Below, piece after piece: positions 1-50,090 of a stretch of 50,090 bases of DNA; positions within the stretch are counted from its first letter, which is position 1; each line of letters opens with the position of its first letter. The notes beneath the pieces were generated by a model, which saw only the letters and a program-made list of their open reading frames with translations, was not told the DNA's origin and ran no database searches. The stretch is from Deltaproteobacteria bacterium (GTDB lineage Bacteria > Desulfobacterota > JAJRXV01), in the NCBI GenBank assembly GCA_024275075.1, contig JAJRZU010000050.1, positions 1 through 50,090 on the forward strand, read 5' to 3'. Made by a program: the position numbers and the translations under genes.

Positions 1-1461
1 AGAGATAAACTTTATCTGCAACGGTAATATCTTCGTCGCTATACTTTTTGTGTTATTGACATATCTTTTGTAGCGGTTATGGTAATTCTGCTTATTGACC
101 TGCTCGTCGATCACAAGCCTGTTGAAATTCGGTGATGAGGCCTTCATTATCTCAGAATAATACTCTACGATGTCAGGAGAGAGCGCCATAGCCTTTCTAA
201 ACTCCATATCGGCTTCATCTAACTTGACGAGCTTCAAATAAAGCTTGTTCAGGTTATAGTGCGCAGTACCGTTTTTCGGGTCTAACTCTGACGCCAACCG
301 ATACAGCTTCTCGGCTTTAGCTGTCCTGTTAAGCGCTAAATATACATTGCCAAGGTTGATGTTCAGCTCATAAGAATCAGGGGCGGACTCCAGACCCTTG
401 AGGTAATAACTCTTTGCCCTCTTATAGTCGCCGCGCTTCTTACTTAAAAGGCCAAGGCTTAAAAGTATGTCCGAGTCGTCAGGGTGCTTGTTAAGCATCA
501 TCTCAAGGTTCTTTTCGGTCTCTAAGTACCATGTACCCTGATTCGCCCGGTATATGCTCTTCATCTCGCCGGTATTGACGAAAGTGTATATCCGAAGAGA
601 TGTAGTAACCAGAACCGGTAACAATAATATCAAAAGCGCGATAAAATAAAAGGTCTTCTTCTCTTTGATCGTACCATAGATGAAACCGATAAGGATAAGA
701 AAAATAAATTCCCAAAAGATACCAAAGCCTAAGAGAAGCGGCAGGAAGAAAAGAACGACAGTGTACAGCTTGACGATGTTTACATTAAGAGATTTCGGGA
801 AAACATCGGTGATATCATGCAAGAACAGCTTAAAATACTTAAGCGATATGATAATTGTATACACAAAAATAAACGCTATGATGATCGTTACAAAATAAAG
901 CAGGGTATTCGCTTTAAAGATTATGGAATCCATAAAGTTTCGCGACCTTACTTTCACGGCCTGTACATACGTGCTGATACCTTTTACTATGCTGTAATTG
1001 CTGAAATGAATGTCTGCCAATTCAAAATAGAACCGTGATATCTTTGGTGAGAGTGTGATCGCCTGCTCACTAAGCGTCACAGCTAACAGCGGTTCCCCCT
1101 GCTTGATGGCGCTGTTAGCCTCTATTACTAACGCGGAACTGAAATCTGTCAGGTTGGCTATTACGCTGTTAAGCATTATTTCTACGATCTCATTGATAAC
1201 TTCGTGAGCTTTCGTTATATTGCCATCATCAAGGAATCTCTTTCTTTTCAGCCACTTCTTCTCAAACTTGTTCTTGACCTGCTCTGACGTGATCAACGAT
1301 AAACGGGCAGGGGCCAGCGCTTCAGAAACAGCTTTGCTCTCATCCTTTGCGCTATCTTTGCCTTCTTTGGACTGGTCAGCAAAAATGACCGAAGCGAATA
1401 CTAAAAGAGCTAAAATCGCTGTAATAACACATGATATGATGAATTTATTTTTCATAGTCAT
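1..1461 (-). CDS. TPR-repeat membrane protein (3' end runs off the window)
   Basis: Manual minus-strand translation: MTMKNKFIISCVITAIFALLVFASVIFA signal/TM, internal hydrophobic segments, then TPR motifs (LLSLGLLSKKRGDYKRAKSYYLKGLESAP; NLGNVYLALNRTAKAEKLYRLASELDP). Starts 2 nt after the DUF1844 stop. Confidence 0.8.
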   Translation of the reverse strand, partial: MTMKNKFIISCVITAILALLVFASVIFADQSKEGKDSAKDESKAVSEALAPARLSLITSEQVKNKFEKKWLKRKRFLDDGNITKAHEVINEIVEIMLNSVIANLTDFSSALVIEANSAIKQGEPLLAVTLSEQAITLSPKISRFYFELADIHFSNYSIVKGISTYVQAVKVRSRNFMDSIIFKANTLLYFVTIIIAFIFVYTIIISLKYFKLFLHDITDVFPKSLNVNIVKLYTVVLFFLPLLLGFGIFWEFIFLILIGFIYGTIKEKKTFYFIALLILLLPVLVTTSLRIYTFVNTGEMKSIYRANQGTWYLETEKNLEMMLNKHPDDSDILLSLGLLSKKRGDYKRAKSYYLKGLESAPDSYELNINLGNVYLALNRTAKAEKLYRLASELDPKNGTAHYNLNKLYLKLVKLDEADMEFRKAMALSPDIVEYYSEIMKASSPNFNRLVIDEQVNKQNYHNRYKRYVNNTKSIATKILPLQIKFIS

Positions 1462-1463
1462 AT

Positions 1464-1778
1464 TTACTTGAACTTTACCGCATCCAAATATTTCATCTTC
1501 AACTCAGAGCATAAAGACTGAATAAGCTCATCCTCATCTTTTGATAAATTACCCTTTGTCTTCTCTTTTAACATGTTAATAACATCGATCATATGTTTTG
1601 CCGTGCCAAGGTCTTTTTTCATCTCCTTGGTCAGCGGATCAGGTATCGCACCGATCGCCACTAATGCTGAAGAAGAAAGGGACAAAATAAATGCTGAAAA
1701 ATCTATCTTTACACTATGACCTTTGCGATGTGTTCCCGCCTCTTCTTTTTTCATCTCATCAGGATGGTTAAATTCCAT
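1464..1778 (-). CDS. DUF1844 domain protein
   Basis: IDFSAFILSLSSSALVAIGAIPDP...AKHMIDVINMLKEKTKGNLSKDE signature; ATG at 1778 preceded by AAGGAGG. Confidence 0.9.
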   Translation of the reverse strand: MEFNHPDEMKKEEAGTHRKGHSVKIDFSAFILSLSSSALVAIGAIPDPLTKEMKKDLGTAKHMIDVINMLKEKTKGNLSKDEDELIQSLCSELKMKYLDAVKFK

Positions 1779-1818
1779 AAAAACACCCCCTCCTTTCCAT
1801 TCAAGGAAGACGCCTGTT

Positions 1819-1885
1819 AAATGAACTTCCTCGCTGCAAGCTACGGGAAATCGAACCCACAGATAACAACAGGCGCGCATGTTGA
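1819..1885 (+). repeat. Hairpin repeat family A, single-stem degenerate copy
   Basis: AATGAACTTCCTCGCTGCAAGCTACGGGAAATCGAACCCAC...AACAGGCGCGCATGTT, similar to the copies at 1985, 7141, 11118, 32345 (-) and 49280. Confidence 0.75.
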
Positions 1886-1939
1886 AAGCTAACACAAAAA
1901 ACTATGCTGTGCAAGTAAAATGTGCTGTTTTTTATTTTT

Positions 1940-1968
1940 TTGACAATTCAAATAAGCTGTGGTATTGG
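1940..1968 (+). promoter_or_regulatory. Candidate sigma70 promoter for the MopE-repeat gene
   Basis: TTGACA-17 nt-TATTGG; the -10 is weak. Confidence 0.4.
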
Positions 1969-1984
1969 TTGTATATAACCATCT

Positions 1985-2082
1985 AATGAACTACTCCGTA
2001 GCAAGCTGACGGGGTACCCGGATTAACTCTCGTAGCAAGCTATGGAAATTAACCCGCAAAAAAACAGGCGAGCCTGTTAAAC
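1985..2082 (+). repeat. Hairpin repeat family A, double-stem copy
   Basis: TAATGAACTACTCCGTAGCAAGCTGACGGGGTA...CTCGTAGCAAGCTATGGAAATTAACCCGCAAAAAAACAGGCGAGCCTGTTAAA. Confidence 0.85.
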
Positions 2083-2110
2083 ATCAAATATATTTAAAAG
2101 GAGATGAGAT

Positions 2111-3652
<1,542 letters not shown>

Positions 3653-3670
3653 CGCACGGGGAATACGCAC

Positions 3671-4066
3671 CTATTTCCGCTTATCCGTCTCATACGTCGG
3701 GTAGCGCCTGTACCAGCCGCCCTCCTCATAAATAAACGGGAACTGCGTACTGAACACACCGCTGTCGAGCGTAAAGAGAACGTCTACAGTCGCGTGAGTC
3801 GAGTCAGCAAACGTTATATTGACGATCGAAAAGTCGTTCAATTTCATATTGACATATCGTTTTTGCTGAGTCCTGAAACTCTCCTCGCTTATCAACTCCC
3901 GTGATTTCGGATTGATATATTTATACATGCCGCTGATATCATTCTTCACCCGCGCCGTGAAATACCCATCCACACTATCTCGCAACGCAGCCTGGTTCTT
4001 CACGCCGCAGGCAAGGATAAGAACCGCGAGCGCAAATGCCGCGACTGTCATAATTGCTTTATTCAT
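3671..4066 (-). CDS. Small lipoprotein, NTF2-like fold
   Basis: Lipobox LILAC; helix-then-strand pattern ending in EEGGWY; overlaps the waaF stop. Confidence 0.6.
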   Translation of the reverse strand: MNKAIMTVAAFALAVLILACGVKNQAALRDSVDGYFTARVKNDISGMYKYINPKSRELISEESFRTQQKRYVNMKLNDFSIVNITFADSTHATVDVLFTLDSGVFSTQFPFIYEEGGWYRRYPTYETDKRK

Positions 4067-5096
4067 TTTCCCTCCCTCCCCCTTGACGAAGGATATAATT
4101 AACCTTGTTAATGATTTCAGATTCCGCGATATCGTTCAGGCACCTGTAATCATACTTCACGCACTCCTTCTTACCGTGAAGCGAGCACGGACTGCAACTA
4201 TAGTTTTTTGTCAACACAATATCATCCCTACCGAGCGGGTAGAACCCGAAACCCTTGTCTGTCGGGCCGAACAGCGCGACCAACGGAGTTCCCACGGAGA
4301 CCGCGAGGTGCATCGGTGCGGAATCGTTCGTTACGAGGATGTCGCACTCCCTGATGACCGCCGCGCTCTGCTTTATCGTACCGTCAGTGAGTGTGAGGAC
4401 GCACTCCTTGTTCGTGATACCGGTCATGATATCGCTTATCTGGCGCTCATCCGCCTTCGACCCGATGAGAATAACGCGGGCGCCGGGATCATCGATCAGC
4501 ATATCGATAAGGTTCGCGAACTTCGCCGCCGGGTACCTCTTCGCTCTGTGCTTCGCTCCGGGACACACCGCCACCCTTACGGCCGCGTCACTCATCCCGC
4601 CCTTCACCAGAAGATCCTTCGCGAATGACAGATCATCGTCAGAGAGGCTGATGTACGGCAACGGGTCGGCGGAACCGATACCCAGAGACGCTAACGCGCT
4701 CAGGTACCTGTCAACGGTGTGGGGCATATTTTTGAATCGTATCTTGAACGCGGTGAGCAGCCGCCTTTTCATGGCGCCCTTCTTGTAAGCGAGCTTCCTG
4801 CCCGCCTTTACAAATAGCAGGATGAGGCGGCTCCTTATGTTCCGGTGCAGATCGATCACGATGCTGTAATCGTTCTTGTTCAGCTCCTTACAGAGTTTCA
4901 GGACACCACTCTTTGCGCTGTCGAACCCGATCACCCCGTCAACGAACGGCGACCCCTCGAAGATCTCGGAAAATTCCTTCTTGACAAGCACATCTATGCG
5001 CGCGCCGCCGAATTTTTCTCTCAACGCCCTCATGACAGGTGTCGTCAGTATAACGTCACCTATCGAGCTGAACCTTATCACCAGTATCCGTTCCAT
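4059..5096 (-). CDS. waaF: Lipopolysaccharide heptosyltransferase II (GT9)
   Basis: ILVIRFSSIGDVILTTP, VCPGA, TNDSAPMHLA and LFGPT motifs. Confidence 0.85.
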   Translation of the reverse strand: MERILVIRFSSIGDVILTTPVMRALREKFGGARIDVLVKKEFSEIFEGSPFVDGVIGFDSAKSGVLKLCKELNKNDYSIVIDLHRNIRSRLILLFVKAGRKLAYKKGAMKRRLLTAFKIRFKNMPHTVDRYLSALASLGIGSADPLPYISLSDDDLSFAKDLLVKGGMSDAAVRVAVCPGAKHRAKRYPAAKFANLIDMLIDDPGARVILIGSKADERQISDIMTGITNKECVLTLTDGTIKQSAAVIRECDILVTNDSAPMHLAVSVGTPLVALFGPTDKGFGFYPLGRDDIVLTKNYSCSPCSLHGKKECVKYDYRCLNDIAESEIINKVNYILRQGGGRENE

Positions 5097-5164
5097 CAAT
5101 CAAGCAGCGCCTTGTAATACTAATTTGTAGTTAAACAAGTAAATCAGATTAGTATAGAGTTTTA

Positions 5165-5288
5165 TTTTGGGAAAACCCTTCTGAAGAACGGTTCTTCCCC
5201 AAACTCCTTTCCCAAGCTTAACTATTAAAAAGTTTTTGAGGAGAGTTTGAGAACCGCTTTTTTCAAAAAGGGGTTCTCAAAAAACTTT
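5165..5288. repeat. Inverted pair of a hairpin repeat (family D)
   Basis: The reverse complement of 5165-5219 (GGAGTTTGGGGAAGAACCGTTCTTCAGAAGGGTTTTCCC) resembles 5228-5282 (GAGAGTTTGAGAACCGCTTTTTTCAAAAAGGGTTCTCAA). Confidence 0.65.
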
Positions 5289-5302
5289 TACATTAACTTA
5301 TA

Positions 5303-6418
5303 TTACTCGTTTGACCGCAATTTAGTATATACATTAAAAGTCTTTTTTGCGGTAATGCGATAATCGAAATTGTCACAGACGAACCGGTATGCGTTTTGTG
5401 CGTATTTCTCCGCCGTTTCCGGCGCCGCGAATACGTCTTTGATCGCCTCTTTCAGCTTCTCTGGCCGCTTCCGCTCCACCAAACGGCCGGTATCCCCGTC
5501 CTTGACGATCTCCGGGATCCCGCCGGCATCGGTCGCCACGACCGGTGTCCTCATTATCATCGCGTCGAGGATGGCGGTACACAGCCCCTCGAGATGCGAT
5601 GATATCACAAAAACGTCGAACAGTTTGTAAAAATCGGCGATATCCGTCCGAAAACCAGGGAATATTACGCTCTTACCGATACCAAGGCCGGCGGCCTGCT
5701 TCTTCAGGGCGGACTCGAGCTCACCGTGACCGACAATGAAGAGCTTCACGTTATCGACCTCTTTCATTAGGCCGGCAAACGCTTCTATCAGGTATTTCTG
5801 CCCCTTATGGTCAGCGAAGTGCGCGATATTACCGACGATGCGCTCACTGCCGGTGAGATTGAACTCCTTCAACAAGGGCGCCTTTGACGCGGCGGGGAAT
5901 TTATCAGGATCGACACCAGAATGCACCGTCTCGATGCTACCATCTGGTACGCCGCAGTCCACCATCACACCCTTTATCGCGTTAGACACCGATATATACT
6001 TATCGGGTAGCTTATACTTCAACTTGTTCATCAGGTTCCGTTTCAGGCGGAAATCGACGCGGCGCGACACGACAACCTTCACGCGGCGCTTACAAAATAA
6101 CGCCGCGATCACAGCCATTGAATGAGCGTGTGAAGTATGGGCATGAACAATATCGGCGCTTATCTCACCGATGATACGGGAGATGTGAAACGCGCTTATT
6201 ATGTCCAGTTCGCCGCGCATATTGACCTCATGAAAGGTGATACCCTCTGTATGAAGCGCCCTGGACAGTTCGCTGCCCGGCTGGCATACGACGACGGGTA
6301 CGCTACCCATCTCCTTCAGCGCGCGCACCAGGTAAAGGAGCTGCTGCTCCCCGCCGCGCCACGTTCTCTGGGTATCGATATGCAATGATATGATACGGTT
6401 CCCCATCGGGTTTCCCAT
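5303..6418 (-). CDS. Glycosyltransferase family 4
   Basis: WRGGEQQ, HAHTSH, KGQKYLI, SHLEGLCTAILDAM and TDAGGIPE motifs. Confidence 0.9.
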   Translation of the reverse strand: MGNPMGNRIISLHIDTQRTWRGGEQQLLYLVRALKEMGSVPVVVCQPGSELSRALHTEGITFHEVNMRGELDIISAFHISRIIGEISADIVHAHTSHAHSMAVIAALFCKRRVKVVVSRRVDFRLKRNLMNKLKYKLPDKYISVSNAIKGVMVDCGVPDGSIETVHSGVDPDKFPAASKAPLLKEFNLTGSERIVGNIAHFADHKGQKYLIEAFAGLMKEVDNVKLFIVGHGELESALKKQAAGLGIGKSVIFPGFRTDIADFYKLFDVFVISSHLEGLCTAILDAMIMRTPVVATDAGGIPEIVKDGDTGRLVERKRPEKLKEAIKDVFAAPETAEKYAQNAYRFVCDNFDYRITAKKTFNVYTKLRSNE

Positions 6419-6453
6419 GTAACAAGTCTCTTTTATTAATCTAACGCGGTAAA

Positions 6454-6482
6454 ATGATACTCAACGGACGGCAAATAGTCAA
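6454..6482 (-). promoter_or_regulatory. Sigma70-like promoter for the GT4-waaF operon
   Basis: Minus strand TTGACT-17 nt-TATCAT. Confidence 0.6.
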
Positions 6483-6565
6483 GCGTAAAAGAAGCCATCA
6501 TTGATGGTTTTTCAGGAGGGGCTTTGATCTGTTGTCAAAAAATCACTGCCGCGAATGGCAGCTAC

Positions 6566-6781
6566 AGGGCATGTTCCCCAATGCAATAAAGGGGTGCAGC
6601 CACACTTCTTTGCACGCGAGCTCTTTTGGAAAGAATGCATTTTTTGCCCATACGACAAGCGCCCTAATAGATCGTTACGTTTTGCCCCATTCGCTTCTGT
6701 TGCCGGTGCCCCATTTTTTCAATAATTTACAAACGTTACTTTTTTGAAACAGGTCTATTTTTCTATTTGGCAACAGTCCCT
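6566..6781. mobile_element. MITE-like family B, long diverged copy
   Basis: Begins AGGGCATGTTCCCCAAT and ends TTTTCTATTTGGCAACAGTCCCT, as in the copies at 20022 and 21174; internal CCCCATTCGCTTCTGTTGCCGG block is homologous. Confidence 0.65.
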
Positions 6782-6906
6782 TTATAGGGTAAAATCATAT
6801 AGGTCTCATTTTTTACCTTATTCAATGGCCTGTGCCTGTAAAGACAGCCTTATCACCTTTGATAAAGTAAATTTCAAACTAAATTAAATAAAAAGCATTA
6901 AACTGC

Positions 6907-6935
6907 TTGCATTCATTTAATTTTCATAGTAAAAT
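6907..6935 (+). promoter_or_regulatory. Candidate sigma70 promoter for the HAMP-cytochrome-TlpA operon
   Basis: TTGCAT-17 nt-TAAAAT in an AT-rich region. Confidence 0.45.
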
Positions 6936-7140
6936 TAATACTTAAATGTTTTTATCATTCAACTTTTGTACTTTATAAGTGAGTCTGAGCGGCCGCTTGG
7001 TTTTATTATTGTTTTTTTATCGCCGCTAACTGTAGAGACATTTTGTACGTAAAAGCCGCGTTTAGAGACTAAGCAGTAATTACAAGTTGTTATGCTTGGC
7101 GGATTATTGAAATATTGATTTATCCATGATTTTTTAACCG

Positions 7141-7242
7141 TAATGAACTGCTTTGCGGCAAGCTGTCGGAGTATCTGGTTTAAATCTCGTAGCAAGCTAC
7201 GGAGAATTAAACCCGCTGAAAAAAAACAGGTTAGCCTGTTAA
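7141..7242 (+). repeat. Hairpin repeat family A, double-stem copy
   Basis: TAATGAACTGCTTTGCGGCAAGCTGTCGGAGTATC...CTCGTAGCAAGCTACGGAGAATTAAACCCGCTGAAAAAAAACAGGTTAGCCTGTTAAA; abuts the RBS of the gene at 7255. Confidence 0.85.
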
Positions 7243-7254
7243 AGGGGGGAATTC

Positions 7255-7866
7255 ATGTCAAAAGGTAGGCCAAGTTTCTTCAGACGGACTTTCCTTATCG
7301 AGAGATCCTATCAGATAAAATTCATCTTAAAGATCGTTTCTTTTGTCGCCTTTGCCACGATCATCACCGGTGTCGTCACATATTTCCTCACCAATGAAGA
7401 GCTCGAGCGGAGCTTTTACAGCATACATTACCAGATAAAGAACGTCTGGCAGATACTCTTGCCCGCGGTCGTAATAATCAGTTTCATAACGACCGCCATC
7501 GTCGCTTTTTTCACTACATTTATTTCGCTGTATGAGTCCCATAAGATAGGCGGCCCTTTGTTCCGGTTTAAAAAGAGCCTGAAGGAGATCGGTACTGGTG
7601 ATCTAAGCGTTGTGACTAAGCTGCGGGCGAGTGACGAGCTGCAAGAGCTGACCGACAACATCAATACGATGACTGCGAACTTGAAGGAGAAAGTAATTAG
7701 AATCGATAAAGATTATGATGCGTTAAAAGAGCAGGCGAACGTAATGAACGAGAGTTTTTCTTCAAAAAGCGGCTTAGGTGACAAGGATAAGGAGCTTTTG
7801 CGGGTACTTAATAAGAGAATAAACGAACTGGGGGAGGACATACACCAGTTTAAATTTGAAGGATAA
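7255..7866 (+). CDS. Two-TM HAMP-domain membrane protein without an output domain
   Basis: RRTFLIERSYQIKFILK, two TM helices, SHKIGGPLFRF...GDLS...LRASDEL HAMP, then a short coiled coil. Confidence 0.8.
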   Translation: MSKGRPSFFRRTFLIERSYQIKFILKIVSFVAFATIITGVVTYFLTNEELERSFYSIHYQIKNVWQILLPAVVIISFITTAIVAFFTTFISLYESHKIGGPLFRFKKSLKEIGTGDLSVVTKLRASDELQELTDNINTMTANLKEKVIRIDKDYDALKEQANVMNESFSSKSGLGDKDKELLRVLNKRINELGEDIHQFKFEG

Positions 7867-7872
7867 TGTCAA

Positions 7873-9525
7873 TTGAAAGAGATTCGCGTATCAAAATCAC
7901 TAATAGTCTTACTGATTATCCTTGGTATTTGGTTAGGGGTGTTTTCCATTGTGCCGCTCTTTTTTGTAAAGCCGCCGCCGGATCCTCATATCGCGGCATT
8001 TGCGGATAAATGCGTGATCTGCCACAAAGAGGAACCCAAGGCTTTGAAAACCGCCGAGGAGAAGAAGAAGGAAGCCGCAGCTAAGGCTGAGGAGAAGAAG
8101 AAAAAGAAGAAGCGAAAGATAGATTTCAAGAAGAAGAAGGAGTACAAAGTCTCTTTGTTCAATAAAGACGTAGTAAGCCTTTGCGTTGGATGTCACCAGG
8201 AGATGGACAGCGACACATTGCATCCTCTGGATATCAAGCCGACCCAGTCCAATGGCAGCAAGCTCCCGTTTGATTCGGATGGGACGTTGACCTGCATTAC
8301 GTGCCACTACCCGCATGGCAGTAACTATTCTGCCGAGCAGTACGTTGGGCGGACTTCATTGGCAAAGCTGATATCAGTATTCTTAAAGAAAAAGTATTAT
8401 AAAACTTATTATCTGCGCATGAAAGTAGTGAAGGGTGAGTTGTGCAATGAATGTCATGAGATCAAGGAGCTCGCCACAAAGAAGCGGCATCTTGAGCTAA
8501 AGTACACTAAAGAGGATTACATCGGTTCTGAAAAGTGTGGCGACTGTCACTTAGAAAAGTATGAGGCATGGAAGAAGACCCCGCACGCGCGAATGATCAG
8601 GAACCCGCAGACAGATAAGACAGCTATTATCGCCGATTTTTCAAATTCGCCGCCATTTCGGATAGATGAGGTAAAATATACTATCGGTAATCACTGGACG
8701 CAGCGTTTCATCAGTGAGCGAAAAGGGAAATTATATGTCCGCTCGCCCATCTGGTCGATCCAGGAGGAGAAGTGGAATACCAAATACTGGAAGGATATGG
8801 CATGGTTGAAATATTGTGCGGGGTGTCACACGACAGGTTACAGCCCCGTCGGCGGCGGCGAGTACTCAGAGGTGGGGATTTCGTGTGAGGCGTGCCACGG
8901 GCCGGGCAAAAAGCACGCGCTGACTGAGGATCCGGCTCTTATCGTCAACCCGCAGAAGCTGTATGACGACCCGAAGACAAGGAGCAGGAAGGATATGATC
9001 TGCGAAGGGTGCCACACGACCGGACACGACCCGACCGGTGAGTTTAAGTTCCCTGTCGGTTTCCTGCCCGGGGAGAACCTGCAGGATTACTACATAGGAC
9101 TTCTACCGAAGCCCGGTCAGGACGACTCGACCTTTAGAGGTGATAATAGTTATGAGGACAGGCATAACCAGTTTATGTTTGTTCAAAAGTCATTCTTTAA
9201 AGCTCAAGGTATAACTTGCGATATATGCAAGAACTTCAGGGCGCAAAAGATGGAGGAGAATGAAGGTGGGAAGAAGAAGGAGTTCCTGACGCCGTCGGAA
9301 TTTTGCATGACGTGCCACCAAAGGGATCTTAAGAGGACTGACCTTCACATTGCTCACCTGATAGATGAAGTCAACTGCCATGACTGCCACCAACCAGAGC
9401 TGGCACCGGATAAAAAGCGCTACAGTATACATGACCATAAGTTCATGTTCCTGGCGCCTAAATATAAGACTGCGTTTGCAGTGAAGGAAAGCTGTGATCA
9501 TTGCCATAAAGGTAAACAACTATAA
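7873..9525 (+). CDS. Membrane-anchored multiheme cytochrome c (11 CxxCH + 1 CxxCK)
   Basis: N-terminal TM; motifs CVICH, CVGCH, CITCH, CNECH, CGDCH, CAGCH, CEACH, CEGCH, CDICK, CMTCH, CHDCH, CDHCH; YIGSEKC..CH and ISCEACHGPG (c554-like module). Confidence 0.92.
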   Translation: MKEIRVSKSLIVLLIILGIWLGVFSIVPLFFVKPPPDPHIAAFADKCVICHKEEPKALKTAEEKKKEAAAKAEEKKKKKKRKIDFKKKKEYKVSLFNKDVVSLCVGCHQEMDSDTLHPLDIKPTQSNGSKLPFDSDGTLTCITCHYPHGSNYSAEQYVGRTSLAKLISVFLKKKYYKTYYLRMKVVKGELCNECHEIKELATKKRHLELKYTKEDYIGSEKCGDCHLEKYEAWKKTPHARMIRNPQTDKTAIIADFSNSPPFRIDEVKYTIGNHWTQRFISERKGKLYVRSPIWSIQEEKWNTKYWKDMAWLKYCAGCHTTGYSPVGGGEYSEVGISCEACHGPGKKHALTEDPALIVNPQKLYDDPKTRSRKDMICEGCHTTGHDPTGEFKFPVGFLPGENLQDYYIGLLPKPGQDDSTFRGDNSYEDRHNQFMFVQKSFFKAQGITCDICKNFRAQKMEENEGGKKKEFLTPSEFCMTCHQRDLKRTDLHIAHLIDEVNCHDCHQPELAPDKKRYSIHDHKFMFLAPKYKTAFAVKESCDHCHKGKQL

Positions 9526-9545
9526 AAGAAAAGGGGGATTTTATT

Positions 9546-10079
9546 TTGGAGAGAAGATACATATTAAAAAGGTTGTTGATATTAACGGTTTGTTTTGCGT
9601 TCTTGTTGGGCGTCGCGCTAAGTTCATTTGCTGTATGTCAGAAGATCGGTGACGTTGCACCAGGCTTTGAGTTAGAGGAGCTAAATAGTGGTGAATTAGC
9701 TAAGCTATCTGATTATAAGGGCAAAGTCATCCTGCTCACTTTCTGGGCGACATGGTGTCCAAGGTGCTGGGAGGAGTTGGACTATATCAAGGCGCGGTTT
9801 GAGAATGAAGATCGTGTCGCTGTACTGCTGGTGAATATGGAGACCCAGAGCCTTTCACCCCTTCACGTTAAAAAGATTAAGAAAAAGGCTAAGGAGCATC
9901 AGATCAAGTTCCCTATGTTCCTTGACAAGAGGTTGAAAGTGTGGGAACTTTATTGTGTAAACTCTCTGCCGACTACTCTGGTGCTGGATAAAGAGGGTAA
10001 GGTGGCATTTGTGGAACCAAACTTCTACTTTGAGTCTCGGGAGAAGATAGAAGATATAATAAAAGACCTCCTAAAGTAA
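9546..10079 (+). CDS. TlpA/ResA-family thiol-disulfide oxidoreductase
   Basis: Signal peptide; GDVAPGFEL, LSDYKGKVILLTFWATWCPRC, LPTTLVLDKEG. Confidence 0.9.
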   Translation: MERRYILKRLLILTVCFAFLLGVALSSFAVCQKIGDVAPGFELEELNSGELAKLSDYKGKVILLTFWATWCPRCWEELDYIKARFENEDRVAVLLVNMETQSLSPLHVKKIKKKAKEHQIKFPMFLDKRLKVWELYCVNSLPTTLVLDKEGKVAFVEPNFYFESREKIEDIIKDLLK

Positions 10080-10132
10080 CAGCGTCAAAAAAGGGGGTAT
10101 CTCTTTTAAATAACTTAATATGAGGGGTTTAT

Positions 10133-11116
10133 ATGGATCCAAAGAGTGAGCTTAAGCTAATTGAAGATATTTTAAGTAAAATAAATTCTAAGATGACCTC
10201 TGAAGAGCTGATAAGCTATGCATTGACAAAAATATGCAGCGTGTATGATTTTCTGTCTTGCGGTATCATTACTTATGATAAGATGACAGGCGATCTAAGG
10301 GTCAAAATATCAAAAGGATTAAGTCACCAGTTTGTAAAGACATTTCATGAGAAAAAGACGAAAGGTATTATCGAGGAAGTCTTAAAAAATGAAATGGCGC
10401 TTTTGATTAACAAAGACCACCCGCACTATAATAAAGAGGAATTTCGATTTGAACACGACTACGAAGTTCTATATGTAACGCCATTAAGAATCGGTGGCGA
10501 AGTCATCGGCGCTATTTATTTCGATTCCACGAACAAAGATATGTTCTCAGAGAGCGACTTGAATTTCCTAAGTGATTTCGCCAATATATGCGCGCTGGTA
10601 ATCGACCACACTAACCTGCTCGACTATATTGTCAAAACGTCTGATCATGACAGTCTCACCGGCCTTTATAGCTACAAATATTTCCATGAGGCGTTAGACC
10701 GGGAGATGATGCACGCGAAGAGGGCAGATTATCCGGTGGCTCTGTTCTTAGCTTCTATCGGGCACTTAGGCGACTATAATTCAGTTTTCGGGCATATCGC
10801 CGGCGACCAGGCTGTCATCACTACCGCGAATATAATCAAAGAGTGTATCAGGAGTAACGATATCCCTGCAAGGTACGGGAATAAATTTATTATCATCTTC
10901 CCTGAATCTGACGCTCAGGGAGTCAGCCAGCTTGCAGAAAGGATCTGTAAAAGGATGGATGATGAGGCATTTAAGGGGAAGGCCCCAAAACCGACTCTGC
11001 GGATCGGCATAGCAAGCTTCCCAAGAGACGGCATGGAGGAGCAAGAGCTCATTACTCATGCCGAGAGGAACTTGTTTGAGGCAAAACGCAGGGGTGGCAA
11101 TAGTTATGTTTACTAA
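10133..11116 (+). CDS. GAF + degenerate GGDEF protein
   Basis: GAF (PLRIGGEVIGAIYFD); DSLTGLY and GHIAGD present; active-site loop is RYGNKF; RxxD (RSND) retained. Confidence 0.85.
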   Translation: MDPKSELKLIEDILSKINSKMTSEELISYALTKICSVYDFLSCGIITYDKMTGDLRVKISKGLSHQFVKTFHEKKTKGIIEEVLKNEMALLINKDHPHYNKEEFRFEHDYEVLYVTPLRIGGEVIGAIYFDSTNKDMFSESDLNFLSDFANICALVIDHTNLLDYIVKTSDHDSLTGLYSYKYFHEALDREMMHAKRADYPVALFLASIGHLGDYNSVFGHIAGDQAVITTANIIKECIRSNDIPARYGNKFIIIFPESDAQGVSQLAERICKRMDDEAFKGKAPKPTLRIGIASFPRDGMEEQELITHAERNLFEAKRRGGNSYVY

Positions 11117-11117
11117 A

Positions 11118-11219
11118 GTGAACTGCCATGCGGCAGGCTGTCAGGGAATCAGGTTTAAAATCTCGCAGCGGGCTGTGGGGAATGAAATCCGCAGAAAAAA
11201 ACAGGGCGCCCTGTTCAAG
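11118..11219 (+). repeat. Hairpin repeat family A, diverged double-stem copy
   Basis: AGTGAACTGCCATGCGGCAGGCTGTCAGGGAATC...CTCGCAGCGGGCTGTGGGGAATGAAATCCGCAGAAAAAAACAGGGCGCCCTGTTCAA. Confidence 0.75.
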
Positions 11220-11948
11220 TGTTTGATATTGTTCCTATTCATTTTGTCGGCAACCGCCTGTCATGCCGAAGTAAAACCTGACAGTTCAAACGTAGTAAAC
11301 GATGTCTCAGAGCTTAAAGACCTCTATGAAACAATAATTCCGGTCGGTTCATACGCACCAAGCTTCAAATTAAAGGACCTGGCCGGCAGGGTTTGGGATG
11401 CAGAAACCTTTTTAAAGAAACAAGTCACTATTCTCTACTTCTGGTCGGCTTTCTGTCCGTATTGTAAAGAATCGTTACCAAAGCTTAACAAACTGAATGA
11501 AAAATATAGGCAAAAAGGGTTAAAGGTCCTGGCCATAAACCTTGACGGTCGGGATTTCTCCAATGCCATTATATCTTTTTTGACTGATAGTAAAATAAAG
11601 CTTACCGTTCCTTTAGATGAACTGTATGAGCAGAAGTTCTTTACCGCCGGTGACCCGTACGGTGTAAACAAGACGCCTACGATATTTTTGGTCGATAAAA
11701 GCGGGAAGATTATATATGAAGCTGAAGTCGATATAGATTACCCGTTCTTAGAGAAATTGATACAGGAGAACACAAAGAACGTAAAGCAGAAGGTAATGAT
11801 AATAGTGATCGCTTTTGTTATTTTGATTCTCTTATCTATTATCGTCTTTATTTTCTTTATACGACCTAACATGATCCAGAATAAAATAATTGATGACCTT
11901 AAAAGGAGAACGCATGATGAGATTAAAAATGAGAGCAGTAGTTCTTAG
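11175..11948 (+). CDS. TlpA-family redoxin with C-terminal TM anchor (start uncertain: GTG 11175 or TTG 11223)
   Basis: APSFKLKDLAG, YFWSAFCPYC, TPTIFLVDKSG; hydrophobic C-terminal helix. Confidence 0.8.
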   Translation: MGNEIRRKKQGALFKCLILFLFILSATACHAEVKPDSSNVVNDVSELKDLYETIIPVGSYAPSFKLKDLAGRVWDAETFLKKQVTILYFWSAFCPYCKESLPKLNKLNEKYRQKGLKVLAINLDGRDFSNAIISFLTDSKIKLTVPLDELYEQKFFTAGDPYGVNKTPTIFLVDKSGKIIYEAEVDIDYPFLEKLIQENTKNVKQKVMIIVIAFVILILLSIIVFIFFIRPNMIQNKIIDDLKRRTHDEIKNESSSS

Positions 11949-12447
11949 TATTGTCGCAGTTCTTTTGGTATTTTCTTTTGCACCGAATTCTTCTTTTGCG
12001 ATTTGTATGAAGAAGGGTGACGTGGCGCCTGAGTTTGTATTAAGTGATATAGACGGTAATATAGTGAAACTATCTGATTATAGAGGTAAAGTCGTTCTCT
12101 TGACTTTCTGGGCTACATGGTGCGCGAAGTGCTGGGAAGAGATAGATTTCATTCAGACATCCCTTGAAAAAACTGAAGACCTCGCTATCATTCTCATCAA
12201 TATGGAGACCAGGTCACTCTCTGAGGCGCACCTGAAAAAGATAAAGACCACAGTCAGAGAGCTGGACATCAAGTTCCCGGTACTCCTTGACCTGAAACTC
12301 AAGGCATATAAAGATTATTGCATATCTTCGCTGCCATCTACCGCTATTGTTGATAGAGAGGGTATCATCCAGTTTGCCGGCCCTCATTTCTATAAAGCGT
12401 ACAGGGAGAAGATAAACAATGTTATCAAAGAGTTAAGCGCAAAATAG
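11914..12447 (+). CDS. TlpA/ResA-family thiol-disulfide oxidoreductase (paralogue of 9546)
   Basis: RBS AGGAGA; GDVAPEFVL, LSDYRGKVVLLTFWATWCAKC. Confidence 0.9.
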   Translation: MMRLKMRAVVLSIVAVLLVFSFAPNSSFAICMKKGDVAPEFVLSDIDGNIVKLSDYRGKVVLLTFWATWCAKCWEEIDFIQTSLEKTEDLAIILINMETRSLSEAHLKKIKTTVRELDIKFPVLLDLKLKAYKDYCISSLPSTAIVDREGIIQFAGPHFYKAYREKINNVIKELSAK

Positions 12448-12452
12448 AAACC

Positions 12453-13442
12453 ATGCAAATCGGTGATCTTTACCTTGATAACAACTTCTTCTTAGCGCCG
12501 CTTGCCGGTATCTCCAACCTGCCGTTTCGACTGCTTAACAAAGATTATGGCTGCGCATTGGTCTACACAGAAATGATCAGCGTGCAAGGGCTCATAAGGC
12601 GCGGGAAAAAAACATTTAACCTCATGATCTCTGACGAAAGGGAGAAACCTGTAACGTTTCAGATTTTCGGGTCTGATCCGGCGGCGCTGGCTGACGCGGC
12701 AAAGATATGCGAGGAGCGCGGCGCGGACATAATCGATATCAACATGGGCTGCCCGGTAAAGAAAGTGGTGAGGAACGGCGCCGGCGCCGCCCTGCTAAGC
12801 GACCCTGACAAAGTAAGAAGCATCATCAAAAGCGTAAGAAATTCAATCAATATACCGCTTACAATAAAATTGCGGTTAGGTCTTGACCACACAAGCCTGA
12901 CCTACCTGAAAATCGCGGCGATCGCAGAGGCCCAGGGCGCCGACGCGATATGCCTGCACCCGCGCACAAAGAACCAGGGCTTCAAAGGTGAGATAGACAC
13001 CGATGCCTTGAAAACACTCAAACAGAGCGTAAAGGTTCCGGTCATCGGGAGCGGCAACCTCTTCACCGCAGACGACGCGCGGGAGATGCTCGCCAAAACA
13101 GGCTGCGATGCCGTGATGTTAGCCAGGGGCGCGCTCGGGAACCCGTTCATCTTCGAAGAGCTCATCGCGAACAGCGCCACCCACCCCCATCAAGGAAGGG
13201 GGACAGGATTGACCCCGATGCAGAGCACAGGGGAACGCTTTCGGTTGAAGAAAGTTATTCTTAAACATATCGACTACTTCCTGGAATTTTACAATGAGAA
13301 AAAATGCCACAAAGAGATGAAAAAGCACCTGCTCTGGTACACAAAAGGGTTGCAGGGAAGCTCGGAATTCAGGCAAAAAGTCGTCCATTCAGATGACCTT
13401 CCCCAGATGCGCCGCCTGCTCGACGATTACCTCGGCGCTTGA
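12453..13442 (+). CDS. dusB: tRNA-dihydrouridine synthase B
   Basis: LAPLAG, YTEMIS, DINMGCPVKKV, HPRT and ARGALGNP motifs. Confidence 0.92.
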   Translation: MQIGDLYLDNNFFLAPLAGISNLPFRLLNKDYGCALVYTEMISVQGLIRRGKKTFNLMISDEREKPVTFQIFGSDPAALADAAKICEERGADIIDINMGCPVKKVVRNGAGAALLSDPDKVRSIIKSVRNSINIPLTIKLRLGLDHTSLTYLKIAAIAEAQGADAICLHPRTKNQGFKGEIDTDALKTLKQSVKVPVIGSGNLFTADDAREMLAKTGCDAVMLARGALGNPFIFEELIANSATHPHQGRGTGLTPMQSTGERFRLKKVILKHIDYFLEFYNEKKCHKEMKKHLLWYTKGLQGSSEFRQKVVHSDDLPQMRRLLDDYLGA

Positions 13443-13516
13443 ACCCTAATAGAAGACTCCTGCACAGCCTCCCAAAGTTCCCTCCCCCTTTGATTGCCGG
13501 ATTAATAGGTAAAGCG

Positions 13517-14692
13517 TCAGCTTGAAATCTTGTCCAAAAAACTCGCGCCCGGTATATCACCGGTTATACCGAATATCTCGGCGATAGTTGCCGCGATATC
13601 GCTTATGGAGTCCCTTACGCCAAGGCTTTCCCCGTTCTCATTCGCTTTGCAATACGCGAGCAAGGGTACATATTCCCGCGAGTGGTCGGTGCTCTTTGTC
13701 GTCGGGTCGCAGCCGTGATCGGCGGTTATCAGAAGAAGGTCGCCAGCGGTCAGGGTCTTTGTAACCCCGCCCAGCCACGAGTCAAACTCCTCTAACGCGC
13801 GGGCATAACCCTTAGCGTTGTTCCGGTGCCCGTATACCATGTCAAACTCCACCAGATTGGTGAAGATGAGCCCTGTATCGTACTTTGCAATGCACTCCGC
13901 AGTCACTTCCATACCGTCTATGTTGCTTTTGGTGTGGATCGCGCGGGTAAGCCCTTGTTTCGCAAAGATATCCTCGATCTTCCCGATACCGATGACGTTC
14001 GCACCGCAGGACTTCAACATATCAAGGATAGTCCGCTTAGGGGGCAATATAGAAAAATCGCGCCGATCAGCCGTCCGGTAGAAGCTGCCCGGCTCCCCCA
14101 TGAACGGGCGCGCGATCACGCGGCCGATCATGAACTTATCGCAGAGCCTGCGGGCGATCCGGCAGATCTCGTAGAGCCTGTCAAGTGGTATCGCGTCACC
14201 GTGCGCGGCGATCTGGAATACGCTGTCCGCCGAAGTGTAGACTATCGGGCAGGCCGTCCTAAGATGCTCTTCGCCGAGCTCCTCGATGATCTCAGTCCCT
14301 GATGCGGCGTAATTGCCTAATATGTCACTGTTTATCTCGGCCTTAAACGCTTCGATCAGCCCATCAGGGAAACCGTCATGGTAGACAGTAAATGGAGTGT
14401 CAAGTATGATACCCGCCATCTCCCAGTGACCGGTAGTCGTGTCCTTCCCCGAAGAACGCTCACCCATCTTGCCATAAAAACCGACCGGCGCCGCCACTTT
14501 CGCGACGCCCTTTATGTCGGTGATGTTACCAAGCCCTAAGCGCCGCATGTTCGGCAGGTTCAGGCCGCCAGCCGCCGCCGCTGTGTGCACAAAGGTATTG
14601 GTTCCTGCGTCACCATACGAACCGGCGTCGGGCAGGGCGCCGATACCAGCGCTGTCCAACACTATCAGGATAACCTTCTTTATCACAACCAA
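13517..14692 (-). CDS. deoB: Phosphopentomutase
   Basis: LDSAGIG, GKDTTTGHWE, YTSADSVFQIAAH, YGHR, TADHGCDPT and TDHSREYVP motifs. Confidence 0.97.
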   Translation of the reverse strand: MVVIKKVILIVLDSAGIGALPDAGSYGDAGTNTFVHTAAAAGGLNLPNMRRLGLGNITDIKGVAKVAAPVGFYGKMGERSSGKDTTTGHWEMAGIILDTPFTVYHDGFPDGLIEAFKAEINSDILGNYAASGTEIIEELGEEHLRTACPIVYTSADSVFQIAAHGDAIPLDRLYEICRIARRLCDKFMIGRVIARPFMGEPGSFYRTADRRDFSILPPKRTILDMLKSCGANVIGIGKIEDIFAKQGLTRAIHTKSNIDGMEVTAECIAKYDTGLIFTNLVEFDMVYGHRNNAKGYARALEEFDSWLGGVTKTLTAGDLLLITADHGCDPTTKSTDHSREYVPLLAYCKANENGESLGVRDSISDIAATIAEIFGITGDIPGASFLDKISS

Positions 14693-14732
14693 ACCACAGC
14701 CCCCCCCCTAAATAACCGAATATTCTATTTTT

Positions 14733-14760
14733 ATTATACATTTTATTCTTAGATCGTCAA
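14733..14760 (-). promoter_or_regulatory. Sigma70-like promoter for deoB
   Basis: Minus strand TTGACG-16 nt-TATAAT. Confidence 0.6.
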
Positions 14761-14814
14761 GTGGCAAGGATGTGGAGTCACCCCTTTTTTTGGGGAACTT
14801 CTGGGAAGGGCGGC

Positions 14815-15453
14815 CTATACCGCTTCCCAGAAGTCGTCGAATGGGCAGTATTTACCGGCTCCTTTGTAGAGTGTTTTGTGAGAGGCTATTTTCCCATCCT
14901 TCTTCAGCTCGTTCTTTATATCGACTACAAGCGCGTAATTCGCGAGGAATTTCAGCAATATCGGGTCGGTTATGAGTATGTTGAAGCTGTCTGCGCCGTA
15001 CCCCCATTTAAGCGTCTTCAGGACTCTCTTTGCTTTGACAAAGCGCAGGTATAACAGGTAGTTCACTTTTTCGGTCTGTGTTAATGAGGTGAGCCTTCGG
15101 TTGCATACAGTCTCCTTTGCGCATGAGAGGCAACAGTCGTACCCGTTTAAAATCGCCTTCTTCGATGATGACACCTTTTCAGAGAGGATCATATCGTTTA
15201 ATGATTCCATATCGTTAGCGGAAATAAGGTATTTCAGGAGGTCAAAATAATTCACCTTTTTCGCAACTGCGTGTAATATATTAAGAATGGAGCGTTTCAA
15301 GGCATCAGGTTTGTGAAGTTTCTTTTGCGCGAGGTAATAGTAGAGCGAGTTCTTCTCTTCATCAAGGAAGGGCGTAAGGTTATTCTTTAACCTCTGATAT
15401 GGTTTTGTGAGGCTTTGATTTATCGTTATCATAGTGTGTTTCAAGCTTGTCAT
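14815..15453 (-). CDS. Hypothetical protein with Cys cluster (CCLSC..C, CPFDDF); start uncertain
   Basis: 212-aa ORF filling the gap between the DGC and deoB; overlaps the DGC 3' end. Confidence 0.6.
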   Translation of the reverse strand: MTSLKHTMITINQSLTKPYQRLKNNLTPFLDEEKNSLYYYLAQKKLHKPDALKRSILNILHAVAKKVNYFDLLKYLISANDMESLNDMILSEKVSSSKKAILNGYDCCLSCAKETVCNRRLTSLTQTEKVNYLLYLRFVKAKRVLKTLKWGYGADSFNILITDPILLKFLANYALVVDIKNELKKDGKIASHKTLYKGAGKYCPFDDFWEAV

Positions 15454-16483
15454 ACCTGGTGGTGCAGTTCTTGCCGGTGCGCTTACCGTAATACAAAGCC
15501 TCGTCGCTCCTTCTGATGAGCTCGTCCTTATCTAATGCGTCTATCGGGTATGAGGCGATACCAAGGGTTACTGTCACATCACTATCCGCATCTTCAAAAA
15601 AGCCTTTTGTGTCGGTAATGATGCTATTTCGTATCCGCTCTGCGACTACGTATGCGGACTCGATGTCGATCTCGGGCAGGATTATCGCAAACTCCTCCCC
15701 GCCGTACCTTGAAGCGCAGTCCACCTCCCTGATCGACTTTTGAATACTCTTTGACACTTTCTTTAGTATCTTATCGCCGATCTGATGGCCATGGCGGTCA
15801 TTGAGCTTCTTAAAATCATCTATGTCAAGTAAAATGAGCGATGTATACAGGTTATACCTCTTTGCCCTCGCCACCTCGTCCTCTAACGCTTCCTGGAAGT
15901 AGCGGTGGTTGTAAAGGTTTGTAAGGCCGTCGGTAATGGCGAGCTTAAATGTCTCTTCATGCAGCTTCGCGTTGTCTATGGACATTGCGGCGAATGACGA
16001 GAGGATGGATAGCAGCCTTAAACTATTTTTAGAGAACTTACGCTTCTTGAAATCGTCGACGTACAAAATCCCGACGATCTTGTCATGGAAGATAAGCGGC
16101 GCAGCGACTAACGCCTCAATCCCCTCCGCTTTCGCAAGAGGATTGTTAAAATAACGCCGCCGCTTAGTATCATCAATGATTACAGGATATTTGTTCCTCA
16201 GGATCTTTTCCGTGAGCCCGCCCTTCCTCACCGGCCATGACTTCTGCGTCATGAACTCCTTGCTGAAACCCTTAGCGGCGTGAATTATCATCATGTTGCT
16301 CTCTTCATCATACAACGCTATGCTGCCAGAAGGCGTATCGGCAATATCCATCGCGCTTCTTAAGATAGAGGAGAGTACCTTGTCTAAGTCTAAGGTCGAG
16401 ACAACTGTTTTGGCGATCTCGAACAGGTCAGTTAATTCCTTGACTTCTCTAATGAGTTTTTCATCTTTTGATTGATCTGTCAT
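15380..16483 (-). CDS. GAF-domain diguanylate cyclase (predicted active)
   Basis: DGLTNLYN, LDIDDFK, GHQIGD, REVD I-site, RYGGEEF. Confidence 0.93.
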   Translation of the reverse strand: MTDQSKDEKLIREVKELTDLFEIAKTVVSTLDLDKVLSSILRSAMDIADTPSGSIALYDEESNMMIIHAAKGFSKEFMTQKSWPVRKGGLTEKILRNKYPVIIDDTKRRRYFNNPLAKAEGIEALVAAPLIFHDKIVGILYVDDFKKRKFSKNSLRLLSILSSFAAMSIDNAKLHEETFKLAITDGLTNLYNHRYFQEALEDEVARAKRYNLYTSLILLDIDDFKKLNDRHGHQIGDKILKKVSKSIQKSIREVDCASRYGGEEFAIILPEIDIESAYVVAERIRNSIITDTKGFFEDADSDVTVTLGIASYPIDALDKDELIRRSDEALYYGKRTGKNCTTRYDKLETHYDNDKSKPHKTISEVKE

Positions 16484-16510
16484 AGTTTTAACCTTGAGAA
16501 TACAATTATA

Positions 16511-16538
16511 ATTATACTACATAATAACTGTTTGTCAA
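16511..16538 (-). promoter_or_regulatory. Sigma70 promoter for the DGC
   Basis: Minus strand TTGACA-16 nt-TATAAT (consensus hexamers). Confidence 0.7.
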
Positions 16539-16560
16539 ATGCAATATTTGTTTGTGATAT

Positions 16561-17007
16561 TTATTTGTGACCAGTATGGCCAAATCCCCCGCTACCTCTG
16601 CCCGTCTCCTCAAGGTCATCTGTCTGAATAATCTTTGGTCTGAATACCTGACTTATCACCATCTGCGCAAGCCTTAAGCCCCTTGAAATCACATAAGGCT
16701 CACCACCATGATTGATCATCAATGTCATTATCTCGCCGCGGTAGTCCGCGTCGATCGTACCCGGTGAATTTACTAACGTTATCCCATGCTTATATGCTAT
16801 ACCGCTACGTGGGCGGATCTGCGCTTCATACCCCGCCGGCAGTGATATCGCGATACCGGTCGGCACCATTGCGCGCTTGCCAGGCATCAATAAAATATCC
16901 TCCTCATTCGCACTGTACAAATCCATTCCCGCCGCCGCATCTGACATATACTTTGGCAGTATCGCGCACTCACGTAATTTCTTTACTTTCAGCACTAACG
17001 CCCCCAA
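16561..17007 (-). CDS. dut: dUTP diphosphatase
   Basis: [23 protein letters not shown] and [10 protein letters not shown] motifs. Confidence 0.97.
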
Positions 17008-17378
17008 TACTCTACCCTTGCTTCCTAATGTGATTTACGCACACCATTACTTATACCTGTGTTAGTAATTAAAGTTACACTACAGGTCACAGCCTGACCT
17101 GACAGTAAACGCCCGCCCACTTATAAAGCGGATTTCATGCTTATTAAATATACATTTATCTGCCTATATTTAGCACAGAACAACAATAAAATAAACAAAA
17201 ATAATTAAAAAATACAATAGAAAAATAAGTTTAATTACCGACAATTTACATCCATTTTAGCGCGCAAGAAATACGCCGTATAAGTACATGTATTTACACA
17301 TGAAATAAGTATGCGCTTTACATTTATTAAATTGTACGATATTTATATAATGCAATTTCATTCAAAGGGGGATAGGCA

Positions 17379-18599
17379 ATGAGTAAGAGGAAACCGGTAT
17401 TCAACGTGCACTGCCATCTGCTGAATTTCAGGTTCGTACCAGACAAGATGACTAAGCTGCTCGCGCATATACCTGAGGATATCGCCGATGATGACTGGTT
17501 CGGGGTCGCCGCCGGCTTCCTTTTTAACGTGATTCCCGGCCCCAGATATAACCGGATCCGGAGCTTTTTGAAGACGTACAAGAAGAGTATCCACAAGGTG
17601 GCGCAGGATTATGTCAAAAAGAGCATGAAAAACGCCCGGATAGATATATGCGTCCCGTTGATGATGGATCTTGAGCAGGCTTCTAGGGAGCCGAAAGATG
17701 TAAACGTCCCTTATTACAGGGGAAACGGCGAGAGTCAGATCTCGCTGATCTCAGAGCAGGTACGCAGGTTCCCATGGCGGGTCTTCCCGTTTATCATGTT
17801 TGACCCAAGGCGGCAGGACGCGGACAAAATCTGCATCGACGCTTTGCGAAACAAAGGGTTCATCGGTATCAAGATGTACCCCGCGCTCGGGTACAGTCCG
17901 TCATGCCGCGTGCTGAAAAAGACGAGCCCCGCCGCAGCGGTAAGGCTCGGTAATCTCTACAAATACTGCGGTGATAATCAGGTGCCGATAACGGCTCACG
18001 CGTCCGTGGGCGGAGCGTACTCCACTGAGCGTGACTCAAACCGCGAGCTGGATGTCTGGCCGCTTACCGAGGTATCGAACTGGATTGACCCGATCTTGGA
18101 ACACAATCTGAAGATAAATTTCGCGCACCTCGGCGGCAACTACATGCACGATACCGATTCAAAGCGTGTCCAGTCCGCCACGTGGCGCAGGCAGATCCTT
18201 AACCTCATCGCAAGATCGCGAAATGAAAAGGGTTTCGGTACGGTTTTCAGTGACATATCCTTTCATGATATGGCGCTCGGCGGCGATAAGAGGAGATATT
18301 TTCGCGAGTTGATAACGCTGATGAAAAACAGCGATTATTCGCCGGGTATCCTGTTTGGCACCGATTCCAGCATGATCAGCCATACATGGTCGGAAAGCGA
18401 TTACATCAAACCGTTCAGGAAGTACCTGCCGCCAAAGATGCAGACGCGTATCTTTTGCGACAACCCGACATCGTTCCTGTTCGATAACGCACGGATACCA
18501 GATGCTTACGTCAAGTTCCTGAAGAGCCGGCTGGGTGACCCGCTACCGGAAAAAGATTGGATTATAAAGAAAAACGGTAAGTACTACATCGTGACGTAG
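17379..18599 (+). CDS. Amidohydrolase-family (Amidohydro_2-like) metallohydrolase
   Basis: N-terminal HCH, FDPR, GFIGIKMYPALGY, PITAH, INFAHLGG, SDIS and LFGTD motifs. Confidence 0.8.
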   Translation: MSKRKPVFNVHCHLLNFRFVPDKMTKLLAHIPEDIADDDWFGVAAGFLFNVIPGPRYNRIRSFLKTYKKSIHKVAQDYVKKSMKNARIDICVPLMMDLEQASREPKDVNVPYYRGNGESQISLISEQVRRFPWRVFPFIMFDPRRQDADKICIDALRNKGFIGIKMYPALGYSPSCRVLKKTSPAAAVRLGNLYKYCGDNQVPITAHASVGGAYSTERDSNRELDVWPLTEVSNWIDPILEHNLKINFAHLGGNYMHDTDSKRVQSATWRRQILNLIARSRNEKGFGTVFSDISFHDMALGGDKRRYFRELITLMKNSDYSPGILFGTDSSMISHTWSESDYIKPFRKYLPPKMQTRIFCDNPTSFLFDNARIPDAYVKFLKSRLGDPLPEKDWIIKKNGKYYIVT

Positions 18600-18665
18600 C
18601 TGCCCACCGGGGAAGTACGCCAGAGATTAAATTTGATGATAACGTGGGTAATGAATAGATGTTTT

Positions 18666-18694
18666 TGTTGCGCTTCGTACCTCAGCGCAACCTA
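18666..18694 (-). repeat. GTAG-type REP-like palindrome
   Basis: Minus strand GTAG-GTTGCGCTGAGGTACGAAGCGCAAC. Confidence 0.65.
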
Positions 18695-18862
18695 CCCGAC
18701 TCTTTATTTCATTTAAGCTTAATGCCATTAATAATTATTGTACTTTTGCTTGGTTATGAAGCTTTACAGTGATAGAATCAATGAAAACAATGTAACATAT
18801 ATAATTGTTTATTATCAAGTAAAAACGATTTGAAAACCGTCAACCCTTAACAAACCCGACCT

Positions 18863-20008
18863 CTAACCTTTTTTAGTGATCTCTTTTATTGATTTTATGA
18901 AATACTCGATCTGCGCGTGGGTGTTGAAGCAGCCGAGGCTCGCGCGGACTGTACCCTGCGGGAACGACTTGATCGTCTTGTGCCCCCATGGCGAGCAGTG
19001 TACACCGACCCGCAGCAGGATATCGTATTTTGTGTCCAGTATATAACCGATATCCGAGCATGGCATCCCGCTAATGTTGAATGAGACGACGCTCGTTTGC
19101 CGCGACGGGTCGCAAACGCCGTATAAGATAACGTCGTCGATCTTTTGCAGCTCCTTTTGCAGGTGGGAGAGGAGCTCCGTCTCGATACCCCTTATCTTTT
19201 GCACAGTCTGCTCTTTGATGTACTTTATACCAGCGCCGAGCCCTGCGATCGCCGGTGCGTTCAGGGTACCGCTCTCGTATTTGTCCGGCAGGTCGTCGGG
19301 CTGGTCAGGCGCCTCGGAGTGGCTGCCGGTGCCGCCCTCCTTCATCGTATCGATATCGAGACCGTCTTTGATGTACAGGATACCGGTGCCCTGCGGCCCG
19401 AGTAGCGCTTTATGACCGGCGCAGGCGAGCATATCGATGTTCATGCTCTGTAGATCTATATCGATCACGCCGGCGGTCTGGGCGGCATCGACCATGAACA
19501 CGATACCGTGCTCCTTCGCGATCTCCCCGATTGCCTTGATATCGATTATGGTGCCGCAGATGTTTGACGCGTGTGTCAACACAATAAGGCGCGTGTTCCC
19601 GCGGATAGCGCCTTTGATATCGGCGGGGCTTAGCTCACCGGTATCGGTGCAGTGCACCATAGTGAACGTGACGCCGCGCGCGGTCAGCTTGTGGAGCGGG
19701 CGTATGACAGAGTTATGCTCCATGGAGGTCGTGATGGCGTGGTCACCGGGGTTCAACAGCCCCTTGATACCAAGGTTCAGGGCCTCTGTGGCGTTACATG
19801 TGAAGATGATGTTTTTCTCGTCAGGGGCATTGAAGAATTCCGCCGCCTCCACCCTGGTATCGTAGACGTACCTGCTCGCCTCGATCGCCATCTTGTGGCC
19901 AGAGCGCCCCGGGTTCGCCCCGACGTGTCGCATCACATGGTCTACCGTCTGATACACTTCCTCAGGTTTTGGGAATGATGTCGCGGCATTATCAAAGTAT
20001 ACCTGCAT
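18863..20008 (-). CDS. Cysteine desulfurase family protein (class V PLP aminotransferase)
   Basis: YFDNAATSFPKP, MEHNSV, DAAQTAG, GHKALLGPQG, RVGVHC. Real start is ATG 20008 with RBS AAGGA; the 5' extension in the ORF track runs through a MITE. Confidence 0.92.
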   Translation of the reverse strand: MQVYFDNAATSFPKPEEVYQTVDHVMRHVGANPGRSGHKMAIEASRYVYDTRVEAAEFFNAPDEKNIIFTCNATEALNLGIKGLLNPGDHAITTSMEHNSVIRPLHKLTARGVTFTMVHCTDTGELSPADIKGAIRGNTRLIVLTHASNICGTIIDIKAIGEIAKEHGIVFMVDAAQTAGVIDIDLQSMNIDMLACAGHKALLGPQGTGILYIKDGLDIDTMKEGGTGSHSEAPDQPDDLPDKYESGTLNAPAIAGLGAGIKYIKEQTVQKIRGIETELLSHLQKELQKIDDVILYGVCDPSRQTSVVSFNISGMPCSDIGYILDTKYDILLRVGVHCSPWGHKTIKSFPQGTVRASLGCFNTHAQIEYFIKSIKEITKKG

Positions 20009-20021
20009 AAAGTTCCTTTTA

Positions 20022-20151
20022 TGGGCAAGGTGCCCAGCCAATTTAAGGGGCTTGGCCCCTTCGCCTCCGTTGTCGGCTGCCCCGCGATATCGACAACTTA
20101 CAAAATTGCGTTTTTTACAATATGTATCTTTTCTATTTGGCGGCAGTCCTT
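20022..20151. mobile_element. MITE-like family B, 130 bp, TTA target duplication
   Basis: Co-linear with 21174-21303; flanked by TTA at 20019-20021 and 20152-20154. Confidence 0.8.
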
Positions 20152-21162
20152 TTATTTCATGAGTTTCTTTGGTTTTTGGTTCTCTTCTTTCCCATAGGGG
20201 CATAGCGGGTCTGGTTGCAGGAAAGTCTCGTTGATGAAGTAAACAACGCCGCGGCACCCCCCCTGACAATCGCTGAAGTCCAGACACCTCACGCACTTTT
20301 TGGCGAAACGCTCTTCGATCTTTTTCCTTACATCCGACCTTAGTTTGCTTCTGAAAATGGTCTTTATGTCTTTGTCCAATACGCTACCAAGGTTGACATA
20401 TAAAGATGAGCATAAATAAAGATCGCCCTTTTGGTCGATATAGCAAAGTGCGTTACCCGCCTGACAGCCGCCATATTCCATTCGCTCCTTACTCTTCCTT
20501 TTCTCAGGGAAGAATATTTTGAAGATAAACAGGTCATGAATGAAGAACCGGATGTTCGACCGGTAATAATCGACTTTCCCAGATATTAGTTCCCTGAGGT
20601 TTTTCAGGTCATCAAAAGTCAGCAGTTGCTGCGATATCTCCTCGGCGGCTCTGTTGTTGATAAAAGTGTTCGGCATCTTAAAGTATTTGATCCCGCGCTT
20701 TATAAAGTAGTCCAGCAATTAAGGCAATAGCTTATAATTATCCGCAGTTACCACAAGCGAAGGGCATACCTTGTCAGTAACGTTCAGGTACATCTTCAAT
20801 GTTTTATTGATCTTGTCCAGGTGCTTTTTGTTTCTCTTTATAGTAGCGATGTGCGGGTTCAGCTTAAACTCAAGGAAGTCGAGCTTATGCTCATTCAGGA
20901 ATCCTAAGTCCTTTTTATCCTTGATGATATTAGACGATGACAGCGAAAGCTTTATCTTAGCGTCCTGAAATTTTTCAAGCAGTTCGTTAAGATGCTCATA
21001 GTTTAAGATATCTTCACCTAAATTGACGAAAAAGGGTCTGCCCGCGAGGATCCTGCCCGCAATCTTGAATATATCTTCCTTTTGTAAGATATCATCTGAA
21101 GAGTGCTTGAAATTTACGTCCCAGTAGACTCTAAGCGGTGCATCAAGTTTTGATATTTTCAT
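20152..21162 (-). pseudogene. SPASM-domain protein lacking the radical SAM CxxxCxxC (GeoRSP-SPASM-like), split by an in-frame TAA at 20719-20721
   Basis: The two ORFs abut in one frame (...YKLLP*LLDYF...). N-terminus LDAPLRVYWD; C-terminal SPASM CQAG...YLC...CVRCLDFSDCQGGC...PDPLC. Confidence 0.75.
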
Positions 21163-21173
21163 GGTTTTCTATA

Positions 21174-21303
21174 AGGGCATGATGCCCAATTCAATTTAAG
21201 GGGCTTGCCCCCTTCGCCTCCGTTGTCGGCTGCCCCGCAATATCAACAACCTGCAAAGTTGCATTTGTGGCGGCGCGTATTTTTCTATCTGGCAAGTGTC
21301 CCT
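21174..21303. mobile_element. MITE-like family B, 130 bp, ATA target duplication
   Basis: AGGGCATGATGCCCAAT...ATCTGGCAAGTGTCCCT imperfect terminal inverted repeats; ATA at 21171-21173 and 21304-21306. Confidence 0.8.
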
Positions 21304-22660
21304 ATAAGTAATCGACGATATTTATTCCGATAAAAGTCGGGTCTACCGCTGAAACGACCGACTTTAGCTTCTTGCCGTCAGCGCCATCTGTATCTCGTAA
21401 ATCGGTCTCAACAATATCGGTCAGCTTATTCCCTTCTCGATCTATGACTATCTTTACTACCGGTGACTCAAAGTCATCCACGTTCTGTTTTGTGACAAGC
21501 GCCACCTCGTTGGTATCGAGCCGGACAAACGAACCGGTTGGGAACACGCCCAATATCTCAATGAATTTCCTGAGGATATTCTTCTCGAAGTGCTTGCCTT
21601 CAAACCGCAGCATGATATCTATCGCGTCCTTTGGCGTCACCGGCGCCTGATACGTTCTCAAGGTAGTCACCGCATCGTAAGTATCCGCCGTGGTGATGAT
21701 CGTAGCATGAGGGTTAAGCTGAAAATCAGCGGGTACTGTAGGATATCCATTTTTATTGTAATGTATATGATGCTGGTGCACCATTTCCTTGACATTAGTA
21801 CTGATATCTCTCATCTTCTCTAATATCTCCACACCATTTTCAGGGTGCAGCTTGATCGCCATAAACTCCTCTTCGGTCAACTTGCCCGGTTTCTTTATAA
21901 TCGATTTTGCCGTCAATGTCTTCCCGATATCGTGCAGGAGGCCGGCGATACCGATTTCATTAATATCTTTCTCACTGATGTTCAGCGACTTCGCGATCGC
22001 GATAGCCAATATGCTGACATTTACAGAATGGTTGAAAGTGTAGTTATCATAATCCTTTATCATCGTCAGGCAAAGCATGGCGTTATGGTCGGTAAAGACA
22101 ATATCAACGATGTCCTTGACGACTTTGCGCGACCTCTCCGCTCTTGGTATCTGCCCTAACCGCACTTCATCAAAAGTGGCTTTAACAACGTCTATCGCCT
22201 CGGAGTGTACCTTTTTCGCTCGTTCTAATATGTCATCTTCATCGACATATACTACTGTAATACTTTGAATATCTTTCTTTTTCAGCTCTTTCCTTATTGC
22301 GCCGGTCTGTGCTAATGACGGGTCAGGGTTTGCGATCAGCGACAGCGCCTCAAGCAGGTCATCGCTTGTAAAACCTCTTGAGATACTGACAGATACAAGA
22401 TTCTTCTCCTCTAATTGAGATATGAAGCGTTTTACAACCGCGCTCTCATCGTAGAACACGAAGTCCTCGATATGTAAGAGCCCGTTAAGTATGCCGAATA
22501 TCACAACTTCCCGCTTCTTGTGTATCTCCTTGATGATAGCGGTGACAGTGCTAAGCGGCGTCATTATTGCCGGATGCGTACCAGGGTATAACTGCGACCC
22601 TTTCGCGATCGCGGTAAAACTCTTTACAATGTCTTCACCTATGTCGTTTAAATCAGGCAT
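21302..22660 (-). CDS. HD-GYP domain cyclic-dinucleotide phosphodiesterase
   Basis: YTFNHSVNV, LLHDIGK, HH...NGYP, ADTYDA motifs. Confidence 0.9.
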   Translation of the reverse strand: MPDLNDIGEDIVKSFTAIAKGSQLYPGTHPAIMTPLSTVTAIIKEIHKKREVVIFGILNGLLHIEDFVFYDESAVVKRFISQLEEKNLVSVSISRGFTSDDLLEALSLIANPDPSLAQTGAIRKELKKKDIQSITVVYVDEDDILERAKKVHSEAIDVVKATFDEVRLGQIPRAERSRKVVKDIVDIVFTDHNAMLCLTMIKDYDNYTFNHSVNVSILAIAIAKSLNISEKDINEIGIAGLLHDIGKTLTAKSIIKKPGKLTEEEFMAIKLHPENGVEILEKMRDISTNVKEMVHQHHIHYNKNGYPTVPADFQLNPHATIITTADTYDAVTTLRTYQAPVTPKDAIDIMLRFEGKHFEKNILRKFIEILGVFPTGSFVRLDTNEVALVTKQNVDDFESPVVKIVIDREGNKLTDIVETDLRDTDGADGKKLKSVVSAVDPTFIGINIVDYL

Positions 22661-24340
22661 TTAGTCTTCTTCTTCTTCTTTCATTTTTGATATGACTTTG
22701 TGCAACATCTCCTTACATGTCTTTTTGATATGAGGGTTATGTGAGTTGACCCCGATCTCAAGAGCCTGGATAGCTTCCTCGCCACCCACCTCGGCAATCG
22801 AATGCGCGGCCAAAACACGTATCTCATTATTATCATCTTTACCAAAGAAGCTGATATCCTTCAGCAAAGCTAAAAGCGGCGGAATAGCTTTATAAGAACC
22901 GGTCCTGCCAAGCGCGATCACCGCGGACTTTCTTATACCCATATCGCTTTTTTTGAACAGCCCCTTTTTTGCCAGACCGATCAGGTACGGGATCGATAAA
23001 TCAAACTGAAGCTGCCCGATGGAAATAATTGCCGGTTTAAGCAGGCTCTTGTCGGCGGATTTCACTGTGTACATCAAAAGGTCTAAGGAGTCCGGGCTCC
23101 CGATATTGCCAAGAGCCTTGATCACTTCTCTTTGAATCCGGGTATCAGGGCTGTTTAGCAATGGAATCAGGTAGTTTAGGGCAGCGTTCAGCCCTGTCCT
23201 GCCCAGAGCGGAGATTACCGTGCACGCCACGTACCAGTTGTTGTCATTCAGCCATGGCTCTAACTGTGGCAACGCCTCCTTACCAAATACAGCGATAGCG
23301 TCCGCGATATTGTACCTTGTGTTTATATCACGTTTCTGCATAAGGTACCCAAGCAGCAGCGGTATGCAGTGTTCACCATAGTTCTTGAAAAACGTCAGGT
23401 ACTTTTCTTTATTGCGAACGGTATCGGCGCCCATCTCCTCTATCGCAAGGTTGATTACATCAGGTGAAGTGATAACAGACAACCTTGATAATATCAGTTC
23501 GCGCTGCTGCGGAAATTTTGGGATTGGCAGCGTCGCGAGCGATGAGAGAAAGAGAGCGACCTTTAGAATAATGTTGAATTTCTTCGCGTTTTTCAGGTGA
23601 TGGCACATATTTGCGATTTTATTTAGTTTTTCATCATAAGCGCTTGAGTTGGTCTCGCTGGTCAGCTCCTTTAACAACTCAAAAAGCGCTTTATCAGAAA
23701 CGAAGACCTCTTTTAAATCAGCAAGAGCTTTGCCCTCCTCGTCATCATGCAGGTCATCGAAGACCTCTTCTAATAACTCTTCCTTCTCCTTCGGGTGGTC
23801 TAAAAACTCATCAAACGCGCCGTCATCAAGCCCGTCGTCCTCTTGCGCATCCTCTTCCTCGTCTGGCGGCAATTCCTCTTGCATATCCTTTTGACGCTTC
23901 AAGTCTATCAACTTCTGGTAATTCACCTCGTTTGCCCAGATATTACCGATCTCTTTCTATAAGAGCGCAGCCTCTATCCCGCCGGCTTTTCGTATGCTTT
24001 TCGGGTCTTGGGACAGTATCTGAAAAAAGTTTGTCATCTCCTCATCAGTAACATCTTTCATGAAGAAGATCGTAGAGATGTTCCGCGAGAAGAATTCCTT
24101 TGCAAATAACGCGAAACTATTGTTATTCTTACCAACGACTTCACCGTTATACTCAAACGCGCTTCGTGTAACCAAGAAACTTATGTCATCCCCGTCACCC
24201 GCGTTGGTCTTGATGCACTCGATCGCGCTTCTGATAGCGGCCGTCAGGGCGGGGTGCTCCTCCGGGTAGAATTGCACCGCCTTGTAAGCTTTGCTTAACT
24301 CGATCAACAGCTCCACATTTTTCTTCGCCGTAGTCCCCAT
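22661..24340 (-). pseudogene. HEAT-repeat protein interrupted by an in-frame TAG at 23957-23959
   Basis: The frame continues across the stop (GGIEAALL*KEIGNIWANEVNYQKL). The N-terminal domain (FYPEEHP) resembles the N-terminus of the adjacent HD-GYP protein (LYPGTHP); C-terminal HEAT/PBS repeats. Confidence 0.75.
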
Positions 24341-24343
24341 TAA

Positions 24344-25732
24344 TTACCCTACATCATTTAGTTTTCTTGCCCGAAACCCTACGCCTAACGTCTGGTGCGC
24401 TATCTTTTCACACGCCAGCACATCGATCCCGGGCATATCAACAACAGTCACAGTCACACAAGGGATCACTTCTTTCGCCCGCAGGATAAAACTCTTTACC
24501 CCATTATACGCTTCTTTCCCAAAAATGGAATGACAAAATTTATCGTATTTTTCTTCACTCTCAGCATTCAGGCTAATCGAGATCATATCGACAATGCCTT
24601 TTAGTGACGGTAAAATGTTCCTCTTATGGATCATGTTACCCTGACCGTTCGTGTTTATCCTGACCTTACCGCCCTTTTGTTTCACATACTTGGCTATTTC
24701 AATAACATTCTTTAGTTTTATCAGCGGCTCACCGTAACCGCAGAAAACGACCTCATCATACTTTGACGGATCACCTATGAGCTTAATGACATCATCAACA
24801 GAAGGTTCGTTATCCAGTTTCAGGTTATGCCCCTTTACCACGAAAGATCGTGACCTTGCGCAAAAAGAGCAGTCATTTGTGCAATCATTCGTCAAGTTAA
24901 CATACAAGGAGTTCCTGATCTTGTATACTATTTCAGCATCAATTTCAGCGGCATCCTCTTTTTTTTTTGCACCAAATAGGGAATGAAAATTCCTTGCCGT
25001 TATCCTCGCGACATCCTCTACGCTCAAGCCTTTTATCTTAGCGATAAACTTCGCCACCTCTTTGACATAACAAGGTTCGTTCCTTTTGCCGCGAAACGGT
25101 ACGGGTGTCAGGTACGGCGCGTCGGTTTCTATTAGTATAATATCAGTTGAGATATTTTTCAAGGCTTCAACTTGTTTATAAGAATTTTTATAGGTGATCG
25201 AGCACGAGAACGAGATGTGAAACCCCAAGTCGATAAACTTCTTCGCGTGTTCAGAATCCGAAGAGAAGCAGTGGATCACCCCGCCCTTTTTGATCTTCCC
25301 CTTCTTCTTCAGGAAAATCTCATAACATTCTTCATAAGCGTCCCTTATGTGGACGATAAGCGGCAGGGCAAGCTCATCGGCCAGATCTATTTGAGATATG
25401 AAATGTTCGAGCTGAAGATCCTTCGGTGAGTAATTTTTGAAAAAATCAAGCCCGATCTCACCGTAAGCCGCTACATCATACTTCTTTACAAGCGCAGTCA
25501 GGTTCTTATACGTCGCGGGTGTCACAGTCTTGACATCGTGCGGGTGGATACCGACGCTCGCGCGCAGAAAGTCGTGCTGGAGGGCGAGCTTCACGCCAGA
25601 TGCGGAATCCTTCTCATTAGACCCGACAAGCATGATATTGTCTATGCCTTCACTGACCGATCTTATAAGGACAGCGTCAAGATCCTTCTTATAGTGAGGC
25701 AGCTGCAAATGAGCGTGAGAATCGACAAACAT
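24344..25732 (-). CDS. tatD: TatD DNase fused to a TatD-associated radical SAM domain
   Basis: DSHAH, GEIGLD and ETDAPY motifs; C-terminal LYVNLTNDCTNDCSFC and EVVFCGYGEP. Confidence 0.92.
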   Translation of the reverse strand: MFVDSHAHLQLPHYKKDLDAVLIRSVSEGIDNIMLVGSNEKDSASGVKLALQHDFLRASVGIHPHDVKTVTPATYKNLTALVKKYDVAAYGEIGLDFFKNYSPKDLQLEHFISQIDLADELALPLIVHIRDAYEECYEIFLKKKGKIKKGGVIHCFSSDSEHAKKFIDLGFHISFSCSITYKNSYKQVEALKNISTDIILIETDAPYLTPVPFRGKRNEPCYVKEVAKFIAKIKGLSVEDVARITARNFHSLFGAKKKEDAAEIDAEIVYKIRNSLYVNLTNDCTNDCSFCARSRSFVVKGHNLKLDNEPSVDDVIKLIGDPSKYDEVVFCGYGEPLIKLKNVIEIAKYVKQKGGKVRINTNGQGNMIHKRNILPSLKGIVDMISISLNAESEEKYDKFCHSIFGKEAYNGVKSFILRAKEVIPCVTVTVVDMPGIDVLACEKIAHQTLGVGFRARKLNDVG

Positions 25733-25733
25733 A

Positions 25734-27278
25734 TTACTCCCTCTTTTGCTCAATTCTCGGGAAGAGTACCTCAGGCTTATCTATCTTTGTGCCTGATTCT
25801 ATCCCGCCAAAATTACTGCTGTATTTCAGGTTAATATCCGACATGTCGTAATTTGAGTTAAGATGCTCTAATATCTTCACCGCGGATTCTGGTATGAACG
25901 GATAGATGAAAAGCGCGATCACGCGGATGCAGTCAAGCGCGGCATAGAGCACCGTCCCTAATCTGCCGGCTTTCTTCGGCTCCTTGGCCAGGCTCCATGG
26001 CGCCATATCATCGATATATTTATTGATCGCCGAAATAAATTCAAATATAGATATCAAAGCCTTGTTCATTGCAAGGGCATCCATGTGAATCTCTAACTGG
26101 AGATAGACTTCCTCCTTCTTCGCTATGAGCGCTTTCTCGCTCTGTGTGATCTCCGATACTTTTGGTATGACCCTGTCAAAGTACTTTACGACCATAGAGC
26201 ATACGCGGCTGAACAGGTTCCCCAGATCGTTCGCCAGGTCACTGTTTATTCTATGAATCAGGGCATGTTTGGAGAAGTCGCCGTCAAGTCCGAATGGTAC
26301 CTCCCGAAGCAGGAAATACCTTATCTGATCCACACCATAAGTCTGAACCAGCATATTCGGGTCTACCGCGTTTCGCAGCGACTTGCTCATCTTCTTCCCC
26401 TCAACAGTCCACCAGCCGTGCGCGAAGACCCTCTTTGGCGGCTCGATGCCGGCGGCAAAAAGGAACGTAGTCCAGTACACGGCGTGGAACCTGAGGATAT
26501 CCTTACCGATAACGTGCACATCCGCAGGCCAGTACTTGTTGAACATCCTGTCATCGGCCCTGTAACCGATACCTGAGAGGTAGTTCAGCAAGGCGTCGAA
26601 CCAGACATAAACGACGTGCTTGTCGTTCCCGGGAACGGGTACGCCCCAGGAAAATGTGGTCCTGCTTATGCTAAGATCCCTAAGCCCCTCTTTGATAAAG
26701 CTCAATATCTCGTTACGCCTTGATGCCGGTGCGATGAAGTCAGGATTGTCCTGAATATACTGCGAGAGCCTGTCCTGATATTTCGACATCCTAAAGAAAT
26801 AGCTCTCCTCTTTGAGCTTGTGCGGGTCACGGTTGCAGTCCGGGCATTTGCCGTCCGCCAACTGCTTTTCCGTCCAGAATGTCTCACACGGCGTACAGTA
26901 CCAGTCCTCATATTCACCAAGGTAGATATCACCGGCATCTAACACCTTTTTGAAGATATCCTGCACCACTTGCTTATGCCTGTCCTGAGACGTTCTGATA
27001 AAATCGTTGTTAGAGATATTCAGCTTCTCCCACAACTGCTGGTACCTTTTGACGACCCTGTCGGCAAGCTCTATCGGTGCCTCACCGTTAGCTTTCGCGG
27101 CGTTCTCCACCTTCTGGCCATGCTCATCGGCACCGGTCAGGAAGAACACATTGCACCCCATCATCCGCTTATAGCGCGCCAAAGCATCGCAGGCGATCGT
27201 AGTATACGCGTGCCCGATGTGCGGGACATCGTTTACATAGTATATCGGCGTTGTGATATAAAACTTTTTCGTCATCAA
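25734..27278 (-). CDS. metG: Methionine--tRNA ligase (short form)
   Basis: ITTPIYYVN, HIGH, KMSKS and YVWFDAL motifs. Confidence 0.98.
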   Translation of the reverse strand: MMTKKFYITTPIYYVNDVPHIGHAYTTIACDALARYKRMMGCNVFFLTGADEHGQKVENAAKANGEAPIELADRVVKRYQQLWEKLNISNNDFIRTSQDRHKQVVQDIFKKVLDAGDIYLGEYEDWYCTPCETFWTEKQLADGKCPDCNRDPHKLKEESYFFRMSKYQDRLSQYIQDNPDFIAPASRRNEILSFIKEGLRDLSISRTTFSWGVPVPGNDKHVVYVWFDALLNYLSGIGYRADDRMFNKYWPADVHVIGKDILRFHAVYWTTFLFAAGIEPPKRVFAHGWWTVEGKKMSKSLRNAVDPNMLVQTYGVDQIRYFLLREVPFGLDGDFSKHALIHRINSDLANDLGNLFSRVCSMVVKYFDRVIPKVSEITQSEKALIAKKEEVYLQLEIHMDALAMNKALISIFEFISAINKYIDDMAPWSLAKEPKKAGRLGTVLYAALDCIRVIALFIYPFIPESAVKILEHLNSNYDMSDINLKYSSNFGGIESGTKIDKPEVLFPRIEQKRE

Positions 27279-27299
27279 AACTCCTGTAATAGAATTCTT

Positions 27300-28112
27300 T
27301 TAAGTTCGCTCTTTTTTTATGACCTGAATGTCCTCAACGCTGATGGTCTTCTCCTCACCAGTTTCTAAAATTACGAGGACCCTGTTGTTCAGGATCTCCT
27401 GCCGGATTACCTTACCGGCGCCAAAAGGTGTCTCCACTTTCTTCCCGCACTTTGGGAACCCCTTTTTCAGCCTGATGTAAGTGCTGTGCTCATAGGCGAG
27501 GCAGCACATCAACCTGCCGCAGGCGCCGGAGATCTTCATCGGGTTCAACGCGAGGTTCTGCTCCTTCGCCATCCTGACGGAGACCGGTTCAAATGAGCTG
27601 AGGAATGATGTGCAGCAAAATTCCCTGCCACAGTTACCGACGCCGCCGGTCATCTTCGCTTCGTCCCTCACCCCGATCTGCCGCATCTCTATCCTTGTGT
27701 GGAAATTATGCGCCAAATCCTTTACCAGCTCCCTGAAATCGACCCGATCCGCGGCGGTGAAATAGAAGATCGCCTTGCTCTCGTCGATCAGGAACTCTAC
27801 CCTCACAAGTTTCATGACGAGCTTGTGCTCAGTTATCTTCTCAAGGCATACATTGAACGCTTCCTTTTCCCTTTCCCTAAGCTCCTCATATTTCTCAAGA
27901 TCCTCTTCGGTAGCTTTCCTTATCAACTTGAATTCAGTGACAAATTTCTCGCTTTCGGTTTTTCTTTTCGCACACACGACCTTTGCCATCTTAGGCCCCT
28001 GGTTTGTCTTGACAACGATATACTCACCAGGAGCGATCTCGACATCAGTGGCCTCGACCCAGGCGGCGCTACAGTTACACCTTGTATTTATCTTTATTAG
28101 TTCCATTCCCAT
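27300..28112 (-). CDS. ricT: PSP1/YaaT family protein
   Basis: RVDFRELVK, RQIGVRDEA, CGREFCC and CGRLMCCL motifs. Confidence 0.9.
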   Translation of the reverse strand: MGMELIKINTRCNCSAAWVEATDVEIAPGEYIVVKTNQGPKMAKVVCAKRKTESEKFVTEFKLIRKATEEDLEKYEELREREKEAFNVCLEKITEHKLVMKLVRVEFLIDESKAIFYFTAADRVDFRELVKDLAHNFHTRIEMRQIGVRDEAKMTGGVGNCGREFCCTSFLSSFEPVSVRMAKEQNLALNPMKISGACGRLMCCLAYEHSTYIRLKKGFPKCGKKVETPFGAGKVIRQEILNNRVLVILETGEEKTISVEDIQVIKKERT

Positions 28113-28116
28113 TCCT

Positions 28117-29109
28117 TTATGTACACAGCTCTATCATCATCGATTCAACAGCAAGCCTCTTATTGACATTTGCCATCACAGAGCTTTGTATCTGATTCAT
28201 AATATTTATTTTTTCAAAGAGTTCATCCTTAGTCAAGCGTGAAGATATTCTCATTATATCCTTAACAATATCCTTATTTATCAGATCATCCTTAAGTCCG
28301 GTTTGAAGCATCGCCGCATCCCTGTAAAAAGTCTTGATTATCTCTATCGTCTGCACCAACAGCTCTTTGTCAGAGCCGGACAGTTCGTTGCTGAAGCTTA
28401 TTATCCCCGCCAGGTTGTTTAATGACGCCTCCTTGACTCTCTTTACAAGCTCCCTTCTTAGCTGTATGATCTTAGAAAAATCAGAGTACTCAATTTTCGC
28501 GAAACTCCCCTGCAAAAAAGCTGATATAACCTGCGCTTCGTCACCGCCAAGAGCATACCGCCTGATTAATTCTCCTGTGATATCCGCATCCTTGAGCGGA
28601 TTGAACCTCAGCTTCTGGCACCTTGAAACGATAGTCGGTAATAACATGTTAATCTTCGATGTGACCAAGATTATTACCGTATCGCGGGCAGGTTCCTCAA
28701 GCGTTTTTAATAGGGCGTTTGCGGCCTCGACCCGCAATTTTTCCGTTTCATCTATTATACAGAATTTAAACTTAGCTTCATATTTACCATATTGCAGTTT
28801 TCTTTGCAAATCCCTTATCATGTCGATCTTTATCACGGACTTTTCCGGGGAGATAATCAACATATCAGGGTGGTTACCCGCCTGTATCTTTCTGCATGGC
28901 GCGCAAAAAGAGCAGGAATCACCAGCATTGCCGCTTGAGCCTGACGAGTTCTCACAAAAAACATACTGGGCAAACGCCTTCGCGACGGTCTTCTTACCTA
29001 TCTCATCAGGCCCGTAGAAGAGATACGCATGAGCAAGCCTGTCAGAACGGTAGGCATTTATCATCTGCTCTATCTGCTCGTTATGACCAACTATATCATC
29101 GATTTTCAT
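28117..29109 (-). CDS. holB: DNA polymerase III subunit delta'
   Basis: HAYLFYGP, HPD, AANALLKTLEEP and TIVSRC motifs. Confidence 0.93.
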   Translation of the reverse strand: MKIDDIVGHNEQIEQMINAYRSDRLAHAYLFYGPDEIGKKTVAKAFAQYVFCENSSGSSGNAGDSCSFCAPCRKIQAGNHPDMLIISPEKSVIKIDMIRDLQRKLQYGKYEAKFKFCIIDETEKLRVEAANALLKTLEEPARDTVIILVTSKINMLLPTIVSRCQKLRFNPLKDADITGELIRRYALGGDEAQVISAFLQGSFAKIEYSDFSKIIQLRRELVKRVKEASLNNLAGIISFSNELSGSDKELLVQTIEIIKTFYRDAAMLQTGLKDDLINKDIVKDIMRISSRLTKDELFEKINIMNQIQSSVMANVNKRLAVESMMIELCT

Positions 29110-29824
29110 CACTCGCACCAGCCATATCATCCAGATTCTTTTGTATCTGCTGTTTTATCCGCTCTAACAACCCCTTCCTCTCCTCTTTACTCATACTTTC
29201 CGTATAGATCGGTGCGTCTATCTTTATGTGAATATTATTTTTTTTTATCATAAAGCGTTTTGGGCTCGTTATCATAGAGCTGCCAGAGATGGTAACTGGT
29301 ACTATCGGCGCACCTGCCTTGTTTATCAGGATCAGGCTCCCGCGCTTGAACGGTAGCAGTTCCCCATCCAGGCTCCTTGTCCCTTCTGGGAAGATGACCA
29401 CGGAGAACCCTTTGTTGATCGCCCGCACAGACCGCTCGATGCTCCTTATGGCGCTCCGTTTGTGCTCCCTGTCAATACTTATGTACCTCGCGGCTCTCAT
29501 CGACCAGCCAAGGAAAGGGATACGAAAGAGCTCTTTTTTTGCTATCCACTTTAATTGTACCGGGAAGTACGCGGCGATCGAAAATATGTCAAAAATACCC
29601 TGATGATTTGATATGAATATCTGAGGCCTGTCTGTAAGCAGGTTCTCCATGCCGGTGATCGTTACCTTGATACCGCTTGATAGTATTACAAGCTTCCCCC
29701 ATAACCGGGCAATTCTGTGCGCCACCCTGCCCGACGGGTCAAACATACCAAGAACTGTAGCAATAGTACCCATTACTACAGATTCCACAAACCATAATAT
29801 CCATACGAATAAGCTATATATCAT
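29096..29824 (-). CDS. plsC: 1-acyl-sn-glycerol-3-phosphate acyltransferase
   Basis: NHQGIFD and FPEGTRS motifs. Confidence 0.9.
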   Translation of the reverse strand: MIYSLFVWILWFVESVVMGTIATVLGMFDPSGRVAHRIARLWGKLVILSSGIKVTITGMENLLTDRPQIFISNHQGIFDIFSIAAYFPVQLKWIAKKELFRIPFLGWSMRAARYISIDREHKRSAIRSIERSVRAINKGFSVVIFPEGTRSLDGELLPFKRGSLILINKAGAPIVPVTISGSSMITSPKRFMIKKNNIHIKIDAPIYTESMSKEERKGLLERIKQQIQKNLDDMAGASDENR

Positions 29825-29836
29825 TTATCAGAAGAT

Positions 29837-30133
29837 CTAATCTCCGCTTTCTTCCTGCAATAACAAAAGGATTTCATAAGCATCTTCGTGAGATATCTCT
29901 ATCTTCGCGCCCTGCGGGTTCTGCTTGCTTAAAGACACCATCCGCTTCACGATATTCTCCCAATCAGCTTTTGTATACTTCTTTTTGTATATCCTGTCTG
30001 AGAAGTGGCATTTGCTGCAACGTCGGTTTAATAACTCCTTGGCCTTAGCCAGCCTTTCAGCTTTGTTTTTACATGATATAGTCGTGACACTCATGATAAA
30101 TATTAATGCCATGTAAATAATAAATTTCTTCAT
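29837..30133 (-). CDS. Small monoheme cytochrome c lipoprotein
   Basis: Lipobox TISC; CSKCH; WENIVKRM; RBS GAGGGGGAG. Confidence 0.75.
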   Translation of the reverse strand: MKKFIIYMALIFIMSVTTISCKNKAERLAKAKELLNRRCSKCHFSDRIYKKKYTKADWENIVKRMVSLSKQNPQGAKIEISHEDAYEILLLLQEESGD

Positions 30134-30158
30134 CGGCTCTCCCCCTCTTTTTTTATTA

Positions 30159-30187
30159 CGTATATCATTTAAATCATGAACTGTCAA
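30159..30187 (-). promoter_or_regulatory. Sigma70-like promoter for the cytochrome c-plsC-holB-metG operon
   Basis: Minus strand TTGACA-17 nt-TATACG with an extended TG. Confidence 0.55.
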
Positions 30188-30292
30188 TTATTATCAGGTT
30201 TAATCTAAGAAAGTCTCGTGGATCAAGTGATGGGTAGTATTTGTAGGCTGTATATATGTTTTACCTTTTTGCGAAGGAGATCATTGCGCGCC

Positions 30293-31345
30293 TCACTGCG
30301 TCAATAGTCTTATGACTTCACCTGTGATCTTATCCAAAGCTACGAGCTTTTGCGCCCCGCCATTCTTAAAAGCTTCGTTCGGCATCCCAAATACAATCGA
30401 TGACGCTTCATCCTGGGCGACAGTACCGGCGCCGGCCTCTCTCATAGCGAGGATACCGTCAGAACCGTCATGCCCCATACCAGTAAGTATGACCCCGACA
30501 GCGTTTGCACCGGCATTTTCCGCCACGGATCTCATCATCACGTCAACGGACGGGCAATAACCGCTGACCGGCTGACCGGCGTTACACGTTACTTTGTAAC
30601 TGCCACCTATGCGCCTGAGAGTCAAGTGCTTTTGCCCGGGGGCGACAAGTATCCTGCCAGGGATGACTTCATCACCACTCTCGGCCTCCTTCGCGTCCAT
30701 CGCGCAGATATCGTTAAGCCGCTCCGCGAACATCCTCGTGAACCCCGCGGGCATGTGCTGTACAACGATAACGCCCGGCGTGTTCGCAGGGAACCCTGCG
30801 ACTACCCTCTTGATAGCTTCGGTGCCGCCGGTAGATGCCCCGATCGCGATTATCTGCACTTTTGATTTACCTATATCATCATTATTGCCTTTATGAGACA
30901 AAACATCCTTGGCGCCGTTTATGCTTTTCCAGTGAGTCACGTTTGCAGTGGATGCAATCTTCACTTTCGCGCGCAACTCCTTGATCATCGCCGCCAGCCC
31001 CTGCGGTACATTCGCCAACGGTTTGGAGATAAAATCGACAGCGCCCGCCTCGAGAGCGTCAAGCGTTACGCTTTTACCTTTTTGAGTGAGTGAGCTGACC
31101 ATCACAACCGGTATCGGGAACTGCGGCATGAGCCGTCTTAGAAACTCAACGCCATTCATTCTGGGCATCTCGACATCGAGCGTGAGGACGTCCGGCCTGT
31201 ATTTTATTATCTTATCGCGGGCAACGTAAGGGTCTGGCGCGGTGGCGACCACCTGTATGTCAGGATCCTTGGACAGGCCGTTGGCAAGGATCGTGCGTAC
31301 TAACGACGAATCATCAACGACTATTACGCGGATCGGTTTGTTCAT
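30293..31345 (-). CDS. cheB: Chemotaxis methylesterase/response regulator
   Basis: Receiver domain (LDVEMP) plus GASTGG, QHMP and GMGHDG. Confidence 0.96.
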   Translation of the reverse strand: MNKPIRVIVVDDSSLVRTILANGLSKDPDIQVVATAPDPYVARDKIIKYRPDVLTLDVEMPRMNGVEFLRRLMPQFPIPVVMVSSLTQKGKSVTLDALEAGAVDFISKPLANVPQGLAAMIKELRAKVKIASTANVTHWKSINGAKDVLSHKGNNDDIGKSKVQIIAIGASTGGTEAIKRVVAGFPANTPGVIVVQHMPAGFTRMFAERLNDICAMDAKEAESGDEVIPGRILVAPGQKHLTLRRIGGSYKVTCNAGQPVSGYCPSVDVMMRSVAENAGANAVGVILTGMGHDGSDGILAMREAGAGTVAQDEASSIVFGMPNEAFKNGGAQKLVALDKITGEVIRLLTQ

Positions 31346-32247
31346 TTTATAACCTTTTGTAGAGAGCCGGTCCTTTGGTAGACCGCCGGTTTAATATAAC
31401 AATACGGGCATCTATCCCTCGGCAGGCTCTCTGAATGCCCGATAAAAAGATAGCCGTCTTGCGCGGTCTGTTTAAAAAACCTGTAGATAAGTTTTTCGCG
31501 GGTCGGCGCGTCAAAGTAGATCATGACATTCCGGCAAAAGATTATGTGAAAAGATTGTCTGAACGGGAAAGTCCTGTTCATAAGGTTGAAGTGACGAAAA
31601 GTGACCTCTTTCTTTACACATTCCTTTACCGCCCACTGGTCGCCGCTTTGATGAATAAAATATTTCTTGCGTAAAACCTCAGGCACCAGGTTCACCTGCT
31701 CGTCCGTATACACCCCTGATTTCGCCAGACTCAGCGCGTGAGATGAGATATCGGTCGCGAGTATCCCCGCATTCCACGATACATATCTTTCACTGAAATA
31801 TTCAAGCAACAGCATGGCGAGCATATACGGCTCCTCACCGGATGAGCAACCGGCGCACCAGATTCTTATATCATTTGATTTTTGCCGCCTTAGTCGCTGG
31901 ACAATCACCGGCAGGGCGGTATTTACAAAATAATCGAAGTGGGCTCTTTCTCTGTTAAAAAAAGTGTAATTCGTTGAGATAAAGTTTGCCAGCTCCGCTA
32001 AAGCTTTCCCTGACTTGTCCGCTATTATGCTGTCATAGTATTGTCTAAAGGATTCATACCCCTCGGCGCGAAGCAGTTTTTGTAACCGGCTGACAATAAA
32101 GGTACGTTTCTTTTCAGACAGGTTTATACCGAAACGCTCATAGATAAGGGAGCGCATTAAGTGAAACTCTTTCTCTGATATCGTCATACTCCCTAACGAG
32201 ACCTGGATTCCCATATCTTTTTTACAAACCTGTCCTGAATTAATCAT
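31342..32247 (-). CDS. cheR: Chemotaxis methyltransferase
   Basis: TFFNRE, IWCAGCSSGEEPY, ATDIS, FCRNVMIYF and GHSE motifs; start at ATG 32247 with a GGGGA RBS. Confidence 0.95.
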   Translation of the reverse strand: MINSGQVCKKDMGIQVSLGSMTISEKEFHLMRSLIYERFGINLSEKKRTFIVSRLQKLLRAEGYESFRQYYDSIIADKSGKALAELANFISTNYTFFNRERAHFDYFVNTALPVIVQRLRRQKSNDIRIWCAGCSSGEEPYMLAMLLLEYFSERYVSWNAGILATDISSHALSLAKSGVYTDEQVNLVPEVLRKKYFIHQSGDQWAVKECVKKEVTFRHFNLMNRTFPFRQSFHIIFCRNVMIYFDAPTREKLIYRFFKQTAQDGYLFIGHSESLPRDRCPYCYIKPAVYQRTGSLQKVIK

Positions 32248-32258
32248 TCGTCCCCTGA

Positions 32259-32300
32259 AGGGCATGTTGCCCAATCCTTCGCTATCTGGCAAAAGTCCCT
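32259..32300. mobile_element. Family B minimal copy (ends only, 42 bp)
   Basis: AGGGCATGTTGCCCAAT-CCTTCGCT-ATCTGGCAAAAGTCCCT. Confidence 0.65.
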
Positions 32301-32317
32301 AAAGACATCCCACCTTA

Positions 32318-32343
32318 CTCCTCCCCCTTGATGGGGGAGGAGC
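32318..32343. repeat. Palindrome family C (CTCCCCC-TTGAT-GGGGGAG)
   Basis: Stem-loop; related copies at 43977-44000 and inside dusB at 13178-13203. Confidence 0.65.
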
Positions 32344-32344
32344 T

Positions 32345-32412
32345 TTCAGCTGACGCGCCTGTTTTTGCTGTGGGTTTGATTCCCGTCAGCTTGCTACGGG
32401 GTAGTTCATTAA
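32345..32412 (-). repeat. Hairpin repeat family A, single-stem copy
   Basis: Minus strand TAATGAACTACCCCGTAGCAAGCTGACGGGAATCAAACCCACAGCAAAAACAGGCGCGTCAG. Confidence 0.85.
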
Positions 32413-32430
32413 GCTACGCAGTCTTAATGC

Positions 32431-34863
32431 TTAGTACCTGCCAAACTCTTTGTCATCAAGCGCGATTACGTCACTTGGCTTAACCGGTGCGGCGCCTGCC
32501 GTCGTCCCATGCGGCTCATCATGAGAGATAGCGGCTAAGTGCCTGCCGCCACTGCCGCCACTGCCTCCCACCGCCACCTGACGCTGCTCCATAGCGTGTG
32601 TCTCGATCGCTTTTTGAGCAGTCAGCTTAAATGCGTTTAACATTGTCTGCATCTGCGTAGCCTGCCCTGATAACTGTATTGCGGCGGACGCGCTCTCTTC
32701 CGCGTTAGCCGTATTCTGCTGCGTGACCTGCTCGATCTGACCTAACCCCTGGTTGATCTGGGTTATCCCCTGCGACTGTTCTGTAGAAGCCGCGGCGATC
32801 TCGGCGACGAGGTCTGACACTTTTGTGACGCTATCCACTATCTCTTCTAAAGCGCCTGCCGTCTTCGTTACGATTTCACTGCCGGAATCAACTTTTTTCA
32901 CCGAACCCTCGATCAGCTCGGCGGTCTCTTTCGCCGCTTTCGCGCTTCTCGCGGCAAGGTTTCTCACCTCCTCGGCGACAACGGCGAAACCCTTACCGTG
33001 TTTACCCGCCCGGGCGGCCTCAACAGCGGCGTTCAAAGCAAGCAGGTTAGTCTGGAACGCAATCTCATCGATGACTTTGATTATCTTTGATATGTTCTTG
33101 CTCGAAGCGTTGATCTCTTCCATAGCGCTTATCATCTGCTTCATCTGCGCATTACCGGTATCCGCGACCTCACTCGCCTGTGACGCGAGCTGGTTCGCCT
33201 GGGTAGCGTTCTCGGCGTTCTGTTTGGTCTGGGAGCCGATCTGGGTCATCGCACTCGTTATCTGCTCAAGCGAGCTCGCCTGCTCTGTCGCGCCCTGAGA
33301 GAGCGACTGGCTCGAATCAGACACCTGTTGAGAGCCATAAGTGATCTGGTCAGACGCCGAAGATACCTGCCCTAACGTATCGTTCAACGAGTCCAGCGAA
33401 CTGCTTATCGCCACCTTGATCAACGCGTGATCACCTTTATAGTTACCGGTTACCTTTTTGGTCAGGTCACCTTTCGCCATCTCTTCTAACACTCCTTTCG
33501 CCTCGGAGATCGGCTCTAAGATAGCGTCAAGCATCGTGTTGATTCCGCGTATCATCTCTCCCCAGCTGCCTTTGAAAGCGGCTGCGTTGCCGCGGGCGTC
33601 AAGTTTCCCCTCCTGCCCTGCCAGAATAAGGGAAGTGGTCTCCTCGAGCAGGCCGGTCATCGCGTCTATACATGAGTTCAGGCTGTCCTTTATCTCGTTG
33701 AAATCCCCTTTGTATTCCTCGGAGATCTTCGGTGGGATTATACCGTTACCGATTTGGCTGACATAATCAGAAGTAACGTTGATCGGTTTGACAAACGCCT
33801 CCACAGTCTCGTTCATACCTTTGACGATACCCTGGAACTCGAAATTTATCTTATCTACATCGGCGCGGACGCTCAACTCTCCAGATTCCACGGCGTCTGT
33901 AAGGCGCTTGCTCTCGTCAAGCAGGTTCGTTATGTTCGTCATTATTCCTTTGGTTATCCCAAAGAGCAGTAGCGCGATGATTACAGTCACAATGATAAGC
34001 GTCGTCACAAAGGAGCGCGTAACAGCCGCGAGCGCTTTTACCTGATATTTGTCGTTTGCAGAGCTTAATGCGTCTACCTTCTCCATCAGCTCATCGAGCA
34101 GCGGAGCTATGGAATGCGCGGAAGCACGAAAAATCTCCGTCTCCGCAACGACTTTTTTAGACGCGGCTACCATGCTTTGGAAGATAGCGGTATATTTATC
34201 TATGCCATCTTTAAATATCTGTTTCGCTTCATCAGAAAGCTTTGAGTTATCCACTATATCCTTAAAGACCGCCAGTTCTGCACCCATTTTCTTTACATAC
34301 TTGTCATCCCCTCTTAAGAGAAAGTCCTTTTCGTGGCGGCGCATCATCAATAATGAGTTGTACAAAGCAGTCTCACCTTTATGGTCTTTAAATATGGCCT
34401 CCACCTTGTGAGCGATGTCCCTTAATTTACCTTGTTCCCCGCTCTTATACTCCAGCCCGAGCTCTTCTTCTAATACTACAACGTTATTAAAACTCGTCTC
34501 ATAAGACTTAACGGCATTATTAAGCTTTGCTACAATGGCCTTTATCTGCGGCTCTTTGGATAACGTATCCAACTTGCCTGTTTTTTCATATATCGCCGCT
34601 ATGGTCTTGGCCTGTTTGTCAAGATACTTCTTATCCTTTCGCATCAAGAAGTCCTTCTCGTTACGCCTCGCGGCAAGAGATTCAATGCCCAGCTCAAGGG
34701 TCAGCGCATCCATGGCGGTCACTCTTTTATCTTCAAGCTTCGCCGTTTTCTGGATGTTTCGCCCGGAGTTGTAAACCAGCCCGATAACAATAAAGCCCAC
34801 CACCAACACTACTGCTATTAGCACCATCTTGTGTAATATTTTCATATTTTCATAAAACTTCAT
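32431..34863 (-). CDS. Methyl-accepting chemotaxis protein with a helical-bimodular-like sensor and multiple HAMP domains
   Basis: TM1; duplicated RR(N/H)EKDFL periplasmic modules; TM2; repeated HAMP units; [20 protein letters not shown]. Confidence 0.93.
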
Positions 34864-34959
34864 TTTCTTTGTCTCCCCCTTACTTTTTATTCCCCACTCT
34901 AATAATATCTTTCATGGTAATAAGAGAACCTCGCTGTGATAAGTGTTTCGCACCCGCTA

Positions 34960-35511
34960 TTATCCAGCCGTCGCTCGTTTCTTCTCCTTCGCCGGCGCCG
35001 CTCCTTTTAACATCTCCAGCTCTTCGTCGTAAAGTAGCCTGCTCACGTCAAGGATTATTTTTACATCCTCTTCCATCTTTCCCATACCTTTGATGAATCT
35101 GCCGCGGTCACCCCTGCCAGTCCTTGGCGGCGGTTCCACCTGGTCTTCAGGTATGTTCGCGACCTCGCTCACCTCGTCAACGACAAGCCCGACCGCCATA
35201 TCATTGATGTTCACGACAATAATGCATGTGCGGTCATCATACTCTTTGGGCTCTAACCTGAACCGGGTGCGCACATCTATCACCGGTATGATCTTCCCGC
35301 GAAGATTGATCACCCCCCTGACGAAGTCCGGCATATCAGGCACCTTCGTGATCCTCTGGATACCTATGATCTCGGTGACGAACCGGATCTCAATACCGTA
35401 ATCTTCCTTCGCAAGATGGAAGGTCAAATATTTGTCCTTCTGGGCATCCTCTTCATCTTCATCGTACAGTTCATCGTCTAACTTCTCTACGATACCTTTG
35501 TTCTGCGCCAT
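34960..35511 (-). CDS. cheW: Chemotaxis coupling protein
   Basis: YLTFHL, GVINLRGKIIPVID and GLVVDEV motifs. Confidence 0.96.
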   Translation of the reverse strand: MAQNKGIVEKLDDELYDEDEEDAQKDKYLTFHLAKEDYGIEIRFVTEIIGIQRITKVPDMPDFVRGVINLRGKIIPVIDVRTRFRLEPKEYDDRTCIIVVNINDMAVGLVVDEVSEVANIPEDQVEPPPRTGRGDRGRFIKGMGKMEEDVKIILDVSRLLYDEELEMLKGAAPAKEKKRATAG

Positions 35512-35512
35512 A

Positions 35513-38101
35513 CTACTCCCCTCCTTTCATAACAGTCCTGTTATTATCCTCCTGCTTCTCAGCCAGATAGACAAGAGTCCCTGCATCAAGTATCAGGCTC
35601 ACCTCACCGTTCCCTAAGATAGTGCAGCCGGAAACGCCTTTGACATTACCGATATAGCTTGATAAACCTTTTATCACCGTTTGCTGCTGACCAAGAATCT
35701 CATCGACAAAGAGACACGCCTTCTTTTCATGAGCTTCAAAAACTATCAATATCCCGTCTTTGAATTTATGATAATCCGGTTCTGTCCTTAGCACCTCATG
35801 CAGCCGGAGTATCGGGATGAACTCTTCCCGCAGGCGCACTATCTCCTGCCCGTCCGGCGAGACGATGATCTTGTTAGAATCCTGACGAAACGTCTCTTGA
35901 ATGGAGAGGATCGGCAGGATGCACTTGCTCTTACCGACGCGAACTAACATCCCCTCGATGATCGCAAGTGTAAGCGGTATGCGCAAAGTGACCTTTGTGC
36001 CGACCCCTTGTCTGCTCTGGATATCTATCTTCCCTTGTATCTTTTTCAGGTTCTGCTTGACCACGTCCATACCGACGCCTCTGCCGGAGATATCCGTCAC
36101 CTTATCAGCGGTGGAGAAGCCAGGCTGAAATACCAACGAAAAGACCTGCTTGTCGCTTAGCTCTGAGCCGTCCCCCTCGATCAGGCCCTTGGATATCGCT
36201 TTTTCAATTATCTTTTGACGGTCCAACCCCTTACCGTCATCCTCAATAATAATCCACACCTCTCCTTCTTCATGCCTCGCCGTAAGCCTTACAGTGCCTT
36301 CATCAGGCTTACCCGCCTTGCGCCGCTCCTTTTGCGGTTCTATTCCGTGATCGATGCTGTTGCGGATTAAGTGGACAAGCGGGTCTGTGATCGTCTCGAT
36401 GACAGATTTATCCACTTCGGTCTCCTCACCGGAGAGCTTCAGGACGACCCTCTTTTTTGATTTGGCGCCAAGGTCATGCACAAGGCGAATCATCCGGCGG
36501 AAGAGCCCTGATACCGGTATCATACGGATCACCATCGCCATCTCCTGCAGCTCACGCACTATCTTATCCATCTGCTGGGCGGCTTTGTTGAAATTGTCCA
36601 GTTGGAGATCGTGTAAATCGTTGTTATTGACAACGACCTTCTCGGCAATGACCAGCTCACCGATCAGATTTATCAGGGAATCGAGTTTTGTCAGGTTGAC
36701 CCGTATATCCTGCCGTTTCAGGACATCTTTCGGCGCCACTTTGACTTTCTTTTCAATGACAGGGGCGACAGTCATCATGCTTCTCGCCTCTTTTTGCTTT
36801 TTCAACGCTTCTTGCACCTGTCGCTTGGTAACAACGCCCTTCTTGACTAAAATATCGCCAAGCGGTTTTCGCTGTTCCTCTAACGCAATCTGTATCTCTT
36901 TGGGAGACACGCTCCCCTGCTCGATCAACAGGTCACCTAAGAACAGCGACCCTTTCTCCTTGCCCGGAGTAACCAGCCACCCCTTTGGCAACAAGCTTTC
37001 GATAAGCTCAAGATAAAGGGGCAGGTTACTTATTGCACCGGCGCCCTCGTTTGATATGTCAAACATAGCGGTTCTCAGCACATCGACAAGCTCTAACATA
37101 ACTTTTGCCGCTTTGTGCTTATCGACGTTGGCTTTCTCCTTTACCGCGTCCATAATAGTCTCTATCTTATTGCTGAGCATCTCTAAATCGACATAACCGA
37201 AGAAGCCGCAATTACCCTTGAAGCTGTGGATGTTGCGTAACAAATCGCCGAGGATCTCCATATCATCGATTGAATTGATCCATTTAAGGAGACCCTGCTC
37301 AAATGCCTGCAAAAGCTCGTCCGCCTCCTGAACAAAATGTTCCACCATCTGTGTCGTTATAAGGAACTCTTTTTCAGACGACGTATTTTCCTGCATGGAG
37401 TCAGCTGTCCGCTCTTCTTCAGGCTCCTTCGCACCATCTTTGGTAAGGTAGGTTTTGCGCCCTGCGTCGAGTGCGTCATTTGCCTGCTTAATAGCCTCTG
37501 TCAGATTATCGCGCACGAGCCTGGCATCCTCCGCCATACCTTTGTCAGAGAGATTATCCTGCAAATAATCCAGGGCGTCTTTTGTAAAATCACATGTGGT
37601 GCACAGAAGATCAACATGTTGGGGCCTAATCCAGATACCGCCTGAGCGGACGAGGTCAAGCAGGTTTTCCGCGGCATGAGCGACGCCACAGATATTTTCT
37701 AATTCCAGGAAGCCGGCGCTCCCTTTCATCGAGTGGAACAATCTGAAGATCGCGTTAAGTGTCTGGGAGTCACCGTTTATCAATTGAAATACTTTGCAAT
37801 TCAGGCAATCCTGTCTTGTAGCCCCCCCGATACATGACCCTAAGGCGCTTTCAACATAACCGACATGTAACCAGCACGGAAATTCTATCTCCTTTCCATA
37901 CCTTACGCAGATATCGTTCCCACATTCCATCGTTTCCCAGCAATTTACATGACCGCAGCTTTGCCCGAGCTCAATGACCGCGGGTTCTAACTGCTCGACC
38001 ATCTCTCTGGTCTCTTGTATAAATTCCTGGATTATCTCATATTGTTCACTTTTAATATCATAACTCACAATAACACTTAACCTTTTGCACTCTCCCCCCA
38101 C
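35513..38101 (-). CDS. cheA: Chemotaxis histidine kinase with two Hpt domains (start uncertain within about 35 nt)
   Basis: FHSMKG and IHSFKG Hpt motifs; HLIRNSIDHG, DDGKG, GFSTA and GRGVGMDVV; C-terminal CheW-like domain. Confidence 0.95.
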   Translation of the reverse strand: MGGECKRLSVIVSYDIKSEQYEIIQEFIQETREMVEQLEPAVIELGQSCGHVNCWETMECGNDICVRYGKEIEFPCWLHVGYVESALGSCIGGATRQDCLNCKVFQLINGDSQTLNAIFRLFHSMKGSAGFLELENICGVAHAAENLLDLVRSGGIWIRPQHVDLLCTTCDFTKDALDYLQDNLSDKGMAEDARLVRDNLTEAIKQANDALDAGRKTYLTKDGAKEPEEERTADSMQENTSSEKEFLITTQMVEHFVQEADELLQAFEQGLLKWINSIDDMEILGDLLRNIHSFKGNCGFFGYVDLEMLSNKIETIMDAVKEKANVDKHKAAKVMLELVDVLRTAMFDISNEGAGAISNLPLYLELIESLLPKGWLVTPGKEKGSLFLGDLLIEQGSVSPKEIQIALEEQRKPLGDILVKKGVVTKRQVQEALKKQKEARSMMTVAPVIEKKVKVAPKDVLKRQDIRVNLTKLDSLINLIGELVIAEKVVVNNNDLHDLQLDNFNKAAQQMDKIVRELQEMAMVIRMIPVSGLFRRMIRLVHDLGAKSKKRVVLKLSGEETEVDKSVIETITDPLVHLIRNSIDHGIEPQKERRKAGKPDEGTVRLTARHEEGEVWIIIEDDGKGLDRQKIIEKAISKGLIEGDGSELSDKQVFSLVFQPGFSTADKVTDISGRGVGMDVVKQNLKKIQGKIDIQSRQGVGTKVTLRIPLTLAIIEGMLVRVGKSKCILPILSIQETFRQDSNKIIVSPDGQEIVRLREEFIPILRLHEVLRTEPDYHKFKDGILIVFEAHEKKACLFVDEILGQQQTVIKGLSSYIGNVKGVSGCTILGNGEVSLILDAGTLVYLAEKQEDNNRTVMKGGE

Positions 38102-38258
38102 AGAAAAGATTCATATATATGTATCTATGCGAACCACAAAACACTCATTAAGAAAATTTTGGCTTATTTTTTCCGGTTGTCAATAGGTAAAAATAAAAAA
38201 CACGTTTTTTTTGGTGGAATTGCCTGCTCTGTTAATTGTTACAGCATGTTAGGTGGGT

Positions 38259-39806
38259 TTACTTATTTGCCTGCTTCAAGCCCTTTACATTTTCGTAATA
38301 AAGAAATTCATCATTGTCTTTTCCCTGCGGGACAAAATCATCTATAATTGGGAAGGAATCCAAAGCCTTGGCGATGTTTGCCCGCAAGAAAGAGTCTACC
38401 CATTTAAATATGTTATTCTCTTTGATCGAGCGCCGCATCCGCCGCATCCTTGTTTTTTGCTCTTCCCTGTCCATCGTGAATGCCCGGTATATAGTCTCCG
38501 CTACACCCTCTATGTCATAAGGGTTGACTAACAACGCGTTTCGTTGCAGCTGCGCGGCGACCCCGGCAAACTCGCTTAGGATAAGAGCGCCATGCTCCTC
38601 GACGCTCGAGGCGCAGTATTCCTTAGCGACGAGGTTCATACCATCTTTCAATGGTGTGACAAGCGCGATCTCACACGTGCGGTAATATGCGAGCAGCTCT
38701 GCCCGGCTAACGCTGCGAAAGATATAGTGTATGGGTACCCAGCCCGAACGCGTGAACTGGCCGTTTATCTCACCCACCAGCCGCTCGATCTCTATCTTCA
38801 GGTCATAGTACTCTGGTATATCCTCGCGGCTTGGTACGACTATCTGTATCAACGTGGCTCTGTTTCGCATCTCAGGGAATCGTATCAAAGCATTCCTGAA
38901 CGCTTCTAATTTATCTGGTATCCCCTTCGTATAGTCCAGGCGGTCGACGCCAAGGATAAGGCAGCAGTGCGGGAGGTCTTCGTGCAGGTACCACGCCCTC
39001 TCAGAGACCTCCTTCGTCTCCGCCATGTTCGCGAATTCATTATAATCGATGCTGATCGGGAAAGTACCGATCCGGGATTCCCTCTTACCGATGCGGCACC
39101 TGATAACCTGCCCTTTACCATGGATAACAGCGTCCTTTAGAAGCATACGAACGCACTGGACAAAATTCCTTCTGTCTCGCAGCGTCTGGAACCCGATGAG
39201 GTCATATTCCAGCAGTGCGCGCAGTATCTGAAACCGCCACGGCAGTTTGACAAAAATATCAAGAGAGGGGAAAGGTATATGCAAAAAGAAACCGGTCTTG
39301 TTATTTACATTCATCTGCTTAAGCTCGCTCGCGACGTTCATCAGGTGATAATCATGCACCCAGATATAATCATCGTTCTTAGTGTTTTTCGCGATCGCCT
39401 CGGCAAATTTGAGGTTGACAGCTTTGTAGGAGTTCCAGTATTTTGGCGCGAAATTGCACCGGGTCTGGAGATCATGGAATAGTGGCCAGATTATCTCGTT
39501 TGAAAACCCGTAATAGAAATTCTTGATCTCGCTTTCTGACAGGTTTACGGGCTTAAGTGTATATCCTGACTGGCCTGCCGCGCTCTTAAGAAGGGTTGAC
39601 AAATCAATACTTCTGGTCTCTTCCTCGGTCACGCCTGTCCAGCCTATCCATACGCCGCCACGGTTTTTCAGTACCGGTGCGAGCGCAGTTACAAGTCCGC
39701 CGGAACCAGGCTCGACATTCCACTCATCCGCACCTTTGTTCAATACGATAGGTAGCCTGTTTGAAACGATTACCAGTCGCTTTTTATGAGTATCTTCAGC
39801 CGACAT
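38259..39806 (-). CDS. otsA: Trehalose-6-phosphate synthase
   Basis: SNRLP, GGLV, WVHDYHL, LGVDRLDYTKG and DGMNLVAKE motifs. Confidence 0.96.
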   Translation of the reverse strand: MSAEDTHKKRLVIVSNRLPIVLNKGADEWNVEPGSGGLVTALAPVLKNRGGVWIGWTGVTEEETRSIDLSTLLKSAAGQSGYTLKPVNLSESEIKNFYYGFSNEIIWPLFHDLQTRCNFAPKYWNSYKAVNLKFAEAIAKNTKNDDYIWVHDYHLMNVASELKQMNVNNKTGFFLHIPFPSLDIFVKLPWRFQILRALLEYDLIGFQTLRDRRNFVQCVRMLLKDAVIHGKGQVIRCRIGKRESRIGTFPISIDYNEFANMAETKEVSERAWYLHEDLPHCCLILGVDRLDYTKGIPDKLEAFRNALIRFPEMRNRATLIQIVVPSREDIPEYYDLKIEIERLVGEINGQFTRSGWVPIHYIFRSVSRAELLAYYRTCEIALVTPLKDGMNLVAKEYCASSVEEHGALILSEFAGVAAQLQRNALLVNPYDIEGVAETIYRAFTMDREEQKTRMRRMRRSIKENNIFKWVDSFLRANIAKALDSFPIIDDFVPQGKDNDEFLYYENVKGLKQANK

Positions 39807-39814
39807 CTTTCCCC

Positions 39815-40882
39815 CTAAGCAACGGTTGCTGAATCTTTCTTTATATACAATGTCTGGGTCGGGTAGGCGAACTGAATACCCTCATCATTGAACTTGCGCA
39901 TTATCGCGACGTTTATCGCCTGCTGGATATCCATATAGACATTGTAATCAGGACTTAATACAATGTAAACGACCTCAAAGACCAGCGCAAAGTCACCGTA
40001 TTCCTTAAAATGCGCTCTGTCAAAACGGGTATCCGACTGCTTCTGGACGACCTCCTTTATCATGAGAGGTATCGCTTCCACCTTCTCTGCCGGTGTATCA
40101 TAAGTCATCCCCAGGGTAAATACGACGCGGCGCTCGAGCATCCGCTTGTAGTTCCGTACCCTGCTTTGCAAAAGATCGTTGTTCGAGAAGATTACCTGTT
40201 CGCCTGACAGGCTTCGGATGCGGGTTGTCTTCAAACCGATATGCTCGACACTCCCCAGATAATCCCCGACGATGATGAAGTCACCGATAACAAAAGGCTT
40301 GTCGAGCACGATAGACAAGGACGCGAGCAGATCGCCGAGTATGTTCTGGACGGCAAGCGCGACGGCTATGCCCCCGACGCCAAGGCCGGCGATAAGGGCG
40401 GTGACGTCTATCCCCAAGTTATCCAATACTAACAGAAATGTCACTACCCAAAGCGTTACCTTCGCGATGAAGCTAAGTGCGGAAATGGTAGTCGCGTTCG
40501 ATGTATCATGCTCTAATTTTCGTTTGACATAGCTCTTGCTCCAGATCGAGATGAACGCACTGCCCCAGAGAGCCGACTGGAGTATCAGCGCGATCACAGC
40601 CGCCGTGTTGATAATGATTGAAGCCGCCGCGGTCAGGTTCAGGACAAACGTACCGGCATATATTGAGAGTATTAAAAGGAAAATAAACTTCGTCTTTTTG
40701 AAAAGGTCTACGATGGTATCATCCATGGTGGTCTTTGTCTTTTTTGCGAACTGCGCCAACCGGTCAGTGATAATCTTCTTTATTATCTCTAATAAAATGA
40801 CGCCGAAAAAGGTGATTATTACGGCTAATAGCCATTTTGCCAGGGTGTTGTTATAGAATACTTCGTTTAATATCTCAATCAG
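39815..40882 (-). CDS. mscS: MscS-family mechanosensitive channel (probable CTG start)
   Basis: GLGVGGIAVALAVQ, DKPFVIGD and FAYPT motifs. The open frame extends upstream of TTG 40759 to a CTG that overlaps the otsB TGA. Confidence 0.88.
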   Translation of the reverse strand: MIEILNEVFYNNTLAKWLLAVIITFFGVILLEIIKKIITDRLAQFAKKTKTTMDDTIVDLFKKTKFIFLLILSIYAGTFVLNLTAAASIIINTAAVIALILQSALWGSAFISIWSKSYVKRKLEHDTSNATTISALSFIAKVTLWVVTFLLVLDNLGIDVTALIAGLGVGGIAVALAVQNILGDLLASLSIVLDKPFVIGDFIIVGDYLGSVEHIGLKTTRIRSLSGEQVIFSNNDLLQSRVRNYKRMLERRVVFTLGMTYDTPAEKVEAIPLMIKEVVQKQSDTRFDRAHFKEYGDFALVFEVVYIVLSPDYNVYMDIQQAINVAIMRKFNDEGIQFAYPTQTLYIKKDSATVA

Positions 40883-41670
40883 TTATCTCCACAAGCTCTC
40901 TTCCAGCGTAATAGGAACTCTAAAAGTTCTTCGGGGGGCTCGATCCAGAGATCCGCCGCTGTCGCCCGCAGCCCGCCCCTCACAAGGACGCCAAGCCCCC
41001 TTCGCTTGATCGCCCTGAAAGCGTCCTCATCGGTCAGATCATCCCCCAGATATGCCGATACAGTATCTTCACCCATCTCAGCAAGGATTGCGTCTATCGC
41101 GCCGCCTTTATTCCCGCCTGATGTGCGAAGCTCAATACCACCATCAAATTCGTGTAAAGTCAGATTACTCCCTTTTGCGAGAAAAGTCCATTCTTTTATG
41201 ACTTTTTCGCGTATCTCATTGATAAGATTAGCAGATAACCCTCTTAGGTGTATCGCGCGCGAGGCGGGTTTCTTCTCATAATGATCCGCCAATCGCTCGA
41301 AAAGTACCCAGTTATCCGCTTTTATTAGAATGTCAGATGTGATCTCGTCTATCTTTGGCGCAAAGTAAGCGCCGTCTGGCATCATGCGCTCTGAGCCGTG
41401 CGAGCCCCAAATCTCCGGCAGCTTCTTCAGGCCGAGCAGGGGAATCAGGTCACTCACCGCGCGTCCGCTGATCAAAACTAACCGCGCAGCGCCGGTGCTG
41501 ATAATATCATCTATGATCTCTCGTACGCCTTCGTACGGATACGCCTTGTCGCGCTCATCGCGAAACGGCGCGAGAGTACCGTCGTAATCAAGCAGTAACG
41601 CCCGATTCTCAGCGTTTTTTACTTCGTCAAAGAAATCATCTAAATCAAAACCAGACTCAAGAATTTTCAT
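40879..41670 (-). CDS. otsB: Trehalose-6-phosphate phosphatase
   Basis: LDYDGTL, SGR, GSHG and GDDLTDEDAF HAD motifs. Confidence 0.93.
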   Translation of the reverse strand: MKILESGFDLDDFFDEVKNAENRALLLDYDGTLAPFRDERDKAYPYEGVREIIDDIISTGAARLVLISGRAVSDLIPLLGLKKLPEIWGSHGSERMMPDGAYFAPKIDEITSDILIKADNWVLFERLADHYEKKPASRAIHLRGLSANLINEIREKVIKEWTFLAKGSNLTLHEFDGGIELRTSGGNKGGAIDAILAEMGEDTVSAYLGDDLTDEDAFRAIKRRGLGVLVRGGLRATAADLWIEPPEELLEFLLRWKRACGDN

Positions 41671-41696
41671 AATCTATATATAAATTTCCGGTAAGA

Positions 41697-42938
41697 TCAA
41701 CCTAACACGATCCGGTCTTCCGCGCCGTGTATCAGCCCGACCATAAGGGTCAGGTGCTCCCGTAACTGCCGCGTGAGCAGGAAATTCTCTCTCACAAAAT
41801 CACGCGCCTTCTTACCCATCTCCTTTAATTTGTTGCGGTGATGGAGCAGGTAGCGTATCCGTAGCGCGGCGCCCTCTGGCGTGTTCACAAGGAAACCGGT
41901 ATGGTGGTCAATAACCTGCAAACGGATGCCGCCGGTATTACCACCTATTACGGGTTTACTTTTCCACATCGCCTCGGTGACCGTCAGGCCGAACCCTTCC
42001 TTTATCGATTTCTGGAGCACTATGTCAGATGCGCGCTGCAACGCGTTGATAGTTGTGTGCGCATCCGCGGGCAGTAAAAGCACATGGATATCAGGGTCGC
42101 CCGAAGCGGCGCCCCGCACCTCTTTTAATACCGCTTCTCCCTCGGGGTCGTCTGTCGCTTCGCCACCGGCAAGCACTAACTGCAAAGTCGGTATGAATCT
42201 TTTAGTCAACTTGTAAGACTGTATGACACCGATCGGATCCTTAAATTTATCAAAACGCGAGACCTGCAATATAATCGGGCGGTCAGGGTCAAGGTCAAAA
42301 TCAGGGAAAACGGCTCTGACCTCTTTCGCGCTTATCGACTTGTTCTTGTCGCTTAACGGGTCGATACTTGGTGGGATCAGGTACTGGGGGTGCGACAACG
42401 CCTGCGAAAACACGGCCAGCGAAAAGATGCTCGCGTCATATTCCGAGACAAAATCCCGTAAATATTTCCATACCTGCCGGTTCGGGTGGCTGCCGTCTAT
42501 GTGACACCGCCAGATCCACCTGCCTTTCCGGTTCGGGCAGAACTTAAGCACCGCCGCGGGTTGAGGGTCGTGTATGAATACGAAATCAGCTTCTTCGAGC
42601 ATCTCCCTGAACTCATCTGCGAAATCATTGTTGGTCTGCTCATAGACCTTCAGTAAATTCTGTGGTATCTCTACATGACTGCCCTGAAGCGCGTTATGGA
42701 AATACTTTGTACACTGATAAAAGTCCGATCTGCCCAAAATCACTTCCCACTTCACGTCCAGCCCCAACTCCTGCTGCAACGGTACAAGCTTCGTCAGTAT
42801 CTCGGCAACGCCGCCTCCTATGCGGGTCGAGTTGATATGAAGCACCTTCATACCTTTTAATGGCACAGATAGCTGCCTGAGATGATCGATTACATCTTCA
42901 CCGGCAACTTTCGCGTACGATTCTAATAATGTGGTCAC
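41697..42938 (-). CDS. treT: Trehalose glycosyltransferring synthase (GT4)
   Basis: NSTRIGGGVAE, FHNALQG, IHDPQP, WRCHID, SRFDKFKDP and EGFGLTVTEAMWK motifs. Confidence 0.88.
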   Translation of the reverse strand: MTTLLESYAKVAGEDVIDHLRQLSVPLKGMKVLHINSTRIGGGVAEILTKLVPLQQELGLDVKWEVILGRSDFYQCTKYFHNALQGSHVEIPQNLLKVYEQTNNDFADEFREMLEEADFVFIHDPQPAAVLKFCPNRKGRWIWRCHIDGSHPNRQVWKYLRDFVSEYDASIFSLAVFSQALSHPQYLIPPSIDPLSDKNKSISAKEVRAVFPDFDLDPDRPIILQVSRFDKFKDPIGVIQSYKLTKRFIPTLQLVLAGGEATDDPEGEAVLKEVRGAASGDPDIHVLLLPADAHTTINALQRASDIVLQKSIKEGFGLTVTEAMWKSKPVIGGNTGGIRLQVIDHHTGFLVNTPEGAALRIRYLLHHRNKLKEMGKKARDFVRENFLLTRQLREHLTLMVGLIHGAEDRIVLG

Positions 42939-42984
42939 ACCTACTCCTCTTTTAATGAAATTCTACTCTTTTTACCACATAACG

Positions 42985-43019
42985 TCGGATTCGTCGCAAG
43001 CTCCTTAATCCGACCTATG
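42985..43019 (-). repeat. GTAG-type REP-like palindrome
   Basis: Minus strand ATAG-GTCGGATT-AAGGAGCTTGCGACG-AATCCGAC. Confidence 0.6.
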
Positions 43020-43021
43020 CG

Positions 43022-43159
43022 GCTAATATATTGGGTGAAGCATCATGCTTCCTCTTTAAATGAAATAATAAGTCAAGCAATAACCTACAATGCTTCCAAT
43101 TTGAGCGAAATAATGTATATTGCTAATATATTGGGTGAAGCATCATGCTTCCTCTTTAA
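43022..43159. repeat. Perfect 38-bp direct repeat (43022-43059 and 43122-43159)
   Basis: GCTAATATATTGGGTGAAGCATCATGCTTCCTCTTTAA occurs twice with a 100-bp period. Confidence 0.95.
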
Positions 43160-43853
43160 TATTTTTAAAATAATTTTTGAACAATGTGATAAGCTGTTGC
43201 CGCAGCTCTGATAAAGAAATAAAGTACGGGTCTATAGTCTTTAGCTTTTTGCTCAGGTCGCTATAGCTGCTGCCGAACCCGTCTAACCACGCCTCAAAGT
43301 CATCCAGACTATCTTCGGTACGACGACGGGCGTCGATGAAATGGTAATAGATACTGCTGACCGACATCCCCGGTATCGCCTGCGCGAGCTCATGCGGCGA
43401 GCTTATCCGCTTATGGGTATCAAACACGACTATCTGCGACCGGATAAAGTGAAACTGCTGGTCGCTCCTCGCCCACGGTATCCACTCGCTCTCATCCAGA
43501 CGCTCCTCTATTACATCTAAAAGCTCTTGCCTCAACGACTCCAGATCCGTGTAGTCCGTCGGGTCGATCACGCTCAGACGCTCCGCCAATGATGTGTCAT
43601 GGAGACCGTGGCGCGCCCAGCCGGCAAAATCGTTGTTGAACTCCGGGTCGTCGAATCTCGGTCGGAGCAGCCCCCCCCAGAAATGGTAGTAAATGCTCCC
43701 TGAGTGTATTCTCTGAAGATTGTCCCGAAGCTCCCGAAGGTTCTGCGCCCTAAGGCCGGTGGCGACCGCCGCCAGAGCGCAGTCCTTTACGGCAAACGGC
43801 ACCGGCGCCGGCTTCGCTGAATTGTTGTTAGTTGAATTATTGTTATCTGTCAT
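43143..43853 (-). CDS. DUF5752 (TreT-associated OrfY-like) protein
   Basis: Duplicated SIYYHF...(N/D)DF..W modules; lies upstream of treT. Confidence 0.85.
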   Translation of the reverse strand: MTDNNNSTNNNSAKPAPVPFAVKDCALAAVATGLRAQNLRELRDNLQRIHSGSIYYHFWGGLLRPRFDDPEFNNDFAGWARHGLHDTSLAERLSVIDPTDYTDLESLRQELLDVIEERLDESEWIPWARSDQQFHFIRSQIVVFDTHKRISSPHELAQAIPGMSVSSIYYHFIDARRRTEDSLDDFEAWLDGFGSSYSDLSKKLKTIDPYFISLSELRQQLITLFKNYFKNIKEEA

Positions 43854-43895
43854 ATTGCCCGCCTGGATCGTTTAGTATCTTCATCATCGTATGAA

Positions 43896-43924
43896 ATTAT
43901 AAGTAATTAAATATGTTATGTCAA
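43896..43924 (-). promoter_or_regulatory. Sigma70 consensus promoter for the trehalose operon
   Basis: Minus strand TTGACA-17 nt-TATAAT. Confidence 0.8.
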
Positions 43925-43976
43925 GTACGATATTTCACTAACGCGATGGTTTGAAAGGAGTAACGCAGTAGCGGAG

Positions 43977-44000
43977 CCCCCCCTCTTGATGGGAGGGGGA
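43977..44000. repeat. Palindrome family C copy
   Basis: CCCCCCCTC-TTGAT-GGGAGGGGG. Confidence 0.55.
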
Positions 44001-44056
44001 TGTTTTCTTGCTCCCGTGCATCTGGATGCCCCACCAGTTGAGGTGGTCGTTTATTC

Positions 44057-44085
44057 TTGACTTAATCAAGGTAAAAATATAAAAT
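44057..44085 (+). promoter_or_regulatory. Sigma70-like promoter for the miaB operon
   Basis: TTGACT-17 nt-TAAAAT. Confidence 0.6.
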
Positions 44086-44154
44086 CAGGTTGTATATTCA
44101 TTATTAACACGGCAACTAAATAAGTATGCTTTCTTGTCAAAAATATAGCAGGTT

Positions 44155-44245
44155 GTCATTCCTGCGAAAGCAGGAATCCAGGTGTTATTATCAGATTTAT
44201 GGATCCCCGCTTTCGCGGGGATAACGGTGGTGTGCGGGGATGACG
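44155..44245. repeat. Inverted pair of GTCATTCC(C/T)GCGAAAGC(G/A)GGAATCCA-type palindromes (dRS3/REP-like)
   Basis: GTCATTCCTGCGAAAGCAGGAATCCAG...TGGATCCCCGCTTTCGCGGGGATAAC, plus a partial GCGGGATGAC. Confidence 0.75.
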
Positions 44246-44297
44246 TGTCGTAAAAGCACACTGTTTGATTGCCGGGTTAATATAAAGGAAAAGAAGC

Positions 44298-45623
44298 GTG
44301 AAGAGACTGTATATAAAGACTTTCGGGTGCCAGATGAACGAGTATGATTCCATGCGGGTCGCGCGGCTGCTCGCACCACTCGGGTATGAGATGACCGACG
44401 ATAAGTGCGGCGCGGATCTGATCGTGTTGAACACGTGCAGCATACGGCAAAAGGCGGAGGGGAAGGTCTACAGCATGTTGGGCAGGCTCCGGCCGTTAAA
44501 GCAAGAGAATGAAAACCTGATCATCGCTGTCGGTGGCTGTGTCGCCCAGCAGGAGGGGAAGAAATTGCTTGGCAGGATGAGGCACGTCAGCCTGGTATTC
44601 GGTACGAAGAGCGTCTCGAACCTGCCGGCTATGATAAAGAAAATTGAGCGAAGCGGCGGGCGGTATGTAGATACCGGTGAGGCTGAGCACCGCGAGACTG
44701 CTTTTGATGATGCCTTCGATCATAATAAAGGCGATTCGAAAGCTTTGATCACAATAATCGAAGGGTGCAATAATTTTTGCGCGTACTGCATCGTACCGCA
44801 TGTGCGCGGGCGGGAGCGGAGCCGGCGGGCGCACGACATACTCGACGAGGCGCGGGTTCTTGTCAGAAGCGGCGTGAAGGAGATAACGTTGCTTGGTCAG
44901 AACGTGAACTCATATCATGACAGCAGTAACGGTACGACGGATTTCCCTGCGCTTTTGCGCAAGGTGGCGGCGACTAACGGGCTTGAGCGGCTCAGGTTCG
45001 TCACATCACACCCGAAGGATCTGACCGATGAGCTCATATCGTGTTTCAAGGAGCTCCCGACGCTTTGCAACCATATACACTTACCGGTGCAGGCTGGCTC
45101 TGACAGAGTCCTTGAAAGGATGAACAGAAAGTATACCCGCGGGGAATATTTAAATAAAGTTGATAAATTACGAAAAGTCTGTCATAATATAAGCATATCT
45201 ACGGATATAATCGTAGGTTTCCCAGGGGAGAGTCGGGACGATTTTAACAAGACCATGGAGCTGGTGAGGGAAGTGGAATACGACCACAGCTACTCTTTCA
45301 AGTTCTCCACCAGGGCGGGCACCAAGGCGGCGGGCTTTGATGATGACGTGTCGGGCGCAGAGAAGTCGGTGCGGCTAAGTGAGCTCCAGGCATTACAAAA
45401 GGAGATAATCTTTTCTAAAAACAAGGAGTTCGAGGGGACGAGCGCAAGCGTTTTGGTCGAAGGCGTCTCCAAGACGAATGAGGAGCTGCTCACCGGCAGG
45501 ACCACCTGTAACCGGATTGTCAATTTTTCAGGTGACAGCGCTCTTGTGGGGAAGATAGTCAACGTGAATATAACGAAAGCTTTTATGAACTCGCTTCGGG
45601 GTGAGGCAGCGGTAGACCATTGA
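44298..45623 (+). CDS. miaB: tRNA-i(6)A37 methylthiotransferase
   Basis: TFGCQMN, NTCSIR, GCVAQ, GCNNFCAYC, TSHP; C-terminal TRAM domain. Confidence 0.97.
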   Translation: MKRLYIKTFGCQMNEYDSMRVARLLAPLGYEMTDDKCGADLIVLNTCSIRQKAEGKVYSMLGRLRPLKQENENLIIAVGGCVAQQEGKKLLGRMRHVSLVFGTKSVSNLPAMIKKIERSGGRYVDTGEAEHRETAFDDAFDHNKGDSKALITIIEGCNNFCAYCIVPHVRGRERSRRAHDILDEARVLVRSGVKEITLLGQNVNSYHDSSNGTTDFPALLRKVAATNGLERLRFVTSHPKDLTDELISCFKELPTLCNHIHLPVQAGSDRVLERMNRKYTRGEYLNKVDKLRKVCHNISISTDIIVGFPGESRDDFNKTMELVREVEYDHSYSFKFSTRAGTKAAGFDDDVSGAEKSVRLSELQALQKEIIFSKNKEFEGTSASVLVEGVSKTNEELLTGRTTCNRIVNFSGDSALVGKIVNVNITKAFMNSLRGEAAVDH

Positions 45624-45643
45624 CAGAAACAGAGGGTGAAATC

Positions 45644-46141
45644 ATGTTTGTTAAAGTGAAGGTGGCGGGTATAGCGATCGACCCGCTCGCGAACACACCG
45701 ATAGTGATATTGAAGGATCTCGAGGAGCAGAGCGTCGTACCGATCTGGATAGGTATATTAGAGGCGAGCGCGATTGCCGCGGAGCTTGAGAAGATCAAGC
45801 TGTCACGGCATCTCACTCATGTCCTTATAAAGAACGTCTTAACCTCGCTGGGCGTCAAGCTTGAGAAGATCGAGATAAATGACCTGCAGGAGAACACTTT
45901 CTTTGCGTCTTTGTTCCTTAAAAGAGGCGGGGAGCTGATAGAAGTGGACGCGCGCCCGTCAGACGCGATCGCGCTTGCGCTTAGCATGGAGTCCCCCATC
46001 TATGTCGAAGAAGATGTGATAAAAAAATCCGGTAAGATGGACATTACCGCCGATGGCGAAAAAAGGGAATATGACAAGAAGAAATGGGCGGAGATATTAG
46101 AGAACCTGTCGCCCGAGGATTTCGGTAAGTATAAGATGTAG
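45644..46141 (+). CDS. Bifunctional nuclease family (DUF151) protein
   Basis: PIWIG..EA and DARPSDAIALA motifs; EDFGKYKM C-terminus. Confidence 0.9.
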   Translation: MFVKVKVAGIAIDPLANTPIVILKDLEEQSVVPIWIGILEASAIAAELEKIKLSRHLTHVLIKNVLTSLGVKLEKIEINDLQENTFFASLFLKRGGELIEVDARPSDAIALALSMESPIYVEEDVIKKSGKMDITADGEKREYDKKKWAEILENLSPEDFGKYKM

Positions 46142-46169
46142 CTGAAACTTTATTTTTTAGGATAATTAT

Positions 46170-47744
46170 TTGAACGTTGACAAAAACATTGCAAGTGACG
46201 CGATCCCTTTTGAGCAGGCCTTTTTGGATATCGGCAAGAACAAATTACTCACCGTACTGGATTCTTGTTATAAGATCATCAGCGGAAACGATTCTCAGAC
46301 CGTCCATGAGCGCATACTAAGTGAGTCACTAAGGATCATGCGCGCGGATAAGGGTTTTTTCTTCATCATAAAAGATAGTAAAGAACCTTTTGAAATAATC
46401 GATTACCTTGGCAGCAATGAAGCTGAGCTGAAGAGATGGAGCTCCATCAGCCTGTTCGTTAAAGATGAGCTGCAAATAAACAGTAAAGTTTTTTATGAGA
46501 TCCAGGAAGACAGGAAAGTAGACCTGAACTCGCTTATAATACCGGTGCATTATAAGGATAAGCTGTACGGGTTCTTAAAATTGGCGCAAAGGCAGGGGCT
46601 GGGTAAGTTCTCAAAGCTTGACCTGAGCCTTGCCAACGAGCTGATCGATTTTATCAATGTCGCCATAACAAAACATGAAGACGCAGAAACAGCTGAGCAG
46701 GGCTCTTTAGGTCTTTATGGCAGGAGAGCGTTTCGGGCGAATTATTTTACTGAATATCTCGCGAATGAGCTTAGGCGCGCGCACCGGTATAAGAAGGCGT
46801 TTTCTCTCATAGATTTAGAAATCGATAATTTTGATTCTATCAAGAAGAAGTTTAGTGGTAAAACGATTAATAATTTTATCATCGGGCTTTTAGAACGGCT
46901 TAATGAAATAATACGAGAGACAGACTTCATTACTGAGGAAGCGGAAGCGAAGTACCTGATAATGCTCCCAGAGACAGACTATTTTGGTTCGCTTATCACC
47001 GTCAGGAAAATTAACAGTATCCTTTCGCAGGGCTTGACAATCAAGGATGATAATTTCTCCGCACCGGTCTCGCTCATGATCAGTTCCGCGACATATTTAA
47101 AAGACGGCGAGACTGGGGAAGAGATTCTGCGGAACTTGAAGGCGCGCACAAAGAACGCGAAGAGCAGTATCGCGACGAAGCTGGATATAAAGAAAAAACC
47201 GTTTATCGAGATATTAAAGGCGTTGACTGACGGCGGGCAGTTAGCCGAGGTTTTAGCGCCTGATAAGAAGGGATATGATAAGCTCTCTTTACAAGAGACT
47301 CTTCAGGATGAAAAAGGCACCACGAGGTTCGCGTCGTTCCCGTCGCTTATGATAAACCAGGTAGAGAATATCATACTTAACGAAGCCTGGATCAACCCTG
47401 AGCGCGGCGGTATTATCTTCATCGGGAAACCTTCATTAGAGGATACCCTCGCCATGCTGAAGAACCTGCCGAACATCAAGAAAGCCAAGTCGCGGCTCTT
47501 TTTGATAACAAAACAGTGTGAGAAAGAGATTGTCTACCCGAATATAACTTATATATTTACTGCCGACGTGACCATAAAGGATTACTATTTCATAGTATAT
47601 CTGAACGAGGAGTACGCGTACGGCCTGTTTGCGAAAAAGGGGATGGGTGATACTTATAAAGGTTTTCACACTTCTGATTCGTTTTTTATAGAGAATCTGG
47701 TGGTAAAGCTCCAGAACCAGTACCTGTTACAGGAAAAACTATAA
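46170..47744 (+). CDS. GAF + degenerate GGDEF + C-terminal extension protein
   Basis: GAF-like N-terminus; ELRRAHRY, IRETD and MLPETDYFG motifs; no GG(D/E)EF. Confidence 0.75.
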   Translation: MNVDKNIASDAIPFEQAFLDIGKNKLLTVLDSCYKIISGNDSQTVHERILSESLRIMRADKGFFFIIKDSKEPFEIIDYLGSNEAELKRWSSISLFVKDELQINSKVFYEIQEDRKVDLNSLIIPVHYKDKLYGFLKLAQRQGLGKFSKLDLSLANELIDFINVAITKHEDAETAEQGSLGLYGRRAFRANYFTEYLANELRRAHRYKKAFSLIDLEIDNFDSIKKKFSGKTINNFIIGLLERLNEIIRETDFITEEAEAKYLIMLPETDYFGSLITVRKINSILSQGLTIKDDNFSAPVSLMISSATYLKDGETGEEILRNLKARTKNAKSSIATKLDIKKKPFIEILKALTDGGQLAEVLAPDKKGYDKLSLQETLQDEKGTTRFASFPSLMINQVENIILNEAWINPERGGIIFIGKPSLEDTLAMLKNLPNIKKAKSRLFLITKQCEKEIVYPNITYIFTADVTIKDYYFIVYLNEEYAYGLFAKKGMGDTYKGFHTSDSFFIENLVVKLQNQYLLQEKL

Positions 47745-49277
47745 ATGGACAGAAAAAGGATTCTAATTGCTGATGAGGACCAGAAGCTTATCGTTCAATT
47801 GAAGGATATGCTTGTACCGATGGGCTATAAAGTCAGCACGGCGATCGACGGGGCGACCGCTCTGCAAAAAGCCCTTAACCTGCGCCCTGACCTGATCATC
47901 ATGGAGATGGACATGAGCATCATAAGCGGCGCTAAGATAGCTCAGATCCTGCGGACAAACCCCCGTACAGCGGAGACTTGCATCTACTTTTTAGATTCAG
48001 AGCGGGTGGAGATAGAGTCATTTGACGAAGAGAGAGACGTCTTCATACAAAAGCCGATAAATTACGGTAATTTAGTCTTAATGATAGATTCTTTCTTTAA
48101 AGGACAGGGCAAGAAGGAGGAGGCCTCTATTCTGGGGGAGGAACTCTCTGGCCACCTTTCCCAGATATCGCTCATTGACCTTCTCCAGGTATTCAGCATG
48201 AACAAGAAGAGCGGGCAGCTTGTCATAAACTATAATAATGGCAACGCTATCGTCTTCATCAAGGACGGCAATATAATCAACGTGCAAGTGGATGATATCG
48301 AAGGGGATAAGGCGTTCTACCGGCTTTTGACCCTGAAAGAGGAGCACTTTAATTTTATACCAGAGGGTTTTGTCGTCGGTTCTGATGATATCCCCCCAAA
48401 GATATTCAGGAAAACCGACTCGCTTTTGATGGAGGGGTTAAGGCAGCTCGACGAATGGAAGAAGATGGAGAGCAACCTGCCGGCATTAAGCACAACGGTC
48501 AAGCTTAACGTCGATCCAAGCACCCTGGCCAAAGGCATAAAACCTATTACAAAAGAGATATTCTCTTTGATGGACTACTACAACAGCGTCAAAGATATTG
48601 TAGATCATTGCTCTTTTAGTGATTTCGAGGCGCTCAAGTCCATTTTTGTATTACTGCAAAAAGGGGTCATTCAGGTGGTCTCTACCGATACGGCGGCAGA
48701 GGAGGGGAAGTCGTTCCTGTTGACCTCTGACCAGTTAGTATCAATCAAGAAGCGGATACTTGAGACAAGGGGATTCAAATCGAACAAGAAGTTCGGGAAG
48801 ATATTAGTCATCGGTGACGAGTACCGTACATTAAAGCGATTTGTCAAGACATTTTCACGTCTTAAAGAGTTTAAAATTAACAGGCAGAATTTAGGTTCTT
48901 CGCATGAAAAGGTATTGATAAGTATTATCGGTACGTTAAAACTCACCGATGGGCTGAACCTGCTCTTTTACTCCATGCCTGTCGCCGACAGCTTCAAACC
49001 GGTCTGGAACATCTTCTCAAAGGATATTATCGATGTGCTTTTGCTGCTGCCGCAAAAAGAGGCGGATGATACGCAAAGCCTGTCAAGCGCGAGCGGCTTT
49101 TTCTACAAGCATTTCGGCAAGGTAGTGAAACCGGTGCTGATAACTGACGACCCGGTAACAGACGGTGAATTGTCTAAGGTAAAGCGAGAGTATGATCTAA
49201 ACAGCGTCTTCACATATAATATTAACGAGAAGCAGGGCGTAAATGACTTCTTCGTCGATCTGTTTACGAAGTCGTAA
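47745..49277 (+). CDS. Pseudo-receiver + DUF4388 + degenerate small-GTPase-like domain protein
   Basis: Receiver domain ILIADE...PDLIIME...FIQKP; LSGHLSQISLIDLLQVFSMNKKSG (DUF4388); LLMEGLRQLDEW. Confidence 0.8.
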   Translation: MDRKRILIADEDQKLIVQLKDMLVPMGYKVSTAIDGATALQKALNLRPDLIIMEMDMSIISGAKIAQILRTNPRTAETCIYFLDSERVEIESFDEERDVFIQKPINYGNLVLMIDSFFKGQGKKEEASILGEELSGHLSQISLIDLLQVFSMNKKSGQLVINYNNGNAIVFIKDGNIINVQVDDIEGDKAFYRLLTLKEEHFNFIPEGFVVGSDDIPPKIFRKTDSLLMEGLRQLDEWKKMESNLPALSTTVKLNVDPSTLAKGIKPITKEIFSLMDYYNSVKDIVDHCSFSDFEALKSIFVLLQKGVIQVVSTDTAAEEGKSFLLTSDQLVSIKKRILETRGFKSNKKFGKILVIGDEYRTLKRFVKTFSRLKEFKINRQNLGSSHEKVLISIIGTLKLTDGLNLLFYSMPVADSFKPVWNIFSKDIIDVLLLLPQKEADDTQSLSSASGFFYKHFGKVVKPVLITDDPVTDGELSKVKREYDLNSVFTYNINEKQGVNDFFVDLFTKS

Positions 49278-49279
49278 GT

Positions 49280-49321
49280 GAATAAATTAGCCCGCAAAAA
49301 AAACAGGTGCGCCTGTTAAAC
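49280..49321 (+). repeat. Family A, 3' module only
   Basis: AATTAGCCCGCAAAAAAAACAGGTGCGCCTGTTAAAC, immediately before the PHP gene RBS. Confidence 0.7.
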
Positions 49322-49333
49322 ATTGAGGTGAAT

Positions 49334-49978
49334 ATGATCGATCTGCATACACATTCTTTTTTCAGCGACGGTGAACTGATACCAAGCGAACTTGTAAGGC
49401 GCGCCGAGGATACCGGTTATACGACGATCGCCATTACAGACCATGTCGATATCTCAAATTATGACTTTGTCGTACCAAGGCTCGCCAAAGCGGCCAAGGC
49501 GTTAAACGGCGCCGGCGGCATCAGGGTGATACCCGGTGCGGAGATCACGCACGTACCACCGGCTCTGATAAAGGGGCTCGCGGATTCGGTGCGGGCGCTC
49601 GGCGCGAAGCTTGTCATCGTACATGGCGAGACGATCGCGGAACCGGTTATTACCGGTACTAATCTTGCCGCCGTGGGCTCGGATATCGATATCCTCGCGC
49701 ACCCAGGGCTCGTTGACGACGAGACATGCGAAATAGCATCCACGAGAGGGATCCACTTTGAGATATCCGCGCGCAAAGGCCACTGCCTGACGAACGGACA
49801 TGTCGCGAAGATGGCATTGAAACACAACATAAAACTGGTGATAAACAGCGACACTCATTCTCCTTTTGATCTTCTGACCATACAAAAAGCGAAAAAGACG
49901 CTCAAAGGCACCGGTATCAGTGAGGATAAGATAGACGGCATAATCAACAATTCGAAGACTCTTGTCAGCAGACTGTAG
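49334..49978 (+). CDS. PHP-family phosphoesterase (histidinol-phosphatase-like)
   Basis: DLHTHS, TDH, GAEITH, VHGE, AHPG and SDTH motifs; RBS GAGGTG. Confidence 0.9.
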   Translation: MIDLHTHSFFSDGELIPSELVRRAEDTGYTTIAITDHVDISNYDFVVPRLAKAAKALNGAGGIRVIPGAEITHVPPALIKGLADSVRALGAKLVIVHGETIAEPVITGTNLAAVGSDIDILAHPGLVDDETCEIASTRGIHFEISARKGHCLTNGHVAKMALKHNIKLVINSDTHSPFDLLTIQKAKKTLKGTGISEDKIDGIINNSKTLVSRL

Positions 49979-50090
49979 GGGATACGTCACTTACTATATA
50001 ACTATATAACAAGCCGCCATGTAAAGTGAGCAGTTTTACGTCATGCTCAGGACAAAATCCGGCAACCTTCGTCGCAATGCGCGATTCTTG

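Follow-up and report, generated by a model that had tools for sequence, protein, structure and literature searches.

A conserved Cys-rich module related to the two-CW domain lies within the first Hpt domain of a deltaproteobacterial CheA

Introduction

Receptors normally control the chemotaxis kinase CheA from outside, acting via CheW and the P5 domain, and its phosphotransfer domain P1 is viewed as a passive phosphate shuttle. In the canonical protein P1 is a four-helix bundle, as in the structures from T. maritima (1tqg), Salmonella (1i5n) and E. coli (8c5v chain C); its helix B carries the phospho-acceptor histidine in an H-S-x-K-G motif, helix C has an H/E pair, and the domains P3, P4 and P5 follow. 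The CheY-binding domain P2 is missing from many CheAs. Some CheA homologues, such as Pseudomonas ChpA, contain more than one Hpt domain ahead of the kinase core, and we know of no Cys-rich domain described inside an Hpt domain among these multi-Hpt proteins.

The CheA studied here shares with the canonical kinase the P1 fold, the histidine motif, the H/E pair and the P3-P4-P5 order, and with ChpA-type proteins the presence of more than one Hpt domain before the kinase core. It differs from canonical CheA by about 58 residues added in the loop between helices A and B of P1, by a second Hpt domain, by an MshEN-like motif ahead of P3, and by the fact that no P2 family is found among its Pfam matches at E<=1.

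As for neighbouring lineages, Desulfuromonas AOP6 and 2873T have, upstream of their flagellar genes, a beta-group-like che cluster to which cheC, cheD and cheX are added (PMC8235581). In layout that cluster resembles the insert-bearing loci related to ours, and its genes may be the same; in the article the term 'Hpt' does not occur and 'cysteine' appears in the reference list only (PMC8235581). The Geobacter and Desulfuromonas chemotaxis literature, as far as its accessible text goes, makes no mention of a Cys-rich Hpt insert. In the literature searched we found no description of a CheA with such an insert, nothing that combines an insertion in the CheA P1 domain with iron-sulfur, and no experimental work on the two-CW domain, the small and presumably metal-binding Cys-rich family (NF045718) to which we relate the insert below. 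Within that literature, a conserved Cys-rich module inside the CheA phosphotransfer loop is a previously undescribed layout.

Results

Domain layout of CheA

The window, that is the whole stretch of 50,090 nucleotides analysed (contig JAJRZU010000050.1 of assembly GCA_024275075.1, Deltaproteobacteria bacterium), contains the features collected in Table 1. That the central gene is a cheA, as the preliminary description had it, is borne out by the Pfam domains of its product (two Hpt, H-kinase_dim, HATPase_c and CheW-like), with P3, P4 and P5 in the order expected for a class II histidine kinase. The Hpt family scores 82.1 bits over two stretches; the second of these has its own H-S-x-K-G motif and is free of any insert. 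In the first, the phospho-acceptor His123 (37733-37735) lies within FHSMKG, the H142/E145 pair marks helix C, and helix D carries H162...C167-x2-C170. The NCBIfam CheA equivalog PRK10547 gave 422.8 bits against a cut-off of 793, with a match confined to aa 425-851, and the N-terminal half of the protein differs from the E. coli type. Since the phospho-His index is 110-111 in most homologues as compared with 122 here, the true start is likely to be the GTG at codon 12 (38068), 11 codons downstream of the start in the table, which would give a protein of 851 aa.

Between the second Hpt domain and P3, the MshEN-type profile NF053729 passed its cut-off (52.6 bits against 38), and a regular expression picked out two tandem copies of a 24-residue motif. 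The MshEN motif as published starts RLG; in neither copy is the residue preceding LG an Arg. Fusions of MshEN with CheA are on record (PMC5013675, Supplementary Table 4), and the present CheA lineage may be among them.

Table 1. Positions of the cheA gene, its domains and the neighbouring chemotaxis genes in the window
Feature	Position	Strand	Description and basis
cheA ORF	35513..38101	minus	862 aa from GTG at 38101; ORF list and Pfam domains
Hpt1 helix A	37958..38050	minus	aa 18-48; AF2 helix and alignment to solved CheA P1 domains
Two-CW-like Cys-rich insert	37784..37957	minus	aa 49-106; sequence, conservation, relation to NF045718
Hpt1 helices B-D	37550..37768	minus	aa 112-184; Pfam Hpt aa 111-172, PDB P1 matches, model helices, residue conservation
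Second Hpt domain	37085..37351	minus	aa 251-339; Pfam Hpt best stretch, profile 1-78 of 84
MshEN-like c-di-GMP-binding motif pair	36794..36940	minus	aa 388-436; NCBIfam NF053729
P3 dimerisation domain	36527..36712	minus	aa 464-525; Pfam H-kinase_dim, 54 bits; genome profile search agrees on place
P4 ATP-binding kinase domain	35969..36385	minus	aa 573-711; Pfam HATPase_c, 66.8 bits
P5 CheW-like domain	35570..35956	minus	aa 716-844; Pfam CheW, 81 bits
cheW	34960..35511	minus	Pfam CheW, 145 bits
Chemoreceptor (MCP) gene	32431..34863	minus	Pfam MCPsignal, HAMP_2 x2; HAMP array
cheR	31342..32292	minus	Pfam CheR and CheR_N
cheB (REC and methylesterase)	30293..31345	minus	Pfam CheB_methylest and Response_reg

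Position and conservation of the insert

Across helix A, the insert and the phospho-His helix the ORF reads ...EFIQETREMVEQLEPAVIELGQ-SCGHVNCWETMECGNDICVRYGKEIEFPCWLHVGYVESALGSCIGGATRQDCLNCKVFQ-LINGDSQTLNAIFRLFHSMKGS..., and the translation agrees with the sequence first given for the insert. Its about 58 residues hold 8 Cys (C49, C54, C60, C65, C76, C90, C99 and C102, ORF numbering), two CW dipeptides (C54-W55 and C76-W77) and a terminal CxxC-x-x-F (C99..C102..F105). The coordinates originally proposed, 37785-37957, correspond to Cys49 to about Gln106 within one or two bases. The insert had been placed inside the first Hpt domain, at a loop that is normally short, and three alignments bear on this. 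The Pfam Hpt model matches aa 111-172 with no more than its positions 22-73, which leaves helix A split off. With a profile of the CheA N-terminus, residues 29-107 of E. coli CheA P1 (8c5v_C) aligned with query positions 91-169 at 52.5 bits and residues 4-30 with positions 6-32 (a weak match of -1.0 bits, shown for register only), which leaves about 58 query positions unmatched in the E. coli domain; the matches to CheA P1 chains of the PDB had E values from 2e-13 to 4e-11. Finally, orthologues lacking the insert have a short loop at this very place (see below). The insert alone, submitted as 75 aa, matched no Pfam family at E<=10.

A search for other CheAs with the insert, as the preliminary description had suggested, returned many: it is present in 113 of the 120 homologue clusters among the matches listed, and also in frame in 27 separate metagenome contigs and three further genomes. 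Of the 401 genomes sampled from the phylum, 4 gave a full-length match. Cultured carriers among the matches are Geoalkalibacter subterraneus, G. halelectricus, Desulfuromonas versatilis, Geothermobacter species and Trichloromonas acetexigens. Loss of the cysteines in homologues had been named as an argument against a functional module; on the contrary, seven of them are retained in 111-112 of the 112 non-self insert-bearing homologues and the first one in 99, both Trp are retained in all 112, and the length is identical in 109. The module measures about 58-61 residues across the insert-bearing CheA lineage, and 29 inserts from independent contigs aligned over 67 columns without a gap. With Cys and Trp invariant at about 45% overall identity, the module is under strong purifying selection. 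Seven is an odd ligand count for two Cys4 sites, a point against a metal-centre reading.

Relation to the two-CW domain

The insert had been assigned to the two-CW domain; on profile evidence it is a divergent relative of that domain, scoring below the curated cut-off of the family. On the one hand, when 112 inserts were compared with 26 two-CW domains by hhalign, the probability was 96.5% (E 9.9e-10, 57 columns), and NF045718 was the consistent match of 29 of 29 inserts at E<=1 (best E 5.5e-6). When the insert profile was run against 1.84 billion protein representatives, it gave 94 matches at E<=0.001, 7 of CheA type and 87 others, and 84 of the 87 matched NF045718 at E<=1e-4. On the other hand, the insert of our CheA scored 11.5, 13.7 and 19.3 bits with NF045718, all below the curated cut-off of 35, the highest being a match with E 0.0011 over profile positions 2-78 of 80.

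By our own reading of 26 family members, as distinct from a published definition, insert and two-CW domain have in common the two CW dipeptides, the C-x4-C spacing after the first CW, the CWLxxG core and the terminal CxxC-x-[VF]-[FY]. Six of the seven family Cys align between the two. The fifth is shifted by about 8 residues, as it also is, by regular expression, in 8 of the 98 two-CW domains from other proteins; because of this shift, the metal site of the insert may differ from that of the canonical domain. The insert differs further by an extra N-terminal Cys, often present (99/112).

Among the 94 matches, only the CheA-type proteins have the domain inside an Hpt domain. The 87 others carry HisKA (33), HATPase_c (31), GGDEF (20), PAS (19), HAMP (17), REC (13), sCache (10) and MCPsignal (3) domains, and their two-CW region is internal in 54, N-terminal in 17 and found in small proteins in 16, sometimes in tandem. 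The family occurs in 109 of 301 sampled genomes of the same phylum. A Thermodesulfovibrionales histidine kinase with a short N-terminal two-CW domain, the sole locus returned by a contig scan with a single N-terminal sequence, was useful for comparison and is not a CheA.

Structure models

An AF2 model of CheA aa 15-185 (pLDDT 86.9, pTM 0.82) has helices at positions 4-34, 98-117, 121-138 and 146-170 of the segment, helix A (4-34) being modelled with pLDDT 80-95 and the ten-residue blocks across the insert averaging 68-87. VIA-align superimposed model range 4..168 on T. maritima P1 (1tqg_A) with Z 18.3 and an rmsd of 1.2 Å over 105 of 105 residues, and Foldseek gave a TM of 0.88, normalised to the target. 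The question raised earlier, whether the Hpt bundle closes around the insert, is answered in the affirmative by these predictions: the predicted bundle keeps its four helices intact, and the module projects from one of its ends. Modelled alone with a 29-sequence alignment, the insert came out poorly (pLDDT 49.4, pTM 0.32), and in the models it shows little regular secondary structure, with short helical turns only.

Comparison of the N-terminal model with 48,161 chains by VIA-align returned helical bundles only, with no row specific to the insert. The insert profile had no significant match among PDB sequences; the weak ones were a viral leader zinc finger (the best, E 0.11), a RING domain (0.13) and the Fe-S small subunit of 4-hydroxyphenylacetate decarboxylase (E 3.2). 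Look-alikes in the ESM Atlas were three unnamed clusters with scores of 0.89-0.90, a recognition below the stated level and uninformative.

Insert-less orthologues

Orthologues of the same clade without the module (P0114-P0120, loci L075-L108) have the same two-Hpt layout, 62-65% identity over Hpt1, and the cheA-cheW-cheR-cheB neighbourhood of the insert-bearing loci. In place of the module they have a loop of 8 residues (29 of 32 sequences), for instance GQNSDPET. H123, K126, H142 and E145 of Hpt1 are invariant with and without insert, and the H...CxxC of helix D is likewise kept, its CxxC in 31 of 32 insert-less sequences. In contrast, the residues of the C-D loop (positions 41-45) differ between the two forms.

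In a tree of the P3-P5 core, the insert-less CheAs are nested among the insert-bearing ones and the insert state changes 5 times; at least 2 of these changes are forced by well-supported branches, the backbone being weakly supported (81-93 SH-aLRT). An MCP gene directly upstream was considered as a marker of the insert-less form; as one insert-less clade has it and the other lacks it, the idea was dropped.

Gene neighbourhood

Directly downstream of cheA lie cheW, mcp, cheR and cheB, and the MCP has two hydrophobic stretches, read by eye from the translation, that are putative transmembrane segments. Downstream of the insert-bearing cheA, related loci have cheW, cheR, cheB and cheD, then a gene for an HDOD protein, a REC gene of the cheY-like type and cheX; flgB, flgC and fliE lie nearby. 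Unlike these loci, the window lacks cheD, the HDOD gene, cheY and cheX, and it has the MCP gene. A complete receptor pathway (CheW, MCP, CheR and CheB) is encoded beside cheA, which weighs against the main explanation discussed below.

Discussion

In the lineage of this CheA a divergent module of the two-CW type has been inserted whole into the A-B loop of Hpt1, and we consider it slightly more likely than not that it forms a metal centre there that modulates the output of the kinase. Metal binding and a sensing role are what we infer for the insert. The seven Cys would hold the centre, as Zn-thiolate sites or as an Fe-S cluster, and its state (oxidised, nitrosylated, demetallated or intact) would alter the contact of Hpt1 with P4 or with the receiver domains of CheY and CheB. 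In this way the output of the kinase would reflect a redox or metal signal from the cytoplasm, added to the receptor signal that arrives via CheW and P5, and Hpt2, which has no insert, would serve as a parallel route outside the control of the module. The preliminary description had spoken of regulation independent of receptors; because the operon encodes CheW, an MCP, CheR and CheB, 'added input' seems the fairer term.

A bolder form of this idea, which we put forward tentatively and hold to be rather doubtful, is that P1 acts as a receptor in its own right: an Fe-S centre that responds to oxygen, NO or iron, or a redox-active Zn-thiolate one, would gate the phosphorylation of His123 or the transfer from it and so tune flagellar chemotaxis to intracellular redox or iron without a dedicated chemoreceptor. 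If this were true, the kinase would, through Hpt2 and the MshEN-like c-di-GMP motif, become an integrator of three inputs, and the changes of module state on the tree would mark lineages switching the input on or off, in this case among anaerobic, metal-respiring bacteria.

Also rather doubtful, in our view, is that the module is a structural metal-binding knob, most simply a zinc one, that senses nothing and serves either to stiffen P1 or as a docking site, for instance for a receiver domain, for the HDOD protein of the related clusters or for another CheA domain. Structural zinc modules are typically small, Cys-rich and poor in regular secondary structure, as is the modelled insert; its only matches among PDB sequences, weak ones at E 0.11-3.2, are to pieces that bind Zn or Fe-S, and the C-D loop, which lies at the same end of the bundle and differs with and without the insert, fits a packing or docking surface. 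Against this role stand the places that the two-CW family occupies in kinases, cyclases and chemoreceptors, which are those of sensory input and sometimes hold tandem copies, and the several changes of insert state on the tree, more usual for an accessory input, both points being compatible with a purely structural knob.

A metal-free thiol/disulfide switch, in which Cys pairs would oxidise and reshape the loop beside helix B, strikes us as improbable. The many conserved Cys, with a CxxC pair among them, would suit it, as would the further invariant CxxC on helix D at the bundle end from which the insert emerges, but the latter is kept just as well in insert-less orthologues (31/32) and is not tied to the module, and a metal-templated fold is the more usual setting for seven invariant Cys at fixed spacing accompanied by invariant Trp and Gly. 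That the insertion is neutral or degenerate, or an artefact of assembly or reading frame, is extremely improbable and for practical purposes refuted by the conservation data: although the insert is missing from most CheAs and full-length matches were few among the sampled genomes of the phylum, it is free of stops, in frame in all 113 clusters among the matches listed and in the separate contigs and genomes, and its Cys and Trp withstand the divergence of the rest.

A sensor-type domain within P1, if that is what the module is, would be a new control point in one of the best studied signalling kinases, and a kinase so equipped could sense the internal state of the cell directly. The CheA insert would also offer a first way into the function of the two-CW domain, which is widespread in the signalling proteins of anaerobes. 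Insert-less orthologues show that a kinase can work without the module, as would also be expected if its role were structural and not one of sensing, and the close orthologues with the 8-residue loop are natural controls for it. The genome that carries our cheA also encodes FliM and three further CheA paralogues.

CheA carries a cysteine-rich insert in its first Hpt domain

The cheA open reading frame (ORF) encodes a CheA protein, since Pfam recognises in it two Hpt stretches together with H-kinase_dim (aa 464-525), HATPase_c (573-711) and CheW-like (716-844) domains. Translation probably starts at the GTG of codon 12 (38068): the phospho-His has index 110-111 in most homologues versus 122 in this ORF. 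About 58 residues, SCGHVNCWE...CLNCKVFQ, separate helix A (...EQLEPAVIELGQ) from the phospho-His helix (...LNAIFRLFHSMKG), and the ORF sequence bears out the eight cysteines, two CW dipeptides and CxxCxxF that the preliminary description had placed between these helices. Over the first 200 residues, only profile positions 22-73 of the Pfam Hpt model found a match (aa 111-172). With a profile of the N-terminus, chain 29-107 of E. coli CheA P1 (8c5v_C) aligned to query 91-169; the register of helix A was weak (chain 4-30 versus query 6-32, -1.0 bits), and about 58 query positions had no counterpart in canonical P1.

The protein also has a second, plain Hpt domain and a normal receptor-coupling half. 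A pair of MshEN-like motifs, placed after the second Hpt domain and before P3, hints that this kinase also takes a c-di-GMP input; PMC5013675 mentions MshEN-CheA fusions. By a strict regular expression, at least one motif copy was present in 54/113 insert-bearing and 3/7 insert-less homologues among the 120 listed.

Coordinates of the features discussed (window positions unless a locus or contig is named)
Feature	Position	Strand	Remarks
cheA ORF	35513..38101	-	862 codons
Cys-rich insert	37784-37957 (aa 49-106)	-	from sequence
Tandem MshEN-like 24-residue motif pair	36794-36940 (CheA aa 388-436)	-	NF053729, 52.6 bits, cut-off 38
Helix D His...C-x2-C (H162, C167, C170)	37592-37618	-	
Trehalose/osmotic-stress genes treT, otsB, mscS, otsA	38259-42938	-	157 bases from cheA ORF start
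ORF just past cheB	29837-30187	-	116 aa; hydrophobic N-terminus, CxxCH haem-binding motif
Multihaem cytochrome and the AhpC/TSA-redoxin and GAF-GGDEF ORFs after it	7255-12447	+	multihaem protein 550 aa; cytochrome c554, c7 and MtrC/MtrF-like matches
Protein with four MopE-type putative copper-binding motifs	2111-3652	+	513 aa; Pfam PF11617, 141 bits
TatD-type DNase (aa 10-261) and radical SAM (aa 285-443) domains in one ORF	24344-25753	-	
Thermodesulfovibrionales histidine kinase	L003:5962-7386	+	N-terminal short-form two-CW domain
Stand-alone canonical two-CW gene of the window's genome	G000:C158:1673-1909 (L001:1501-1737)	-	104 bits
Sister-genome cheA locus (L127)	G001:C245:10000-29000		open frame 709 aa

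The insert is conserved in sequence and length

At E<=0.001, a search with aa 15-185 alone returned 448 proteins; 120 of them were listed. The insert was present in 113 of these 120, and the remaining seven (P0114-P0120) are close CheAs without exactly the insert. The cysteines singled out in the preliminary description proved to be conserved: among the matches listed, seven of them occur in 111-112 of the 112 non-self insert-bearing sequences, the first in 99, both tryptophans in all 112, and the same insert length in 109. Twenty-nine inserts drawn from DNA records (one from the window, three from genomes and the rest from 25 of 27 insert-bearing metagenome contigs) aligned without gaps over 67 columns, with C9, W10, C15, C20, C31, W32, L33, G36, C45, C54, C57, F60, N64 and G65 invariant. 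The A-B loop has 8 residues (e.g. GQNSDPET) in 29 of 32 insert-less orthologues.

Among the named carriers are Geoalkalibacter subterraneus, G. halelectricus, Desulfuromonas versatilis, Geothermobacter ehrlichii, G. hydrogeniphilus and Trichloromonas acetexigens. Full-length matches were found in 4/401 genomes of an even sample of the phylum, the window's own included. The class of the window's genome was represented by two genomes, and both have the insert-bearing CheA. The window's genome encodes FliM and four CheA paralogues, with the insert in the window CheA only. The sister-genome cheA frame is short, yet tblastn matches reach residue 844, which makes a frameshift or a break in the assembly likely there.

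The Hpt bundle is predicted to close around the insert

An AF2 model of aa 15-185, built from 30 aligned rows (the window and 29 typed parts of stored homologues), reached a pLDDT of 86.9 and a pTM of 0.82, with helices at 4-34, 98-117, 121-138 and 146-170 (segment numbering). Ten-residue blocks of the insert averaged pLDDT 68-87 and formed short helical turns only. The top Foldseek match was T. maritima CheA P1 (1tqg; TM 0.88 normalised to target, rmsd 2.0, E 5e-3), and VIA-align superposed 105/105 residues of 1tqg_A on model range 4..168 (Z 18.3, rmsd 1.2 A). On the strength of these two matches, the four-helix bundle closes around the insert in the predicted structure. In the model the insert exits at the same end of the bundle as the C-D loop.

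Forms with and without the insert share an invariant phospho-acceptor His123, an invariant K126 and an invariant H142/E145 pair in helix C. The first Hpt domain (Hpt1) looks catalytically competent. Among the residues that set the two forms apart most are those of the C-D loop, at positions 41-45 after the start of helix B and at the bundle end where the insert exits; the rows being kin, this lends weak support to the mechanism proposed below and is only a lead. The His...C-x2-C motif of helix D is present in 103-105/105 insert-bearing and 31/32 insert-less orthologues. By helix order it would lie at the bundle end where the insert emerges, and it could form a second metal or redox site that does not depend on the insert.

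The insert is related to the two-CW domain

The preliminary description had likened the insert to the two-CW domain (NCBIfam NF045718, cut-off 35 bits). It is not a called member of this family, because direct scans gave 13.7 bits, 11.5 bits over model positions 2-78 and, for a 67-aa cut of the insert, 19.3 bits (E 0.0011). The kinship stands, three independent lines making homology very probable. First, all 29 inserts match NF045718 at E<=1 (best 5.5e-6), and it is the sole family common to them. Second, an insert profile of 112 sequences, compared by hhalign with 26 two-CW domains from same-phylum genomes, reached 96.5% probability (E 9.9e-10, 57 columns), with the first CW, the next two cysteines, the second CW and the terminal CxxC in register. 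Third, an insert-only HMMER profile found 94 of 1.84 billion representative proteins at E<=0.001; 84 of the 87 that are not CheA match NF045718 at E<=1e-4. The other seven are CheA N-termini or fragments in which helix A precedes the module and the phospho-His helix follows where the fragment reaches; among the 94, the module lies inside an Hpt domain in this group only. The insert differs from the family in its fifth cysteine, shifted by about 8 residues, a displacement also seen by regular expression in 8/98 two-CW domains scored in the 87 proteins.

Our literature search found no papers on the two-CW domain. Pfam has no model for it, judging by the 25 commonest of the 39 families that the 87 proteins match. 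Its partners there are HisKA (33), HATPase_c (31), GGDEF (20), PAS (19), HAMP (17), REC (13), sCache (10), GAF (5-7), MCPsignal (3) and HD-GYP-type HD (3); it is internal in 54 proteins, N-terminal in 17, small and stand-alone in 16, and tandem in 11. It occurs in 109/301 genomes of the phylum, 101 exceeding the cut-off, and was not found in 14 control genomes at E<=0.001. These partners, positions and distribution are what one would expect of a cytoplasmic module serving input or transmission in signalling proteins.

The two-CW domain of the Thermodesulfovibrionales kinase ends in CLNCKVFQ, as does the CheA insert (34% identity, 57 residues). The stand-alone two-CW gene of the window's genome has an in-frame TAA where relatives have the Glu of CGREPGG, either a nonsense change or a sequencing error.

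The insert is evolutionarily labile

Trees were built on the P3-P5 core, which excludes the insert columns by construction, from 30 diverse insert-bearing and 7 insert-less proteins of the 120 listed and the CheA ORFs at loci L074-L126 that reach 640 aa or more (FastTree, 71 rows; IQ-TREE quick, 70 rows, the long-branch L076 being left out). Fifteen distant insert-less CheAs fell outside a group of 55 rows (SH-aLRT 90), within which insert-bearing rows (31) and insert-less rows (24) intermingle. The insert label changes 5 times when L074, which ends at a contig end and carries part of the insert, is scored as insert-bearing, and branches whose support reaches 95 require at least 2 of these changes. 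In one case with good support, the insert-bearing Geoalkalibacter subterraneus P0004 is sister to 13 insert-less rows (support 96). The module is thus labile and separable. One gain with several clean losses fits, on a weak backbone (81-93) and a root set by outgroup choice.

A possible metal or redox input to CheA

P1 is predicted to be intact, has its catalytic residues and bears a conserved two-CW-type module in the A-B loop. Seven cysteines at fixed positions and spacing, together with the scarcity of secondary structure, suggest a fold templated by metal. We propose that the module binds metal, that its state would change the access of Hpt1 to P4 or receiver domains, and that an added cytoplasmic redox or metal input to CheA would result. 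Metal binding is probable; for a sensing role the chances are about even. The main rival, a structural zinc module or docking knob, is rather unlikely. Two others are less likely than this one: a metal-free thiol switch is improbable, and a neutral insertion is scarcely credible.

CheA, Hpt and the two-CW domain are known kinds; the arrangement here is a sensor-type domain nested in the phosphotransfer domain of a flagellar-cluster CheA, and over a hundred sequence clusters keep it. We found no description of this arrangement in the literature searched, which included passages of PMC8396549, PMC8235581, PMC2577667 and PMC5013675.

Genomic context

The window's cheA lies between treT, otsB, mscS and otsA, which come directly before it on the same strand, and cheW, a chemoreceptor gene with a HAMP array, cheR and cheB, which come after it. 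The sister genome has the order treT-otsB-mscS-otsA-cheA-cheW-mcp-cheR, with no match to cheB after cheR at E<=1e-5 in the 19 kb covered. Four related annotated insert-bearing loci share the order cheA-(cheW)-cheR-cheB and, in 4/4, a divergent TPR gene upstream. In two of them (L047 and L061) cheD and genes for HDOD and REC proteins come next, in L061 also cheX, and in L061 flgB, flgC and fliE adjoin the TPR gene. The order in these loci resembles the flagellum-adjacent che cluster described for Desulfuromonas strains in PMC8235581, where the term 'Hpt' does not occur.

The ORF just past cheB matches Pfam cytochrome c-551 weakly (E 4e-4, below cut-off) and may encode a small c-type cytochrome ending the che operon. 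Elsewhere in the window, three AhpC/TSA-redoxin ORFs, interspersed with a GAF-GGDEF gene, come after the multihaem cytochrome.
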